From a virus, in IMG/VR virus record IMGVR_UViG_3300033182_000272, positions 1 through 39,426 of that record: a stretch of DNA of 39,426 nt. One strand, written 5' to 3'. Each line of letters begins with the position of its first letter. Within the stretch, counting starts at the first letter, position 1. Under the pieces are notes generated by a model. The model ran no database searches. It was given only the letters and a program-made list of their open reading frames with translations, and was not told the DNA's origin. A program made the position numbers and the translations under genes. Of the stretch, positions 1-39,426 are shown piece by piece.

Positions 1-141
1 GTAAACGTCCAGTCGTACTGAAAGAACGGCCATTCCTGGCGGCGAGTTTGTGCCCGAGTAGCTCCATCACGAACCCACTCGTCCACAAGCGTGTTCGGGA
101 GGTCCGTGGCGTCCAAGTCCAGCGTCAGTCGAATCAGTTCA
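1..141. repeat. Left copy of an exact 141-bp terminal duplication, identical to 39286-39426
   Basis: Base-by-base comparison of both ends (gtaaacgtccagtcgtactg...gaatcagttca). The repeat lies inside a coding gene, which argues for a circular-assembly overlap rather than a physical terminal repeat. Confidence 0.95.
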
Positions 142-167
142 CGAAACTTTGCCAGGTTGTACGCCAC
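1..167 (-). CDS. 5' end of the wrap-around tail tubular protein A-like gene (continues at 39285 and runs down to 38751)
   Basis: The reading frame of ORF 38751..39401 stays open across the junction. An in-frame GTG at 167-165 is preceded by GGAGAGG (6-nt spacer) and gives the N-terminus MAYNLAKFRELIRLTLDLDATDLPNTL. The next in-frame upstream stop is at about 189-191. Confidence 0.5.
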   Translation of the reverse strand, partial: MAYNLAKFRELIRLTLDLDATDLPNTLVDEWVRDGATRAQTRRQEWPFFQYDWTF

Positions 168-191
168 GGCCCTCTCCAAACAATCGGATCA

Positions 192-221
192 GGGGCAGGC
201 CAGCTCAAGCTGACCTGCCCC
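192..221 (-). terminator. Stem-loop immediately downstream of the major capsid gene
   Basis: GGGGCAGG(c)CAGC-TCAA-GCTG(a)CCTGCCCC gives 8+4 bp. On the minus-sense RNA it is followed by UGAUCCGAUUGUUUGG. It sits between the capsid stop (242) and the next gene start (167). Confidence 0.55.
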
Positions 222-241
222 CATCAACTCTGACCTAAGGG

Positions 242-1282
242 TCAGGTCAGGCCGTAGATAACGCCCTGGTGACGACGGCTGTTGATCGTCAGGTTGCCGT
301 AGGTCAGCATCTTCATGGTCCGAGTGTCCTTGTCGACAGGCTGGATGAACGGGCCAGCCTTGAAGAAGCGGTCACGGTGAACCTTGAGACGCAGGTACTT
401 CGGGTTAAGGAAGTACATGTGGCCATCGGGGCAATCCTCGTCGAAGAGGACGGGACGGCCCTTGAACTCCAGAGCCTGGAAGCCAGCGTCAGCAAGCGAA
501 GCGTCCATGTGGCGGACGTTCGACTGAAGCAGCGACTCGTAGTCCTCGTGGAGTTCCTGCGTGGTCAGGATGAACTGCGGGGTGTCGCCACCCACGGAGC
601 AGTCGTTGAACACGTTGGTCATCTTCTGACGGTCAAGCGTGGTGTCGTTGTTGTGAGCGAAGCCCGCAACACCGTTCGTGATCGTCGCCGAAGCCTGGCC
701 AGCGTCGTGGATCTGGGAACGCCACCATTCGTTGTTTGCGGGGTCAATGCCGCCAACGGTGTCGTAACCACGGGCCTCGTCACCAACGTCGAGAGCGTTG
801 TAGCCGCCGACGAGGTTCCAAAGACCGTTGAAGTCCTTGCCGCTGTTGCCCTCAGCATCCTTGTAGAACATGTCGTTCATCTTCTGAACGACAGATTCAC
901 GAGCGACCTCGATCTTGGTGTTGAGAAGGTCAAGGAACGCAGCCTCGCCGCTGTTCTGAGCCTCTTCAATACCCGAGATCGACACGGTCGAAGCAAGCTG
1001 CTTCCACTCGTACACGGCCGAAGTGACTTCTTCCTGCGGGGTGTTGTTGATTGCCTCAACGCCCGAGTAAGTAGCCGTGTTGGTCGAGTTGTCAGCACCA
1101 ATCAGCGCTTCCTGAATGCGAGCACCGCCGTCGATCTGGATGACCTGCCCCGCACGAGCGAGGAAGTAAGCCAGCGGTCGGGCCTGGAAGACCTGATCAA
1201 TGAACTGAGGGGTGACCTTGGCAAAGGTCGTGGTCAGGATGTCTGACCAGTTAGCATCGGTGTCCTTGTAACCGAAAGCCAT
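242..1282 (-). CDS. Major capsid protein (HK97-fold, T7 gp10-like size)
   Basis: 346-aa ORF. It sits after the scaffold gene and before the tail tubular genes, and has an AGGAG RBS upstream. The sequence style (MAFGYKDT...LTYGNLTIN) is typical of podovirus capsid proteins. Confidence 0.8.
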   Translation of the reverse strand: MAFGYKDTDANWSDILTTTFAKVTPQFIDQVFQARPLAYFLARAGQVIQIDGGARIQEALIGADNSTNTATYSGVEAINNTPQEEVTSAVYEWKQLASTVSISGIEEAQNSGEAAFLDLLNTKIEVARESVVQKMNDMFYKDAEGNSGKDFNGLWNLVGGYNALDVGDEARGYDTVGGIDPANNEWWRSQIHDAGQASATITNGVAGFAHNNDTTLDRQKMTNVFNDCSVGGDTPQFILTTQELHEDYESLLQSNVRHMDASLADAGFQALEFKGRPVLFDEDCPDGHMYFLNPKYLRLKVHRDRFFKAGPFIQPVDKDTRTMKMLTYGNLTINSRRHQGVIYGLT

Positions 1283-1323
1283 GATGTACTCCTAAGGAGA
1301 GTAGGGACGGGATCAGCCGAACG

Positions 1324-2124
1324 TCAGCCGTTCAGCAGCGGATCTCCAATATCCGAAAAGCCGTTTTCGCTCATCGAATCTCGGAGAGCCTCAGCGAGAG
1401 TGTTTCGCCAAGAACCCTGGGTGGCAGGCGAATAGTCCTTCGGACCAGAATCCACGTTGCCGCCAGGAATACCAGCCCCTGCCGCCACAACACCCTGCAT
1501 CATCCGCTTTTCTTCCAGAACCTGCTGCTGCTCTGCCTCAATTGCCCGCTGCGTAGCAGCCGACTCTTGAAGTTCGACCCAGTTCAGATCGCGATACGCC
1601 ATCTCAACCGTTGGGATGTCGTTCGCCTGCATGTGCCGAAGAACAACTTCATGGTCGAAGTCGCCGTAGCGACTTTGAACATCAGCAAGTTCGTTCATCA
1701 AAGCTGAACGCTGCTGCTGCTGTGCGACGGTCCCGACCGTTCCCCGAAGTTGCTGAATCTCTGCCTTTAGCGCAGCCACCTCGGGGGTGTCTGCGGGAGC
1801 CTCGATTGGCTCCCCCCACTCGTTCGTAGCTGCAGGAGCCGTGGCTGCTACAGGCTGCGGGATCTTGTAGGTATTGGCAATCAACTCAACGGTTGCTTTG
1901 GGGTCTTGGTCAAGCGCCTGAAGAAGATCAAGTCCTCTTTGGGCGATTCGACGCTGGTTTGCGAGGTCTTGCGTCTTCTGGGTGTAATCCCTGTTACGCA
2001 TGTACCCCTGTGCCGCCTCTTCCAGGGTGATCACTGTTCCGTCTGGAAGAGTGATTCCGTCGTTTGGCTGCTGCTGACTTTGGGCGGTTGCTCCGTCTTG
2101 GAGTCCACTTTCGGTCTGGATCAC
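1324..2124 (-). CDS. Scaffolding protein (candidate)
   Basis: 266 aa, rich in Q/A/E with predicted helical or coiled character. It lies directly upstream of the capsid gene. Confidence 0.55.
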   Translation of the reverse strand: MIQTESGLQDGATAQSQQQPNDGITLPDGTVITLEEAAQGYMRNRDYTQKTQDLANQRRIAQRGLDLLQALDQDPKATVELIANTYKIPQPVAATAPAATNEWGEPIEAPADTPEVAALKAEIQQLRGTVGTVAQQQQRSALMNELADVQSRYGDFDHEVVLRHMQANDIPTVEMAYRDLNWVELQESAATQRAIEAEQQQVLEEKRMMQGVVAAGAGIPGGNVDSGPKDYSPATQGSWRNTLAEALRDSMSENGFSDIGDPLLNG

Positions 2125-2180
2125 GGATTGCTCCTTAGGAGTCCACGGGCGGGTTGCTCCTATGGGAACCTAGACAATGT

Positions 2181-2951
2181 TCAGGAGAACAAAGCGTTCC
2201 AAGTGTTCCTGCCGACAACGCCATCGGCCTTCAGGCCACGATGGCGTTGGAAACCCTTTACTGCGGCAGCAGTCATGCGGCCATAAACGCCGTCAACACC
2301 GCCAGGATCATGGCCTTTGTCCCGCAGTTGGCGTTGCACAAGTTCGACAGCTTTGCCACGAGAACGACGGCGACGGCTCAACGGCTTTGCAGCAACCTGT
2401 TCTCCTAGCGCAGCGACGTAGGCAGCAACAGCTGCCCAGTCGACGCCAGAATCCCCAACCTTTGGATCTTTCGGCATAGTGCGGCCACGCTGCAACCAAG
2501 CATACAACTCGCTGCCAGGGCAGCTCGTAGACGCCTTGTCTCGATGGCCCTTAATCCAAAGTTTGTTGTCGTACCGATTCTGGATCTGATCCATAGTCCA
2601 ACGAATCGATTCCAGCGCCTTGTCGGGGACAGGGCCAGATCCCCAGCCCGTGTAGCAAATAGACTCGGTACGGCTGTTCCAGCCTCGGGTAGCGCCACCA
2701 ACAATGCCGCCGCCCCGCCCTTCGTAGACGACACCTTCTTCGTCGACAAGCCAGTTGTACGCAATAGCGTTCCAGCCACGGGTATCCATGTGGGTCCGTT
2801 CGAACGCCTTGAGTGCCTTGGGGCCGCTAGGACCGTTCTGCACGCCGCTGTGATGCAGAACAATGCCTACAACCCTGGACGGCTTCAAACGGGTGAACGG
2901 CTTTCGGGGCATGCGGGCGCCCCACCCTGAACGTGTAATAATCGGTCGCAT
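2181..2951 (-). CDS. N-acetylmuramoyl-L-alanine amidase (Amidase_2/PGRP type) with a C-terminal PG_binding_1 domain; endolysin
   Basis: Zn-ligand pattern VLHHSG ... GHRD ... TSCPG. The C-terminus GKAVELVQRQLRDKGHDPGGVDGVYGRMTAAAVKGFQRHRGLKADGVVGRNTW matches the peptidoglycan-binding repeat. Confidence 0.9.
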   Translation of the reverse strand: MRPIITRSGWGARMPRKPFTRLKPSRVVGIVLHHSGVQNGPSGPKALKAFERTHMDTRGWNAIAYNWLVDEEGVVYEGRGGGIVGGATRGWNSRTESICYTGWGSGPVPDKALESIRWTMDQIQNRYDNKLWIKGHRDKASTSCPGSELYAWLQRGRTMPKDPKVGDSGVDWAAVAAYVAALGEQVAAKPLSRRRRSRGKAVELVQRQLRDKGHDPGGVDGVYGRMTAAAVKGFQRHRGLKADGVVGRNTWNALFS

Positions 2952-2958
2952 TGTGCTC

Positions 2959-4818
2959 CTACAGGCCCAGCTGGGCAGCAGCGTCAGCGTCAGCCTGTGC
3001 TTGTGGTTCTAGCTGCGGAGCGTCGGCGCCAACGCCGCCGCCCATGCCTAATGCTTGCATAGCTTGACCGTTTACGCCACCAGGCATTCCCATTTGGGGC
3101 TGCTGTTGCTGCGGAGGCTCTTGCAAGAACTTCTCAGGATTCTTGATAGCAAAGCCATCACGGAGCACAACACGCAACAGCTCTTGAACATTGACTTGGC
3201 CAGTTTGAATAAACGGACCCATTGCTTGCAGCATGCCCAAAGCCGACTGGCGACGGAACGTCTCGTTCTTCGGGACAGTAGATCCTGCTTCAACACGGAA
3301 CTCGTACTGACCCTTGATGTCTTCACGGGTGTAAGGCACAAAAACCGAACCGCCGTCTCGGCCAACTACCTTTGCTGCCTGCTGACCCGTAACGTACTGC
3401 TGGTTAATCTGTAGCAGCTTCGTAGCCAGGTTGGCAATAAACGTTTCGACACGGTCCAGCTTCTCGGCAGTACGCACGTTTGCTGCGTCTTGCAACAGGC
3501 TAGCTTCGGTGGCGGTACGGCGGATCTGGCCGCCGCCGCCACGCATGAACTCGGTAATGCCCGAGATGTCTTGGATGTCGTTTTCGATTGCCTGTGACCA
3601 GTTGTACAGGCCAGGGTCCATGCCGATCTGGTTGACAGGCTGGATTACGTCAGCAAGCGGCACGCTGTCGTCTTCAACAAAGATCACTTCGCCGTCACGC
3701 TTCGAAGCGATTTTGGTCAGGTCAGACTGCGAAATAGCAGCCTTGCGGGCCAGGTACTTCCGTGCGTAACGAGCACGGTGGTTCATCATTTCAGAACGAG
3801 TCTTTGACAGCTCCTTGACCAGCGGAGCGATCATTTCAAGATCGCCCATCGGGTAAAAGTGGTCAGGCACTTCGTAGTTGCGGACCATCTCAAACGGATG
3901 ACCAAACGCATACGGCATTTCACGAGGCCGAATTAGGTACTCGGTAGCGCCAGCCGTAAACGTACACATTGTTTGACGGGCCAAATCGTAAAACTCAAAC
4001 ACCTCAACGAGTTCGTTGGACTCGTAGTTTTCCTTATGGCGAGCGTAGTGAGGGTCTGCCAACGTCAGCCCAGGCATAGCGTTATCACGCGCCTTGCGAC
4101 TGTAAGCAGGGTCAGTCTTTACGTCGTCAATGTGGCGCACGATGCGCTGCGCTACCCAACGGGCGTCTTCTAGCGACGTAGCTTCAGGGTTGACGAACAT
4201 GTCGTGGGGCGAGATGCGCTCCAAAACGGGTCGGTCAACAATCGTTTGTTTGGAAGAAGCAATAATTTGCCTAGCCAGATCTTCATCAGAAGCTGGCTCT
4301 CTGTCTTCTTCTTCGGCAAGAGCCTGCTCGTCAATCAAAGCGGTTTGGAACCTGAGAGCAAACTCTTCTTCCGTCAGGTCTTTTTCTGCTTCTTCGTAGG
4401 ACCACAGCATTTTGCACCAGCCGTGGCCGACGATCAGAGCGTCTTTAACTGCACGGCGGAACGGTTCCTGCATGCGGTAACGTTCCCACTGGTGGTTCAC
4501 CATTGCCTGAACGAACACGGCGCGTGTTTCTAGTTCAGGTTGGTTGGCGACTACAGTGATCTGTGGTCGAGAAACCGAAACAGCAGGGTAGATGACGTTG
4601 ATCGTCGAGAACGCCTGGTTGATTGCAATTCGGTCTTCAGATGCTCGTCCCGAGGCAGGAAAAATGGATTCACCACGGTAAAGGTCGACCATATCGGTCC
4701 AACAGTCATCGTAACCTTCGGTTTCCCGCCACTCTTTGGACCGTTCCAGTTCCTGCCCGTAGTACGACAGAAGTTCTGCCTGTGGCTTCTGCTTCGGTTT
4801 GCGCCCGAAAACAGGCAT
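2959..4818 (-). CDS. Portal (head-tail connector) protein, T7 gp8-like
   Basis: 619 aa. It lies between the terminase genes and the scaffold and capsid genes, with an AGGAG RBS. It has a Q/G/A-rich acidic C-terminal tail. Confidence 0.8.
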   Translation of the reverse strand: MPVFGRKPKQKPQAELLSYYGQELERSKEWRETEGYDDCWTDMVDLYRGESIFPASGRASEDRIAINQAFSTINVIYPAVSVSRPQITVVANQPELETRAVFVQAMVNHQWERYRMQEPFRRAVKDALIVGHGWCKMLWSYEEAEKDLTEEEFALRFQTALIDEQALAEEEDREPASDEDLARQIIASSKQTIVDRPVLERISPHDMFVNPEATSLEDARWVAQRIVRHIDDVKTDPAYSRKARDNAMPGLTLADPHYARHKENYESNELVEVFEFYDLARQTMCTFTAGATEYLIRPREMPYAFGHPFEMVRNYEVPDHFYPMGDLEMIAPLVKELSKTRSEMMNHRARYARKYLARKAAISQSDLTKIASKRDGEVIFVEDDSVPLADVIQPVNQIGMDPGLYNWSQAIENDIQDISGITEFMRGGGGQIRRTATEASLLQDAANVRTAEKLDRVETFIANLATKLLQINQQYVTGQQAAKVVGRDGGSVFVPYTREDIKGQYEFRVEAGSTVPKNETFRRQSALGMLQAMGPFIQTGQVNVQELLRVVLRDGFAIKNPEKFLQEPPQQQQPQMGMPGGVNGQAMQALGMGGGVGADAPQLEPQAQADADAAAQLGL

Positions 4819-4826
4819 GTTGTCTC

Positions 4827-5165
4827 CTACGAACGAGATGTGCGCTGCAACTCAGTTCCATTTGCACGCGCATGATCTACTGATTCTTTGAGAGCGCCCA
4901 TTTGCGTCCAGCCTTCAGCTGTCGACAGGCGAAACGGGCGCCCTCCTTTGCCCACAGGATCTCGTCCCTGAGCGAACTCGCCATGCCAATGCTTCATCTT
5001 GCAAGACCAAGACACAAGCTGGCCTTCACCAGTACACGGCACCTGATAGAAAGTGCGTGACTCGTGATGAAAGCGTTGGGCCGTGCCCCCACAGGGGCAC
5101 GGCTCATACGTCAGATCCCACTCAGTTGGGAGTGGTTCTTCAGGTGCAGCGTCACGAATGCCCAT
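4827..5165 (-). CDS. Hypothetical Cys/His-rich protein (112 aa)
   Basis: Only sizeable same-strand ORF between terL and the portal gene. Contains CPCGG...C...C and several His residues. No clear SD, so it may be translationally coupled. Confidence 0.45.
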   Translation of the reverse strand: MGIRDAAPEEPLPTEWDLTYEPCPCGGTAQRFHHESRTFYQVPCTGEGQLVSWSCKMKHWHGEFAQGRDPVGKGGRPFRLSTAEGWTQMGALKESVDHARANGTELQRTSRS

Positions 5166-5177
5166 CAGGCAAACGTA

Positions 5178-5420
5178 TCAAATGTCCTGCGCGCCGCCAG
5201 GCTTGGCGAACCCACCAATCGGGCCACCCATTGCGCCTTCAATCGTGCGAACGTCAGACCCATCATGCTGGCCACCAACAGGGACAATGCCGCCCTGAGC
5301 GTTGCTAGGCAGTTCCGAGCCGCCGCCAGGCGCCGCAAAGCCACCCATGATTTGGCCGTCATGCGACTTCACCATTTCACCAGCACCAGTGCTGTCATAC
5401 TGCAGTTTGTCTGGACCCAT
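5178..5420 (-). CDS. Hypothetical Gly-rich protein (80 aa)
   Basis: GGGAG RBS 5 nt upstream. Repeated GG(F/P)A.PGG motifs. Confidence 0.5.
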   Translation of the reverse strand: MGPDKLQYDSTGAGEMVKSHDGQIMGGFAAPGGGSELPSNAQGGIVPVGGQHDGSDVRTIEGAMGGPIGGFAKPGGAQDI

Positions 5421-5472
5421 TACAACTCCCGAATCTAGGGACAGAACATGTTCAAAGCACCCTGGACGGTGT

Positions 5473-7053
5473 CTAGGAGATCACCCAATCCTCTTCAACA
5501 TCAAAGCTGTTCTCCCACTTCTGCAACTCCTGCTCGTACCACGCCAACGACATGTACGGGTACTCCACCTCTTCCTGATACTCAGGAGCGTAGGCAAACT
5601 CTAAAGCGTGTACAGCCAACGCCAACGAAATCACACGGTCATCGTGCGGCGAACCAGACATGCCGCCACGACTGTTACGAGTAAACCGTGACAGCTCTGC
5701 ACACGTCGCCACAGACGGCACCCCGTCCGAGCGACGTTCACGCAACCACTTGTGCAACTTGTCAATCATCAACGGCTTCGTGACACGAGTCGTCTTCCAA
5801 CCCCACTCCATCTGCCGTTTCTTGCTTGTCGAGTTCAACGCCATACGACGCCAAATGCGTCTGTACCCCAACTTGCGCAACTCAGTCACAGTCGTCAGGC
5901 CATGGTTGTTGACCTCAGGCAAAACCAGCGCCGTGTTATACCACGTCCCCAACTTAAACAACTCGTAGGCAAACAAGTCAGGTTCGATGTGGCCATGCCA
6001 CTCCGCAACGACCCGAGTTTCGTCACCTACCGCTAACACATGCGCGCTGCTGTAGTCGCCATGTTTCAAACCCTCAGCAACGTCAGCGCCAATCACATAC
6101 GACGTGTCTTCCTCGGGCAACTCCCACACATGCACAAACGACGACGAAGCCAAATTCTCAACAGGTTCAAACGTCCGAGGAAACTCAGGCCCAGGCCCTT
6201 CTAAGTTCAACGTCCACTCAGGCTCAACCGCATCGTTGTTCAACTCCTCCAACAACTCAGCGTTGAACACCATCATGCCCGAACGAATAAACGCCTCAGT
6301 CGGGTTCGACGGGTACTCCTGATGCAGCTGCCACTCAGGCAAATCAAACTGCTTCTGTTCATACCAAGCGTCGTCACGCTCAGTCACAGAGTCCCAGCCG
6401 TAGAACATTGGCTTAAACACCGACTTGCCTGACTGAGCACGCACCCACAGATCTTCGAACTTGTTGCCAGACCCGTTCGCAGTGCTCAGCAGAATGAGCT
6501 GACCGCCAATATCGGCGGTCGGCTCAATCGAAGCCCACGCCTCGCCAGCGTTTTCTAGGAACGCAAACTCGTCCACCACGATCAAGCGGCCCGTGAAACC
6601 ACGGGCAGGATTGTTGCCTGACGGCAGCGACAAGATCTCTGACCCGTTCGACAACTCAACCTTCGTTAGGTTCGACGTAGTCACCCGAGCGCCCCTAGCA
6701 AGCACCCAGCCAGGCAGACGTTCCAAACCAAACTTGACCTTGCCCAACAGCTCCTGTGCTTCACGCTCGCCCTTAGAAAGCAGCATGACCCGAGTGTTTG
6801 GATGCCAATACGCCAACCAGAACACATAGAACGACACCAGCGTTGACCAGCCAATCTGACGGGCCTTGAGAGTGATGCTGTTTTCGCCGTCGACCCAACG
6901 GGTCAAGGCGGCAGCCTGAGACGGCCTGAGATTAAACAGGCGCTCCCCCTGAGGGTGCTGGATCATCCAGCAGTTCTCAGCCACCCAATGAGGGTCCGTA
7001 GCGCCACGGCGCCACGCAGCCTCCCTACGAGCTAGCTCCAACTGGTCCGACAT
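5473..7053 (-). CDS. terL: Terminase large subunit
   Basis: 526 aa. Walker A-like LKARQIGWST, Walker B LIVVDEFAF, and a C-terminal nuclease-type segment IGADVAEG. Confidence 0.9.
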   Translation of the reverse strand: MSDQLELARREAAWRRGATDPHWVAENCWMIQHPQGERLFNLRPSQAAALTRWVDGENSITLKARQIGWSTLVSFYVFWLAYWHPNTRVMLLSKGEREAQELLGKVKFGLERLPGWVLARGARVTTSNLTKVELSNGSEILSLPSGNNPARGFTGRLIVVDEFAFLENAGEAWASIEPTADIGGQLILLSTANGSGNKFEDLWVRAQSGKSVFKPMFYGWDSVTERDDAWYEQKQFDLPEWQLHQEYPSNPTEAFIRSGMMVFNAELLEELNNDAVEPEWTLNLEGPGPEFPRTFEPVENLASSSFVHVWELPEEDTSYVIGADVAEGLKHGDYSSAHVLAVGDETRVVAEWHGHIEPDLFAYELFKLGTWYNTALVLPEVNNHGLTTVTELRKLGYRRIWRRMALNSTSKKRQMEWGWKTTRVTKPLMIDKLHKWLRERRSDGVPSVATCAELSRFTRNSRGGMSGSPHDDRVISLALAVHALEFAYAPEYQEEVEYPYMSLAWYEQELQKWENSFDVEEDWVIS

Positions 7054-7526
7054 TAAGCAGGCCCGATCTCCAACACGTCCTTGCCCTGAGCCAGGTACGC
7101 CTGAAGTTGCTCATCAGACATCGACTGGAACCTGTCCTCAGCCGACACCGTCACCTGAATCTGCGGAGGCCGCACCTTGTCAGCCAACGACAGAATCATC
7201 TTCGACGCAGCATCCCACTTCGGATGGTCAGGATCCGCAGCGATCTTCAACGCAGCCTGGTAAATCGGAGACAACGCATCAGGCCCCAACACCGACTCGT
7301 CAGCCATCTTTGCCCACAACTTACGGAACCGCTCGTCCTTCTTCCAGCGACGCAACGTGCGATCCGCAAGACCATGTCGAGCAGCCCACTCCTTGTCAGA
7401 CAACCTGTCGTGCCCCACAGAGGTCAGGTTCTCCAAATACTGGTGAACCAACGGGTGAGGATCTTCCTCGCCCGTAGACGAGTTGTAAGTCCACCTAAAG
7501 TCATTCGGATTCTCATCAGCTTCCAT
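7053..7526 (-). CDS. terS: Terminase small subunit (candidate; HTH DNA-binding protein)
   Basis: Its ATGA overlaps the terL start. The HTH-like segment is SDKEWAARHGLADRTLRRWKK. I place the start at ATG 7526 (GGGGTGGAC upstream). The tracked TTG start at 7730 would require translating through the strong leader hairpin at 7604-7639. Confidence 0.55.
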   Translation of the reverse strand: MEADENPNDFRWTYNSSTGEEDPHPLVHQYLENLTSVGHDRLSDKEWAARHGLADRTLRRWKKDERFRKLWAKMADESVLGPDALSPIYQAALKIAADPDHPKWDAASKMILSLADKVRPPQIQVTVSAEDRFQSMSDEQLQAYLAQGKDVLEIGPA

Positions 7527-7603
7527 GTCCACCCCGTGGACATCGTCCAACGGGGGGCCGTTGTAGACGCCCTGACGGGCATCTAGAAAGCCTGCAACAA
7601 TGA

Positions 7604-7639
7604 CATTCAATGAGCCGCCCCTCCAGGGGGCGGCGAATG
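7604..7639 (-). promoter_or_regulatory. Leader hairpin element, copy B: CATTC-GCCGCCCC-CTGGA-GGGGCGGC-TCATTGAATG (minus-strand sense)
   Basis: 8-bp GC stem. The 5-nt 5' flank and 10-nt 3' flank are identical to the copy at 13091-13127. It lies in the leader upstream of terS. Confidence 0.7.
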
Positions 7640-7671
7640 CTTGGGCTACTACAGCACGTTCAGCATTGAAG

Positions 7672-7703
7672 AGTCTAGCACACGACATTACACGGTCGTC
7701 CAA
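7672..7703 (-). promoter_or_regulatory. Candidate promoter of the terminase/structural operon (extended -10 TGCTAGACT; -35-like TTGGAC)
   Basis: Minus strand reads TTGGAC-N20-TAGACT with TGC immediately upstream of the -10. The spacer is too long for a canonical -35, so the call rests on the extended -10. Confidence 0.3.
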
Positions 7704-7805
7704 CACCCGAATGCTAGTGAAGCGTCGCAACCAGCGGGCCGCCTGGGGGGCGTCCCGCCAAGCGTAAGCGATAAGCTACTTATCACACGGACGGCGTCCA
7801 CGAAT

Positions 7806-7817
7806 TTCAACGTTGAA
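7806..7817. promoter_or_regulatory. Perfect 12-bp palindrome TTCAACGTTGAA in the AT-richer core of the divergent region
   Basis: Read directly. A neighbouring ATAAG-CTA-CTTAT hairpin lies at 7771-7783. Confidence 0.5.
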
Positions 7818-7904
7818 CTAAACAAGCGGACAACAAAACGGACAGCAAGCCGAAAAAACTGACACAATCTGCAGATCCAAGGAATATTACTAGTACAAAC
7901 GCCG

Positions 7905-7926
7905 CCCCACCCCCCCACTACCCCCC
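7905..7926 (-). other. G-tract cluster (G6-TAGT-G7-T-G4 on the minus strand); potential G-quadruplex or i-motif
   Basis: The plus strand reads CCCCACCCCCCCACTACCCCCC. Four runs of at least three G are available on the minus strand. Confidence 0.4.
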
Positions 7927-7930
7927 GCCT

Positions 7931-8063
7931 GGCAGCTCTGCTGCCGTGCGCGTTGGACCCCGAATGGCCTTGCAGCGGACAGCCCAACGCGCGTAGGAAC
8001 GGGACTTCGTCCCGTCGTGATGCGCTGCGTCGTGACGTCGTGAGGCGGCCTGGCGCGCTGCGT
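7931..8063. repeat. GC-rich structured block carrying iteron-like direct repeats
   Basis: Hairpins: GGCAGC-TCT-GCTGCC (7931-7945), GCGCGTTGG...CCAACGCGC (7948-7992) and ACGGGAC-TTC-GTCCCGT (7999-8015). CGTCGTGA occurs 3 times (8013, 8028, 8036). GCGCTGCGT occurs twice (8022, 8055). Confidence 0.5.
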
Positions 8064-8099
8064 GGAACAACGCGCCGTTGAACCGTGCGTTGTTTGGGC

Positions 8100-8129
8100 T
8101 TGACGGCTCGATCCGATCCGTAGTATGCT
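8100..8129 (+). promoter_or_regulatory. Candidate early promoter P1 (TTGACG -35; -10 is TATGCT at N18 or TAGTAT at N15)
   Basis: The -35 hexamer is at 8100-8105. It shares the 12-mer CGATCCGTAGTA, at the same offset from the -35, with the promoter at 11061. Confidence 0.5.
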
Positions 8130-8217
8130 GATTGGACCGAGCCATCGGCGGCTCGGCGGAGCGAAGCTCCGAAACAACAAAGCCAGCGAAGCTGGCGAAG
8201 CGAAAGGTGCATCGAAG

Positions 8218-9015
8218 ATGCAAACTCTCAAAATCACCTTCGGTGATTTGGTCATCGAAACCACGTCAGACAGCGTAGCTGTCGCTCAGCCGAAGGCTGA
8301 AGCTGCGGCTACTACGGCCGCTCCGTCGACGAAGTCGACGAGCACGAAGCCTTCGGCTTCGAAGAAGCGTCGGTCGACGAAGTCGACCCGCAAGTCGTCG
8401 ACGAAGTCGACGAAGAAGACGACGAAGTCGTCGAAGAACGAGTTCTCCGAACTCAGCGGAGCTGAGTTCCGCTCGACCATCCAGAGGATGGTCGATGAGG
8501 GCAAGTTCTACCAGGCGATCTCGGCTTGCCGAGATCGGGGCTGGGATCCGTCGAAGACGGATGGCCGACTTCGGCCGAAGGCCGACAAGCCGACGAAGTC
8601 GGCCAGCAAGTCGACGAAGTCGACCAAGAAGTCGGCTTCGAAGAAGCCGAGTGCCCCGAAGCCGAAGGCTTCGGCCAAGGCCGATCGGCCCGTCGATCAG
8701 GAGCCGAAGGCTCCTGCCAAGGCCAAGAAGCTTTCAGCTTCTGCTCAGCGGGACTCGGATCTCCGAGTGAAACTCGGAGATACGATCGCCACCTTCGGTG
8801 GCGAGATCGATGAAATCCTTACGGATTTCATTGTCAAGCCCCATCGGAAGCACGTCGCTGTCGAAGACAGCGACATGCTTCTCGACACCTGGATCCAGCT
8901 CTCCGAGCTGGATGGATCGAAGATCCTCGGTCAAGCGGACGACGAAGTCGTCCGAATGGTCGGCAACGCAGTCAACTACGTTGAAGCTCTGGCCAGCAAG
9001 GCTGGCCTGGCCTGA
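8218..9015 (+). CDS. First early protein with two Lys/Ser/Thr-rich, histone-H1-like low-complexity tracts
   Basis: ATG 8218 has GAAAGG upstream. The tracked start at 8125 lies inside the P1 -10 region. The tracts are STKSTSTKPSASKKRRSTKSTRKSSTKSTKKTTKSSK and KPTKSASKSTKSTKKSASKKPSAPKPKASAK...KAPAKAKK. Confidence 0.6.
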   Translation: MQTLKITFGDLVIETTSDSVAVAQPKAEAAATTAAPSTKSTSTKPSASKKRRSTKSTRKSSTKSTKKTTKSSKNEFSELSGAEFRSTIQRMVDEGKFYQAISACRDRGWDPSKTDGRLRPKADKPTKSASKSTKSTKKSASKKPSAPKPKASAKADRPVDQEPKAPAKAKKLSASAQRDSDLRVKLGDTIATFGGEIDEILTDFIVKPHRKHVAVEDSDMLLDTWIQLSELDGSKILGQADDEVVRMVGNAVNYVEALASKAGLA

Positions 9016-9025
9016 TCGGCCCCTG

Positions 9026-9047
9026 GCGGCCCCCTTCGGGGGGCCGC
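9026..9047 (+). terminator. GC hairpin with a UUCG tetraloop after the first early gene
   Basis: GCGGCCCCC-TTCG-GGGGGCCGC, a 9-bp stem. No U-tract follows. Confidence 0.5.
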
Positions 9048-9055
9048 TTCCCCTG

Positions 9056-9126
9056 GCCATCCAAGCTCTGCTTGGATGGCTTGGGGAGGCGAAGCCTCCC
9101 TCACATACACATAGCTCCGTAGGAGC
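9056..9126 (+). promoter_or_regulatory. Three further tandem hairpins in the 9015-9146 spacer
   Basis: GCCATCCAAG-CTCTG-CTTGGATGGC (9056-9080), GGGAGGC-GAA-GCCTCCC (9084-9100) and GCTCC-GTA-GGAGC (9114-9126). Confidence 0.5.
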
Positions 9127-9145
9127 CAAACCAAAGGATCACGAA

Positions 9146-9532
9146 GTGATGCCAGAAACAATGTTTATTGACCAGCTGGTCAGCTTTGCTGACCGTGTTG
9201 ACCTTCAGGTCAAGTTCGCCAGAAAGTTCGACGAACTTTATGGCTTCAAGCACCCCGAAGATTCTCTTCGGCTCGACGAAGAGGCCGAAGATGCCGTCGA
9301 TCAGCTTGCTGATCGGACTGGCGATGTCAAGCTCTCCGAGCTTGTTTGCGAAGTCCTGGCTTCGCCAGAAGATCACATCCTTCGGGATGTGTTCTGGAGC
9401 CGTTGGCTCCAGAATGGAGTCTTCGACTCCACTACCGCCGACCATGAATGGTCGGATTGGGCCGACTCCTTCGGTGACTACGTCACCGCCAAGCACATTT
9501 GGCTGGAAGCCAACGGCAAGCGCGGTCTGTGA
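9146..9532 (+). CDS. Hypothetical acidic protein (about 128 aa)
   Basis: AAAGGA-N7-GTG, with the same GGA..TCACGAAGTG initiation block as the gene at 9717. An in-frame ATG at 9149 is an alternative start. Confidence 0.55.
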   Translation: MMPETMFIDQLVSFADRVDLQVKFARKFDELYGFKHPEDSLRLDEEAEDAVDQLADRTGDVKLSELVCEVLASPEDHILRDVFWSRWLQNGVFDSTTADHEWSDWADSFGDYVTAKHIWLEANGKRGL

Positions 9533-9544
9533 AACAGACCGATC

Positions 9545-9586
9545 ACATGCGGGGTTGCTGTAGCAACCCTACGGCGCCCCGCATGT
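9545..9586 (+). terminator. Long compound hairpin after the gene at 9146-9532
   Basis: ACATGCGGGG...CCCCGCATGT forms a 10-bp outer stem. The inner hairpin is GTTGC-TGTA-GCAAC. Confidence 0.4.
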
Positions 9587-9605
9587 AGGTCGAGAGTCGC
9601 CATCC

Positions 9606-9639
9606 CAGCCCCTAGGGGCTGTCGACGGTGTGCTATAGT
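9606..9639 (+). promoter_or_regulatory. 16-bp perfect palindrome CAGCCCCTAGGGGCTG next to an extended -10 (TGCTATAGT)
   Basis: Palindrome at 9606-9621. TGc-TATAGT at 9631-9639. No good -35 is present, and the palindrome occupies that position. Confidence 0.35.
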
Positions 9640-9716
9640 GGAGTGGCAACAGCGGCCCAGACCGCAGCAATTCATCGGCTCCTACAGCGGAGCTTCACAC
9701 ATAAGGAGGTCACGAA

Positions 9717-9917
9717 GTGACCCAGAAAGCGAAGACCAAGCCCCAGCCGAAGGCTGTGGCCATGTGTAAGCCGAAGGCTTACAACCCCCGAAACCGTCCT
9801 GTAAGGACGGCTTGGCACTGGTCGTCTAACGACGACGTTGAGTTCGCTCCCTCTCTCCGAGAGGGCCGTGACAACGGCTTCTTCGAAGCCGAGGTCGTCT
9901 GCGAAAACCCCTTCTAG
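9717..9917 (+). CDS. Hypothetical small basic protein (66 aa, GTG start)
   Basis: AAGGAGG-N7-GTG. The stop lies inside the hairpin AACCCCT-TCT-AGGGGTT. Confidence 0.55.
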   Translation: MTQKAKTKPQPKAVAMCKPKAYNPRNRPVRTAWHWSSNDDVEFAPSLREGRDNGFFEAEVVCENPF

Positions 9918-9960
9918 GGGTTCACACATACAGCAGCTGAAAGCTGCAGAAAGGTTAGCG

Positions 9961-10467
9961 ATGAATCGCTTCCCCTCTGTCCCATCCGTCTCCGACTTCG
10001 TCGGACCGATCCTCTGCCCCTACTGCGACCTGCCTTTGGCAGGTCGTGGCGGCAACGAATGGTGGGAAATCCACCATTTCGAGAACAACCCGACCTTCGG
10101 TCGGCGTTGGGTCAGCGACGACCCCGAAGGGGTCGTGACCTGCTACCACAAAGGTTGTGGTAGTGGCGACATGTTCCTGGCCTTTCAGGCCATGTCCGAA
10201 GACAGCGAAGCTGTCATTCGTGATCTGCTGAAAGCAGTGAAGCGAGGCCAGTCCTGGCGTGTCGAGCCTTTGGCTCGACGGCTGCAGGATGTCTCCGATG
10301 ACTACGTCATCGTCGACAAGTGGGATCTTGAGCTTCTGAAAGAAGCTGCCGACACTCCTCTTGAGGAGTGGCCCGACGAGAACCCCGAAGACTGCTTCGT
10401 CGACATCGTCGACACGATCGAAGAGAAGCTCTTCGATGCAGCGGATTGCATCCGTTACGAAAGCTGA
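9961..10467 (+). CDS. Zinc-ribbon protein with an acidic C-terminal half (168 aa); the Cys pattern resembles a primase-type zinc finger
   Basis: CPYC...(40 aa)...CYHKGCGSGDMFLAF. GAAAGG RBS. The C-terminus is rich in D and E. Confidence 0.6.
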   Translation: MNRFPSVPSVSDFVGPILCPYCDLPLAGRGGNEWWEIHHFENNPTFGRRWVSDDPEGVVTCYHKGCGSGDMFLAFQAMSEDSEAVIRDLLKAVKRGQSWRVEPLARRLQDVSDDYVIVDKWDLELLKEAADTPLEEWPDENPEDCFVDIVDTIEEKLFDAADCIRYES

Positions 10468-10494
10468 AAGCTTTCGTGGTCTGTAGACGACCTC

Positions 10495-10520
10495 CATGGC
10501 CCCCCTTCGGGGGGGCCATG
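10495..10520 (+). terminator. GC hairpin with a UUCG tetraloop
   Basis: CATGGCCCCCC-TTCG-GGGGGGCCATG, an 11-bp stem. Confidence 0.5.
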
Positions 10521-10553
10521 CGGGATGCTCGACAGGCATCACATCACACATAT

Positions 10554-10576
10554 GGCGGGGGCCGAAGGCCCCCGCC
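10554..10576 (+). repeat. 23-nt hairpin GGCGGGGGCC-GAA-GGCCCCCGCC, copy 1
   Basis: Identical 23-mer at 10899-10921. Both copies are followed by C(A/C)ACACA and an SD. Confidence 0.8.
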
Positions 10577-10598
10577 CAACACACAAGGAGGAACGACT

Positions 10599-10886
10599 AT
10601 GTCGTTCGGATATGACCCCGAAGCCGTCATCCAAGATGCCGACATCGAAATGGCCCAGTTGGAAGCCGAGGCCCGTCGACTTCGTCGACTGGAATCACAG
10701 GGGATCTGCACACACCAGGGTGTGCAGGGCCGTGGTGACGGCAAAGGCCCCCTTCCAGGGGGCTTGTACCGAGAGTCCCAGAGGGACATCCCGAAGGGCC
10801 ACTTGAAGTGCCATGGCTGCGGCACTCTCTTTGAGAGTGACGAGGCTTGGTACGCCGCCAGTGAGATTGCCCGAAGGGCAGTCTGA
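10599..10886 (+). CDS. Hypothetical protein (95 aa) with a CxxC motif
   Basis: AAGGAGG RBS. Contains CTHQG...CHGCG. Confidence 0.6.
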   Translation: MSFGYDPEAVIQDADIEMAQLEAEARRLRRLESQGICTHQGVQGRGDGKGPLPGGLYRESQRDIPKGHLKCHGCGTLFESDEAWYAASEIARRAV

Positions 10887-10898
10887 CAGTTACCCGTC

Positions 10899-10921
10899 GG
10901 CGGGGGCCGAAGGCCCCCGCC
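10899..10921 (+). repeat. 23-nt hairpin GGCGGGGGCC-GAA-GGCCCCCGCC, copy 2
   Basis: Exact copy of 10554-10576. Confidence 0.8.
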
Positions 10922-10938
10922 CCACACAGGGGATTCAC

Positions 10939-11037
10939 ATGCACATCTTCGAAACTTTCAACGGTTTCACCGTTCTCATCCTGCTTCTGCTCGCTGGCGC
11001 TTGGCTGGCCCTGCTCGCCTATGAGGGGAAGCTCTGA
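10939..11037 (+). CDS. Candidate 32-aa single-pass membrane peptide
   Basis: MHIFETFNGFTVLILLLLAGAWLALLAYEGKL. GGGGA lies upstream. It is flanked by the hairpin at 10899 and the promoter at 11061. Confidence 0.4.
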   Translation: MHIFETFNGFTVLILLLLAGAWLALLAYEGKL

Positions 11038-11060
11038 CCACCTACGGTGATCCTGCTGAT

Positions 11061-11090
11061 TTGACAGCGATTGCCGATCCGTAGTACAGT
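11061..11090 (+). promoter_or_regulatory. Candidate promoter P2 (TTGACA -35; -10 is TACAGT at N18 or TAGTAC at N15)
   Basis: Shares TTGAC(R)-N8-CGATCCGTAGTA with P1. Confidence 0.5.
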
Positions 11091-11150
11091 TGTTGCCGTC
11101 GTCGAACGGCGACCACCGAAACACCACGTCCCACGAAGGGAATCACACAC

Positions 11151-11372
11151 ATGAAAACACTCGCCATGAACAAGCACATCGGTTCGATGGATCTCATCGC
11201 CGCTTTGCGGAAAGACCGTGACGTGGCCGCCCGTGAAGGGTTCACGAATGTCGTTTCACGACAGGACGAGATGATCCGTTGGATCGAAGGGACCATGGCC
11301 AAGTTCTGCGAACTTGACAAGTGCCAAGGCGTCGTTGTCGAAGTTTCGATCGTTGCCACGATCAACGAGTGA
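11151..11372 (+). CDS. Hypothetical protein (73 aa)
   Basis: Preceded by the conserved block GAAGGGAATCACACACATG. Confidence 0.65.
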   Translation: MKTLAMNKHIGSMDLIAALRKDRDVAAREGFTNVVSRQDEMIRWIEGTMAKFCELDKCQGVVVEVSIVATINE

Positions 11373-11386
11373 AGGGAATCACACAC

Positions 11387-11563
11387 ATGACATGGTCGGG
11401 AATCGACTCCGTCGAGACAAAGCGACTCCGAAGCAAGGCCCGTCTGAAAGACGGCCAGTGCCTCTACTGCAAGCCGCACCGTGGTGAGAACCACGGCAAG
11501 CGAGACGGCAAGTACCTTGACGGCGGGACGTTCCGTCCCTCCAAGGACAAGCGCCGCAAGTAA
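11387..11563 (+). CDS. Hypothetical basic protein (58 aa)
   Basis: Preceded by the same 19-nt block GAAGGGAATCACACACATG. Confidence 0.6.
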   Translation: MTWSGIDSVETKRLRSKARLKDGQCLYCKPHRGENHGKRDGKYLDGGTFRPSKDKRRK

Positions 11564-11591
11564 TCACATACCCCCACGAAGGGAATCACAC

Positions 11592-12437
11592 ATGACCACA
11601 TCCGACGCAATGAACCTGTTCATTGCCATCTCCACCATGCTGGGTGGCGGCAAGGCTCCGTACTTGTTCACCCCGCAGAAAGCCAGCGTCAAGTTGTCTC
11701 ACAACTTCGATGTCACAGACAAGTACGAGCAGATTGTCTGCTACTTGCTGCCACACCGCAGCGGCAAAGCCGCTTGGGAAGCCAACACCACCGCCGAACA
11801 ACGCAAAGCGTTTGACTGGCTGGTCTGGAAGAACCTGTGTGTGGCGTCTACACGGGGCTGCCGTGCGGCTTGCCTTCACATGGCAGGTCGACTCGGCATG
11901 GCTGGCATCGCCAAGCTGGCTCGTACAGCTTTGCTGGCTGCAAGCAGCCACGAGAGCGGTCCATTCTGGACCGTCATGGACGCCGAGATCACACGCCACA
12001 AGGCCCGTGTGGCCCGTAACGGCAAGGAACTTGTCGTTCGGTTGAACGGCACCAGCGACATCGACGTTCCGTCGTGGCTCATCGAGAAGCATGACGATGT
12101 CATCTTCTTCACCTACACGAAGCGGTCCGACATCCCGTTGGGATGGATGATGTCACAGCCCAACGTCTACAACGTCTTCTCCGCTTCGGAGAATACGTCG
12201 GACGAACTGATCCACGAGATCCTCTCCGAGGATGTCAACGTCGTCGTCCCCTTCGACGTGAAGCGTGGCGACGACCTGCCGACCGAGTACCTCGGTCACC
12301 GTGTGATCGACGGCGACAAGCACGACCTTCGGTTCCTCGACGATGACGGAGTCATCGTGGGTCTGCGCTACAAGCCAGTCCCTGGCTCACCGAACCACCA
12401 CGGCTTCATCCGCCCCGTCCCCGTCAGCATTCGCTGA
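11592..12437 (+). CDS. Conserved phage protein resembling the GP88 family as I recall it (281 aa)
   Basis: Motifs CVASTRGCRAACLHMAGR, VRLNGTSDI, FFTYTK and VIDGDKHDLRF...VGLRYK. Preceded by CCACGAAGGGAATCACACATG. The family name is from memory and is unverified. Confidence 0.6.
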   Translation: MTTSDAMNLFIAISTMLGGGKAPYLFTPQKASVKLSHNFDVTDKYEQIVCYLLPHRSGKAAWEANTTAEQRKAFDWLVWKNLCVASTRGCRAACLHMAGRLGMAGIAKLARTALLAASSHESGPFWTVMDAEITRHKARVARNGKELVVRLNGTSDIDVPSWLIEKHDDVIFFTYTKRSDIPLGWMMSQPNVYNVFSASENTSDELIHEILSEDVNVVVPFDVKRGDDLPTEYLGHRVIDGDKHDLRFLDDDGVIVGLRYKPVPGSPNHHGFIRPVPVSIR

Positions 12438-12534
12438 CCATCACAGGAGGATCACATGCACAACTGATCCCGCCCCGAGCAAGGCTGAAACTGCTCCCTC
12501 CAATGCGGCCAGGAGGCATCAGGCTGCACCACAC

Positions 12535-12556
12535 GGCGGGGGCTTCGGCCCCCGCC
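12535..12556 (+). terminator. GC hairpin with a UUCG tetraloop
   Basis: GGCGGGGGC-TTCG-GCCCCCGCC. Confidence 0.5.
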
Positions 12557-12576
12557 CCACATAAGGAATCACAGAC

Positions 12577-12735
12577 ATGTACATCGTAGTCCTCGGAGAT
12601 CCCGTCGACGGTTTCACCTTCTGGGGTCCATTCAGGAACGTCGAAGACGCCATCGACTGGGCCGAACGATCCGTCCTCACCACTTCGTGGTGGATCGCTG
12701 ACTTGAACGTCAACGACTGGGTCAACCACAAGTAG
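12577..12735 (+). CDS. Hypothetical protein (52 aa)
   Basis: MYIVVLGDPVDGFTFWGPF... Preceded by AAGGAATCACAGACATG. Too short to appear in the ORF track. Confidence 0.55.
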   Translation: MYIVVLGDPVDGFTFWGPFRNVEDAIDWAERSVLTTSWWIADLNVNDWVNHK

Positions 12736-12746
12736 CAACACACACA

Positions 12747-12768
12747 GCGGGGGGCTTCGGCCCCCCGC
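12747..12768 (+). terminator. GC hairpin with a UUCG tetraloop
   Basis: GCGGGGGGC-TTCG-GCCCCCCGC. Confidence 0.5.
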
Positions 12769-12790
12769 CCTTTCACAAGGAATCACAGAC

Positions 12791-13036
12791 ATGAAATACC
12801 ATCACGACACCGTCACCATCGCTGCAACCTGCCGCTGGCACGACGAACCCCGTAGGGCGACCGTCGAAGTGTCGGCCACGTCCCTTCGGGACTACCTGAA
12901 CGGAGATCCCGTCATCCTCGTCCAGACCGCTTTCCCCGATCTCACACCCAACCAGCGCGAGATCGTGATTGAACAGCGTGTACGGGGCGCCTACATGTGT
13001 GAAGACTGCTGGGCCGAAATGGGCGAGGAGGAGTAA
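12791..13036 (+). CDS. Hypothetical protein (81 aa)
   Basis: Preceded by the identical block AAGGAATCACAGACATG. Confidence 0.65.
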   Translation: MKYHHDTVTIAATCRWHDEPRRATVEVSATSLRDYLNGDPVILVQTAFPDLTPNQREIVIEQRVRGAYMCEDCWAEMGEEE

Positions 13037-13048
13037 TCACAGGGGAGT

Positions 13049-13079
13049 TTGACGAGCGCGAGAGTGCCGTGTGTACAAT
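13049..13079 (+). promoter_or_regulatory. Candidate promoter P3 (TTGACG-N19-TACAAT)
   Basis: Good hexamers but a long spacer. It shares TTTGACGAG with P4. Confidence 0.4.
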
Positions 13080-13080
13080 C

Positions 13081-13159
13081 GAATGCCTGTCATTCGCCGC
13101 CCCCGTGATGGGGCGGCTCATTGAATGCCGAATGCCTCTAGCTGTAGAAGCCAAATGCC
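13081..13159 (+). repeat. Four direct copies of (G/A)AATGCC between P3 and P4
   Basis: GAATGCC at 13081, 13123 and 13130. AAATGCC at 13153. Confidence 0.6.
13091..13127 (+). promoter_or_regulatory. Leader hairpin element, copy A: CATTC-GCCGCCCC-CGTGAT-GGGGCGGC-TCATTGAATG
   Basis: Stem and flanks are the same as the minus-strand copy at 7604-7639. It begins about 5-10 nt after the predicted P3 start site. Confidence 0.7.
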
Positions 13160-13177
13160 TACGGCAAGAGCATTGAT

Positions 13178-13207
13178 TTGACGAGTGCTGACGAGCTGTG
13201 GTAGCTT
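13178..13207 (+). promoter_or_regulatory. Candidate promoter P4 (TTGACG-N18-TAGCTT)
   Basis: Canonical spacing. It lies about 45 nt upstream of the SD of the gene at 13254. Confidence 0.5.
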
Positions 13208-13253
13208 GTTTGGCATCGAAGTTCGGCCCGACGCCGAGCAGATAGGAGTCGTT

Positions 13254-13547
13254 ATGAGCGACACAGACACATCCATCACGACCGAGACGGACACGGAGAT
13301 CCCGACGTTCGACTTCGCCATCCTGTTCTGGGGCGGCTGGTCTGTGGGCAACAGCTACGCTGAAGCCCTCGATAACGCCATGAAGTTCGGGCTAGGCGGT
13401 CGCCGCAAGCCGCACCTGCTGGTCGCTTTCAGCGTCCCTGTGCAGCATGTGAGAGCGTCGATGTTCGGCCTGGAATGGCAGTGGACCGACATGAACGGTG
13501 GCAAAGCCATCGAGATCCCGATGAACGGGTACGGAGAGGAGTCCTGA
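13254..13547 (+). CDS. Hypothetical protein (97 aa)
   Basis: TAGGAG RBS. It is the first gene downstream of P4. Confidence 0.6.
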   Translation: MSDTDTSITTETDTEIPTFDFAILFWGGWSVGNSYAEALDNAMKFGLGGRRKPHLLVAFSVPVQHVRASMFGLEWQWTDMNGGKAIEIPMNGYGEES

Positions 13548-13708
13548 TGGGGGCACGAGGCCGCCGACCGATGGCAGATGAAACCCACTTCGTGGGGGTC
13601 ACGTTGCCACAGGAGCTGTACGAGGAAATCCTGCAGGCTGCGGAGGACGCTGAGCGTTCTCTTGCTGGCCAGATCCGCTTCATGCTGAAGCGCTGCACTG
13701 CCCGATGA
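13547..13708 (+). CDS. Ribbon-helix-helix (Arc/CopG-like) DNA-binding protein (53 aa)
   Basis: TGATG start-stop overlap with the upstream gene. THFVGVTLPQELYEEILQAAEDAERSLAGQIRFML fits a beta-strand, helix, helix pattern. Confidence 0.6.
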   Translation: MGARGRRPMADETHFVGVTLPQELYEEILQAAEDAERSLAGQIRFMLKRCTAR

Positions 13709-13794
13709 CAGCGTCCAGCACACACGCCATGCGGTGTGTGTGTTGGGCGAAGCCATTCGGCTTCACACACATCAACGTACCTGGGAGGTACACA
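13709..13794 (+). promoter_or_regulatory. Intergenic cassette 1 (CAGCGTCCA, hairpins, GGGCGAAG..CTTCACACACA, SD)
   Basis: Hairpins at 13719-13740 and at 13749-13764 (GAAGCC-ATTC-GGCTTC). Its layout parallels 14245-14338. Confidence 0.55.
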
Positions 13795-14244
13795 ATGCAA
13801 ATCACCATCGAGAATCTGGAGCTGTCTGTCGACAGCGATGTTCTCTTCGACGAGATCCGTGACGAGATCACGACGCTCATCGAAGATGCCGTACACGACG
13901 CTGTGCAGGAGGCTGTGATGCCTGCTGCGGAGGATGCCGTGGCCGAGTACCTTCGGTACAACTTCGACATCACCGACTACTTCGACGGCAGCAACCTTGA
14001 CACCATCGTTGACGCAGTCAACGCTCGCAAGGCCGAAGCCGACACGTCGACCGAAGTCTCCGACTTCATGAAGCTGCTCGGTGATCGCGATGTCGCCATG
14101 GCTCTCCGAGCACTGATGACACCGAAGGTGCTGTCGGAGATCATCGACACGCCGCCCGTCCGTGACCTGCTGATGCGGCTGATCGCAGATCAGCTCGTCT
14201 TCGGTCAGCCCGTCGAGATTGCCTCGACGGAGGGCATGCGCTGA
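13795..14244 (+). CDS. Strongly acidic protein (149 aa, about 32 D/E against about 11 K/R); candidate DNA-mimic or anti-restriction protein
   Basis: GGGAGG RBS. The residue composition was counted by hand. It lies directly upstream of the DUF932-like gene. Confidence 0.6.
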   Translation: MQITIENLELSVDSDVLFDEIRDEITTLIEDAVHDAVQEAVMPAAEDAVAEYLRYNFDITDYFDGSNLDTIVDAVNARKAEADTSTEVSDFMKLLGDRDVAMALRALMTPKVLSEIIDTPPVRDLLMRLIADQLVFGQPVEIASTEGMR

Positions 14245-14338
14245 TGGCAGCGTCCATGTCACAGGGGTCATGTACCTTTGTGGCATGGGCGAAGTCCTCG
14301 GACTTCACACACACAACCCGACCCAGGAGGTCACAGAT
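14245..14338 (+). promoter_or_regulatory. Intergenic cassette 2, paralogous to 13709-13794
   Basis: CAGCGTCCA at 14249. GGGCGAAGTCC-TC-GGACTTCACACACA at 14287-14313. AGGAGG SD. Confidence 0.55.
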
Positions 14339-15307
14339 ATGGGAGCCATTCCCGAAACCATGATGTCGAACAGCGGCACTACGCCGTGGCACGGCATCGG
14401 CACAATCATCGACGAGTTCGTCGATGGCCAGCGAGCCCTTGAGCTTGGCGGTATCGACTGGTCCGTCAGCAAGGTGCCGCTGTACACGGTGACAGACCCG
14501 TTCGCCCCCAAGCTGGAGGACACCTTCAAGCTGGTGGAAGGCAACGTCGCCCTGCAGGATTCCAACGGACGCAACCTGTCCGTCGTCTCACCGAAGTACG
14601 AAGTGCTGCAGAACGAAGAGTTGGCCGACATCACAGACACGCTGGGCCTGAACGTCCAGACGTGCGGTCAGATGTGGGACGGCAAGTTCGTCTGGATGCT
14701 GTCGGATCTGGGCGAGTCGCCCCGCTTCGACGGCACCGACGAAGCCATGCATCGCTGGCTGCTCGTGTCGACCTGGCACGGCAGCGGTGCGTTCCGCATC
14801 GAAGGCGTCAACATCCGAGTGGTGTGTGAGAACACCCTTCGGATCGCTCAGAGCGGCGGTGAGCTGTTCCACAGCATCCAGCACCGCAGCGGCGCCTACG
14901 ACCGTTTGGCCGAGGCCAAGCTGGCTCTCGTTGAGACGTACAACGGCTTCGACGAGTTCGATGCCTGGGCAGCTTCGCTGATGAACAAGCACGTCAGCCG
15001 CGTCACCTTCGGTGACGAAGTGCTGGAGCAGCTGTTCCCCCGCCCCGATGCTGACGCATCGGACCGTGTCCGTCACAACTGGCACAACCGTCGCCAGACG
15101 CTCCGCAACATCTTCGATGGCCCGACCATCGGGGGTCAGGAAACCGCCTGGCACTTCCTGCAGACGATCAACGAGTTCGAACTGTGGCATCAGGGCCACG
15201 GCAAGGACACGACTCGTCGTGCCAAGCAAACGGCTCAGGCCAAGGCATGGGCCAACGCACGGTTCCCACTCACCAACAAGGCCGCAGGGATCTTGCAGAG
15301 CGTGTGA
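14339..15307 (+). CDS. DUF932-like (phage/plasmid-like protein) family member (322 aa)
   Basis: N-terminus MSNSGTTPWHGIGT, plus IDWSVSKVPLY and NIRVVCENTL. This matches my memory of the family and is not checked. Confidence 0.7.
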   Translation: MGAIPETMMSNSGTTPWHGIGTIIDEFVDGQRALELGGIDWSVSKVPLYTVTDPFAPKLEDTFKLVEGNVALQDSNGRNLSVVSPKYEVLQNEELADITDTLGLNVQTCGQMWDGKFVWMLSDLGESPRFDGTDEAMHRWLLVSTWHGSGAFRIEGVNIRVVCENTLRIAQSGGELFHSIQHRSGAYDRLAEAKLALVETYNGFDEFDAWAASLMNKHVSRVTFGDEVLEQLFPRPDADASDRVRHNWHNRRQTLRNIFDGPTIGGQETAWHFLQTINEFELWHQGHGKDTTRRAKQTAQAKAWANARFPLTNKAAGILQSV

Positions 15308-15316
15308 CGAGTGTGG

Positions 15317-15342
15317 ATGTGGGGGGCTACGGTCCCCCACAT
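15317..15342 (+). terminator. Hairpin ATGTGGGGG-N8-CCCCCACAT
   Basis: 9-bp stem, followed by TCATTCACACA and an SD. Confidence 0.45.
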
Positions 15343-15367
15343 TCATTCACACAGAAGGGAGACGCAC

Positions 15368-15571
15368 ATGCGTCTAGTAGTCAATGTCCACCTGCAAGGT
15401 GGCTTGCCAGAGAACAAAGAAGAGTATCTCGATACTCTCACCGACATCGCTGAAGAGATGCTGGAGACGTACCGTCCAGCCGACTATGCGAAGTGGTGGC
15501 TCACAAGCGTGGCCGTGCAGCCAGCACCGAAGTCGCTGATGCACACACGAGATCTCACGATCGACAACTAG
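15368..15571 (+). CDS. Hypothetical protein (67 aa)
   Basis: AAGGGAG RBS. Confidence 0.55.
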   Translation: MRLVVNVHLQGGLPENKEEYLDTLTDIAEEMLETYRPADYAKWWLTSVAVQPAPKSLMHTRDLTIDN

Positions 15572-15585
15572 CTTGTAGGCGACAC

Positions 15586-15619
15586 CCAGCCCGTCGCCCC
15601 TTCGGGGCGGCGGGTTGGT
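15586..15619 (+). terminator. 15-bp hairpin with a UUCG tetraloop
   Basis: CCAGCCCGTCGCCCC-TTCG-GGGGCGGCGGGTTGG, including two G-U pairs. Confidence 0.55.
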
Positions 15620-15658
15620 TGATGTCAACAAGGACATCCACAGACACACGGAGGCAAC

Positions 15659-15898
15659 ATGGACTCCTACATAGCCACGTTTTACGCCATCATCTTTGGC
15701 CTTTCGGCCATCGGCACTCTGCTGCTGGCCAAGTGGTTTGAACGAGACAAGCAGCGTCGTGCCGACGCCGAAGAGTTCTGGCGGCAGATGCAACCGAACC
15801 TGTACAACGGTGGCCTGAAAGGCCACCTGCACACAGACGAAGACCAACTACAACAACCACCCGTCCTCCCTGAGGACTACAGAGATTGGAGCAAGTGA
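15659..15898 (+). CDS. Membrane protein with one N-terminal TM helix (79 aa)
   Basis: YIATFYAIIFGLSAIGTLLLAKWF. CGGAGG RBS. Confidence 0.6.
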   Translation: MDSYIATFYAIIFGLSAIGTLLLAKWFERDKQRRADAEEFWRQMQPNLYNGGLKGHLHTDEDQLQQPPVLPEDYRDWSK

Positions 15899-16038
15899 TG
15901 AGTGAAACTCCTGCAGAACGAGCACGCCGCAAGGCGCGCCAAGACCGAGCGACCAACGTGTACGGCGTAGGCGCTACACAGCTGTTGCGTGGCCTGCGCC
16001 ACCTGCAAGCCGAGAAGGCTTGGGAAGAGGAGGAGTGA
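15898..16038 (+). CDS. Hypothetical protein (46 aa)
   Basis: TGATG overlaps at both ends. Too short to appear in the ORF track. Confidence 0.4.
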   Translation: MSETPAERARRKARQDRATNVYGVGATQLLRGLRHLQAEKAWEEEE

Positions 16039-16217
16039 TGTTCGTTCCTGACTACAACATCGGCAACTACGAAGTAGAAGTCGACGACGAGAACCTCGTG
16101 GCACGGGTGATCTACTCGCCCACAGGCAAGCCCCTCGTGAAGTTCACAGGCGAGCATGCGTGGTCACGAGCGCGTGCCCACGCCGACGACATGCACTGGG
16201 CAACGGGAGGCAAGTGA
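16038..16217 (+). CDS. Hypothetical protein (59 aa)
   Basis: TGATG coupling at both ends. Confidence 0.5.
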   Translation: MFVPDYNIGNYEVEVDDENLVARVIYSPTGKPLVKFTGEHAWSRARAHADDMHWATGGK

Positions 16218-16729
16218 TGGGCTACATGGACAACGTTCCGTTGGCCGACGAACTGGCTGGCGGTGCCCGCACAGACCTTGACGACGTGACCATCGCAGAT
16301 CCTGTGACGATCACGCACGGCGTGTACAGGGTGCCCGAAGAGCTACCGCTGCTCGACTATCTGGAGTCACAGGTTCGCATGCACGACCTCGTGTCTGTGA
16401 TGGACAAGTTCTTCGAATGGCCCGAAGGGGTCGACCGCTACGACGCCATGCAAGAACTGCTGTTCAACCTGCAGGTTCGGGACGACGACGAGTCGACCTA
16501 CACGACCCGAGGACTCAGCATCTCACAGGTGCGCAAGATGTACTGCAAGTACGGCGCAGCCGTCTGGCAGCAGAACCCTCACCTCACGAAGAAGGCAGTG
16601 TATGACCATCTCGTAACCCTCGGTTACGATGGAACGACATGGGCCTTCTACCAGTACCTGCATCGCAACGGCGGCGAAGCCGCTGCGAACACGGAGCGCA
16701 CACGGTTGGCCCGTGGAAAGCGCGTGTGA
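16217..16729 (+). CDS. Hypothetical protein (170 aa)
   Basis: TGATG coupling. It lies upstream of the exonuclease gene. Confidence 0.6.
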   Translation: MGYMDNVPLADELAGGARTDLDDVTIADPVTITHGVYRVPEELPLLDYLESQVRMHDLVSVMDKFFEWPEGVDRYDAMQELLFNLQVRDDDESTYTTRGLSISQVRKMYCKYGAAVWQQNPHLTKKAVYDHLVTLGYDGTTWAFYQYLHRNGGEAAANTERTRLARGKRV

Positions 16730-16730
16730 C

Positions 16731-17567
16731 ATGAAGTCGGCCCACACCTTCCGCCAGTCGTGGGCCAAGGACTTCCTGATGTGCCCAGAGCGGGGTCGAC
16801 GTTCAGCGTTTGACCCCGCCTGGGACTCCCCAGACTCAGACGCAACCGTGCTGGGCACAGCGGTACACGAGTACATGGAGGGGCGCCTACACGGTCTGAG
16901 CCATGGGGAAGCTTTGCACGATGCCATGGCCTGGCTAGACACACGGCTGGAAGCTGGTGACTTTCAGCGTGTCCAGATCAAGGGCGATGACACCTTGCGA
17001 AGCAAGCTGGAAGGATGTGCGGGGCGACTCAGCGTGAGCGTCGTCCCGCATGTCCCGCCAGTCGACCCATCCGAGATCGAACGACAGTTCGACGTGCCAC
17101 TGGCACCAGACGGATCCATCCGCCTGTCGGGCACATGGGACGCGCGCGACATACACGGGCGCCTGTGGGACTGGAAGACCGCTGCCCGTCTTGACCGCTA
17201 CGTCGGCTGGGAGATCGACCGCTGGTACGTCCAGCCCACCTTCTACGCCACAGCCGCACGCCTACAGGATCTTGTAGACGCCCACGGCGAAGCCAAAGCC
17301 CTAGAGCTGTTCTGGGGCGGAGATGAATGGGAGATCCCATTCACGTTCGCAGTCGTCACCAAGACGCCTGAACCAATCGCAGACACGTTCGACACCACCC
17401 GCACACACGGCCATGCTGCGTGGCTGCTAGAGCAGCTGCGCAGCTTCGTAGCCATGCGCGAGGGAATGAGTGTCGACGTGCCTTGGCCCAAGAACGACCA
17501 GCACGCTTTGTGCAGTCAGAAGTGGTGCCCCGCATGGGGCACCTGCAAGGGCCAACACATCCGATGA
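16731..17567 (+). CDS. Cas4/RecB-like PD-(D/E)XK exonuclease with four cluster-type cysteines
   Basis: N-terminal Cys in FLMCPERG. C-terminal CSQKWCPAWGTCKG. Nuclease-core-like segment GTWDARD...DWKT. Confidence 0.75.
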   Translation: MKSAHTFRQSWAKDFLMCPERGRRSAFDPAWDSPDSDATVLGTAVHEYMEGRLHGLSHGEALHDAMAWLDTRLEAGDFQRVQIKGDDTLRSKLEGCAGRLSVSVVPHVPPVDPSEIERQFDVPLAPDGSIRLSGTWDARDIHGRLWDWKTAARLDRYVGWEIDRWYVQPTFYATAARLQDLVDAHGEAKALELFWGGDEWEIPFTFAVVTKTPEPIADTFDTTRTHGHAAWLLEQLRSFVAMREGMSVDVPWPKNDQHALCSQKWCPAWGTCKGQHIR

Positions 17568-17598
17568 TTGGACCGTTGCGTAAAGCAGCGGCTACATT
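17568..17598 (+). promoter_or_regulatory. Weak candidate internal promoter (TTGGAC-N19-TACATT)
   Basis: This is the only hairpin-free long spacer in this part of the operon. The hexamer spacing is suboptimal. Confidence 0.2.
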
Positions 17599-17658
17599 GG
17601 GAAACCAGTTGGGGGGCAAAACAGAGCACCCCCACATACAGGCCCACAGGAGGGCAAC

Positions 17659-18144
17659 ATGAGCAAGGCTGACTTCAGCCCGAAGGACCAGCTGATCGTC
17701 GCACAGGTGGCGGTCAAGGGAGCGATCGACATGATCGTCGCTGGCAAGACAGACAAGGCGTTGGCCGAGGCCGCCGCCTACATCGACTCCGTCGTGTGGC
17801 GGATCGCTGCCGAGACGGGAGCCGTGGCCCCCGTCGTGCAGGCTGTTCCCGACTACGAACCCGACTTCGAAGATCTGGTTCATCAGGAGTTCCCTGGCGC
17901 ACAGAACGTCGCCGCCCCCGCTCCTGCCGCTGCTCCCGCAGCGGCTGTGTCACCGATGCCGCCGCACCCCGCCGACACGCGTGACAAGGCCGAGAAGGCT
18001 GCGAACAAGGCGTGGGGCACCGCCCGCTATCAGGCGGCTCCCGAGGAGTTCTGGGACAACCGCCCGAAGAAGGCGGCTGGCGAGTACAAGCCGAACAGTC
18101 CCGACCTGAAGCACAAGGAATCGGGTCTGGCGGTCTGGCTGTAA
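17659..18144 (+). CDS. Hypothetical protein with an Ala/Pro-rich linker (161 aa)
   Basis: GGAGGG RBS. It lies between the exonuclease and helicase genes, so it could be an ssDNA-binding or annealing protein. No motif supports this. Confidence 0.6.
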   Translation: MSKADFSPKDQLIVAQVAVKGAIDMIVAGKTDKALAEAAAYIDSVVWRIAAETGAVAPVVQAVPDYEPDFEDLVHQEFPGAQNVAAPAPAAAPAAAVSPMPPHPADTRDKAEKAANKAWGTARYQAAPEEFWDNRPKKAAGEYKPNSPDLKHKESGLAVWL

Positions 18145-18158
18145 GCCGTCCATGATCT

Positions 18159-18201
18159 GGGGCAGGGGGCGACCACACCCCCCTTCGGCGCTCCCTGCCC
18201 C
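18159..18201 (+). terminator. Hairpin GGGGCAGGG...CCCTGCCCC
   Basis: 9-bp outer stem plus a GCG/CGC extension. Confidence 0.4.
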
Positions 18202-18224
18202 AACCAACCTGCCTGGGAGGCACA

Positions 18225-19316
18225 ATGGCTTTGCCACGACTGTTGGATGACGACTCAATCGACGCCGCAATCGAAGCGGCACAGACCACCTCCCATGGCA
18301 CGGGGACAGACGTAGACGAACCTGCGTCTGTCCCCGAGTGGAGGTTCGTCCGTCATCTCAACTCAGCGGTAGACCCGCTGGTCGACGCCCTACAGAACAC
18401 CGAAGGACGGTTGATGTGGGGCATCCGAGACTTGGACCTGATGATGCGAGGCGTCGGCAACGGCGACCTGTGCTTCGTCACAGGACGAGCACACAGCGGC
18501 AAGACACAGCTGGTCATGCAGGCCATCTGCAACAACGCCCACGGCCGCTTCATCCTGTTCACACCCGACGAGATGGCCGAGCTAGTGCTGATGAAGCTCG
18601 CCGCCATCATGCGAGGGCTGAACCCCGAGCATGTCGAACAGGCCCTGAAAGCTGGCGACAACGACATGGTCGAACTGCTCAGGACCGTCGCCGCCGACGA
18701 CTTCCCGAACCTCGTCGTCATCGACGACGGACTCGACTTCGATGACATGCGCAAGGCTGTCATGGAATGCGAGGCGTACTGGGAGGCGCCTACACAGGGC
18801 ATCTTCATCGACTATCTGGAACTGATCCCTGGTGACGCCGACCACGACGGCGTCACATGGAAAGTGCAGGAACTCAAGCGGTTTGCCAAAGGCACCAAAC
18901 GCCCCGTCGTCTGCCTGCATCAAGGCAAGCGTGGCGAACGAGGCCAAGCCAAAGGCATGGACGGCATGCGGTACGGCGGAGAGAACGAAGCGACCTATGT
19001 GGTCGAAGTGTTCCGCAAGTGCCAAGACGAGACGCTGGACGCCTACGAGCGCGAAGCAGAGCAGAACAGCATCACCGTCGGTGTCGTCAAGAACAAACGG
19101 CCACCGTCGAAGACGGGCTACGTCGACCTGCACATCGCCGCAGAGACAGGCGCCATCAGGCCCATGCAGGAAGGCGACCGTTACGTCCGTCCCGATGACG
19201 GCGCAGGCCCCACACAATCACGAGCCGAGCACAACGCTGCAGCCCTGCAAGCCCTGAAGGACGAAGTGGCAGCTGCCCAGCCCGCAGCCGAAGGTGCCGA
19301 CCGACCCATGTTCTAG
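18225..19316 (+). CDS. DnaB-like (RecA-fold) replicative helicase
   Basis: Walker A is GRAHSGKTQ. Walker B-like segments are VVIDDG and IFIDYLEL. Confidence 0.8.
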   Translation: MALPRLLDDDSIDAAIEAAQTTSHGTGTDVDEPASVPEWRFVRHLNSAVDPLVDALQNTEGRLMWGIRDLDLMMRGVGNGDLCFVTGRAHSGKTQLVMQAICNNAHGRFILFTPDEMAELVLMKLAAIMRGLNPEHVEQALKAGDNDMVELLRTVAADDFPNLVVIDDGLDFDDMRKAVMECEAYWEAPTQGIFIDYLELIPGDADHDGVTWKVQELKRFAKGTKRPVVCLHQGKRGERGQAKGMDGMRYGGENEATYVVEVFRKCQDETLDAYEREAEQNSITVGVVKNKRPPSKTGYVDLHIAAETGAIRPMQEGDRYVRPDDGAGPTQSRAEHNAAALQALKDEVAAAQPAAEGADRPMF

Positions 19317-19323
19317 GGGGGAC

Positions 19324-20247
19324 ATGACCGACACATTCATCACCCTGTTCCAAGGGAACCCTGCCGTCATCGGCACAGAAGAAGGCGGCTGCGACCGCAG
19401 CCCCCACAAGACCACCGCCGACCACATGGCCTGGTGGGTCACACAGATGCAGCAACACCTAGACGGCGGGCCGCAGGCAGGCGTGTACCCGATGGTGCAA
19501 ACCCCCGAAGGGTTCGTCGTCCACTGGGGCTGCATCGACGTAGACGAAGGCGAAGAAGCGTCGCTGATCCACGCCAGCAACATCGTCACTGTGCTCCGCA
19601 AGTTCGGTGTCACAGGCTGGATCGAACGCTCACGCTCCAAGGGCTACCACGTCTGGGTGTTCGCCCAAGACTGGGTGCCCGCACAACTCATGCGTCACGC
19701 CCTGCTCGCTGCTGCACAGATCGCACAGGCACCTACCCGTGAGATCAACCCGAAGCAGTCGACCCTGGCAGACGGCGCAGTCGGCAACTACGTCAGACTG
19801 CCGTACCCAGGCGACAACCCAGGAGCAGACGAGCACCGCCGCATGGTCGTCGACCACACCCTCGACGAGTTCGTCACAGCCGCACACGCCTCAGCTGTAG
19901 ACGCCCCCACGTTGGAGCCGTTGGCTGCCCTGTACAAAGCACCACAGCTGGTCACCGCCAAGAGTTTCGGCAGCGGCAGCGTGAGCCGTGCCAAGTCGGC
20001 ACGGCGACGCATGTCTGGCCTGGCCTGGCACATGTACACCCACGGCTGCGGACGGCAGGACGACCGTTCAGAATGGCTGTGGGCATTCAGCCGTGAACTC
20101 ACCAAGTGTGACCTGTCCCTGTCTGAAGCACAGGAGTTTCTGTACGAGGCGCATGACCAGCACGCACCCAAGTGGGATCATCGTGCAGACAGAGGACGAC
20201 CACAGCTCGACAGGATGCTGGCCAAAGCATCTGGGGCTGTGTCATAG
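19324..20247 (+). CDS. Archaeo-eukaryotic-type primase-polymerase (AEP/Prim-Pol)
   Basis: Motif I is CIDVDEG. Motif II is KGYHVWVF. Motif III-like is GNYVRLPYPG. Confidence 0.75.
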   Translation: MTDTFITLFQGNPAVIGTEEGGCDRSPHKTTADHMAWWVTQMQQHLDGGPQAGVYPMVQTPEGFVVHWGCIDVDEGEEASLIHASNIVTVLRKFGVTGWIERSRSKGYHVWVFAQDWVPAQLMRHALLAAAQIAQAPTREINPKQSTLADGAVGNYVRLPYPGDNPGADEHRRMVVDHTLDEFVTAAHASAVDAPTLEPLAALYKAPQLVTAKSFGSGSVSRAKSARRRMSGLAWHMYTHGCGRQDDRSEWLWAFSRELTKCDLSLSEAQEFLYEAHDQHAPKWDHRADRGRPQLDRMLAKASGAVS

Positions 20248-20258
20248 AAAGGCAACCC

Positions 20259-20573
20259 ATGATCAACATTGACCCTGCAGATCGGCCTAGAGAACAGAAC
20301 CGACGGGCTGTGCTGCTGGAAGCAGAAGAAGCTGTCTGCAGCGACCGCAACAAAGACTACGGCGACCCCGAAGACAACTTCGACGACATCGCCAGCCTGT
20401 GGTCTGCGTACATGCGCAGCCCGTTCACACGGGCAGACGTGGCCGTGATGATGATGCTGGTGAAGGTGGCACGCATGAAGACCTCGCCAGCCCTCAGGGA
20501 CCACTGGGTCGACATCGCAGGCTACGCAGCCTGCGGCTACCCCTCAGCGTTGGCGGACGGCAGCGATGCTTGA
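20259..20573 (+). CDS. Small conserved phage protein (104 aa), DUF6378-like or all-alpha by recollection
   Basis: RNKDYGDPEDNFDDIASLW...ADVAVMMMLVKVARM...DHWVDIAGYAACG. GAAAGG RBS. Confidence 0.55.
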   Translation: MINIDPADRPREQNRRAVLLEAEEAVCSDRNKDYGDPEDNFDDIASLWSAYMRSPFTRADVAVMMMLVKVARMKTSPALRDHWVDIAGYAACGYPSALADGSDA

Positions 20574-20652
20574 GTGCCTCACGTTCATGGTCCTGTTGTG
20601 GCTGGTAGCCGTCGTGTACTTCCTCGTCGTGTCAAAGGATCTCGATGGCTGA
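20566..20652 (+). CDS. Candidate 28-aa membrane peptide
   Basis: MLECLTFMVLLWLVAVVYFLVVSKDLDG. It overlaps both neighbouring genes. Confidence 0.3.
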   Translation: MLECLTFMVLLWLVAVVYFLVVSKDLDG

Positions 20653-20914
20653 ACACCTGACCAACGCAGCTCAGGACTGGGTTGAACAGGCCCACTGCCG
20701 CATCGCCCGCATCAACCCCGACTACTTCTTCCCCGAACGGGGCGGCTCTGCACAGAAACAAGCAGAGAAGCTGTGTGCCCCCTGCACCGTCAAAGACGAA
20801 TGCCTGCGGTTTGCTCTCGACAACAACGAGTGGATGGGGATCTGGGGCGGCAAGTCAGGCAGGCAACGCCGCATCATCAAACAGCTAGAAGCCAAAGGGG
20901 TCGACTGGCAATGA
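20645..20914 (+). CDS. whiB: WhiB-family transcription factor ([4Fe-4S] Wbl protein)
   Basis: Cys pattern C...C-x2-C-x5-C (AHCRI...LCAPCTVKDEC), followed by GIWGG and a basic tail. Confidence 0.9.
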   Translation: MAEHLTNAAQDWVEQAHCRIARINPDYFFPERGGSAQKQAEKLCAPCTVKDECLRFALDNNEWMGIWGGKSGRQRRIIKQLEAKGVDWQ

Positions 20915-21399
20915 CCCAACGCAAGCCCATGCGCATGTACATGCAGCTCAAGCCGAAGGTGAAGCAACGCCCTCGGCTTGGGCGCCGTGGGCGAGTGTTC
21001 ACACCCACAGCCACGCTGCAACACGAGGCCGAGATCGCAGCCCTGTGGAAGAAGAAGTTCGGTAGACGCAAACCACTGGAAGGCCCCGTGTTGGTGTCTG
21101 TCGATTTCGACAAACACGGCATGTGGGTAGAGGTGGCGCCTACAGACCTGCCATCCCTGATGCGGGGCGACATTGACAATTATCTGAAAGCCGTCCTAGA
21201 TGCGTTGAACGGGATTGCGTATGTCGATGACAAACAGATCTCGGTGTTATTGTCCACAACCACAGGGCACCTGTGGAAAACCCAGGAGGAAGACATGCCG
21301 AATGTCGGCGGTAGAAAGTACCCGTACACCCAGGCTGGCAAGGCTGCTGCGAAGAAGGCTGCCAAGAAGGCCACGAAGAAGGCCACGAAGAAGCGATGA
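20911..21399 (+). CDS. rusA: RusA-type Holliday junction resolvase with a Lys-rich C-terminal tail
   Basis: GDIDNYLKAVLDALNGIAYVDDKQI. The tail is KAAAKKAAKKATKKATKKR. Its ATGA overlaps the whiB stop. Confidence 0.8.
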   Translation: MTQRKPMRMYMQLKPKVKQRPRLGRRGRVFTPTATLQHEAEIAALWKKKFGRRKPLEGPVLVSVDFDKHGMWVEVAPTDLPSLMRGDIDNYLKAVLDALNGIAYVDDKQISVLLSTTTGHLWKTQEEDMPNVGGRKYPYTQAGKAAAKKAAKKATKKATKKR

Positions 21400-21560
21400 G
21401 CGAAGTATCGCCGCATCCTCGGCGCCTGATGGAAGTGCTGGGCGATATGGCTGAGCAGTTCGACGACGCCATCGACATTGACTGGGGCGACGACGCAGAC
21501 GAAGAGATCGTCGTTGCCTGTGACCTTGAGAACCCCGAGACATGTGAGAGTTGCCAATGA
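21396..21560 (+). CDS. Hypothetical acidic protein (54 aa)
   Basis: ATGA overlap with rusA. Too short to appear in the ORF track. Confidence 0.4.
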   Translation: MSEVSPHPRRLMEVLGDMAEQFDDAIDIDWGDDADEEIVVACDLENPETCESCQ

Positions 21561-21724
21561 CACAGCGTGTACTGAACGGAATCATGGCGGACGTGATGCG
21601 ACGGGCAGGCATCAGCCCTGCCGTCGCACAGCGGATGCTTGACGGCGAGTGGATTGCCGACGAACCTGTAGATCTGGAAGGAGCCGAGAATGCCAGCGAA
21701 GAAGCCAGCGAAGCGGGCGTCTAA
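21557..21724 (+). CDS. Hypothetical protein (55 aa)
   Basis: ATGA overlap with the upstream gene. Its 3' end overlaps the next gene by 35 nt. Confidence 0.35.
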   Translation: MTQRVLNGIMADVMRRAGISPAVAQRMLDGEWIADEPVDLEGAENASEEASEAGV

Positions 21725-21899
21725 GTCCAAGTCTCGTGTGAACGAGGCAGGGAACTACACGAAGCCTGCGATGCGGAAGCGCATGTTTGAGGAGATTAAG
21801 GCTGGAGGTAAGGGCGGCAAGCCTGGTCAGTGGTCTGCGCGTAAGGCACAGTTGTTGGCTAAGCGTTACCAAGCTGCGGGTGGAGGGTACAGAAACTGA
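21690..21899 (+). CDS. Lys/Arg-rich small protein 1 (69 aa)
   Basis: GGAAGGAG RBS. The motif GNYTKP...GGKPGQWSARKAQLL...GGGY belongs to a widespread small-protein family that I recognise but cannot name reliably. Confidence 0.65.
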   Translation: MPAKKPAKRASKSKSRVNEAGNYTKPAMRKRMFEEIKAGGKGGKPGQWSARKAQLLAKRYQAAGGGYRN

Positions 21900-22153
21900 T
21901 GGCTAAGGCAAAGTCGCAGAAGTCTCTCGACAAGTGGACGAAGCAGAAGTGGCGTACCGCTTCTGGCAAGCCGTCCACGCAGGGACGCAAAGCCACGGGC
22001 GAGGCGTACATGCCTGCGGCTCAGGTCAAGAAGTTGAAGTCAACGGAAGCAGGCCGCAAGAAGCTGGCTGCTGCCAACAGGAAGAAGCGCGAAGCAACGA
22101 AGCAAGGCAAGCAGCATGCGAAGCATGGCCTGCACAAGGGAAAAAAGCGGTAA
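21899..22153 (+). CDS. Lys-rich small protein 2 (84 aa)
   Basis: TGATG coupling. KSLDKWTKQKWRT...KKREATKQGKQ. Confidence 0.65.
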   Translation: MAKAKSQKSLDKWTKQKWRTASGKPSTQGRKATGEAYMPAAQVKKLKSTEAGRKKLAAANRKKREATKQGKQHAKHGLHKGKKR

Positions 22154-22443
22154 TGGCCGAGAAGAAGAAGAAGGATCCACGGCTGGAACGTGCGGGTGTG
22201 TCTGGCTACAACAAGCCGAAGCGCACCCCCAACCATCCGAAGAAGTCACACATCGTAGTCGCCAAGGAAGGCGATCAGATCAAGACGATTCGGTTTGGGC
22301 AGCAGGGTGTGAAGGGTGCGGGCAAGAACCCGTCGTCCAAGTCCGAGAAGGCACGACGCAAGTCGTTCAAGGCCCGCCACGGCAAGAACATCTCCAAGGG
22401 GAAGATGTCTGCGGCGTACTGGGCAGACAAGGTGAAGTGGTAA
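22153..22443 (+). CDS. Lys-rich small protein 3 (96 aa)
   Basis: TAATG coupling. GYNKPKRTPNHPKKSHIVVAKEGDQIKTIRFGQQG...KMSAAYWADKVKW is a conserved viral small-protein signature of unknown function. Confidence 0.7.
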   Translation: MAEKKKKDPRLERAGVSGYNKPKRTPNHPKKSHIVVAKEGDQIKTIRFGQQGVKGAGKNPSSKSEKARRKSFKARHGKNISKGKMSAAYWADKVKW

Positions 22444-22655
22444 TGGAACCGAAGAAGCCGACCAAGAAGGCTGCGAAGAAGGCGACGAAGAAAGCGGTGG
22501 CGCCTACGCCACCGCCGCCCAAGCGTGAGCCTGTGTGGGACGTGAAGCGCGCCCAGTTCGACATGCAGAACCGTTGGCGGCCAATCATCGAAGAAGGCTA
22601 CGAGCCGTTCACTATTGACGGCGGCTGGATGTATCTAAGGAAGAAATTGGACTGA
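22443..22655 (+). CDS. Small protein 4 with a Lys-rich N-terminus (70 aa)
   Basis: TAATG coupling. MEPKKPTKKAAKKATKKAVAPTPPPPKRE, followed by a globular C-terminus. Confidence 0.6.
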   Translation: MEPKKPTKKAAKKATKKAVAPTPPPPKREPVWDVKRAQFDMQNRWRPIIEEGYEPFTIDGGWMYLRKKLD

Positions 22656-23146
22656 TGGGGGCATTCAGGGACCAGTCGTGGAGCAACAGGTACACGGCCA
22701 TGGGGGACGCTGCCGAAGCGCAGTGCGTGGCCTGGCTCGACAGCAACGACCGAGGGTGGGTGCGATACGGCCTAGACCGACCGCCTCTGCGCATGTCGAT
22801 GCTGCCCGAGTTCATCCGCCACACCCCTGACTTTCTCACCAGTGCCAGCCTCGTAGAGTGCAAAGGGTTCGGGCGGGACCAGCTCGGCAAGATCAAGATT
22901 GCCGACTGGGCATCGCTGATGCGATGGCACAAGATGCATCCCGTCGAACTGTTCTTCTACGACCAACACAACGAACGCTGCATCGTCGTGCCGTTCGACA
23001 AACTCCACCAGTCGGTGGCACACAAAGACAAGCGGATCCAGAAGGATCAATTCAACGACGACCCTCCCAAGCCATACTGGGCTTTCCCTGCCGACCTTCT
23101 GGCAGAGCTAGGCGAAACCCATGGGTCAATCACAACCGAGGCGTAG
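22655..23146 (+). CDS. PD-(D/E)XK nuclease resembling T7 endonuclease I
   Basis: HTPDFLTSASLVECKG compares with the T7 gp3 core TPDFLLPNGIFVETKG as I recall it. TGATG coupling. Confidence 0.6.
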   Translation: MGAFRDQSWSNRYTAMGDAAEAQCVAWLDSNDRGWVRYGLDRPPLRMSMLPEFIRHTPDFLTSASLVECKGFGRDQLGKIKIADWASLMRWHKMHPVELFFYDQHNERCIVVPFDKLHQSVAHKDKRIQKDQFNDDPPKPYWAFPADLLAELGETHGSITTEA

Positions 23147-23663
23147 ACGCCCCCGACCTTCCGTTGAGGATCGTGCTGCGCTGCAGGAGAAATGGGAGCG
23201 GATACTCGTGGCCGAGGGACTACCAGCGGAACCCAAGCGCCCGTTCATGCGGGATTCGAAGCAGGACGCCGACGGCGTCCGCCGTTGGCGTGGCCCTCGG
23301 GAGATCTCGTCAGACCTGATCGATGTGCTAGGATACGACGAACGTGTCCTCACAGCCACTGAGAAGCTCATGCAGGCCCCCCACGCCCCGCTGGGTGGGT
23401 ACACAGCCGAGAAGCTCCACGAGCTACGAGAGGCGCTCCTAGACGCCATAGAGGAGACATTGACGGCACGAGAGGCCGAAGCTCTCGTGTCGATCGTTCT
23501 CGGGCAAGACACCTACGAGTCCGTCGCACGCCGCATGAAACTGCCACGCAGCACCTGCTACCTGACAGTCGCACGAGGTTTGGACAAGCTCCGAGAGGTG
23601 CTAGAAGATGTGCCCGAAGTAGCGGAATACCTAGAACGACACACAGTAAAGGAAACCGAATGA
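23121..23663 (+). CDS. HTH protein with a sigma-70 region 4-like domain (180 aa)
   Basis: LTAREAEALVSIVLGQDTYESVARRMKLPRSTCYLTVARGLDKLREVL. No region 2-like segment was recognised. The start is uncertain. Confidence 0.6.
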   Translation: MGQSQPRRRRPRPSVEDRAALQEKWERILVAEGLPAEPKRPFMRDSKQDADGVRRWRGPREISSDLIDVLGYDERVLTATEKLMQAPHAPLGGYTAEKLHELREALLDAIEETLTAREAEALVSIVLGQDTYESVARRMKLPRSTCYLTVARGLDKLREVLEDVPEVAEYLERHTVKETE

Positions 23664-23959
23664 CATCAGCCATGGGATACTTCGACGGCCTCGGCACCAC
23701 AGCCGCAGCCGTCCAATACGACGGAACCGTGTACGGCGCACAACGCCTACAGGACTGGGTGCTAGAAGACGAACTGCCACCCGACTACGAACAAGACGAA
23801 GTCCGCAATAACACAGCGACCCTGTTCATCTTCAACAACCCGTTTGAGATCGAACCGACCGACTGGCTCGTCCACACCATCGAAGGCGACTGGCTCATCT
23901 TCGATGACGACAACATGCAAGACCTGTTCGAATACGTTGAGGAACACGAGGCGACGTGA
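23660..23959 (+). CDS. Hypothetical acidic protein (99 aa)
   Basis: ATGA overlap with the upstream gene. Confidence 0.55.
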   Translation: MTSAMGYFDGLGTTAAAVQYDGTVYGAQRLQDWVLEDELPPDYEQDEVRNNTATLFIFNNPFEIEPTDWLVHTIEGDWLIFDDDNMQDLFEYVEEHEAT

Positions 23960-24399
23960 GCAAAAACGACGAGACTGAGGAATGGCTGGAGATGCTGCAC
24001 CAGATGGGTGTCGACATCTGCAACACCCCCGCCGACCCTCAGCCCGTCGTACCCACAGACATGTCGGGCGCCTACATCACCGAAGACGGATACTGCGTCA
24101 CAGTCATGCGCTGGCCACCGTCATGGATCGCAGCGCTACGGATGCACCTGCGTCACCTAGACGACCACCCGTGCCCGATGGGCATGATCGCGATCATGCA
24201 GATCGCTCAAACAATCGAAGAGATGATGCGGCCAGCGGCAGCACCGCTGGCCCGCTACCTGATCGAAAACCCTGAACTAGCTGAACGTCACGAGATTGAC
24301 TTCGACCTGACCCCCGAAGAGATCCAAGACATCTTCTACCTGCGCAACGACGACTGGGTGTGGGAAATCGACTACGACGGCGGCTGCGACTGGGGCTGA
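23956..24399 (+). CDS. Hypothetical protein (147 aa); last gene of the plus arm
   Basis: GTGA overlap with the upstream gene. It is followed by the convergent-junction hairpin. Confidence 0.55.
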   Translation: MSKNDETEEWLEMLHQMGVDICNTPADPQPVVPTDMSGAYITEDGYCVTVMRWPPSWIAALRMHLRHLDDHPCPMGMIAIMQIAQTIEEMMRPAAAPLARYLIENPELAERHEIDFDLTPEEIQDIFYLRNDDWVWEIDYDGGCDWG

Positions 24400-24581
24400 G
24401 GCAGAACCTTCTGCCCGCCCAACAGCATCACAGCCAACACCACACCCGTCTTGCTAGCTTCCTGCAGAACAGCAGGATCAAACACGGCCTGCAGATCGTT
24501 CAGGTTGTGCGCCACAGCACACGCCAACGTGCCCTGCGAAAAAAACAGAGACGACGAAGTAACGTCTTTCTTGACTCCCAT
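24372..24581 (-). CDS. Hypothetical protein (69 aa) with one hydrophobic segment; last gene of the minus arm
   Basis: Strong AAGGGGAG RBS 7 nt upstream. Its 3' end overlaps the convergent plus-strand gene by 28 nt. Confidence 0.45.
   Translation of the reverse strand: MGVKKDVTSSSLFFSQGTLACAVAHNLNDLQAVFDPAVLQEASKTGVVLAVMLLGGQKVLPQPQSQPPS
24400..24415. terminator. Short palindromic hairpin at the convergence point
   Basis: GGCAGAA-CC-TTCTGCC. It is short, and its loop must open by one base pair. Confidence 0.3.
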
Positions 24582-24601
24582 GACAACTCCCCTTGTTGTG
24601 T

Positions 24602-24760
24602 TTAGACAGGACTGACAGCCCGCCGCACCGCCACAGTCGTGGCAGCCAGCGTGCCGATAGCGGCAGCCAACTCGCCACCGTCAAGATCCAGCCCGATGAT
24701 GGCGGCTACAGCCACAATCAGGTTGGCGATCAACACAGGTTCAGTACGAATCTTGGACAT
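24602..24760 (-). CDS. Small membrane protein (52 aa); holin-like candidate
   Basis: MSKIRTEPVLIANLIVAVAAIIGLDLDGGELAAAIGTLAATTVAVRRAVSPV. GAAAGG RBS. Too short to appear in the ORF track. Confidence 0.5.
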   Translation of the reverse strand: MSKIRTEPVLIANLIVAVAAIIGLDLDGGELAAAIGTLAATTVAVRRAVSPV

Positions 24761-24769
24761 GGTTGCCTT

Positions 24770-27700
24770 TCAGCTAAAGAAGTTCGGGTTCTGACGGCGA
24801 AGCTGTTCAGCTTCCCGATCACGTTCAGTGACCCGACGGAACGCAATCGGACTAATCCAGTTCACAATGTTCTGCAGATAGCGCTCTTCAGTCTTCGGGT
24901 CTTCAGCAGTCGGAACCAGCCGCCGTGCCGTGCCAGCCACAGGCAAGAACGACTCGGTCCAACGCATCCACGACGACTCGGCAGTCAACGCCCCGTTGTC
25001 GTCCCGTTCAAAGATTCCTGCCTTAGTCAAAGGCTCAACAAACGGGCCAAGCGCAACCCGCCAAGCGTTCGGGACGACTTCTCGTCGTCCGTTGTAGCTG
25101 GACTGGAAGAACGTGTCGTAGTCAGCCAGATACTCAAACGGCACCTTCACCTGAGGTGAAGTCATCGTCAAGATCGTGCGAGGATTAAACGTCGTGTCGA
25201 TCTCCGTGAACGGCAAGTCAGGCACCATGAAGACACTGTCGCCGCCAATGCTGAACGGCAACTGAATATGGAACCGTTCCTCAATGAACTTCGGGATGTA
25301 ATCTTCCGTCTCAGCGTCCCGCTCGATCTCCCGCTTCAACGAAGCAGTACGGTTGTAGATCTTCGGGTTCGTCAACATCATCTCAAGCTGCAACGGCAAG
25401 TTCTTGCGAGTCCATGTGTAGAACGGAATCACACGGCGAAGAAAGCCACGTTCAAACGCCGACAAGTCGGCGTAATCGAAGTGATACTTGTACACGTCGC
25501 TGACAGCAGCCGAAATGTTAGAACCGTTCATCAAACGGTCCATCGCCAACGTGCCACGAAGATAGTTCTCAACTGTCGTCGTCGGCTTCCTCAAAGCCGA
25601 CGTTGCTGCGTTGTTCGGGTTGAACGGGTTGACTGCATCCAGCCCCCTGCCATTGCGGATACGAGCAATGTCCTGAAGCTCCGTAGTCTGACCGCCAGAC
25701 AACACGCCGTAACGAATCATCTCTTCCATGGCTTCTACAGCGCGCTGGCCCTCTTCAGTGCGAGACGCACGCTTAGCAGCAGGGCTGGCACGCAAAGCCA
25801 AGATCTGTTCCTTGATGCCTTCACCCTTTGCCATCGAATCCCTGACAGGCCCAAACAGCACATGGAAACGCCTGTAGCTGTCGAGATCGACGCCAGCCAA
25901 AGCATTGTTGAAAACGCCGCCCATAAAGTTGCGGCTGTGGAAACCAATCGAAGCGATAGCCCACGACTTGAACAAGTCAGTGATCCTGTCCCACGTCCTC
26001 AAGAAGTTGTTCTTGCCTCGCGCCCCCATGATCTCGTTGATCTGAGACAACCCAACAGCGATCTCTTCAGGAACCTGGCCCGTAGAACCAATCGGCACAT
26101 GCCCGTCCAGCACCTTCGTAAGCATGGTCAAACGCTCAGGAATTTCCATGCTGTTGAACTTGTCTTGAAGCACATCAATTTCTGACCTAGTAGCCCTGCG
26201 AAGAAGGTCAGCAGTAGCCTGCTCAGCCTGCGCCTGTAGACGCAACGACTCCGCTACAGAAGCAGCTTCTTGCTCTGCAGCAAAGGTCCGAGCCACGTCA
26301 GCGTCAATCTGAGCATCGAGCCGATCAGCAGCCCGATAGATCTCGTCGGCCCTGTTACGCAGGGCCAACTCTTCTTGCTGCAACGGGAACGCTTCATCGT
26401 CAGCGGCGCGACGTGTCGATTCCAGATCGCGTTCCAACTGCCGAACCTTGTTGCGGTTCGCAATGGCTTGGGCACGAGCTTGCTGCAGGTCGCCCTGCAT
26501 GTTGCGACCCACATCGCCCAGAGCTTCAACCTCTTCAACTTTGTCGCTCATCAACTCCCAACGACGCATGCGGGCGCCTTCAAGGAAGGTGTCGATTGTT
26601 CGCACAAATTCAGATTCAGAAACAATTTTCACCTGCTTAGCTCTGAACTCTGATGCAGTCTTCAATGCTCTGTTGATTTGTTGAGTGAACTCGAAAGTGT
26701 CGCTCAACAATAGTTCTTGCTTCTGAATGGCTTCAGCCATGTCTGCGAGCACGTCAAACTCGTTGCTGATTTCATCAGCAAAGTCAGCAAGATCAACGTC
26801 AGGGTCTAGACCCATGGCCTTTAGCTGGTTGTTGTACGCACGTCGCCAAGCACCCAACAGCTGACCTGCACGGCCTCGCCATTGATTCATGGATTTCACT
26901 AGCTCAGGCGTAACTTCAGTGGTGGAATGAACGTTCAGGTCTTTAATTCGATCAACCATGTAATCGAACTCGTCAACAGCAGCAATCAAACGGTCTTGCA
27001 GAGTGCCGATGTTGCTAGGGACCACAGTGTCTGCATCGTGGAACTGCTGAGCTACTAGCCGCATCTTGTTTACAACATCACGAAGGCTAGGCGTAACAAA
27101 CGCCTCCATGTCAGTAACGTCGCCTTGAAAGACTTCGTAAGTGTCTGGTCGGGGGATGCGTTGCTGATAGGCCGCCTCTGCTTCTTCAAGGCCAGAGAAG
27201 TCAAAGAACGATCGACGCCTTGACTGCTCAACAGTAGCCTTGTCGATAGAAGACTTGACCACGCTTTCAGATGTAGGCACTTCCAGTTGAGCAGGAGACA
27301 ACGGGATTACGGCCCAAGTTCCTTTGTCGTGGCGAATCGTGTACAGGATCGAGTCGTGCCCTTGGGCACGCAACTCAGCAACGAAATCAGCAGCGATGCG
27401 AGACTGCAACACGTCCATCTGTGCATCAGGCAAATCGTTGCGGAACCAAGTGCTGGTCAGCGGGTGAACAAAGTCGTCAAAGAAGCCGCCAGCATTGTCC
27501 AGAATTGCTTTTTCGTTGCTAATGAAGGCTTCCACAGGGATGGAGTCGTTGTACCTAATTCCGTCTTCGATGCCGTCACGAATTAGGCCGATAACTCTCA
27601 TGAACTGATCGTCATCAAGCCCTGTGCCGACTCGGAAGCCCCTGCTGGCGTAAACCCTGTTGGTAAAGTTTTCGGCATTGATAGTCCGAACAATGTCGTT

Positions 27701-30700
27701 GCCTTCTTGCGCACGACCCCTAAGAACACTGACTATCAGTTCTCGGGAACCACTGATGTCAGTATCATCGAGCAAGTCGGACAAAACACCGAGAACCCGA
27801 GTATCACCTACCTGATCAAACAAGTCATCTACAAACTTGTAATGAGCATCACGGCTAGCAGGCCCAGCAAACTCAAACGCTGCCTCAAGATACGACTTAG
27901 GTCGACCCACAATCGTGCCGTCAGGCAACTTGCCAGTCATCAACTGCCAAATCTCGTCGGCATACGGAATGCCGACCGCCCGCAAATCTTCCAACCCGTA
28001 ATGCCCGTTCCTGAAAGCAGAATCAAGCACTTCGCCATGCAGCAAAGCTAAACCAGAACCCCGAGTTCTTTCGTTCCACGCCTGACTGTCAGGAACTGGC
28101 CTACCCAAATGGATGTCTTCAAGCGTGCCGCCAAACACCGCAGGGTTGTCTGAACGCACCATAAACCCGACAAGCCTGGCAGGATCGTGATCAGAAAACC
28201 CAGTTGAATACTGAACGTTCTGAGCAAGGTGCATGCCCAGATAAACGTCGATTTCGTGTACGTTTCTCTCGCCTGGCTGCGGCTTGTAGTTCAGATCAAT
28301 AGCTTCACGGTTCGCGCCTGTCCCGTGGAACCAAATCATTTGGTTGTCGCCGTAAGTCAAATAGCCCTTGCTGCTCGCAGCGAAACGCTCAATCGCCAAC
28401 TTGATTTCTTCCCGAAACTCAGGCGGGAACTCGTCGTCAAGCAACTCAACGATTTCGTCAAGCTCTTGCTGCAACTCGTCACGCTTAGCCTGAGCATCAA
28501 CAATGCGAGCACGAAGAGGCGACTGCATCGCCTCGTCAGCCGTAGCCACAACCTTCTTCTGAGCCTGAACAATCTCGTCCAAACTACGCTTCACGCCAAG
28601 AACCTTGTCGCGCACGGCACGAGCTTCTGTCCTGCCAATCGCCCGCTTCGGGACATTCGGCAAGTTCTCCAGCAAAGGCAACAACTCACGGTTCAAAGCA
28701 TCTAGGAACACAGCCTCCTCTTCAGGAGCCAGCCGATAAATCTGCTCCAACAACCGAGAAGCCCGAGCAGCCCTTGCCGAAGCCGCAACACCATTCCTCA
28801 CCAGATTTTCAGCCTGATCTCGCAACGCCTGCTGAGTAGCAACGTCGCCCACAGCCAAGAAGTAATCGGCTTCAGCCTGAGCAATCACGTCGTTCAACTG
28901 ACGAATCTCGGCGTTGATAACGTCAATCCGCTCCAAGAACTCAGGCGCTACTTCCAAACCGTCATCAACGGCAGAACCAATCTGCTCAATCTCCCTGTAA
29001 AGAAGATTGCGGCGACGGCCCAACTCGGCCAAGCCCTCCTTGATGCGTTCATAATTAAGTTCGTACCGTCGGGCAGCAGTTTCGGATTCCCGAGCAGCCA
29101 TCCTGATGCGGTCCAAAGCATCGTCAGTGCGCTGCTTCAAAGCATCCAACGCCTGCCGAGCCTGTGTAGCAGCCTCAAGGTAGTAATCGCCAGCGTCCCT
29201 GAACGGCTGCCCTGGGGTTGCCTCCAGCTTGACATCCCACAGCTCTGCCTGCACACGCCTAGCTTCTTCAGCCTCAGCCGCAGCCTTCTTGGCTGCGGCG
29301 TCGGCATCATCAGCTGCCTTAACCGCAGCGTCTCGCACCGCTTCCTGCTTAGCGTTCATCGCATGCAGATCCTGCAAGCGACGCTCAATGTTTCGTGCAG
29401 CTTTACTGGCCGCATACGCAGCTTCGTCACGAACCTCGCGCTCCAGAACAACGCCCATTTCACGCAGGTAGTTCTCAGCAAACTTGCCTTCTACCCGTCG
29501 AGAAAGAATGTTGATGTGCTGAGGCATCGCACTAAACAAGTCTTCATCGAACCACTTGTAGACCTGTTCGCCCTGCTCAGCCATCACATCTTCAAGATGC
29601 TGGAAAGCCTGCTCACGAGGCGTCAAGCCCTTCGAATGCTCGCTCTGCTTGACCAGAGTCAGACCCATAAAGTCTTCGCCTGGAACAATCTTGGCGCGCT
29701 TCTCAAACGTCTCAAGGTACGTCTGATCTTTCGAGTAGTTCGTTCGGGCCTTGCCGTGCCACACAGAAATCTCTGAAGAAGCAATAGAAGGCTGCCAACC
29801 CTCACGGAACCGAATCCACTCTGGAACTTCGGCGTCTACATCAAACTTGTTGATGTGGACTGCCTTGTTAGCTTCCAAACGAACAGACTCAGTAAAGTCT
29901 CTGAGTTCGTTCCACAAGTCTTCTGGGAAACCTGCAGGAGGGGCGTCGGCGCCCAAAGCGTCGTAAGCCTGCTTGCCGCTGATGTTCTGATCCAGCAGCT
30001 TGCGAGACAGATTGGCCCACTGCTTTTCCAGAGTGTTCTGAAGGTTACGGGCAACGCCTCGGGCAATGTTCGTTGCGTCCATCGCATGGAACGCATCGAC
30101 CCACAACTTGTCGCTCGTAGAAGGATCGCGCAACAGCTGCTTCAAAACCTTACGGTCACCGCCAAGAATGCCGCCCAGAGCGCTTCTGCGAAGCTTCTGG
30201 GCAATCGTGTTAACAGCAAACCGTGGCGTGAGCCGTAGCAGCCTGTTGTCGTGCGACAGCACCTGCAGGTAGAAAGGCTTGGCAGGGCCAGGGGTCAGAC
30301 GGCCCACTGTCTTCCCGAAAGGAACACGGAACTGCAAACCGCCCGTGAACGCTTCTCCTGCTTTTAGAGTGCCAAGTTCACGAGCAGAAGCGCTGATCCT
30401 GGCCAAGTCGTCGGCAGAAGCGGCTCGTGCGCCGCTGTTGAACACTCGTCGAGCCAACGGTGCATCGCCAGCCTGAATAGCTGCCCTGACCAGACCCATT
30501 GTGCCTTGCTTGGCCAACGGCAACGTGCCCAAAGTTAGCCAAGTAAACGGGTCGAAAACTACGTCGCCTACAAACCCAGCGATGTTGTCCAACGGCTTAA
30601 CGCCGAACAGTTCAACTTCGCCCAACCCTGGCGCCCACTCTTGGATAACGTCACCAAACCCGATGCCATCTCGGGTTTGGGTGTACAGCTCAGTAAACGA

Positions 30701-31183
30701 AAACTGCTGATCGGGATCAACAAGATCCCCGATCTCTTTGAGGGTTGAAACGACAGCTGCACGAGGCGTATCAATAGCCTTCAGCAAGCCCATTGCAGGC
30801 TGGACTAGATCGCCCCAACCAAACCCGTCGTCGCCGTCGTACTTGGAATCACCAAGCCAAGCATCAACAATGTTCTGAGTGATCTCAGGCGTCAGCGGGC
30901 TGCTGCCAGGCTGCCCTAGCTCTGGGAGTGTCGTTGAAGGCGGAGGAATGTCAAAGGCAGCGTCACGCTGCTTTTGAGCGATCTCGGCAAAGTCAATGTC
31001 TCCGACATACGATCCTGGGTCGTCAGGGTCGAACGTCGACAGCGTCGGGCTTTCTTCAATGATGCTTTGAACGCGTTCTTCGTCAACGCCATACCTGTTG
31101 GCGATTTCAGCAATGGCTTTGTCGAACTCGGTTAAGGGTTCATCGCTGCTGAGAAGATCAAACTCGTTATCTCCTTCAGCCAT
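24770..31183 (-). CDS. Giant virion-associated (internal/ejection-type) protein, 2137 aa
   Basis: One uninterrupted ORF in the gp16-equivalent position after two smaller internal-protein-like genes. It has long coiled-coil stretches. Confidence 0.75.
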   Translation of the reverse strand: MAEGDNEFDLLSSDEPLTEFDKAIAEIANRYGVDEERVQSIIEESPTLSTFDPDDPGSYVGDIDFAEIAQKQRDAAFDIPPPSTTLPELGQPGSSPLTPEITQNIVDAWLGDSKYDGDDGFGWGDLVQPAMGLLKAIDTPRAAVVSTLKEIGDLVDPDQQFSFTELYTQTRDGIGFGDVIQEWAPGLGEVELFGVKPLDNIAGFVGDVVFDPFTWLTLGTLPLAKQGTMGLVRAAIQAGDAPLARRVFNSGARAASADDLARISASARELGTLKAGEAFTGGLQFRVPFGKTVGRLTPGPAKPFYLQVLSHDNRLLRLTPRFAVNTIAQKLRRSALGGILGGDRKVLKQLLRDPSTSDKLWVDAFHAMDATNIARGVARNLQNTLEKQWANLSRKLLDQNISGKQAYDALGADAPPAGFPEDLWNELRDFTESVRLEANKAVHINKFDVDAEVPEWIRFREGWQPSIASSEISVWHGKARTNYSKDQTYLETFEKRAKIVPGEDFMGLTLVKQSEHSKGLTPREQAFQHLEDVMAEQGEQVYKWFDEDLFSAMPQHINILSRRVEGKFAENYLREMGVVLEREVRDEAAYAASKAARNIERRLQDLHAMNAKQEAVRDAAVKAADDADAAAKKAAAEAEEARRVQAELWDVKLEATPGQPFRDAGDYYLEAATQARQALDALKQRTDDALDRIRMAARESETAARRYELNYERIKEGLAELGRRRNLLYREIEQIGSAVDDGLEVAPEFLERIDVINAEIRQLNDVIAQAEADYFLAVGDVATQQALRDQAENLVRNGVAASARAARASRLLEQIYRLAPEEEAVFLDALNRELLPLLENLPNVPKRAIGRTEARAVRDKVLGVKRSLDEIVQAQKKVVATADEAMQSPLRARIVDAQAKRDELQQELDEIVELLDDEFPPEFREEIKLAIERFAASSKGYLTYGDNQMIWFHGTGANREAIDLNYKPQPGERNVHEIDVYLGMHLAQNVQYSTGFSDHDPARLVGFMVRSDNPAVFGGTLEDIHLGRPVPDSQAWNERTRGSGLALLHGEVLDSAFRNGHYGLEDLRAVGIPYADEIWQLMTGKLPDGTIVGRPKSYLEAAFEFAGPASRDAHYKFVDDLFDQVGDTRVLGVLSDLLDDTDISGSRELIVSVLRGRAQEGNDIVRTINAENFTNRVYASRGFRVGTGLDDDQFMRVIGLIRDGIEDGIRYNDSIPVEAFISNEKAILDNAGGFFDDFVHPLTSTWFRNDLPDAQMDVLQSRIAADFVAELRAQGHDSILYTIRHDKGTWAVIPLSPAQLEVPTSESVVKSSIDKATVEQSRRRSFFDFSGLEEAEAAYQQRIPRPDTYEVFQGDVTDMEAFVTPSLRDVVNKMRLVAQQFHDADTVVPSNIGTLQDRLIAAVDEFDYMVDRIKDLNVHSTTEVTPELVKSMNQWRGRAGQLLGAWRRAYNNQLKAMGLDPDVDLADFADEISNEFDVLADMAEAIQKQELLLSDTFEFTQQINRALKTASEFRAKQVKIVSESEFVRTIDTFLEGARMRRWELMSDKVEEVEALGDVGRNMQGDLQQARAQAIANRNKVRQLERDLESTRRAADDEAFPLQQEELALRNRADEIYRAADRLDAQIDADVARTFAAEQEAASVAESLRLQAQAEQATADLLRRATRSEIDVLQDKFNSMEIPERLTMLTKVLDGHVPIGSTGQVPEEIAVGLSQINEIMGARGKNNFLRTWDRITDLFKSWAIASIGFHSRNFMGGVFNNALAGVDLDSYRRFHVLFGPVRDSMAKGEGIKEQILALRASPAAKRASRTEEGQRAVEAMEEMIRYGVLSGGQTTELQDIARIRNGRGLDAVNPFNPNNAATSALRKPTTTVENYLRGTLAMDRLMNGSNISAAVSDVYKYHFDYADLSAFERGFLRRVIPFYTWTRKNLPLQLEMMLTNPKIYNRTASLKREIERDAETEDYIPKFIEERFHIQLPFSIGGDSVFMVPDLPFTEIDTTFNPRTILTMTSPQVKVPFEYLADYDTFFQSSYNGRREVVPNAWRVALGPFVEPLTKAGIFERDDNGALTAESSWMRWTESFLPVAGTARRLVPTAEDPKTEERYLQNIVNWISPIAFRRVTERDREAEQLRRQNPNFFS

Positions 31184-31185
31184 GT

Positions 31186-32583
31186 TTACTCCGAGTTGGT
31201 TTCTGCTGCCGCTGCTGCCGCTTCCTGAGCTTGCATCAACATGATGATGTCTTCAGCAAGATCAGAGCTGAGGTTAACATCGCCCTTGATGACGCCGTCA
31301 AGAATTGATCCAACAGCGTCTGGCCCGAGAGTGCCGAGCACCTGACGAACGAGCGCATCATCAGCCGCATCTTCTGCAGCTTCACGAGACGCAGTAAGCC
31401 CGCCCGCATCCATGCCAGAACGGAACGAAACAAGGTCGTCCAAACGGCCCGTTGCCAAACCAACACGGATCTCATCAATGCCTACGCCAGCCCGCAACGC
31501 AAGCCTGACTAGATCAGCGTCGTCAGCGTAGATGCCCCCCTTGCTCCCGCCGACCTTCTTCGTCGGCGGGTTCAAAGCCAGCTCCAACAACTGCTGACGA
31601 GCAGTCTCAGACAACTGGAACTCAGAAGCAGAACGATCCGCAGCACGCTGCGCCACAATCGAAGCAACCAAATTGTCCAACTCGCTACGAGAACCAGCAG
31701 CCTGCGTTTCCACAAGCCCACTCTGACGGCCCAAGGCATCCCGAGAAATCTGGCTCAAACGAGCGTTCAAGTCAGCTTCAATATCGGAAGACTCAGCAGC
31801 CAAATCCCGAGCCGTCTGGCCTTCTTCCTCTAGCGTCCTACGAATGTTGCCAGAAGTAACGTTCGCCGTACCCAAACGACGCAACGCCTCTTCTTGCCCA
31901 GCAGCAATACTGCCAGCAGTCCTGCCAGCGCTAGTCGAAATCAAACTCTGCACATCAGCAGACCGAGCTTCCAGATCCTTAGACAACCCAGAAATGGACT
32001 CGATTGCAGCCAAACGGCTGCGATCAATCTCGTCCCGAGCCTGAGCGTTGCGACGATCTAGCTCGTCCTGCATGATCTGGTACTGCTCTTCCAGCTGCTG
32101 CATGCCCAAAGACAAAGTCTGGTTAATTGCATTCTGCTGCATCTGTAGCTTCGCAGTGTCGACTACAGTCCGCCCCTCGGTAGCGGGGCGAATCAAGTCA
32201 TTCAAAGCCTCTAGACCTTGCGCTCTGGCGATAGCGTCAGCAATCGCCTGATTGCGATTGTCTTCGATTGAGCCGATGCCTTCAACTAGGCCCGCAGCCA
32301 TAATGCCAGCCCCGAATTGCTCTCCATCGAAAACGGCACGGGCTTCAGGAGAAACCTCAGGGTACGGTTCACGAAGCCCAAAGAACGTGTTTGCGCTTTC
32401 GTCTGTGGTGTTTAAAACCTCTTCAATAGTCGGGCCACCCATGCCTTCGAAACCAAGCTCAATATCAAGAATGGACTCAAGCCAATCAGGACGGTCGCCT
32501 GGGCGCATGTTAGACATAGGGTCTTGAACAAACGTCCAAGCTTCGCCCGCCCCCTCTTTAATACTTTCCCACCAGTTGCTCAT
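31186..32583 (-). CDS. Internal virion protein-like coiled-coil protein (465 aa)
   Basis: Position and composition (Q/E/A/R-rich heptad-like segments). ATGA overlap with the upstream gene. Confidence 0.55.
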   Translation of the reverse strand: MSNWWESIKEGAGEAWTFVQDPMSNMRPGDRPDWLESILDIELGFEGMGGPTIEEVLNTTDESANTFFGLREPYPEVSPEARAVFDGEQFGAGIMAAGLVEGIGSIEDNRNQAIADAIARAQGLEALNDLIRPATEGRTVVDTAKLQMQQNAINQTLSLGMQQLEEQYQIMQDELDRRNAQARDEIDRSRLAAIESISGLSKDLEARSADVQSLISTSAGRTAGSIAAGQEEALRRLGTANVTSGNIRRTLEEEGQTARDLAAESSDIEADLNARLSQISRDALGRQSGLVETQAAGSRSELDNLVASIVAQRAADRSASEFQLSETARQQLLELALNPPTKKVGGSKGGIYADDADLVRLALRAGVGIDEIRVGLATGRLDDLVSFRSGMDAGGLTASREAAEDAADDALVRQVLGTLGPDAVGSILDGVIKGDVNLSSDLAEDIIMLMQAQEAAAAAAETNSE

Positions 32584-33014
32584 CAGGCAATTCCCTGCAA
32601 CATCGCAGCGATCGCAGAACGACGCTGCGCCTCCTGCAGATCAATGTTCGCCAAACTCAAAACCCGATTGACATCGAACGACGAAAGCTGACTAAACAAA
32701 TCATCTCGACGACGACCAAAGTCCATGTCCTGCGTAGCCTGCGCCTGAAACCGACCAATCTCAAAATCGCCAATCCCACGGTTGTAAATCCCCGACCGTA
32801 GAAGCCCACGACCCGAATACGCCCCAGGCAACTGCTGACGCGCACGATCCAACTGGCGAGCAAGAGTACGACGAGCCGCAGCCTGCTCCATACCCAAACG
32901 CCGCTGAGCAGCAGCGTTCCGAATCACATTCTGCTGGTACTCGTAATCAGTAGCAGAGCGACGGCCCTCAAAGGCCGTCGCCTCAGCAGCAGGAAGAGTG
33001 TATTGAATCGCCAT
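32583..33014 (-). CDS. Internal virion protein-like small protein (143 aa)
   Basis: AGGAGG RBS. Its position precedes the 465-aa and 2137-aa genes. Confidence 0.55.
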   Translation of the reverse strand: MAIQYTLPAAEATAFEGRRSATDYEYQQNVIRNAAAQRRLGMEQAAARRTLARQLDRARQQLPGAYSGRGLLRSGIYNRGIGDFEIGRFQAQATQDMDFGRRRDDLFSQLSSFDVNRVLSLANIDLQEAQRRSAIAAMLQGIA

Positions 33015-33052
33015 CAGAGCCTCCTAATAGGGTCTGGACAGCGTTTTAGCGC

Positions 33053-33202
33053 CTAATCAGCGGTATCTTCGGCGTCTACAGCAGACAGCTCAGCGATCTG
33101 CTGCATCGCCTTCTGGTTCTGGATGGCCAAAATGCAGATCTCTAGTTCCTTGGGGAACCGATTCTGCATAAAGGCGACTACTTCTTCAGCGGTAACGTTC
33201 AT
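33053..33202 (-). CDS. Mini-protein paralogue A (49 aa)
   Basis: MNVTAEEVVAFMQNRFPKELEICILAIQNQKAMQQIAELSAVDAEDTAD. ATGA overlap with the upstream gene. Paralogous to 33421-33567. Confidence 0.5.
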   Translation of the reverse strand: MNVTAEEVVAFMQNRFPKELEICILAIQNQKAMQQIAELSAVDAEDTAD

Positions 33203-33387
33203 GACCCTGACTCTAGCTCAGCAACCCGAGCACGCGTGTAATCACGCAACGCCTGATCACGCCCAAACTGGCGTTGAATCAGGTTCTTCTGAATACCAGT
33301 GCTAGCCTGGTTGTACTGGGTCGCAGACGGGGCCATCTTGCCCATCTGCGACGACAGAATGTCTTGATAATCAGGTGCATATGCCAT
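33199..33387 (-). CDS. Hypothetical protein (62 aa) whose C-terminus mimics the fibre C-terminus
   Basis: AGGAG RBS. It ends in RARVAELESGS, and the fibre ends in [11 protein letters not shown]. Confidence 0.5.
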   Translation of the reverse strand: MAYAPDYQDILSSQMGKMAPSATQYNQASTGIQKNLIQRQFGRDQALRDYTRARVAELESGS

Positions 33388-33420
33388 GTGAAGCTCCTAC
33401 TTCATGGCAGGAATGTCCCA

Positions 33421-33567
33421 CTACTCGGACGGTTCCTCAGGTTGTGCGGCAGACAACTCAAGCTGTTGCTGCAATTTCTGGTTCTGGATAGCCAAAACGC
33501 AGATCTCAAACTCCTTCGGGAACCGAGACTGCATAAGGGAAATTACTTCTTCGTGTGATACGTTCAT
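33421..33567 (-). CDS. Mini-protein paralogue B (48 aa)
   Basis: [52 protein letters not shown] overlap with the fibre gene stop. Confidence 0.5.
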
Positions 33568-35591
33568 GATGCCGACTCTAACGCAGCAATGCGAGCCTCA
33601 TGGCGCTTCAGCAAGTTGACCAAATGCGGCACGAGACGGTCGTACTGCACGCCCTCGGGTTCAGTCAGGTCTGCTACGTCAGGCTCAAGCTTCTGGTCGT
33701 CTTCGTCGTACTGCCATTCGTAATCGTCAGGCACGCCGTATTGCACAAGCCGAGGGTCAACTTCTGCAACTTCTTCAGCGATGAAACCCCAATAGCCCCA
33801 CGAATCTGGGTCGTGTTCACAAAGTGACCGATACCAAACAGGTCGCAGGCCAAGGATGGCGTCGGCGTAGCTATCCTCCATCGTTTCAACATCGGTCTTG
33901 TATTTGATAGAAGACACCGTTGAGCGGTAGAAGTACCCGCCAGATGAAATGTGCATGTTCGCACCCGAGCCAGTCGTGTTGGCGTAAGTGCCGTCAGATT
34001 CAATAGTGCCTGTCGGAAACTTGACGTTGCCGCTAGAATAGAAAATCGCCGTGTCAGAAAGACCTGCACGAGACGTGCCCGTCTTCACAACGACGGTGTA
34101 ACCCGTCAAAAGTCCAAAAGCGGGATTGGTGCCCCCCGAATTCGTGTAGCCCAACTCAGCGTAGTTAGTGTATCCAGAGTCTTGGATGGTCACTGCACGG
34201 TTCTGAGAAACAACCTGAAGGTTGCCAGCAGGCGACGTGGTGCCGATACCGACATTGCCCGTGTCGCCTCGGATCACCATGCGTTCGGTGTAAGTGCTGC
34301 CGTTCGCCGCAAAGATCGTTACACGGTTTTGATCTGTGCCGATGCCGTAAGCCGCAGAGCCAGCCTCGTACAGCCTGACTTGGCGTGAACCGTCAGCAGG
34401 GGAACCAAATGACAGATCGCCGCTGATGTCCAAGCTCGTCAACGTGCCGACCGAGGTCAACGACGAAGCCGTCACCCCAGAAGCCAACGTCGAACCAGTC
34501 AAATCCGCAGCAGCAGTCGTGCCCGCTGGCCCCTGCGGGCCTTGCGGGCCAGTAGCACCAGTCGCGCCAGCAGGACCAGTCGGCCCGTCCCTCAGAACAA
34601 AGTCGAACACGGCGGCACTGGAGGTGCCGCTGTTGGTAACAGACGCCGTACCCGAGTTCGTAACAGAAGTGGTAGTGCCGACCGCAATCGTCGCAGCCGC
34701 ACCATCCGCACCATCAGCACCAGCAGCGCCAGTCGCTCCCGTAGGGCCTTGGGGGCCTGTCGCACCCTGCGGACCCGTAGCGCCTGTAGCCCCAGTATCG
34801 CCTTGCGGTCCTTGAGCACCTGTAGCGCCAGTCGCACCTTGCGGACCAGTCGGTCCGTCACGCAACACAAAGTCGAACGTGGCTGCGCTAGAACTGCCAC
34901 TGTTCGTAACCGACGCAGTACCCGAGTTGGCAACAGAAGTAGTTGTTCCAACAGCGATTGTTGCTGCTGCGCCGTCAGCGCCGTCAGCGCCATCGGCGCC
35001 TGCAGCGCCTGTGGCTCCCTGAACACCCTGCGGGCCTTGAGCGCCCTGAGGACCAGTTGGTCCCGTGTCGCCAGTATCGCCTTGAGGCCCCTGCGGGCCA
35101 GTCGGGCCAGCGGGGCCAGTTGCGCCAGTAGGGCCAGTGGGGCCATCACGCAGAACAAAATCAAAGACGGCAGCGCCCGAAGTGCCGCTGTTAGTAACGC
35201 TCGCAGTTCCAGAGTTATTAACAGAAGTCGTCGTCCCAACAGCAATGGTTGCAGCTGCGCCCGTAGGGCCAGTAGCACCCGTGTCGCCCTGCGGTCCTGT
35301 CGCACCAGTAGCTCCCGTCGGTCCTGTCGCTCCCTGCGTGCCAGTCGCACCCTTCTGCGCCAACGTTTGCCAGTTCGTGTTAGAGGCGCCTACAGACGGC
35401 AGGGCGTTGCCCGTGTTGGAACTGGTGCGAGACACGAACGTGTTGCCGTTGCCGTCGGCAACGACATCACCAATGTCGTAGGTGGTCGACGAGCTGTAGG
35501 TGCCAACATAGTCAGGCCCGCCTGAAATGTTGACCTGAACTGAAGGCTCGTCAGAGTTCAGGTTGTACTGACGGTCTACCCAGTTACCCAT
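33564..35591 (-). CDS. Collagen-like tail fibre with a C-terminal S74-type intramolecular chaperone domain
   Basis: Long Gly-X-Y runs. The C-terminus reads [10 protein letters not shown]...[16 protein letters not shown]...[27 protein letters not shown] place the start at ATG 35591. The tracked start at 35597 is TTG. Confidence 0.85.
34521..35351 (-). repeat. Three tandem modules (Gly-X-Y run plus [38 protein letters not shown]) inside the fibre gene
   Basis: The conserved blocks start at aa 115, 211 and 301, giving periods of 96 and 90 aa. Confidence 0.85.
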
Positions 35592-35808
35592 TTTCAACGT
35601 GCCATTCTAGGTGGTCGTCTTGACGACGACGGACTTCCTTAACGTCGTCCCGAACCTCACCAATCCGTTCCGAAATGTCATCCAGCCGCCGCAGATTAGC
35701 GGCGTGCTGGTCAGTGTTCTCCCGCCGAAATTTGGCAGCAAACACGGCAAACAGGCCCGTTACCAGAGCTGCTCCTGTGCCGCCAAAGATGGCTGCCCAC
35801 TCAGCCAT
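35584..35808 (-). CDS. Small protein with an N-terminal TM helix and a charged coiled-coil C-terminus (74 aa)
   Basis: [23 protein letters not shown], followed by [38 protein letters not shown]. It lies between the two fibre genes. Confidence 0.55.
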
Positions 35809-35809
35809 G

Positions 35810-36973
35810 TCATGCTGCCTCGACAGCTTCCATGCGGTCCCGCAAGTCTTGGATTGCCAACGTCATCAACGACATCCACGCCGTCTGGTCAACACCCATC
35901 AGGATCTGGTCGCCGTTTGCGTCAGTGCCATGGCTAGCAAGGAACTCCGAAATGGTTTCCATGTCATCAGCAATCGGGCCGATCTCGGGATACCCAGGAG
36001 CAGTAATACGGTTCCACATCTTTGGAACAACAGAATCAATCATGTCGACAGTCAAATAACTACCGAGATCCGTTGAAATGTTTTCCTTTTCGGCAGCAAC
36101 TGAAGAGTTCTTGACCAAAGCAGACACGCCATAGGCGGTAATCATGTGGGCGGCGGTGCTGCTGCCAGTTGGGAACTGCGAACCTGAGTCAAACGACTTG
36201 AACGTTCCTGTGGCTTTGGTAACAATGTCGTTGCCAGTTACGGCGCCACCAATTTGGAACTGCTTGACGCCGTCAATCCAGAACGAAAACTCGTCGTCTG
36301 TGTCGTCGAACCTGATCTGATCGTTTTCGTTGCCAAACTCGATCTTCTTCTGGCTGCTGACATTCAACAAGCCGTTCACAGCCAAATCGTTAGGGAACGT
36401 GTAGTTGCCTGTGCCGAACGTGCCAGCATCAATCTTGCTGGCGTTCAAATCGGGAATGTCGGCAGCTTCCAAATCTGCCGCAAGCGTCAACGTAACGTTT
36501 GTGTCACCATCAATGCTGACGCTGCCCGTCATGTCACCGTCAACCGTCAAAGTGCGAGCAGTCAACCACTTAGAAGCAGTAGCGGCATTACCAGTCGTAG
36601 ACGACGAAGTCGTAGCGTTGCCGTTGAACGTAGCTGCCGAAACGTCAACAATGACCGTGCTGCTAGCGTTAAGAATGTCGCCTTTGAACGTGGCATCGGA
36701 ACCGTTGGTTCCGTTGTCCAACACAACGCTGGTGCCGTTGCTGGCAACGATCTGGCCCGTAATGTCAGCGTCAACGTCCAAGTTGCCGTTAACAGTCAAC
36801 GTGTTAGACACAATCAGACTGTTGATCGTCTGTGTGCCAGTAATTGCCTGAGAACCGCTGGTCCACACAACGTTGTTGTTGATGTAGTCGACCAGCGAAT
36901 CAAAGTTGGCGTTGACTTCAGCTGCGACCGCATCGGACGCAGCGACGAACGTATTGGGTACTGATGCAGTCAT
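35810..36973 (-). CDS. Tail fibre/spike protein (387 aa) with an S74-like C-terminal chaperone segment
   Basis: The N-terminus NTFVAASDAVAAEVNANFDSLVDYINNN is typical of fibres. The C-terminus reads SSVAAEKENIST...GVDQTAWMSLMTLAIQDLRDRMEAVE. Confidence 0.7.
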   Translation of the reverse strand: MTASVPNTFVAASDAVAAEVNANFDSLVDYINNNVVWTSGSQAITGTQTINSLIVSNTLTVNGNLDVDADITGQIVASNGTSVVLDNGTNGSDATFKGDILNASSTVIVDVSAATFNGNATTSSSTTGNAATASKWLTARTLTVDGDMTGSVSIDGDTNVTLTLAADLEAADIPDLNASKIDAGTFGTGNYTFPNDLAVNGLLNVSSQKKIEFGNENDQIRFDDTDDEFSFWIDGVKQFQIGGAVTGNDIVTKATGTFKSFDSGSQFPTGSSTAAHMITAYGVSALVKNSSVAAEKENISTDLGSYLTVDMIDSVVPKMWNRITAPGYPEIGPIADDMETISEFLASHGTDANGDQILMGVDQTAWMSLMTLAIQDLRDRMEAVEAA

Positions 36974-36975
36974 TG

Positions 36976-38745
36976 CTACGACCTCGGCTTCTTCGGCAGG
37001 TACTTGAGGGTGAAGCCTCTAATTTCCCATTGGACATTGGTTGGGCCACGGAACTTCAAAGCAACGGAGCGGCCCGAGCCACCGATGCTTCCTGCACGAA
37101 CAACTTCGTCCTGCGTGGCCGCAGTTCCATACGCCCACTGCTTTCCGCCACCGCTGCCGTCAGCTGCGGCCCAAAACGACCCAGCATTGTCAGCGGAGTG
37201 ATCTACGTCACCAAGACCGTGATCAACAGTGACATACGGCGGATCGCCGTCATCGTCATCCCACACAAGACTGTCAGAACTGCCCGTACCAGCCATCTCA
37301 ATCAACAACGTCTTGCGAGGTTCGCCATCGTAATAGTCCAGATACACCTCAGCCTGAACCGTATGTGCCGACGGGCCAGCCATGATGAACTCTGGCCGCT
37401 TGTACCGCTTCGGCAAGAACGGCGACCCGCTGTCTAGCCAGCGAGTCTTGAAATACGAAGAGATCCCAACTTGGGTCGATGTGCCTGCTTCGTTAAACGT
37501 GTCAATAGCAGCGTTCGTTTCAAGCTCCACAAGCCCCACAGTCGCAACAGGGGCAGTTAGCCCATCGGGGTCAGCAACTTCCGTGCCTGTAGCCGCCACA
37601 TGGACAACCTCATAGTCGGCGTTCTGGAACTCGACGTTGGCCAGCATGTCAACGTCGTACACAACCCAAGCCCCAGTCGAAGGGTCAAGCACGAAACAAC
37701 GAGACGTGTAATCGACCATGGGCACACGCACCCACACGCGTCCCAAAACAGAAGCAACGTACACTTCGTCCAAGCTGGAAGTGTCTACTTCGCCCCGCTC
37801 CATAAGCGGGTACACCTTTTCAAACGCCCAACGGGGTTCGCCGTCGCCGTTGTAATAGTAGACGCCACGGTCAGGCGAAAAGAACCAGACACCGTCAGGG
37901 TTGACGCACACACCGTTGGCGTTTGTGGCGCCTACAGACGACGAGACTTTGACGACCTGAAAGTTCTGGCGGCTGTATCCAAGCACGGCGTACACGGAAC
38001 GGTTTAGGAACACCAGTAGTTGGTCACGGAACGATGCGATCTTGACGATTTCGTCGCCGTCTTCGTCGCCAACGTCGATCCAGTCGTCTTCGGCCCAACG
38101 GTCAGCGTAGCCAGGATGCGAAAAACGCACCCGAGTCGGATGCACGTTGACGCCTTCGTCGGTGTACGCAGCCCACATAAACCCGCCGTGCGAAGCGAGA
38201 AACCTGCACTTAGGAAAGATGTCGCCAGTAGCAGTGGCGTAGTCATTCTGGTACGAGGCGTGAGCGTCAGGGATCTCGTCAGTAGCAGCGTCGGGGGTGC
38301 CCGACGGAGTGCCCCATGATTGAGTCAGGTCAGTGCCCCCAGCAAACCACGACTTGCCATTCATCATGGTGTGATCGAGGATTTCGCAATCGCCAGTGTT
38401 TGTAATGCTGGTCCAGCTAGCACCAATGCTGAAAGCCATGTTGGTGGAACCAACACCGCCAGCAGTCGCAACAACCTTCGACGTGTTGTTGACCTGATCT
38501 CGATGCTCAAACAGCTTCTCGGGGCGAGTGGTGTTGCCAAACGGCTGATAGTCGCCCCAGTCAGACACAGACTTGCGACGTTGCACGCCACCACGGCGTG
38601 AAACGTCCACGTTCAACATGTCAGGCGACTCGTTAGCAGCCAGCATGAACCTGTCTTCAATAGCGTTGTAACCGCCAGTGAAATCAACCTGAGGATCAAG
38701 CCTCACGCTGGGGCCACGGCCAGAACGCCTAATGGGAACGGCCAT
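36976..38745 (-). CDS. Tail tubular protein B (nozzle)-like protein, 589 aa
   Basis: It follows the tubular A-like gene. The N-terminus is DFTGGYNAIEDRFMLAANESPDMLNVDVSRRGGVQRR. Confidence 0.6.
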   Translation of the reverse strand: MAVPIRRSGRGPSVRLDPQVDFTGGYNAIEDRFMLAANESPDMLNVDVSRRGGVQRRKSVSDWGDYQPFGNTTRPEKLFEHRDQVNNTSKVVATAGGVGSTNMAFSIGASWTSITNTGDCEILDHTMMNGKSWFAGGTDLTQSWGTPSGTPDAATDEIPDAHASYQNDYATATGDIFPKCRFLASHGGFMWAAYTDEGVNVHPTRVRFSHPGYADRWAEDDWIDVGDEDGDEIVKIASFRDQLLVFLNRSVYAVLGYSRQNFQVVKVSSSVGATNANGVCVNPDGVWFFSPDRGVYYYNGDGEPRWAFEKVYPLMERGEVDTSSLDEVYVASVLGRVWVRVPMVDYTSRCFVLDPSTGAWVVYDVDMLANVEFQNADYEVVHVAATGTEVADPDGLTAPVATVGLVELETNAAIDTFNEAGTSTQVGISSYFKTRWLDSGSPFLPKRYKRPEFIMAGPSAHTVQAEVYLDYYDGEPRKTLLIEMAGTGSSDSLVWDDDDGDPPYVTVDHGLGDVDHSADNAGSFWAAADGSGGGKQWAYGTAATQDEVVRAGSIGGSGRSVALKFRGPTNVQWEIRGFTLKYLPKKPRS

Positions 38746-38750
38746 TCAGA

Positions 38751-39426
38751 TCACTCCCATGCAAAGCGAGGATCCATCAGCGGATACATGTTGCGGTTGT
38801 AGTCGCCGCCCATTGTCACGCTAATAGCAGGCGAAGGGTCGTCGTAGAACTTGACTAGTTCTTGCAGACGCAAATCAGCCAGATCAGCGTAGTACAGAGC
38901 CGTCTGTGGCTCGTCCTGCTGGGCGTAGGCCCTGCCGAGCGCCCAGTTCAGAATTGGGCTGTCGAACTCTGCAGGCATGTCCGAAACTTGATCGCCAGGA
39001 TCAACAGCCGCAACCCAATCCTTGGGCTTCTTGTAACCACGAATTACAAAGGTATCCGTCGAGTTACCAGGCGCAGGGTCAAGCACTAGCTCGCCGTTGT
39101 TCCAAACCGACCAGTAGCTAGGGCTGCCTGAAGTGTCGCTATCTCGTGACCTGTAACGGTCACGGGTAGCAATGTCTTGCCATCGCAGATCCCACGAAGG
39201 TCCACGAACTTGGCGAATCTCAGCGATTTGCTCGCCACCGTTTTCAATCGAAGCAAACGTGTAGTTGCTTTGCCCGCTAACACCAGTAAACGTCCAGTCG
39301 TACTGAAAGAACGGCCATTCCTGGCGGCGAGTTTGTGCCCGAGTAGCTCCATCACGAACCCACTCGTCCACAAGCGTGTTCGGGAGGTCCGTGGCGTCCA
39401 AGTCCAGCGTCAGTCGAATCAGTTCA
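38751..39426 (-). CDS. Tail tubular protein A (T7 gp11)-like protein; the 5' end runs off the window and continues at 141-167
   Basis: It follows the capsid gene on the circular map. The size is about 238 aa with the GTG start. It has a W-T-F segment (QYDWTFTG). The tracked TTG start at 39401 has no SD. Confidence 0.55.
   Translation of the reverse strand, partial: ELIRLTLDLDATDLPNTLVDEWVRDGATRAQTRRQEWPFFQYDWTFTGVSGQSNYTFASIENGGEQIAEIRQVRGPSWDLRWQDIATRDRYRSRDSDTSGSPSYWSVWNNGELVLDPAPGNSTDTFVIRGYKKPKDWVAAVDPGDQVSDMPAEFDSPILNWALGRAYAQQDEPQTALYYADLADLRLQELVKFYDDPSPAISVTMGGDYNRNMYPLMDPRFAWE
39286..39426. repeat. Right copy of the exact 141-bp terminal duplication
   Basis: Identical to 1-141. Confidence 0.95.

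Follow-up and report, generated by a model that had tools for sequence, protein, structure and literature searches.

A two-copy stem-loop with invariant single-stranded arms heading two gene blocks transcribed in opposite directions in a podovirus-like phage genome

The window, i.e. the whole stretch of 39 426 nucleotides that was analysed, is the complete circular 39.3 kb podovirus-like genome of an uncultured phage, with a structural (late) block of about 22 kb and a replication/recombination block of about 11 kb. A GC-rich stem-loop of 36–37 bases with two fixed single-stranded arms, laid out as CATTC-GCCGCCCC-loop-GGGGCGGC-TCATTGAATG, is found at two sites: copy A at the head of the terS/terL/portal (structural) block, and copy B with small early ORFs on one side and the replication/recombination block on the other. 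The features at and around these sites are as follows.

2959–4818: portal gene of the structural block.
5473–7053: terL, the next gene after terS.
7053–7526, minus strand: candidate terS (phrog_2538, terminase small subunit, E = 1.2e-4), the first gene after copy A.
7604–7639, minus strand: copy A, CATTC / GCCGCCCC-CTGGA-GGGGCGGC / TCATTGAATG, in the structural-block leader.
7644–7653, minus strand: motif X (TGTAGTAGCC), of a dispersed 10-mer family, 4 nt upstream of copy A.
7672–7680, minus strand: extended -10 candidate of an earlier note on this DNA, TGcTAGACT, 32 nt upstream of copy A, in window-type genomes only.
7734–7758, minus strand: another conserved hairpin of the leader, GCGGGACGCC-CCCCA-GGCGGCCCGC, mismatched at one internal position and lying between the TGTGATAAGTAGCTT block and copy A.
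7773–7787, minus strand: TGTGATAAGTAGCTT block, extended -10-like, in all aligned relatives, about 130 nt upstream of copy A.
13049–13079, plus strand: sigma-70-type promoter before copy B, with -35 TTGACG (13049–13054), a 19 nt spacer and -10 TACAAT (13074–13079).
13091–13127, plus strand: copy B, CATTC / GCCGCCCC-CGTGAT-GGGGCGGC / TCATTGAATG, at the junction of the early ORFs and the replication block.
13143–13152, plus strand: motif X (TGTAGAAGCC), 15 nt past copy B.
13178–13207, plus strand: second promoter-like site past copy B, TTGACG-N18-TAGCTT, before the ORF at 13254 and shared with relative L024 only.
13254–13708, plus strand: the first two genes past copy B, encoding a function-unassigned 97-aa protein and a 53-aa ribbon-helix-helix protein.

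The ORF starting at 13254 is provided with an AGGAG ribosome-binding site. Both genes of 13254–13708, together with ORF 13795–14244, make up an accessory module lacking in relatives L023 and L025, in which copy B lies 91–160 nt from a DUF932 gene. In L008 and L009 a tRNA-Pro gene begins 8 nt past the 3' arm of copy A. The genome also holds an extraordinary cluster of GAA-triloop hairpins close by, other intergenic hairpin families lacking U-tracts, and a gene for a function-unassigned 2137-aa protein of the virion block.

The hairpin heading the two oppositely transcribed gene blocks is real, and its main attributes are as the earlier note had described them, namely exactly two sense-oriented copies that differ in their loops only and have flanks found on no other hairpin. 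Searching the window with the pattern CATTCGCCGCCCC-N4-8-GGGGCGGCTCATTGAATG returned copies A and B as the only two matches, with none in 100 shuffles, and the looser pattern CATTC-N17-30-TCATT enclosing a hairpin was likewise matched by these two alone. An unfiltered search of the entire window with the family's covariance model scored copy A at 68.1 bits and copy B at 61.6 bits, the next-best match being a bare GC hairpin at 23 bits. Apart from the loops (CTGGA and CGTGAT) the copies are identical, and none of the approximately 80 other perfect GC hairpins listed in the genome possesses their flanks. Each copy is co-directional with its flanking ORF (terS start at 7526, minus strand; ORF start at 13254, plus strand), and copy A, said to lie about 80 nt upstream of terS, is 78 nt away. 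The folding energies of the two copies are -23.5 and -22.6 kcal/mol (z of -3.3 and -2.2), and the antisense strands fold equally well. No U-tract follows the stem, three of the next eight bases being U, and the terminator scan lists neither copy.

Conservation was assessed in IMG/VR genomes with 83–98% identical TerL, and the element is kept at both positions in all close relatives: copy A at the same place in L002–L005, L008–L011 and L013, and copy B in L023–L028. The complete relatives 3300027801_000061 and 3300032360_000024 also contain exactly two copies, sense-oriented on opposite strands, and across IMG/VR the element is limited to one phage clade. Among 13 instances from at least eight genomes, the arms CATTC and TCATT(G/A)A are fixed (CATTCG and CTCATT-A being invariant in all 13), while the stem occurs in four versions (GCCGCCCC, GTGGCCCC, GCGGCCC and GCGGCTCCC), with three pairs changed on both sides and none broken, at a shallow phylogenetic depth of one genus-level clade and about three independent stem changes. 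Stem cells are paired in 95% of cases, against 40–51% in slid controls, and two stems may occur in one genome with the same arms (L013 and L024; L009 and L028). The expected conservation is therefore borne out by both retained positions, compensatory stem changes and invariant flanks with variable spacing. The proposed extension of the stem by CATTC:GAATG pairing is not, as it is broken in four to five of 12 distinct sequences, is never compensated and is missing from the RNAalifold prediction, which gives an 8 bp stem only.

The loops, of 3–6 nt, are not conserved, and the distance between the arms ranges from 19 to 22 nt across relatives; this variability disfavours a rigid pair of half-sites on duplex DNA, whereas it would be tolerated at the foot of a hairpin. 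The single variable base of the 3' arm is the same in both copies of a genome, giving TCATTGA in window-type genomes and TCATTAA in L009/L010-type genomes, and this change in step is as expected from a shared reader.

The claim of a promoter just before copy B was well founded. The element begins 11 nt past the -10 of a sigma-70-type promoter that is present in seven of seven aligned relatives (-10 TACAAT, TAGACT, TAGAAT or TATAAT; -35 TTGACG or TTGTAC), and which the promoter scan missed because it permits spacers of 16–18 nt only. Lying 11–23 nt downstream of this conserved promoter, copy B is located at the start of the transcript. For copy A, the extended -10 suggested in the earlier note did not survive comparison, being deleted in the L009/L010/L011 subclade, in which the element is still kept; the TGTGATAAGTAGCTT block, at a variable distance of about 90–130 nt from copy A across relatives, is a better candidate for a late-block promoter. 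Near copy B of the relatives, a small covarying hairpin (GGCTGC-TGTA-GCAGCC) has motif X as its loop and 3' arm.

Judged from these alignments, the element is a real, selected signal of RNA type, which bears out the earlier view in part, and the pattern of change indicates that it works folded, most simply as RNA, and would be read through its arms by a sequence-specific factor. We tentatively favour, while regarding it as possible rather than probable, a nut/put-like recognition site for a trans-acting factor at both operon heads. The GC stem of 8–9 bp, arbitrary in sequence, would bring the two invariant single-stranded arms (5' CAUUC and 3' UCAUU(G/A)A) together at its foot, where a sequence-specific trans-acting factor would read them. 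Since the two long non-early transcription units each have a single copy in their 5' leader, such a factor could load there on the RNA and decide, for both units jointly, what becomes of the transcription complex or of the transcript, the presumed outcome being read-through or processivity control instead of cleavage. Transcription must proceed through copy A, since the tRNA-Pro gene of L008 and L009 lies directly past its 3' arm. The RNA strand is inferred from orientation, not proven, because the antisense strands fold equally well and the stem variation is all Watson–Crick except for U-G pairs adjoining the loop. No N-, Q- or NusG-like protein was recognized among the ORFs scanned against Pfam or PHROGs, a scan that left several small ORFs, including 15898–16038, outside its scope. 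Hints of a reader are limited to a weakly sigma region-4-like protein and a 46-aa ORF with an Arg-rich N-terminus. Canonical intrinsic terminators in the sense orientation do not rise above background inside either block, and hence no target for antitermination is visible.

Another possibility, although a doubtful one, is that an RNase E-type single-strand-specific endoribonuclease of the host or the phage cuts the arms at C↓AUU, the GC hairpin then protectively capping the early or leader RNA at its 3' end and the mRNA of the following operon at its 5' end. RNase E prefers RN↓WUU. The same single-stranded CAUU stands in each arm beside a stable stem, and a G precedes the 5' arm in 11 of the 13 sequences, so that G-C↓A-U-U matches this preference; the lack of a U-tract, the position of copy B exactly at the gene-block junction irrespective of the flanking genes and the need for 5' processing of the tRNA behind copy A all fit, and the other U-tract-less hairpin families suggest that hairpin-capped mRNAs are habitual for this phage. 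However, invariance over 5–7 nt is far stricter than a loose RNase E site requires, and the arms accompany just two of many intergenic hairpins, whereas a general stabilizer would be expected at many junctions. A factor-independent attenuator or terminator, halting part of the transcription into the middle and late blocks, is highly improbable. The strong GC helix and the location of copy B after the last early ORF speak for it, and the genome has no sense-oriented canonical U-tract terminators anywhere, so that this host–phage pair may use tail-less hairpins. Against this stand the U-poor bases after the stem and the silence of the terminator scan, the conserved promoter that separates copy B from the preceding stop codon and whose own transcripts would abort at about +40, the tRNA gene directly past copy A, and an invariant 5' arm that termination does not explain. 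Of the functions listed in the earlier note, a plain attenuator is the least likely, given the missing U-tract and the position of the tRNA in two relatives.

It is unlikely, although less so than attenuation, that the element mimics a type I-G CRISPR repeat and is a target of Csb2, the Cas6-family protein of the host, for binding or cleavage; it would then act as a Racr-like RNA anti-CRISPR decoy or else be a hijacked processing site. Type I-G (I-U) repeats, such as those of a 27-repeat array (L090) and of a Cereibacter array beside cas3u-cas8-csb1-csb2-cas4/1-cas2, are 36–37 nt long and read G-N-N-W-T, CCGAGGCN-loop-NGCCTCGG, then CCTCATTGAAGC, and I-G entries in the table of the Racr paper have the same 3' end (PMC10651486). 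The element likewise measures 36–37 nt, with 5' (GC)ATTC, a GC hairpin and 3' CTCATTGAA, in crRNA polarity relative to transcription. Csb2 cleaves 4 nt 3' of the stem, leaving an 8-nt handle (10.1101/2022.08.08.503147), a position that would land within the invariant CUC↓AUU; viral solitary repeats are described as frequently situated right behind a promoter (PMC10651486), which is also true of copy B. The top Rfam match of copy B is CRISPR-DR16 (17.2 bits, E = 0.12), under the gathering score of 35, so that Rfam yields no accepted match, and neither copy A nor three relatives give this hit. Membership of the type I-G repeats was rejected by BLAST and covariance-model tests, leaving a resemblance only: the best blastn score against ten I-G repeats was 18.3 bits, short of the 41.1 that SRUFinder uses as its cut-off, and in a search of the window with a covariance model from eight I-G repeats copy B ranked third (10.7 bits, E = 0.49) and copy A fifteenth (7.1 bits, E = 6.3). 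Global similarity to these repeats stands at z of 2–2.6 over the other GC hairpins of the genome, the hairpin is displaced by 1–2 nt with respect to the arms, the last bases of the handle are different and variable (TG, GC, AA), arrays with element-type repeats were not found in GTDB genomes or JGI metagenomes, and the element is confined to a single phage clade. Action as DNA has only the slightest chance, be it as an extruded cruciform or single-strand hairpin for a DNA enzyme (an origin, a nick site or an N4-type hairpin promoter) or as a repeat retained solely as a recombination cassette. The equal folding of both strands and the entirely Watson–Crick informative covariation would suit it, as would the GAA-triloop cluster nearby and the 2137-aa virion-block protein. 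At both loci, however, the orientation follows that of transcription, the unconserved loops span 3–6 nt whereas N4 promoters require 3-nt loops, the scanned ORFs yielded no RNA polymerase, HUH or Rep nuclease, the copies sit at operon heads and not at a shared replication or packaging landmark, and arms conserved in diverged relatives while stems change argue against a passive repeat.

Among known systems, the PeSL cassettes of T4-type phages combine an early promoter with stem-loop repeats, the stem-loop preceding the promoter, in many copies and with a role in recombination. The element resembles them as a repeated promoter-plus-hairpin module at gene-block boundaries, but its hairpin follows the promoter, only two copies exist, and the stems diverge while the arms are fixed. 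With type I-G repeats, solitary units and Racr (PMC10651486) it shares a length of 36–37 nt, a 5' (A/T)T(C/T)C arm, a GC hairpin and 3' CTCATTGAA, and like the viral solitary units it is solitary, intergenic, without cas genes and behind a promoter in equal polarity, although it fails all of the quantitative similarity tests that were run. The RNase III sites of phage T7 (R0.3, behind the early promoters) and 5'/3' stabilizer hairpins are also leader or inter-unit hairpins without a U-tract, with a comparable proposed role in defining and protecting transcript ends; the helices of the T7 sites are interrupted and reach about 20 bp or more, whereas the stem here has 8–9 bp and its proposed lower helix (CATTC:GAATG) is not conserved. 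Lambdoid nutL/nutR (boxA and boxB, acted on by N and Nus factors) offer the parallel of two sense copies in divergent-operon leaders, each a short hairpin with a conserved single-stranded flank on nascent RNA, for which coordination of long operons is likewise proposed. In contrast to boxB, whose loop is the contact for N, the loop of the element is not conserved; it lacks a boxA consensus and a recognizable N-like partner among the scanned ORFs, and it serves middle and late units, not early ones, with no visible downstream terminators. HK022 putL/putR are similarly two sense copies just past divergent-operon promoters, with an RNA structure constrained by covariation; put, however, is a protein-free cis-acting antiterminator RNA of about 70 nt with two stem-loops, whereas the element is a single 8–9 bp hairpin whose conserved part is single-stranded.

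A GC-rich hairpin framed by two fixed single-stranded arms (5' CATTC and 3' TCATT(G/A)A; 36–37 nt overall) occurs exactly twice in the window, as the earlier note had claimed: a pattern search returned 7604–7639 on the minus strand (copy A) and 13091–13127 on the plus strand (copy B), and nothing in 100 shuffles. Apart from the loop (CTGGA in copy A, CGTGAT in copy B) the copies are identical, none of the other members of a catalogue of ~80 perfect GC hairpins shares their flanks, and a looser search of the window for CATTC-N17–30-TCATT with a hairpin inside revealed no third copy. When run over the window without filters, a covariance model of the family scored the copies at 68.1 and 61.6 bits, compared with at most 23 bits for bare hairpins elsewhere. 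Each copy lies in an intergenic leader, 5.5 kb from the other and on the opposite strand, and the sense orientation proposed for them holds, with copy A heading a structural block and copy B an oppositely transcribed replication/recombination block:

7526–7053, minus strand: terS, in a block that continues with terL, a P22/SU10-type portal and a 2137-aa protein across the circular junction, and ends at ~24,370
8125–24,605, plus strand: plus-strand genes, with small ORFs of no assigned function first, up to 13,036, and then copy B
11 nt upstream of copy B, plus strand: predicted promoter TTGACG-N19-TACAAT
Downstream of copy B, plus strand: genes for a ribbon-helix-helix protein, a DUF932 protein, a PD-(D/E)XK exonuclease, a DnaB-type helicase, an AEP primase, RusA and a protein weakly resembling sigma region 4

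The window begins and ends with the same 141 nt (1–141 and 39286–39426), which indicates a complete circular assembly of 39,285 bp. This identity is most simply an overlap of the circular assembly rather than a true terminal repeat, 141 being a common largest k-mer. The search for cultured relatives came up empty: among deposited phages TerL identity reaches at most 42%, there is no nucleotide match, and no TerL relatives were found in GTDB genomes. Two candidate regulators were recognized from sequence features on the plus strand, namely a 180-aa protein (23121–23663) that weakly resembles sigma-70 region 4 (Pfam E 8e-4; PHROG 'RNA polymerase sigma factor' E 1.5e-6) and has no significant match among PDB sequences, and a 46-aa ORF (15898–16038) with an arginine-rich N-terminus (ERARRKARQDR). 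A homologue search with a 97-aa protein encoded downstream of copy B returned only unnamed close relatives. On the minus strand, the structural block contains a tandem duplication (33098–33231 and 33463–33596; 77% identity) encoding two paralogues of ~50 aa (MNV..EEV..MQ.RFPKE.EIC.LAIQNQK), while in ORF 33564–35597 runs with a 9-nt period (34522–35342) encode the collagen-like Gly-X-Y repeats of a 677-aa protein, presumably a tail fibre.

Relatives were collected from IMG/VR using TerL and DUF932 as queries and form a clade with 83–98% and 67–86% identity, respectively. Every relative covering the positions carries the element at both places. Matches to a degenerate pattern in a scan of 2.9 million viral contigs were confined to this clade, with two complete genomes each displaying two matches on opposite strands, and the element is absent from the relatives with TerL identity of 60% or lower (L014 and L041–L045). 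The element is thus restricted to one uncultured clade, and has no match to a curated family. An 18-mer match in L021, inside a coding region and lacking a hairpin, was dismissed as chance. In the distant relative L014 (TerL 42%), the terS leader harbours another GC hairpin of 12 bp (500–560; GGCGGCTACCCC-GTA-GGGGTAGCCGCC), which begins 12 nt past a TGTATAAT box (TATAAT upstream of terS); promoter-proximal GC hairpins before terS may thus be more widespread in this group of phages.

An alignment of 13 sequences revealed that CATTCG and CTCATT-A are invariant, while the stem varies (GCCGCCCC, GTGGCCCC, GCGGCCC and GCGGCTCCC). Three stem pairs have changed on both sides (C-G to U-A twice and C-G to G-C once) and none is broken; 95% of the cells in the stem and 89% of those in the whole structure are paired, as against 40–51% when the partner column is slid, and RNAalifold independently predicts the same 8-bp stem. 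The phylogenetic depth of this alignment is shallow and the informative changes are all Watson–Crick, for which reason the functional strand is taken from orientation only. The two copies within one genome may differ in their stems and still have the same arms (L013 and L024; L009 and L028). The single variable arm position (G/A) has the same base in the two copies of any one genome and a different one from subclade to subclade, which suggests a shared reader or gene conversion. The stem extension formerly proposed, with CATTC pairing with GAATG around a TCATT bulge, could not be sustained, being broken in 4–5 of 12 distinct sequences, never compensated and ignored by RNAalifold. Two conclusions are solid: that the folded hairpin is selected for its stem structure and for the sequence of its two single-stranded arms, and that every non-early transcription unit has one copy at its head, oriented with transcription.

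The placement of copy B just downstream of a promoter was borne out, since it always follows a conserved predicted promoter by 11–23 nt (-35 TTGACG or TTGTAC; -10 TACAAT, TAGACT, TAGAAT or TATAAT). The extended -10 box suggested for copy A (TGcTAGACT, 7680–7672, 32 nt upstream) fared less well and is deleted in L009, L010 and L011. A more distal block is conserved upstream of copy A (TGTGATAAGTAGCTT, 7787–7773, ~130 nt away), with TGTCCG repeats before it and a further hairpin after it. These direct repeats, read on the minus strand within 7788–7844 (TGTCCG at 7844–7839 and 7832–7827, CGTCCG at 7793–7788), are kept in relatives, lie upstream of, and overlap, the promoter-like block of the late leader, and are candidate activator or operator sites. 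Two relatives encode a tRNA-Pro(GGG) in the terS leader, 8 nt 3' of the 3' arm of copy A (L008, 496–570; L009, 1041–1115), as a result of which transcription is expected to proceed through the element; the homologous stretch of L010 and L011 is similar, yet ARAGORN called no tRNA in it. Closer to terS, a hairpin at 7525–7543 on the minus strand (AUGUCCA-CGGGG-UGGACAU), invariant in relatives except for its loop, includes the first two bases of the terS start codon (7526–7524) and the preceding G-rich stretch, and may act as a translational gate for terS.

Other hairpins and repeats populate the window. A dense cluster of perfect short hairpins occupies 8300–11000 on the plus strand: 43 (stem of at least 7 bp, loop of 3–4 nt) fall within 8300–10300, compared with 0.27 expected from frame-wise shuffles (maximum 2), and kilobases 8–10 contain 56, against ~1 per kb elsewhere. 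Their loops are mostly GAA (14) or TTC (6), often as C-GAA-G. Part of the cluster derives from (Ser-Thr-Lys)n coding repeats (TCGACGAAG) in ORF 8125–9015, and many of its hairpins are unique palindromes of 9–11 bp inside ORFs or in the 9015–9110 gap; no similar cluster was seen in the stretches of relatives examined. A dispersed 10-mer, TGTAGNNGCC (mostly TGTAG-N-[C/A]-GCC), is found in 27 copies throughout the window, on both strands and in several reading frames, where synonymous-codon shuffles that leave all proteins unchanged yield 5.8 ± 1.6 (maximum 10). Relatives are enriched in it as well, two of them having a TerL identity of only 50%, and in all relatives it adjoins each copy of the element, often with an inverted partner on the opposite side. 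Two families of intergenic hairpins have conserved flanks of their own, both without a U-tract: family 1 (GGCGGGGGCC-GAA/TTCG-GGCCCCCGCC) is followed by CCACA..AGGA and a start codon, and family 2 (TGTGTGTTGGGCGAAGCC...GGCTTCACACACA) precedes GGGAGGT ribosome-binding sites. Examples of the 10-mer and the sites of both families are as follows:

7644–7653, minus strand: 10-mer
9677–9686, minus strand: 10-mer
12986–12995, minus strand: 10-mer
13143–13152, plus strand: 10-mer
10554–10576, 10899–10921, 12535–12556 and 12747–12768, plus strand: hairpin family 1
13737–13789 and 14279–14331, plus strand: hairpin family 2

The element itself is well supported. It belongs with the leader RNA hairpins of phages, its novelty being the place at which it would be recognized. 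An operon-head recognition site of the nut/put kind is tentatively favoured by analogy, at rather less than even probability, and its presence in two copies per genome, at operon heads only, together with the specificity of the arms, points to a dedicated reader and to control at the level of the operon. Both the trans-acting factor and its outcome are inferred. A role in processing and stability, in which the C|AUU arms would be cut and the hairpin would remain as an end cap, is somewhat unlikely in itself and ranked nearly as likely as the nut/put-like reading; T7-type RNase III sites differ in forming a helix of about two turns (upper and lower stems with an internal loop), whereas only an 8–9-bp stem is conserved here. 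A plain attenuator is given little credence. Taking a GC-rich hairpin directly followed by a U-tract (at least 5 of 8 bases) as an intrinsic terminator, a canonical terminator was rejected, the tail (UCAUUGAA or UCAUUAAA) having 3 U in 8 bases and neither copy appearing in the terminator scan; sense-oriented canonical terminators did not exceed background in either block. DNA-level roles are given slightly less credence again. The distance between the arms varies (19–22 nt), which is hard to square with two half-sites on rigid duplex DNA and is to be expected of arms brought together at the base of a hairpin. With this spacing and poorly fitting hexamers, a sigma-54 or ECF-type promoter formed by the arms was discarded. 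N4-type hairpin promoters have stems of 5–7 bp and 3-nt loops, in contrast to stems of 8–9 bp and loops of 3–6 nt in the element; the 2137-aa protein of the virion block had no polymerase match in Pfam, PHROGs or PDB sequences and, having no significant PDB sequence match, was rejected as a virion RNA polymerase at the level of recognizable sequence similarity, short of remote homology. The conserved TGA/TAA stop in the 3' arm prompted consideration of a small ORF through the hairpin, which was rejected: the frame of copy A is closed by a TAG three codons further upstream, after which no start codon follows, and copy B is put into another frame by the length of its loop.

It is quite unlikely that the element mimics a CRISPR repeat, as a diverged solitary repeat of type I-G (also I-U) that follows the promoters with which the middle and late operons begin, where the host Cas6-family nuclease Csb2 would bind or cut at the invariant CUC|AUU, either titrating Csb2/Cas7 off genuine crRNAs or processing the polycistronic mRNAs of the phage. 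The 3' arm is identical to the conserved part of I-G repeats, two of which end in GGCCTCATTGAAGC in the supplementary table of a paper on RNA anti-CRISPRs (PMC10651486). A 27-repeat array from the metagenome scan has GCATCCGAGGCAGAGATGCCTCGGCCTCATTGAAGC, and the same repeat family is found beside cas3u-cas8-csb1-csb2-cas4/1-cas2 on a plasmid of Cereibacter as well as in Methylocalor, Azospirillum and Methylomagnum. These repeats are 36–37 nt long, with a 5' arm ending in (A/T)TCC, a GC stem of 8 bp and a tail of 12 nt; the element has 36–37 nt, ATTC, a stem of 8–9 bp and CTCATTGAA, in crRNA polarity. Since Csb2 cleaves 4 nt 3' of the stem (10.1101/2022.08.08.503147), its cut would land inside the invariant CUC|AUU. 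Viral solitary repeats have been reported directly behind promoters (PMC10651486), and both copies of the element have a predicted, rather than mapped, promoter within 250 bp upstream, as defined for Racr candidates; they are intergenic and, with no neighbouring repeats and no cas domains in the ORFs scanned, solitary.

Against this stand the scores. SRUFinder accepts BLAST matches to known CRISPR repeats that score 41.1 bits or more (PMC10651486), but nine element variants compared by blastn-short with 10 I-G repeats, a small set beside the 17,823 repeats of the full database, reached at best 18.3 bits, a 9-nt exact match. A covariance model built from eight I-G repeats (R2) ranked copy B third in the window (10.7 bits, E 0.49) and copy A fifteenth (7.1 bits, E 6.3), and global alignment scores against I-G repeats were only ~2–2.6 sd above those of other GC hairpins of the genome. 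Across the whole window Rfam gave no match at gathering thresholds, the matches around the two copies all being sub-threshold; CRISPR-DR16 scored copy B at 17.2 bits (E 0.12), against a gathering score of 35, and returned nothing for copy A or three relatives. Under the patterns used, arrays of element-type repeats were absent from GTDB representatives (21 matches, all single hairpins) and from JGI metagenomes, which contained standard I-G arrays only; the spacers of the latter did not match the phage, BLAST of the element against plasmids found no arrays, and a literature search by handle strings returned nothing relevant. As all quantitative tests failed, a resemblance is recorded here and not membership. 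The metagenomic contig L087 (1.5 kb, no cas genes) carries a two-unit mini-array of I-G-like repeats at 890–985, the first degenerate and the second (GCATTCGAGGCGTGTGCGCCTCGGCCTCATTGAAGG) sharing its 5'-terminal 7 nt and its 3'-terminal 9 nt with the element. If true, the mimic would be an RNA anti-CRISPR, directed at a subtype against which no such RNA has yet been tested, or would recruit a host CRISPR nuclease for processing phage mRNA; a real resemblance would have implications for anti-CRISPR strategies based on RNA.

The replication and the structural blocks both begin with the same short hairpin and its two fixed arms, a concrete, testable regulatory signal in an uncultured phage clade. 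If there is neither a dedicated reader nor a real I-G resemblance, it is a clean, structure-constrained leader hairpin that helps to annotate related metagenomic phages; if a dedicated reader exists, it would allow compact joint switching or processing of two divergent operons. In layout the element is closest to nutL/nutR and putL/putR, and it shares with lambdoid nut sites the presence of two sense-oriented copies in the leaders of divergent operons. It departs from boxB in that its loops vary in sequence and length (3–6 nt) among 13 instances, and from boxA in that the conserved single-stranded parts are CAUUC and UCAUURA. A site read in this way would be built unlike nut, put and Q sites, with recognition in the arms and not in the loop.

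Follow-up and report, generated by a model that had tools for sequence, protein, structure and literature searches.

The DNA analyzed here, a stretch of 39,426 nucleotides comprising positions 1 to 39,426 of the IMG/VR virus record IMGVR_UViG_3300033182_000272 (hereafter the window), raises the question of why a phage should carry a run of very small and very basic proteins next to its replication genes. Four genes on the plus strand, designated by the length of their products, occupy positions 21690-21899 (m69, 69 aa, pI 11.2, 28% K+R), 21899-22153 (m84, 84 aa, pI 11.3, 32% K+R), 22153-22443 (m96, 96 aa, pI 10.8, 29% K+R) and 22443-22655 (m70, 70 aa, pI 10.0, 24% K+R). A first, sequence-only reading had described them as a run of mini-ORFs joined by TGATG/TAATG overlaps and extremely basic, with a quarter to a third of K/R; coordinates, strand, overlaps and composition (computed pI 10.0-11.3, 24-32% K+R) are all confirmed, and the motifs quoted in that reading, GGKPGQWSARKAQ, KSLDKWTKQKW and GYNKPKRTPNHPKKSH...IRFG...SAAYWADKVKW, are all present, as is the quoted beginning of m70, MEPKKPTKKAAKKATKK. 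The junctions read ctgATGg (21896-21901), gtaATGg (22150-22155), gtaATGg (22440-22445) and ctgATGg (22652-22657), and overlaps of this type suggest translational coupling of the mini-genes. By comparison with the four mini-proteins, the neighboring ORFs o54, o57, o163 and o180 have pI values of 4.1-6.1.

Two small acidic ORFs, both of pI 4.1, separate the block from a RusA Holliday-junction resolvase (20911-21399, plus strand), as had been noted earlier. The RusA assignment is given by Pfam (PF05866, 63.4 bits against a gathering cut-off of 22.8 bits, E = 4.2e-17, residues 14-113) and by phrog_140 (2.3e-18); a C-terminal Lys/Ala tail, ending in KAAAKKAAKKATKKATKKR, lies outside the domain. The acidic ORFs, at 21396-21560 (54 aa) and 21551-21724 (55-57 aa) on the plus strand, are context outside the basic cassette: neither matched a Pfam or PHROG family, and they are respectively 88-98% (relatives L003-L006 and L097-L101) and 89-96% identical in relatives. 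The second overlaps the start of m69 by 35 nt, an overlap that is also kept in relatives.

AAG/AAA-rich small ORFs can arise in any purine-rich stretch, and m70 is without a wider family; on these grounds the block could be a chance neighborhood of unrelated small ORFs, or of mis-called genes. We give this explanation almost no credence: the mini-protein genes are under purifying selection relative to their counterparts in related genomes (dN/dS 0.05-0.15; approximately 0.09-0.10 for m69 and 0.06-0.15 for m84), homologues number in the thousands, gene order and strand are kept in unrelated phages, and natural fusions exist. Conservation and co-occurrence thus refute it, and the dN/dS values together with the PHROG matches of m69, m84 and m96 indicate that the mini-genes are real. 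Profile searches, proposed earlier as a means of naming the families, led to phrog_17747 for m69 (2.5e-33, profile positions 2-63 of 63), phrog_14910 for m84 (1.5e-16, positions 1-67 of 80) and phrog_7595 for m96 (3.5e-40, positions 2-96 of 96), all labeled 'unknown function'. The three motifs had been taken to mark widespread, uncharacterized families, and this view is borne out by at least 8000, 2832 and at least 8000 homologous clusters at 90% identity for m69, m84 and m96, respectively, and by the names given for the best 120 matches of each family, all of which are 'hypothetical protein'. Neither Pfam nor NCBIfam yielded anything above cut-off for any of the four proteins, and a near-identity DNA search of the block against GenBank phages gave no match. 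The module itself is described in no paper that we found, nor did the literature yield an experiment on a member of these families or a published function for the set, in agreement with the initial statement that no described function was known for such a set. With respect to virion proteomics of carrier phages, the cobavirus and phiRIO-1 papers mention none of these proteins.

The sequence-only reading had presented the four as alike. While their basicity stands, their likeness does not, as three units can be recognized: the m69 and m84 halves of one protein, a folded m96, and a lineage-specific m70. In m69 a variable Lys-rich head is followed by a conserved core of helix, Gly-rich loop and helix with the motif NYTKP..R...IKAGGKGGKPGQWSARKAQ..A..Y...GGGY; the motif of m84 is KSLDKWTKQKW..SGK...GEAYMP...KKR..T..GKQ. 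Bacterial homologues of the two are single, DUF5872-like chains of 130-260 aa, and in an alignment (A2) of 33 such proteins with two phage fusions of the halves (P0316 and P0331) m69 lines up with their N-terminal part and m84 with their C-terminal part, with the motifs in register. As judged from this alignment, one DUF5872-like protein is here encoded in two pieces, its N half by m69 and its C half by m84, and its gene is split at the linker after GGGY; the two halves would presumably reassemble as a heterodimer. An AlphaFold2 model of the m69-m84 fusion has helices H7-20 and H31-43; the MAFFT alignment used for this prediction contained few m84 rows, because many m84 rows pulled m69 onto m84.

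With the Pfam model for DUF5872 (PF19197, gathering cut-off 27.5 bits), neither m69 alone nor m84 alone was matched at E up to 0.1, and the fusions P0316 and P0331 were unmatched at E up to 1 in the current scan, a weak precomputed match being on record for P0316. Ten full-length bacterial homologues fared as follows: one passes the cut-off, six score 17.7-26.6 bits and three are unmatched; the best, from Micromonospora, reaches 28.1 bits over model positions 5-111 of 116. Full-length bacterial homologues therefore match most of the DUF5872 model, whereas in the window the protein is divided at the linker between two ORFs, and the phage halves are strongly basic (net charge +33 over 131 aa) against a mean of +2.7 in the cellular homologues, which are near neutral (median pI 7.3). 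A DUF5872 protein has been listed in a giant virus (PMC12085832), and the function of the family is uncharacterized. The cellular homologues are ordinary chromosomal genes in many bacteria, which shows that a DUF5872-like fold does not of itself place a protein in the virion; some carry Rho_N/SAP-type domains or long AKKxAAKK tails. Their gene neighbors are common within families and not across phyla, and thus offer no operon clue.

The third protein of the block is of a different kind. The AlphaFold2 model of m96 (pLDDT 88.4, pTM 0.77) has an alpha/beta fold, and on this prediction m96 is a confidently folded, independent domain, not a polycationic tail. Sequence searches of the PDB, whether started from single sequences or from profiles built on the m96 and DUF5872-like alignments, returned nothing significant, and no solved fold can be assigned, since the best Foldseek E values against the PDB for the two AlphaFold2 models are 1.4 and 9.3. 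HU/IHF, H-NS, Lsr2, the histone fold and the AT-hook were likewise matched by none of the four proteins in Pfam or NCBIfam, nor among solved structures. In addition to its own family, m96 matches phrog_220 (8.2e-9) and phrog_9979 (6e-5). With the Pfam model for DUF5754, also known as Tlr6F, m96 scores 14.8 bits (E = 0.031) over positions 5-30 of 49, which is below the 27.4 bits of the gathering cut-off, and 19 of 55 m96 relatives match this model at E up to 0.1 (best 1.4e-3), none of them at cut-off. A Foldseek search of BFVD with the m96 model found proteins of Tunisvirus (V9SE36, 95 aa, E = 4.9e-3, TM 0.58) and CeV-01B (E = 0.13), targets whose DUF5754 membership is unconfirmed. We consider m96 to be weakly related to the Tlr6F/DUF5754 group on the basis of the consistent weak matches to the Pfam model and of the size of the proteins, both being small and viral (~95 aa), although conservation is far higher, and basicity higher, in the phage group phrog_7595. 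Tlr6F is a small uncharacterized protein of polinton-like viruses, virophages, giant viruses and 'some poorly characterised phages' (PMC4642659, PMC12220804); phage homologues are thus already stated in the literature (PMC4642659), and in polinton-like viruses it is a core gene beside capsid and packaging genes (PMC4642659; 10.1101/2022.07.28.501842).

These units keep company well beyond the window. Of the 78 IMG/VR loci with room for it, 76 have m84 downstream of m69 in the same orientation, and in 44 of 80 loci an m96 gene of that orientation is close by; 15 of the 17 GenBank phages with m69 also have m84. An unrelated Tara podovirus contains m69, m84 and m96 in the same order, at 78-80% identity, with junctions that abut or overlap as in the window and with unrelated flanks. 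The order recurs within single polypeptides, in which a DUF5872-like part is followed by an m96 domain (triple fusions P0405, P0429, P0448 and P0430); one triple fusion also carries a NUDIX domain (6.1e-13), and mini-domains of the m69, m84, m96, DUF5824 and NUDIX types are shuffled between free-standing and fused forms. Identity among the m69 and m96 matches listed is 75-95% in phages of different host phyla, and the cassette families occur in phages isolated on SAR11, Roseobacter, OM43 and SAR116. With respect to the relative L003, dS is 0.73-0.81 for m69 and m84 versus 0.25 and 0.11 for flanking genes; in the relative L101 another basic ORF is found in place of m69/m84. Both observations speak for mobility of the cassette. 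Co-occurrence in other genomes, put forward at the outset as something to be checked, is far beyond chance in unrelated phages and extends to fusion. From these gene comparisons m69, m84 and m96 are seen to travel together between unrelated phages and to be fused in the same order in single chains; they form a three-gene cassette found in thousands of aquatic phages, and m70 lies outside it. Few small proteins of aquatic phages are as widespread or as conserved as those of the cassette, whose families are catalogued but uncharacterized, and the window is one ordinary carrier among thousands.

The company kept by the m96 domain bears on what the cassette may do. In a set of 1214 representative m96 clusters many members are C-terminal fusions, and in long proteins the domain is mostly found at the extreme C-terminus. 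Most fusion partners are without a recognizable domain. Vibrio phage ICP1 Gp125 has been described as a putative capsid maturation protease (PMC8096241, PMC9040626). This protein, ORF125, consists of an XkdF protease domain (Peptidase_S78_2) and an m96-like C-terminal domain: hhalign aligns m96 to its residues 188-266 with a probability of 95.2% (E = 2.6e-8), the motifs GYNKP, IRFG, F.AR and S..YW are common to both, and Foldseek matches the m96 model to it with E = 1.2e-3 and TM 0.60. Foldseek also locates the domain in other proteins described as XkdF. In phrog_220, a 'minor head protein and DNA pilot', the domain occupies positions 534-604, and in the giant proteins P0504 and P0509 it is fused with LysM, a lysin and a weak ART-PolyVal match; MuF-type/ART-PolyVal virion proteins and phrog_220 thus bear the m96 domain within or at their end, whereas the window has separate mini-genes. 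As for gene position, m96 stands between the minor head protein and coat protein genes in KBS-S-2A, within the same layout of unnamed genes in MED4-184, inside structural modules in S-CBS2 and MW202867, and directly upstream of the large terminase in L007. The m96 domain is accordingly a C-terminal domain of a putative prohead protease, and its gene appears, from annotation and homology, in the head or packaging cluster of several phages. The protease extension and window m96 differ in that the former is covalently attached, while the latter is free-standing, highly basic and located in a replication block.

The copy of the domain in ICP1 is without most of the basic residues, and the conserved role could for this reason be protein-protein contact rather than DNA binding. 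According to this hypothesis m96 would be a capsid-targeting or scaffold-contact module that binds protein and brings the protease, lysins and the DUF5872-like protein into the procapsid as cargo, with basic charge being secondary. The extreme C-terminal place of the domain in long proteins, as in the ICP1 protease, and its location after the DUF5872-like part in triple fusions are in keeping with it, and C-terminal encapsidation signals are known for the HK97-type protease. This tenet is challenged by the strong basicity of free-standing m96 copies, and by the fact that the family is a core gene in the double jelly-roll viruses, namely polinton-like viruses, virophages and giant viruses (PMC4642659): as their capsids belong to another lineage, one would hardly expect the same capsid protein to serve as partner, whereas packaged DNA is something that all of them have. 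We regard the hypothesis as quite improbable.

On the basis of the domain fusions and of gene position, the cassette probably binds DNA in or near the phage head. Nucleic-acid binding is suggested, circumstantially, by the charge of +33, by the cellular homologues with Rho_N/SAP domains or AKKxAAKK tails, by an AT-hook neighbor (a 34-aa ORF in L007 with an RGRP AT-hook core, at 15.0 bits against a cut-off of 17.4), by the NUDIX fusion and by adjacency to a resolvase; the capsid link of m96 is suggested by ICP1 ORF125, XkdF, the giant-protein fusions, phrog_220, the head-module positions and the association of Tlr6F with capsid genes. A fuller reading, which we hold tentatively and at somewhat less than an even chance, is that the block is a horizontally mobile cassette of cooperating small nucleic-acid-binding proteins, probably associated with the inside of the capsid. 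The phage versions, with their strong basicity, would bind the phage genome irrespective of its sequence. In the most speculative step, packaging would bring them into the capsid, or they would act on its inner side, where they would neutralize or organize the DNA and possibly enter the next cell with it. Functional analogues would be the T4 internal proteins IPI-III and the adenovirus proteins VII, V and mu, which are also small, basic, virus-encoded and proposed to go with packaged DNA or to neutralize it, but have no sequence or fold relationship to the window proteins. T4 internal proteins are directed to the capsid by a leader that the prohead protease removes; in contrast, no such leader is seen in the window proteins. 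Further points count against a place in the capsid. Some 15 kb separate the block from the terminase, which is encoded on the other strand; the S-CBS2 homologue of m96 is annotated only as hypothetical, and it is its neighbor gene that is called structural; in the virion proteome of PgVV, peptides of Tlr6F did not reach significance (10.1101/2022.07.28.501842).

The setting in the window favors another explanation, possible though doubtful in our view, according to which these are unpackaged, intracellular accessory proteins that coat or organize replicating or recombining DNA, or compact the host nucleoid, acting alongside the junction resolvase and upstream of packaging. The block closes the strand of replication genes (primase, DnaB, WhiB, RusA), coming directly after RusA, and the earlier statement that it is inside a DNA-metabolism module is correct: it sits with replication genes and not with structural genes. 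A scan for promoters and terminators around it gave nothing beyond shuffled expectation on the coding strand, and hence no such signal separates it from the upstream genes. The cassette again follows a junction resolvase, Endonuclease VII, in L007, and in pelagiphage HTVC035P the m69-m84 pair is beside replication and recombination genes (DnaA-like, annealing-protein, nuclease). Moreover, the cellular DUF5872-like homologues are free-standing and chromosomal, with Rho_N or H1-like tails, as in nucleoid-associated proteins. What an intracellular role does not accommodate is the fusion of the m96 domain to a prohead protease and to lysin-bearing giant proteins, its gene within head or tail clusters in cyanophages and P22-like phages, and the movement of Tlr6F with morphogenetic genes in polinton-like viruses (PMC4642659).

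We also considered a role as small terminase subunit and rejected it as the main reading: there is no TerS match in Pfam or PHROG, the large terminase of the window (5473-7053, minus strand) has its own upstream ORF (7053-7730), and Roseobacter phage CRP-603 has the cassette plus an annotated TerS. With cassette genes directly upstream of the large terminase in L007 and in MEP402 (in the latter the m69-m84 pair, m96 not being found there), a TerS role stays a weak lead only.

The ligand might also be RNA. The proteins would then bind rRNA or mRNA and redirect translation or the turnover of RNA, in the manner of ribosomal proteins encoded by phages or of RNA-binding proteins that partner Nudix decapping enzymes; their size, charge and high conservation across host phyla do resemble those of ribosomal proteins, a NUDIX domain is present in one triple fusion, and Rho_N, fused to cellular homologues, derives from an RNA-binding protein. 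This we consider improbable, because no ribosomal-protein or other RNA-binding family was matched in Pfam or NCBIfam, no solved ribosomal protein was matched, whether in sequence-profile searches or in fold comparison (the only ribosome entries given by Foldseek have E > 5 and TM < 0.2), and neither the capsid-protease fusion nor the head-module positions fit.

A broader proposal can be made, which we rate as unlikely: the DUF5872-like pair and the Tlr6F-like domain would form a shared 'genome-core' module that is loaded with the DNA, organizes or neutralizes it and enters the next cell, the Tlr6F-like part being common to tailed phages, polinton-like viruses, virophages and giant viruses, and bacterial DUF5872 being the cellular source or a derivative of an unrecognized nucleic-acid-binding class. 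A capsid-internal DNA organizer of this type would be a new class of virion component across viral realms. The proposal spans two unrelated capsid lineages. Since 2015 Tlr6F has been listed as an unexplained gene that is nearly universal in polinton-like viruses, virophages and giant viruses. New leads are that two 'families' are halves of one protein that also exists in bacteria, that the three units behave as one module also fused in a single chain, and that a Tlr6F-like domain forms part of the putative capsid maturation protease in ICP1, a phage amenable to genetics.

The last gene of the block has a separate history. In m70 a KKPTKKAAKKATKK tail at the N-terminus is followed by a Pro-rich linker and then by a C-terminal domain of ~40 aa; for this protein there is no match in Pfam, PHROG, NCBIfam or GenBank phages and only five close relatives in IMG/VR, with C-terminal domains 52-94% identical; by these searches m70 is confined to this phage lineage. 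Its N-terminus and the C-terminus of RusA both carry KKAA/KKAT repeats, and at the DNA level the RusA tail, encoded by a 12-nt-periodic repeat at 21326-21404 (repeat family D1), is 86% identical over 43 nt to the same repeat in the m70 head. Both would be local additions of Lys/Ala (H1-like) DNA-affinity tails, outside the widespread cassette. Lys/Ala tails (AKKA, H1-like) are typical of actinobacterial DNA-binding proteins such as HupB/MDP1, and the WhiB gene of this genome points to an actinobacterial host. The repeats in RusA and m70 are alike to those of HupB/MDP1, with the difference that here they are attached to a resolvase and to an orphan small protein, and are gained or lost between close relatives: the RusA tail is shorter in L003 (159 aa) and absent in L101 (130 aa).

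Four small open reading frames on the plus strand of the window, m69 (21690–21899), m84 (21899–22153), m96 (22153–22443) and m70 (22443–22655), are joined by TGATG or TAATG junctions; the ORFs, the junctions, the motifs and two Lys/Ala tails were all found exactly as a sequence-only reading had described them. The very basic composition that it had reported was borne out as well, with pI values of 11.2, 11.3, 10.8 and 10.0 and K+R contents of 28, 32, 29 and 24%, respectively; adjacent ORFs, with pI values of 4.1–6.1, range from acidic to nearly neutral. Since their dN/dS with respect to relatives is 0.05–0.15, the mini-ORFs are real genes under purifying selection. The start of m69 overlaps the preceding ORF by 35 nt, an arrangement kept in relatives. 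No family match was found for m70, which is present in five close relatives only and consists of a variable tail and a C-terminal domain that is 52–94% identical among them.

The first three genes belong together. Among GenBank phages m84 is present in 15 of the 17 records with m69, usually abutting it, and several of these records also contain m96. Of 80 m69 loci in IMG/VR, 78 leave enough sequence for a downstream m84, and 76 of these have one, co-oriented with m69 (abutting it in 41); in 44 of the 80, a co-oriented m96 is no more than 5 kb away. Where m69 and m84 stand apart, the gap in 6 of 7 loci inspected is filled by further tiny and highly basic ORFs. In a Tara Oceans podovirus, m69, m84 and m96 follow one another as they do in the window, abut or overlap at their junctions and are 78–80% identical to the window copies; the flanks are unrelated, with Endonuclease VII on the upstream side and another terminase on the downstream side. 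The three families are thus linked in phages well beyond this genome, which was the co-occurrence that the earlier reading had proposed to look for. The association extends to the protein level: four proteins (P0405, P0429, P0448, P0430) bear m69-like, m84-like and m96-like domains in that order on one polypeptide, and two-domain joins (m84+m96, DUF5824+m96) are also present. One triple fusion, P0448 (456 aa), has a C-terminal NUDIX hydrolase domain (6.1e-13); the contig of another, P0405, has an Acb5 Pfam match two genes downstream (L185, 3267–3602); and an m96 fusion, P0411 (248 aa), has at its N-terminus DUF5824, a Pfam domain of unknown function.

The proteins m69 and m84 match phrog_17747 and phrog_14910, with at least 8000 and 2832 homologue clusters, respectively, all unnamed among the best 120 matches listed per family; scanning one genome per bacterial species for the m69 motifs returned at least 556 loci. 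On chromosomal contigs the homologue is a single protein of 130–260 aa, whose N-terminal half aligns with m69 and C-terminal half with m84, in genomes that include Geodermatophilus, Micromonospora, Acidobacteriaceae, Rubrobacter, Trueperaceae, Spirosoma, planctomycetes and cyanobacteria. The full-length bacterial proteins match Pfam DUF5872 at or just under the cut-off (at best 28.1 bits against 27.5, over model positions 5–111 of 116), and two phage proteins of 136 aa, P0316 and P0331, are fusions of the m69 and m84 halves. In the light of these single-chain homologues, DUF5872 matches and fused phage forms, m69 and m84 are, as judged from sequence comparison, one gene that has been split within the linker following GGGY. 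An AlphaFold2 model of the m69+m84 fusion is helical, of moderate confidence (pLDDT 74), and places the invariant GGKPGQW segment in a loop between two helices; no counterpart was found for it in the PDB. The phage pair has a net charge of +33 and a pI of 11.3, as compared with a mean charge of +2.7 and a median pI of 7.3 for the cellular homologues, which carry extra Rho_N/SAP-type domains or long AKKxAAKK tails.

There are hints of a stress or nucleoid role for DUF5872-like proteins in cells. The single-chain genes (chromosomal loci L026–L095) are concentrated in Geodermatophilaceae, Rubrobacter, Trueperaceae, Spirosoma and Acidobacteriaceae, groups known for tolerance to desiccation or radiation, and in many of the encoded proteins the C-terminus is a conserved helical tail, either Rho_N or ...YE..H..RKTV....

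The third member, m96, matches phrog_7595 (3.5e-40) and, more weakly, parts of phrog_220 ('minor head protein and DNA pilot') and phrog_9979; its match to DUF5754 is below threshold, as it is for 19 of 55 relatives. DUF5754 is the Tlr6F family, a small uncharacterised protein described as conserved in almost every polinton-like virus and shared by several virophages, many giant viruses and a number of phages (PMC4642659, PMC12220804, 10.1101/2022.07.28.501842). The AlphaFold2 model of m96 is confident (pLDDT 88.4, pTM 0.77) and comprises a short helix, a beta-hairpin and two helices. It has no match in the PDB; its BFVD matches comprise phage proteins that are uncharacterised, entries labelled XkdF and ChaB, a Tunisvirus protein and ORF125 of phage ICP1. 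The latter lies in the capsid operon, and combines a Peptidase_S78_2/XkdF domain (residues 36–160, 6.6e-10) with a region (residues 188–266) that aligns to the m96 profile with 95.2% probability (E 2.6e-8); Gp125 is the putative capsid maturation protease of ICP1 (PMC8096241, PMC9040626). Unlike the basic m96, the ICP1 copy of the domain has lost most basic residues. An exhaustive search of representative proteins gave 1214 relatives of m96, many of them C-terminal domains of proteins of 200–1100 aa; two such long proteins combine LysM with a lysin-type region and match ART-PolyVal weakly.

Comparison of window 21690–22153 with positions 4001–4464 of L003, a close relative, yields dS values of 0.73–0.81 for m69/m84, three to seven times those of the flanking genes in the same genome pair (0.25 for RusA, 20911–21399, plus strand; 0.11 for o163). 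This excess over the flanks indicates that the cassette is mobile and replaced by recombination. Another relative, L101 (IMGVR_UViG_3300010389_000045), is without m69 and m84, and has in the slot of window 21690–22153 a different 44-aa basic ORF, MAKGLYANINAKKRSGKKMRNKGDKGAPTDAAFRRAAKTAKKSK, at 2488–2622; its RusA is 97.6% identical to that of the window over 127 common residues and is without the Lys/Ala tail. Small basic genes appear to be swapped in and out at this slot. A single 12-nt-periodic AAGAAGGCNRCN repeat encodes both the C-terminal tail of RusA (21326–21404) and the N-terminal tail of m70 (22438–22504), with 86% DNA identity over 43 nt, and its copy number varies among relatives, which suggests that slippage or recombination spreads the tail between genes. 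Other marine phages have, around m69, m84 and m96, runs of 4–7 co-oriented, abutting ORFs of 34–110 aa with 25–40% K+R (L108 2025–3551, L124 4553–5661, L159 324–1320, L106 4989–5680, L007 3897–4001), with recurring motifs that include GTGKKPKGSGRRLYTDENPKDTV, KAGGSGKKVKNRKQAIAIALNEAG and PYGKGTYGSKRGRP; the window block is a small example of this larger 'basic mini-protein island'.

The earlier observation as a whole was right, and its interpretation as a putative DNA-coating or condensing set is reasonable, with corrections. We regard as established the split gene (as read from sequence), the m96 fold, the fact that the three units are linked and also occur fused, and the joining of an m96-like domain to a protease. 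Beyond these, the phage mini-proteins would bind nucleic acid, in view of a basic charge that is extreme and peculiar to the phage versions, the presence in cellular homologues of Rho_N/SAP domains and H1-like tails, an AT-hook-like core (below cut-off) in a neighbouring mini-ORF of the Tara Oceans podovirus, the NUDIX fusion, and the recurrent position beside junction resolvases and terminases. The most speculative step is that they may be associated with the capsid interior. The basis for it is the occurrence of the m96 domain in ICP1 and XkdF proteins and in lysin/ART fusions, the similarity to phrog_220, the listing of Tlr6F as a core gene next to those of the capsid, and where the genes lie in other phages. 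The m96 gene of cyanophage KBS-S-2A stands between those for the minor head and coat proteins (the layout of MED4-184 is alike, with genes unnamed), that of S-CBS2 comes after the major capsid protein gene, and that of a P22-like phage sits amid genes for the tail and head completion; cassette genes lie between the annotated small terminase and portal in C72C1, at the end of the late operon in ICBM2, and directly upstream of the large terminase in the Tara podovirus, as does the m69–m84 pair of MEP402, where m96 was not found. Against a place in the capsid, the block sits with replication genes in the window and likewise in HTVC035P, and proteomic hints are negative or below threshold (10.1101/2022.07.28.501842; S-CBS2). 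The main rival, that the proteins are intracellular, DNA-bound and unpackaged, seems to us somewhat unlikely; nucleic-acid binding combined with capsid-interior association is the reading that we tentatively entertain. The loss of basic residues in the ICP1 copy leaves room for a role in protein contacts.

Each family is already catalogued, in PHROGs or as Pfam DUF5872 and DUF5754/Tlr6F, none with a function, and the papers found to name the two Pfam families (one for DUF5872, two for DUF5754) give a function for neither. No publication was found that describes the splitting of the DUF5872 gene, the cassette of three units, the triple fusions or the connection with the ICP1 protease. By the Pfam cut-offs the window proteins fall outside both families and, on profile similarity, are relatives at the edge of these models. 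As a carrier of this very common, uncharacterised module, the window is unexceptional.

The window itself looks like a complete podovirus-type phage genome of ~39.4 kb. Genes for the major head protein, scaffold, endolysin, portal (SU10/P22 type) and large terminase occupy 0.2–7 kb and those for tail-fibre and virion proteins 24.8–39.4 kb, both on the minus strand; the replication and regulatory block runs from ~8 to 24.4 kb on the plus strand. Near the mini-genes, ORFs that correspond by synteny to the L003 genes for DnaB helicase and AEP primase are followed by DUF6378, WhiB and RusA, and a sigma-70-like protein is encoded downstream. From WhiB we infer an actinobacterial host. No near DNA match to the mini-gene block was found among GenBank phages; close relatives of the phage are in metagenomes and IMG/VR (L003–L006, L097–L101). 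Adjoining the tail and virion genes, a 2137-aa ORF (24770–31183, minus strand) has zero Pfam or PHROG matches and may be a giant virion or ejection protein. The 180-aa protein just 3' of the block (23121–23663, plus strand), 95–99% conserved among relatives, scores 29.7 bits with the ECF-type sigma-70 model TIGR02937, below its cut-off of 42.9, and is a possible phage sigma factor. The DUF6378 protein (20172–20573, plus strand; 1.9e-30) matches phrog_474 and phrog_1167, both labelled 'phosphofructokinase', which on this 81-position domain looks like annotation carry-over.

Follow-up and report, generated by a model that had tools for sequence, protein, structure and literature searches.

A giant predicted ejection protein carrying a divergent ART-PolyVal-like domain in a podovirus genome

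The DNA analysed here (the window, 39426 nt), a circularly assembled phage genome of ~39.3 kb, encodes a 2137-aa protein, and the question was whether this protein is a structural ejection protein, an injected effector or both. A preliminary description had put the gene at 16% of the genome, in agreement with the ORF found (6414/39426 nt, 16.3% of the window). It had also proposed an effector-like domain in a horizontally acquired, AT-rich segment.

The genome contained a head-to-tail adaptor of the SU10 type, which marked the phage as a podovirus, an SU10/P22 portal gene, a WhiB match (E=3e-18), a lysin with Amidase_2 and PG_binding_1, and a major capsid protein related to its counterparts in Mx8, Brucella and 'Podoviridae sp.' phages. 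Together, the adaptor, portal, WhiB, lysin and capsid matches point to a short-tailed phage (podovirus), with an actinobacterium as its probable host. The giant gene was the last of the late structural operon, and the gene order (adaptor, a 589-aa protein, fibres, a 143-aa protein, a 465-aa protein, giant protein) was the same in relatives of 37–40 kb. The features of this module were as follows.

38751..39401, minus strand: SU10-type head-to-tail adaptor (Pfam PF24175, E=4.2e-19)
33564-36973: collagen-like fibre genes, separate from the giant gene
32583..33014, minus strand: 143-aa protein, encoded upstream of the 465-aa gene, synteny conserved in all relatives (L001, L003, L013, L014)
31186..32583, minus strand: 465-aa protein, directly upstream of the giant gene, syntenic in all relatives (L001, L003, L013, L014)
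24770..31183, minus strand: giant gene, 2137 aa, ATG start (ORF list and translation)

The giant protein was predicted to be an internal (ejection) virion protein. The 465-aa protein, a candidate second ejection protein, had no family match and no similarity to proteins of phage A-4L, and the 143-aa protein, a candidate third, had one weak sub-threshold match (DUF7934) and nothing else. The arrangement is like that of T7 gp16 (with gp14 and gp15), where the virion module also closes with the largest gene behind two smaller ones and the protein is likewise presumed to be packaged into the core of the capsid and then ejected. T7 gp16 has 1318 aa, and the giant protein differs from it in having neither a lytic transglycosylase domain nor detectable homology; the fibre genes here come before the three genes, not after.

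Giant late-gene proteins are also found in Anabaena cyanopodophage A-4L (A4), a podovirus of ~40 kb. Its gp27 (1717 aa) and gp26 (1114 aa; PDB 9K3A, chains B and A) form the outer layer of the pentameric pre-ejectosome, and gp27 was located within the capsid by cryo-EM (PMC12002296). With hhalign, gp26 aa 718–830 aligned with the giant protein where its C-terminal domain is most conserved (E=2.8e-4 over 102 columns; controls E>=0.033), and gp27 was the best solved structural match of its central island (see below); elsewhere, sequence similarity of gp26 and gp27 to the giant protein was undetectable. Unlike here, A-4L holds these parts in two separate proteins, with the ART-like domain near the gp27 C-terminus, infects a Gram-negative-type cyanobacterium, and encodes gp28 with lytic transglycosylase and M23 domains, a counterpart of which was not found in the window. 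Because of the gene position, the gp27 match and the weak C-terminal similarity to gp26, the giant protein was placed among the podovirus ejection proteins. The same evidence speaks against the 'rather than' in the earlier suggestion of an effector rather than a structural protein; the effector-type domain itself gained support.

The great length and long helical segments of the protein could also suggest a tape-measure, tail-fibre or SMC-like protein; one relative is annotated 'chromosome segregation', and GenBank labels A-4L gp26 'tail fiber' and gp27 'tail protein'. We consider such a function extremely unlikely. The gene lies in a podoviral virion module, a scan of the ten largest proteins of the late module gave no match to a major tail protein or a tail chaperone, the collagen-like fibres are encoded separately, and Pfam finds no SMC or ATPase motif. 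Moreover, contrary to their annotation, A-4L gp26 and gp27 have been shown by cryo-EM to belong to the capsid core (PMC12002296).

The giant protein had 18 homologues with a query coverage of 29–100% (98–100% for 15 of the 18). Three conserved blocks were present, one of which was the non-coiled island that had been described at aa ~940–1300. The domain map was as follows.

29399..30811, minus strand: N-terminal conserved domain, aa 125–595 (alignment conservation; blastp and hmmsearch against remote members)
28376..29398, minus strand: linker 1, aa 596–936 (AERQLK fraction 0.52–0.74, low conservation)
27281..28375, minus strand: island, a divergent ART-PolyVal-like domain interrupted by a helical insert, aa 937–1301 (AF2, Foldseek, hhalign, HMMER)
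27992..28375, minus strand: island N-half, aa 937–1064 (alignments, hhalign, modelled secondary structure)
28325..28327, minus strand: H953 codon, predicted catalytic His, end of strand 1
28229..28231, minus strand: H985 codon, strand-2 position (Tyr in canonical ART-PolyVal)
27407..27991, minus strand: helical insert in the ART-like fold, aa 1065–1259 (AF2 model, GC, length comparison)
27281..27406, minus strand: island C-half, aa 1260–1301 (residue conservation, hhalign)
27353..27355, minus strand: D1277 codon, predicted catalytic Asp, start of strand 5
26087..27280, minus strand: linker 2, aa 1302–1699 (poorly conserved, partly coiled-coil-like)
24773..26086, minus strand: C-terminal conserved domain, aa 1700–2137 (conservation; similarity searches)
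26384..28483, minus strand: central cassette with a separate evolutionary history, aa ~901–1600 (coincides with the low-GC segment)

The N-terminal domain was common to the whole wider family of 1.7–2.8 kaa proteins, and its sole family match was weak, to the unannotated phrog_36598. Conservation was highest in the C-terminal domain, which defines the family and was also present in P0019–P0039 and in MW202803/MW202795. Linker 1 was rich in Ala, Glu, Arg, Gln, Leu and Lys and poor in Pro and Gly; it is presumed to be an alpha-helical coiled coil, and its only matches to PDB sequences were weak and all to coiled-coil proteins. Linker 2 had an identity to distant homologues of 0.09–0.43 and held the lowest-GC stretch of the gene (45–47% at aa 1451–1550).

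The N-half of the island comprised strands 1–4 with the motifs WFH953G, LGMH985LA and N1013-P1014, followed by a conserved helix (RGxGLxxLH), and the C-half a helix and a strand 5–6 hairpin (G-H-D1277-S-I-L-Y1281 ... TWAVIPL). The motif residues singled out in the preliminary description mapped to H953-G954, H985 and G1275-x-D1277-S-I-x-Y1281. While the surrounding residues varied freely, H953, G954, H985, D1277 and Y1281 were invariant in all 19 family members (whole-protein identity 35–96%), and N1013-P1014 was nearly so (N1013 in 18/19). Among 14 diverse homologues, D1277 and Y1281 were again invariant, H953 was kept in 12 and H985 in 13. The helical insert was the least conserved, lowest-GC part of the island and varied in sequence and length, from ~70 aa in P0038 to ~200 aa here and ~570 aa in P0012/P0015. 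In an exhaustive HMMER search of 1.84 billion representatives, the island had 17 matches (16 without one repeat-protein artefact), almost only within the family of giant phage proteins. The domain also occurred in the MuF-fusion protein P0037, adjoining a zincin-like HEVGH motif.

The fold was modelled with AF2 on a compact homologue (P0038, aa 828–1025), with the island of the window as one row of the alignment used. The model (pLDDT 89.8, pTM 0.85) gave nine Foldseek matches to BFVD at E<=1e-3, the top one an ART-PolyVal-like protein (E=1.8e-5), and many further BFVD matches were annotated as PolyVal ART or MuF fusions. The best PDB match was 9k3a_B, A-4L gp27 (E=1.3e-3, probability 0.99), and the Foldseek TM-scores were moderate (0.33–0.52). 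In the AF2 model of the window's own island, the insert was all-helical with pLDDT >90, and the beta core reached a pLDDT of 35–63. Since this model was weak in the core and had no match in the PDB, the fold assignment rests on the 24%-identical homologue.

Profile comparison pointed to the same family. Against an alignment of six ART-PolyVal sequences, one of them Pfam-confirmed (PF18760), the two halves of the island matched collinearly with hhalign (N-half E=4.7e-5; C-half E=2.3e-3, at the 'GYDG' motif in an alternative alignment), and with the helical insert excised the match was E=5e-8 (probability 95%; controls E>=0.014). H953 was in register with an ART-PolyVal His, H985 with a Tyr and D1277 with an Asp. 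In polyvalent-protein ARTs, H, Y and D occupy strands 1, 2 and 5 (PMC5512222); at the sequence level, the invariance of H953, H985 and D1277 matches this configuration. Hence the idea of an ART-like effector domain, first raised from motif resemblance, gained support beyond the motif from the BFVD ART-PolyVal matches and the in-register profile alignment. Searches of the window's protein against Pfam, PHROG, NCBIfam and PDB sequences gave no significant match to any ART; PF18760, the sole Pfam family matched by more than one island domain, was hit only at E=0.033, in 2 of 14 island domains and below the Pfam threshold.

ART-PolyVal (PF18760) and Tox-ART-HYD2 are ADP-ribosyltransferases of phage and conjugative-element polyvalent proteins, with a domain in the Roseovarius Plymouth podovirus 1 vRNAP as the ART-PolyVal prototype (Iyer et al. 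2017, PMC5512222). The island shared with ART-PolyVal the significant Foldseek and hhalign matches, the His in strand 1 and the Asp in strand 5, and the motif order: hhHG(T/S), G-x-(Y/H)-h-(T/A/S) plus helix, h-x-h-x-x-x-NP, helix plus G-(Y/H/F)-D-(G/S)-h-h-h, and a final strand. It likewise occurs in large late-gene virion proteins and a MuF fusion. The island differed by falling below the Pfam threshold, by its His in place of the strand-2 Tyr, by the helical insert of 70 to ~570 aa (~200 here) between strands 4 and 5, by its central position in an ejection protein rich in coiled coils instead of in a multi-enzyme polyvalent protein, and by the predicted Gram-positive host. A-4L gp27 retains the canonical Tyr, and its motifs (LYHGT, GSGTYFS and GVDAL at aa 1420–1610) are also accompanied by a helical insert.

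The active site is thus non-canonical, and the island could be a catalytically dead, ART-derived fold, acting as a purely structural module of the capsid core (pre-ejectosome) in packing, DNA anchoring or protein–protein contacts. Several remote relatives retain the domain without one or both His (Y in P0036, A and R in P0039, neither His in P0019 and P0020), and therefore it can persist without them. Besides the replaced Tyr and the missed Pfam threshold, this explanation is favoured by A-4L gp27, an ordered structural layer of the pre-ejectosome for which an enzymatic role is unmentioned. A strand-2 His is, however, compatible with active enzymes of the ART superfamily, such as those of the Tpt1/KptA type. 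The invariance of five residues within freely varying surroundings also argues against a dead fold, as does the fusion to MuF near HEVGH in P0037, a typical context of injected effectors (PMC5512222). We regard the loss of catalysis as possible but doubtful, and a structural ejection protein with a built-in ART-PolyVal-like effector domain of predicted activity as on balance the probable reading; an enzyme that modifies the host may therefore be injected by the phage along with the DNA.

For this ejection protein with an effector domain, we propose that the conserved N- and C-terminal domains and the long helical linkers would form a structural scaffold that is packed into the core of the capsid and, at infection, driven out through the tail. 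The central domain would be a divergent ADP-ribosyltransferase fold of the ART-PolyVal/Tox-ART-HYD2 type, with H953 (strand 1), H985 (strand 2) and D1277 (strand 5) as the predicted active site and the ~200-aa helical insert parting strand 4 from strand 5. Delivered into the cell along with the DNA, it would use NAD+ and modify a host macromolecule early in infection. This last step is modelled on the proposal for ART domains of phage polyvalent proteins and on T4 Alt, a head-packaged ART that is injected with the DNA and modifies host proteins early in infection (PMC5512222, PMC9503650). Alt, a virion-carried ART, served as a functional model only: it is a separate small protein of a myovirus, belongs to the R-S-E (Alt/VIP2) clade and showed no sequence or motif relationship to the island.

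The GC profile along the gene was not flat. Segment 26550–28300 had a GC content of 50.8%, compared to 55.2% in both flanks within the gene and 57.4% in the whole window, and ranked lowest when compared to all 1750-nt windows across the genome (mean 57.5%, SD 2.8). The dip was nevertheless small: 60-nt lines averaged 50.9% (range 40–57%) in the segment and 55.1% (range 42–67%) in the flanks, so the contrast first described (42–50% against the high 50s) was overstated.

Could the low-GC centre be a foreign toxin cassette, recently inserted into an ejection-protein gene from an unrelated source, as first suggested? In addition to holding the lowest-GC window, the centre was set apart by its divergence. 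In a comparison with the P0002 gene (L013), nucleotide identity was 56–87% in the cassette and 95–98% in the flanks, a different codon was used for 20–52% and 3–9% of the identical residues, respectively, and synonymous differences were thus 4–10 times those of the flanks. The GC dip was also absent in more distant relatives. In contrast, the island was collinear and in the same place in 18/18 homologues down to 35% identity, with a degenerate form beyond; it is ancestral to the whole family and therefore not an inserted foreign domain. Its near-restriction to giant phage proteins likewise opposes an outside origin, and what was observed is consistent with related phages exchanging alleles and not with an unrelated domain being imported. 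A foreign insert is therefore quite improbable, whereas the separate history of the central ~2 kb was upheld: its raised synonymous divergence indicates cassette exchange by recombination. The centre, with the ART-like domain and the linker after it, thus looks like a cassette exchanged between related phages, which would account for both its lower GC (51.1% against 55% in the rest of the gene) and its mosaic divergence. Within the gene, and likewise at odds with a foreign insert, the dip lay in the variable insert and linker: the conserved core of the island had the same GC as the flanks (53–55%), the lowest values were found in poorly conserved parts (49.8% at aa 1086–1225 and 49.4% at aa 1301–1545), and along the gene GC3 and conservation were correlated (rho 0.49, p 0.001).

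The first 141 nt of the window recurred identically at its end (nt 1–141 and 39286–39426), which makes the record a complete, circularly closed assembly of ~39.3 kb (or one with a terminal repeat) with a unique genome of ~39,285 bp. The minus-strand module started with genes for the large terminase, an SU10/P22-type portal, a lysin, a scaffold and the major capsid protein (MCP). Past the circular junction it continued with genes for an SU10-type adaptor (PF24175 in Pfam, E=4e-19), a virion protein of 589 aa and a pair of fibre proteins, of which one was collagen-like. Proteins of 143 aa and 465 aa came next, followed by the giant protein. Metagenomic relatives of 37–40 kb kept this order from the MCP through the adaptor, the 589-aa protein, the fibres and the 143-aa and 465-aa proteins to the giant protein. 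The closest capsid proteins were those of Mx8, Brucella podoviruses and uncultured 'Podoviridae sp.'. Based on the SU10-type adaptor and portal and these capsid relatives, the phage was classified as a podovirus. The WhiB-family gene in the plus-strand module, whose product was 93% identical to the WhiB of the related phage contig L003, points to a probable actinobacterial host. The plus-strand module of relatives also encoded DnaB, an AEP primase, a PDDEXK nuclease and RusA.

Selected features of the window
2181–2951, minus strand: lysin combining an Amidase_2 with a PG_binding_1 domain, flanked by the portal and scaffold genes within the head module
20645–20914, plus strand: WhiB-family transcription factor gene (PF02467, E=3e-18)
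24602–24760, minus strand: 52-aa ORF directly 3' of the giant gene, residues 4–33 strongly hydrophobic
24770–31183, minus strand: giant gene with an ATG start, 2137 aa, 16.3% of the window
32583–33014, minus strand: 143-aa protein, 5' of the ejection-gene pair, with a weak, sub-threshold DUF7934 match (E=4e-4)
33564–35597, minus strand: 677-aa tail fibre that has collagen-like repeats and gave numerous strong matches to PHROG tail fibres

The lysin could be virion-associated. In the relative L001, a PG_binding_1 protein was located elsewhere, past the fibre-region genes. The 52-aa ORF may encode a holin-like or membrane protein, judging from its hydrophobic stretch; the same place was also taken by a 52-aa ORF in three related contigs (L003, L013 and L014). 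The GC2 of the 677-aa tail fibre gene was unusually high (0.61).

Translation bore out the preliminary description of the giant gene as a 2137-aa ORF making up 16 percent of the genome. The protein had 18 homologues, all metagenomic, with a query coverage of 29–100%; for 15 of these, coverage was 98–100% and identity 35–96%. No names or Pfam domains were found among the 18. Searches of the whole protein against Pfam, PHROGs and NCBIfam gave nothing significant: a GDSL lipase match (E=0.055) was taken as chance, and the other match, to the unannotated phrog_36598, was also not significant. In the PDB, sequence searches retrieved designed or coiled-coil proteins only, whether the query was the protein itself, the island profile or the full-length profile. 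No transmembrane segment was predicted in the giant protein or its neighbours. The only GenBank phage matches were MW202803 and MW202795, both via the C-terminal domain; the MW202803 homologue occupied the same gene position and was annotated as 'chromosome segregation'. A siphovirus tape-measure protein was rejected as an identity, given the podovirus-type adaptor and portal and the absence of tail-tube or chaperone matches among the late-module proteins scanned. Three conserved blocks were delineated in the family alignment.

Conserved blocks of the giant protein
aa ~125–595: N-terminal domain
aa ~937–1064 plus ~1230–1301: island
aa ~1700–2137: C-terminal domain, the most strongly conserved block

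The two poorly conserved segments between the blocks were high in Ala, Glu, Arg, Gln, Leu and Lys and low in Pro and Gly, a composition that suggests coiled coil. The N- and C-terminal domains were common to more distant giant proteins of 1.2–2.8 kaa, a family that is unannotated, being without a Pfam, NCBIfam or annotated PHROG family.

The island (aa 937–1301) was bipartite, with an N-half (aa 937–1064) and a C-half (aa 1260–1301) around a helical insert. The length of this insert varied from ~70 aa in the compact homologue P0038 to ~200 aa in the window and ~570 aa in the homologues P0012 and P0015. The latter two contained an extra segment of ~375 aa (about aa 1084–1460) within the helical insert, showing that it tolerates further insertions. 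When 1.84 billion representative proteins were searched exhaustively by HMMER, the island profile had 17 matches, 15 of which were giant phage proteins sharing the same N- and C-terminal domains. The sequence comparisons indicate that the island is ancestral and rare, and the centre of the giant protein is an ART-like domain in most members found here. A search for homologues with the diverse island alignment (A3) returned zero matches, not even family members. The repeat protein P0031 was judged a compositional artefact and discarded as an island homologue. A Pfam scan for alternative cargo domains in four family members taken to be without the island (P0019, P0021, P0023 and P0026) found nothing; a degenerate island proved to be present in P0019 (aa ~930–1145) and P0020 (aa ~900–1110). 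The metagenomic protein P0037 (1003 aa) contained, in that order, a MuF head-protein domain (HPRCRC motif; PF04233 at E=4e-5), the island domain (aa 528–802) and a C-terminal zincin-like HEVGH region. Such a MuF-fusion layout is a classic architecture of injected phage effectors (PMC5512222), and P0037 was interpreted from its domain order as a polyvalent-type effector protein of another phage lineage.

The preliminary description had noted a motif-level resemblance of the island to the ART-like domains of polyvalent proteins, and both structure prediction and profile comparison carried this resemblance further. In the AF2 model of the window island, the pLDDT was above 90 in the helical insert and 35–63 in the beta core, and a Foldseek search of the PDB with this model gave no match better than E=1. 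The compact homologue (P0038, aa 828–1025) was modelled from a 14-sequence alignment that included the window island. This model was confident (pLDDT 89.8, pTM 0.85), with the topology beta1, alpha, beta2, alpha, beta3, beta4, helices, beta5, beta6. It had nine matches in BFVD at E<=1e-3, the best being an 'ART-PolyVal-like domain-containing protein' (E=1.8e-5). The remaining BFVD matches included many ART-PolyVal or 'PolyVal ADP-ribosyltransferase' proteins, together with a MuF fusion from a Microbacterium phage and gp26 (1495 aa) of the cyanopodovirus Pf-WMP3. As modelled through P0038, the island is predicted to have an ART-type alpha+beta fold, the window's own core model being of low confidence.

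For the profile comparison, an ART-PolyVal alignment of six sequences was compiled from the vRNAP of Roseovarius Plymouth podovirus 1 (RPP1), the prototype ART named by Iyer et al. (PMC5512222), and five relatives obtained by tblastn of phage records; a homologue search with the RPP1 ART domain gave zero matches. With hhalign, the island N-half matched these six sequences at E=4.7e-5 over 62 columns, and the C-half followed collinearly in a second alignment at E=2.3e-3. When the helical insert was removed, the island aligned at E=5e-8 with a probability of 95% over 95 columns. The controls gave E=0.31 (reversed alignment) and E=0.014 (best of 30 column shuffles). PF18760 (ART-PolyVal) had no match in the 2137-aa protein even at E<=1, which places the protein below the Pfam gathering threshold, whereas the RPP1 vRNAP, as positive control, was matched at aa 1023–1096 with E=9.8e-9. 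Two of the 14 diverse island domains were matched by PF18760 (best E=0.033), and it was the only Pfam family matched by more than one of them.

The sole notable PDB match of the P0038 model was 9k3a_B (E=1.3e-3, probability 0.99, TM 0.42). KptA/Tpt1 structures were matched at E~0.6–1.3 with probabilities of 0.12–0.16 only and were discounted as evidence. Chain B of 9K3A is gp27 (1717 aa; NC_024358, 6117–11270, minus strand) from the Anabaena phage A-4L, whose gp26 is chain A; five copies of each lie in the outer pre-ejectosome layer within the capsid, as determined by cryo-EM (PMC12002296). Neither ADP-ribosylation nor an ART-like domain is mentioned in the main text of the structure paper (PMC12002296). 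At aa ~1420–1610, gp27 contained LYHGT, GSGTYFS, a helical stretch, LVGVDAL and TLVINP in this order, which we read as an ART-PolyVal-like motif set with an insert at the same place as in the island. Comparisons of the island and ART profiles with gp27 1406–1625 as a single sequence reached marginal, motif-level scores (E=0.015 with the ART profile), and the island profile had no significant hhalign match to whole A-4L gp26, gp27 or gp28. A profile of diverse C-terminal domains matched gp26 718–830 at E=2.8e-4 with a probability of 41% over 102 columns; other A-4L proteins gave E>=0.2 and shuffled gp26 E>=0.033. This sequence match is suggestive of kinship between the C-terminal domain and gp26. 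Overall, the giant protein shows resemblance to portions of each outer pre-ejectosome protein of A-4L. No similarity to A-4L proteins was found for the N-terminal domain or for the 143-aa and 465-aa neighbours, nor did Pfam detect similarity to T7-type lytic transglycosylase domains in the giant protein. From the island match, a structural hypothesis for A-4L gp27 (PDB 9K3A) follows immediately.

A catalytic triad of H953, H985 and D1277 was predicted. H953, at the end of strand 1, aligned to the His of 'YHGT', and D1277, directly before strand 5, to the Asp of 'GYDG'. H985 in strand 2 aligned to the Tyr of 'G-x-Y-F-T'; the expected Tyr was absent and replaced by His. ARTs of polyvalent proteins have H/Y/D at strands 1/2/5 (PMC5512222, section 'ARTs'). 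The island has its triad at the same strand positions but differs in the strand-2 residue, which is Tyr in A-4L gp27 (GSGTYFS). This Tyr-to-His change and the ordered structural role of the corresponding gp27 domain make a purely structural role of the island plausible. So do the remote members P0019, P0020, P0036 and P0039, in which the island fold and the Asp persist but one or both of the predicted catalytic His are gone, both being lost in remote clades. However, all three residues were invariant in 19 of 19 family members, and we consider a solely structural island plausible but less likely. Among 14 diverse island domains, H953 was retained in 12, H985 in 13 and D1277 in all. The invariant triad argues for a catalytically active domain in this clade.

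The giant protein is best interpreted as a structural ejection protein with an ART-PolyVal-like effector domain built into it. Its gene lies in the late virion module of the podovirus, beside those for the 143-aa and 465-aa proteins. The earlier proposal of an effector rather than a purely structural ejection protein was supported for the effector-type domain; the domain-level resemblance to A-4L proteins and the gene position favour a structural ejection role alongside it. One effector-type domain, the island, was recognised in the giant protein; polyvalent proteins comprise two to fifteen such domains in one virion- or conjugation-associated polypeptide (Iyer et al. 2017). Presumably, the giant protein would be present in the virion and then be expelled with the DNA into the host. 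There, the ART-like domain would use NAD+ to modify a host target at an early stage of infection, by analogy with T4 Alt and with ART domains fused to N4-like vRNAPs and to MuF proteins (PMC5512222, PMC9503650).

A more far-reaching scenario, which we regard as unlikely, is that in actinobacterial podoviruses a gp27-like and a gp26-like protein were fused into one ejection protein whose central slot is an active His-His-Asp ART, injected with the DNA and ADP-ribosylating a host target. The target of such an ART would possibly be the end of a nucleic acid, or RNA polymerase, instead of a substrate typical of toxins. If this scenario were true, A-4L gp27 and its cyanophage relatives would hold an overlooked ART. 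Few virion components are as poorly understood as the ejection proteins of short-tailed phages, and next to nothing is known of those in phages of Gram-positive hosts. An active domain would mean that a structural protein for DNA delivery doubles as an injected host-modifying enzyme, outside the already proposed N4-like and MuF contexts, and with a non-canonical His-His-Asp site that maybe acts on a different substrate. Virion proteins with ART-PolyVal domains have been recognised since 2017. The novelty lies in a divergent ART-PolyVal-like subfamily missed by Pfam, with a predicted His-His-Asp site and a large insert, in the central position of an ART-like domain in unannotated giant ejection proteins of probable actinobacterial podoviruses, and in the recognisable kinship that links the island to a domain of A-4L gp27, a solved structure.

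The giant gene had an overall GC content of 54.0%, and the late module as a whole was lower in GC than the early module. The AT-richer centre estimated by eye at 26550–28300 was real and had the lowest GC content among all 1750-nt windows, ~2.4 SD under the mean (50.8%, vs 55.2% in each in-gene flank and 57.4% in the genome), but the contrast was smaller than the estimated 42–50% against the high 50s: the average over lines of 60 nt was 50.9% within the segment, compared with 55.1% for the flanks. The minimum lay in the poorly conserved aa 1086–1225 and aa 1301–1545 (each ~49–50%), while the conserved island core had 53–55%. GC3 followed conservation along the giant gene (rho 0.49, p 0.001).

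The low-GC segment coincided with a central cassette (aa ~901–1600) that differed sharply from the homologous gene of the related contig L013, encoding P0002. Across aa 1–900 and 1601–2137, the two genes were 93–100% identical in protein and 95–98% in DNA, with a different codon at 3–9% of identical residues. Within aa 901–1600, identity was 43–88% in protein and 56–87% in DNA, and a different codon was used at 20–52% of identical residues. This raised synonymous divergence indicates a separate history of the cassette, beyond faster protein evolution. The horizontal insert suspected from base composition therefore stands as a cassette with its own history; it does not stand as the insertion of a foreign domain, since the island appears ancestral. 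Cassette GC was low in both alleles (51.1% and 50.5%), and no GC dip was found in distant relatives. A comparison with the homologue P0001 revealed a shorter divergent patch (aa 1101–1200). As read from these alignments, the cassette has been exchanged among homologous genes of related phages. This mosaic exchange is likewise new, and it offers a small, tractable case of module exchange inside one gene.
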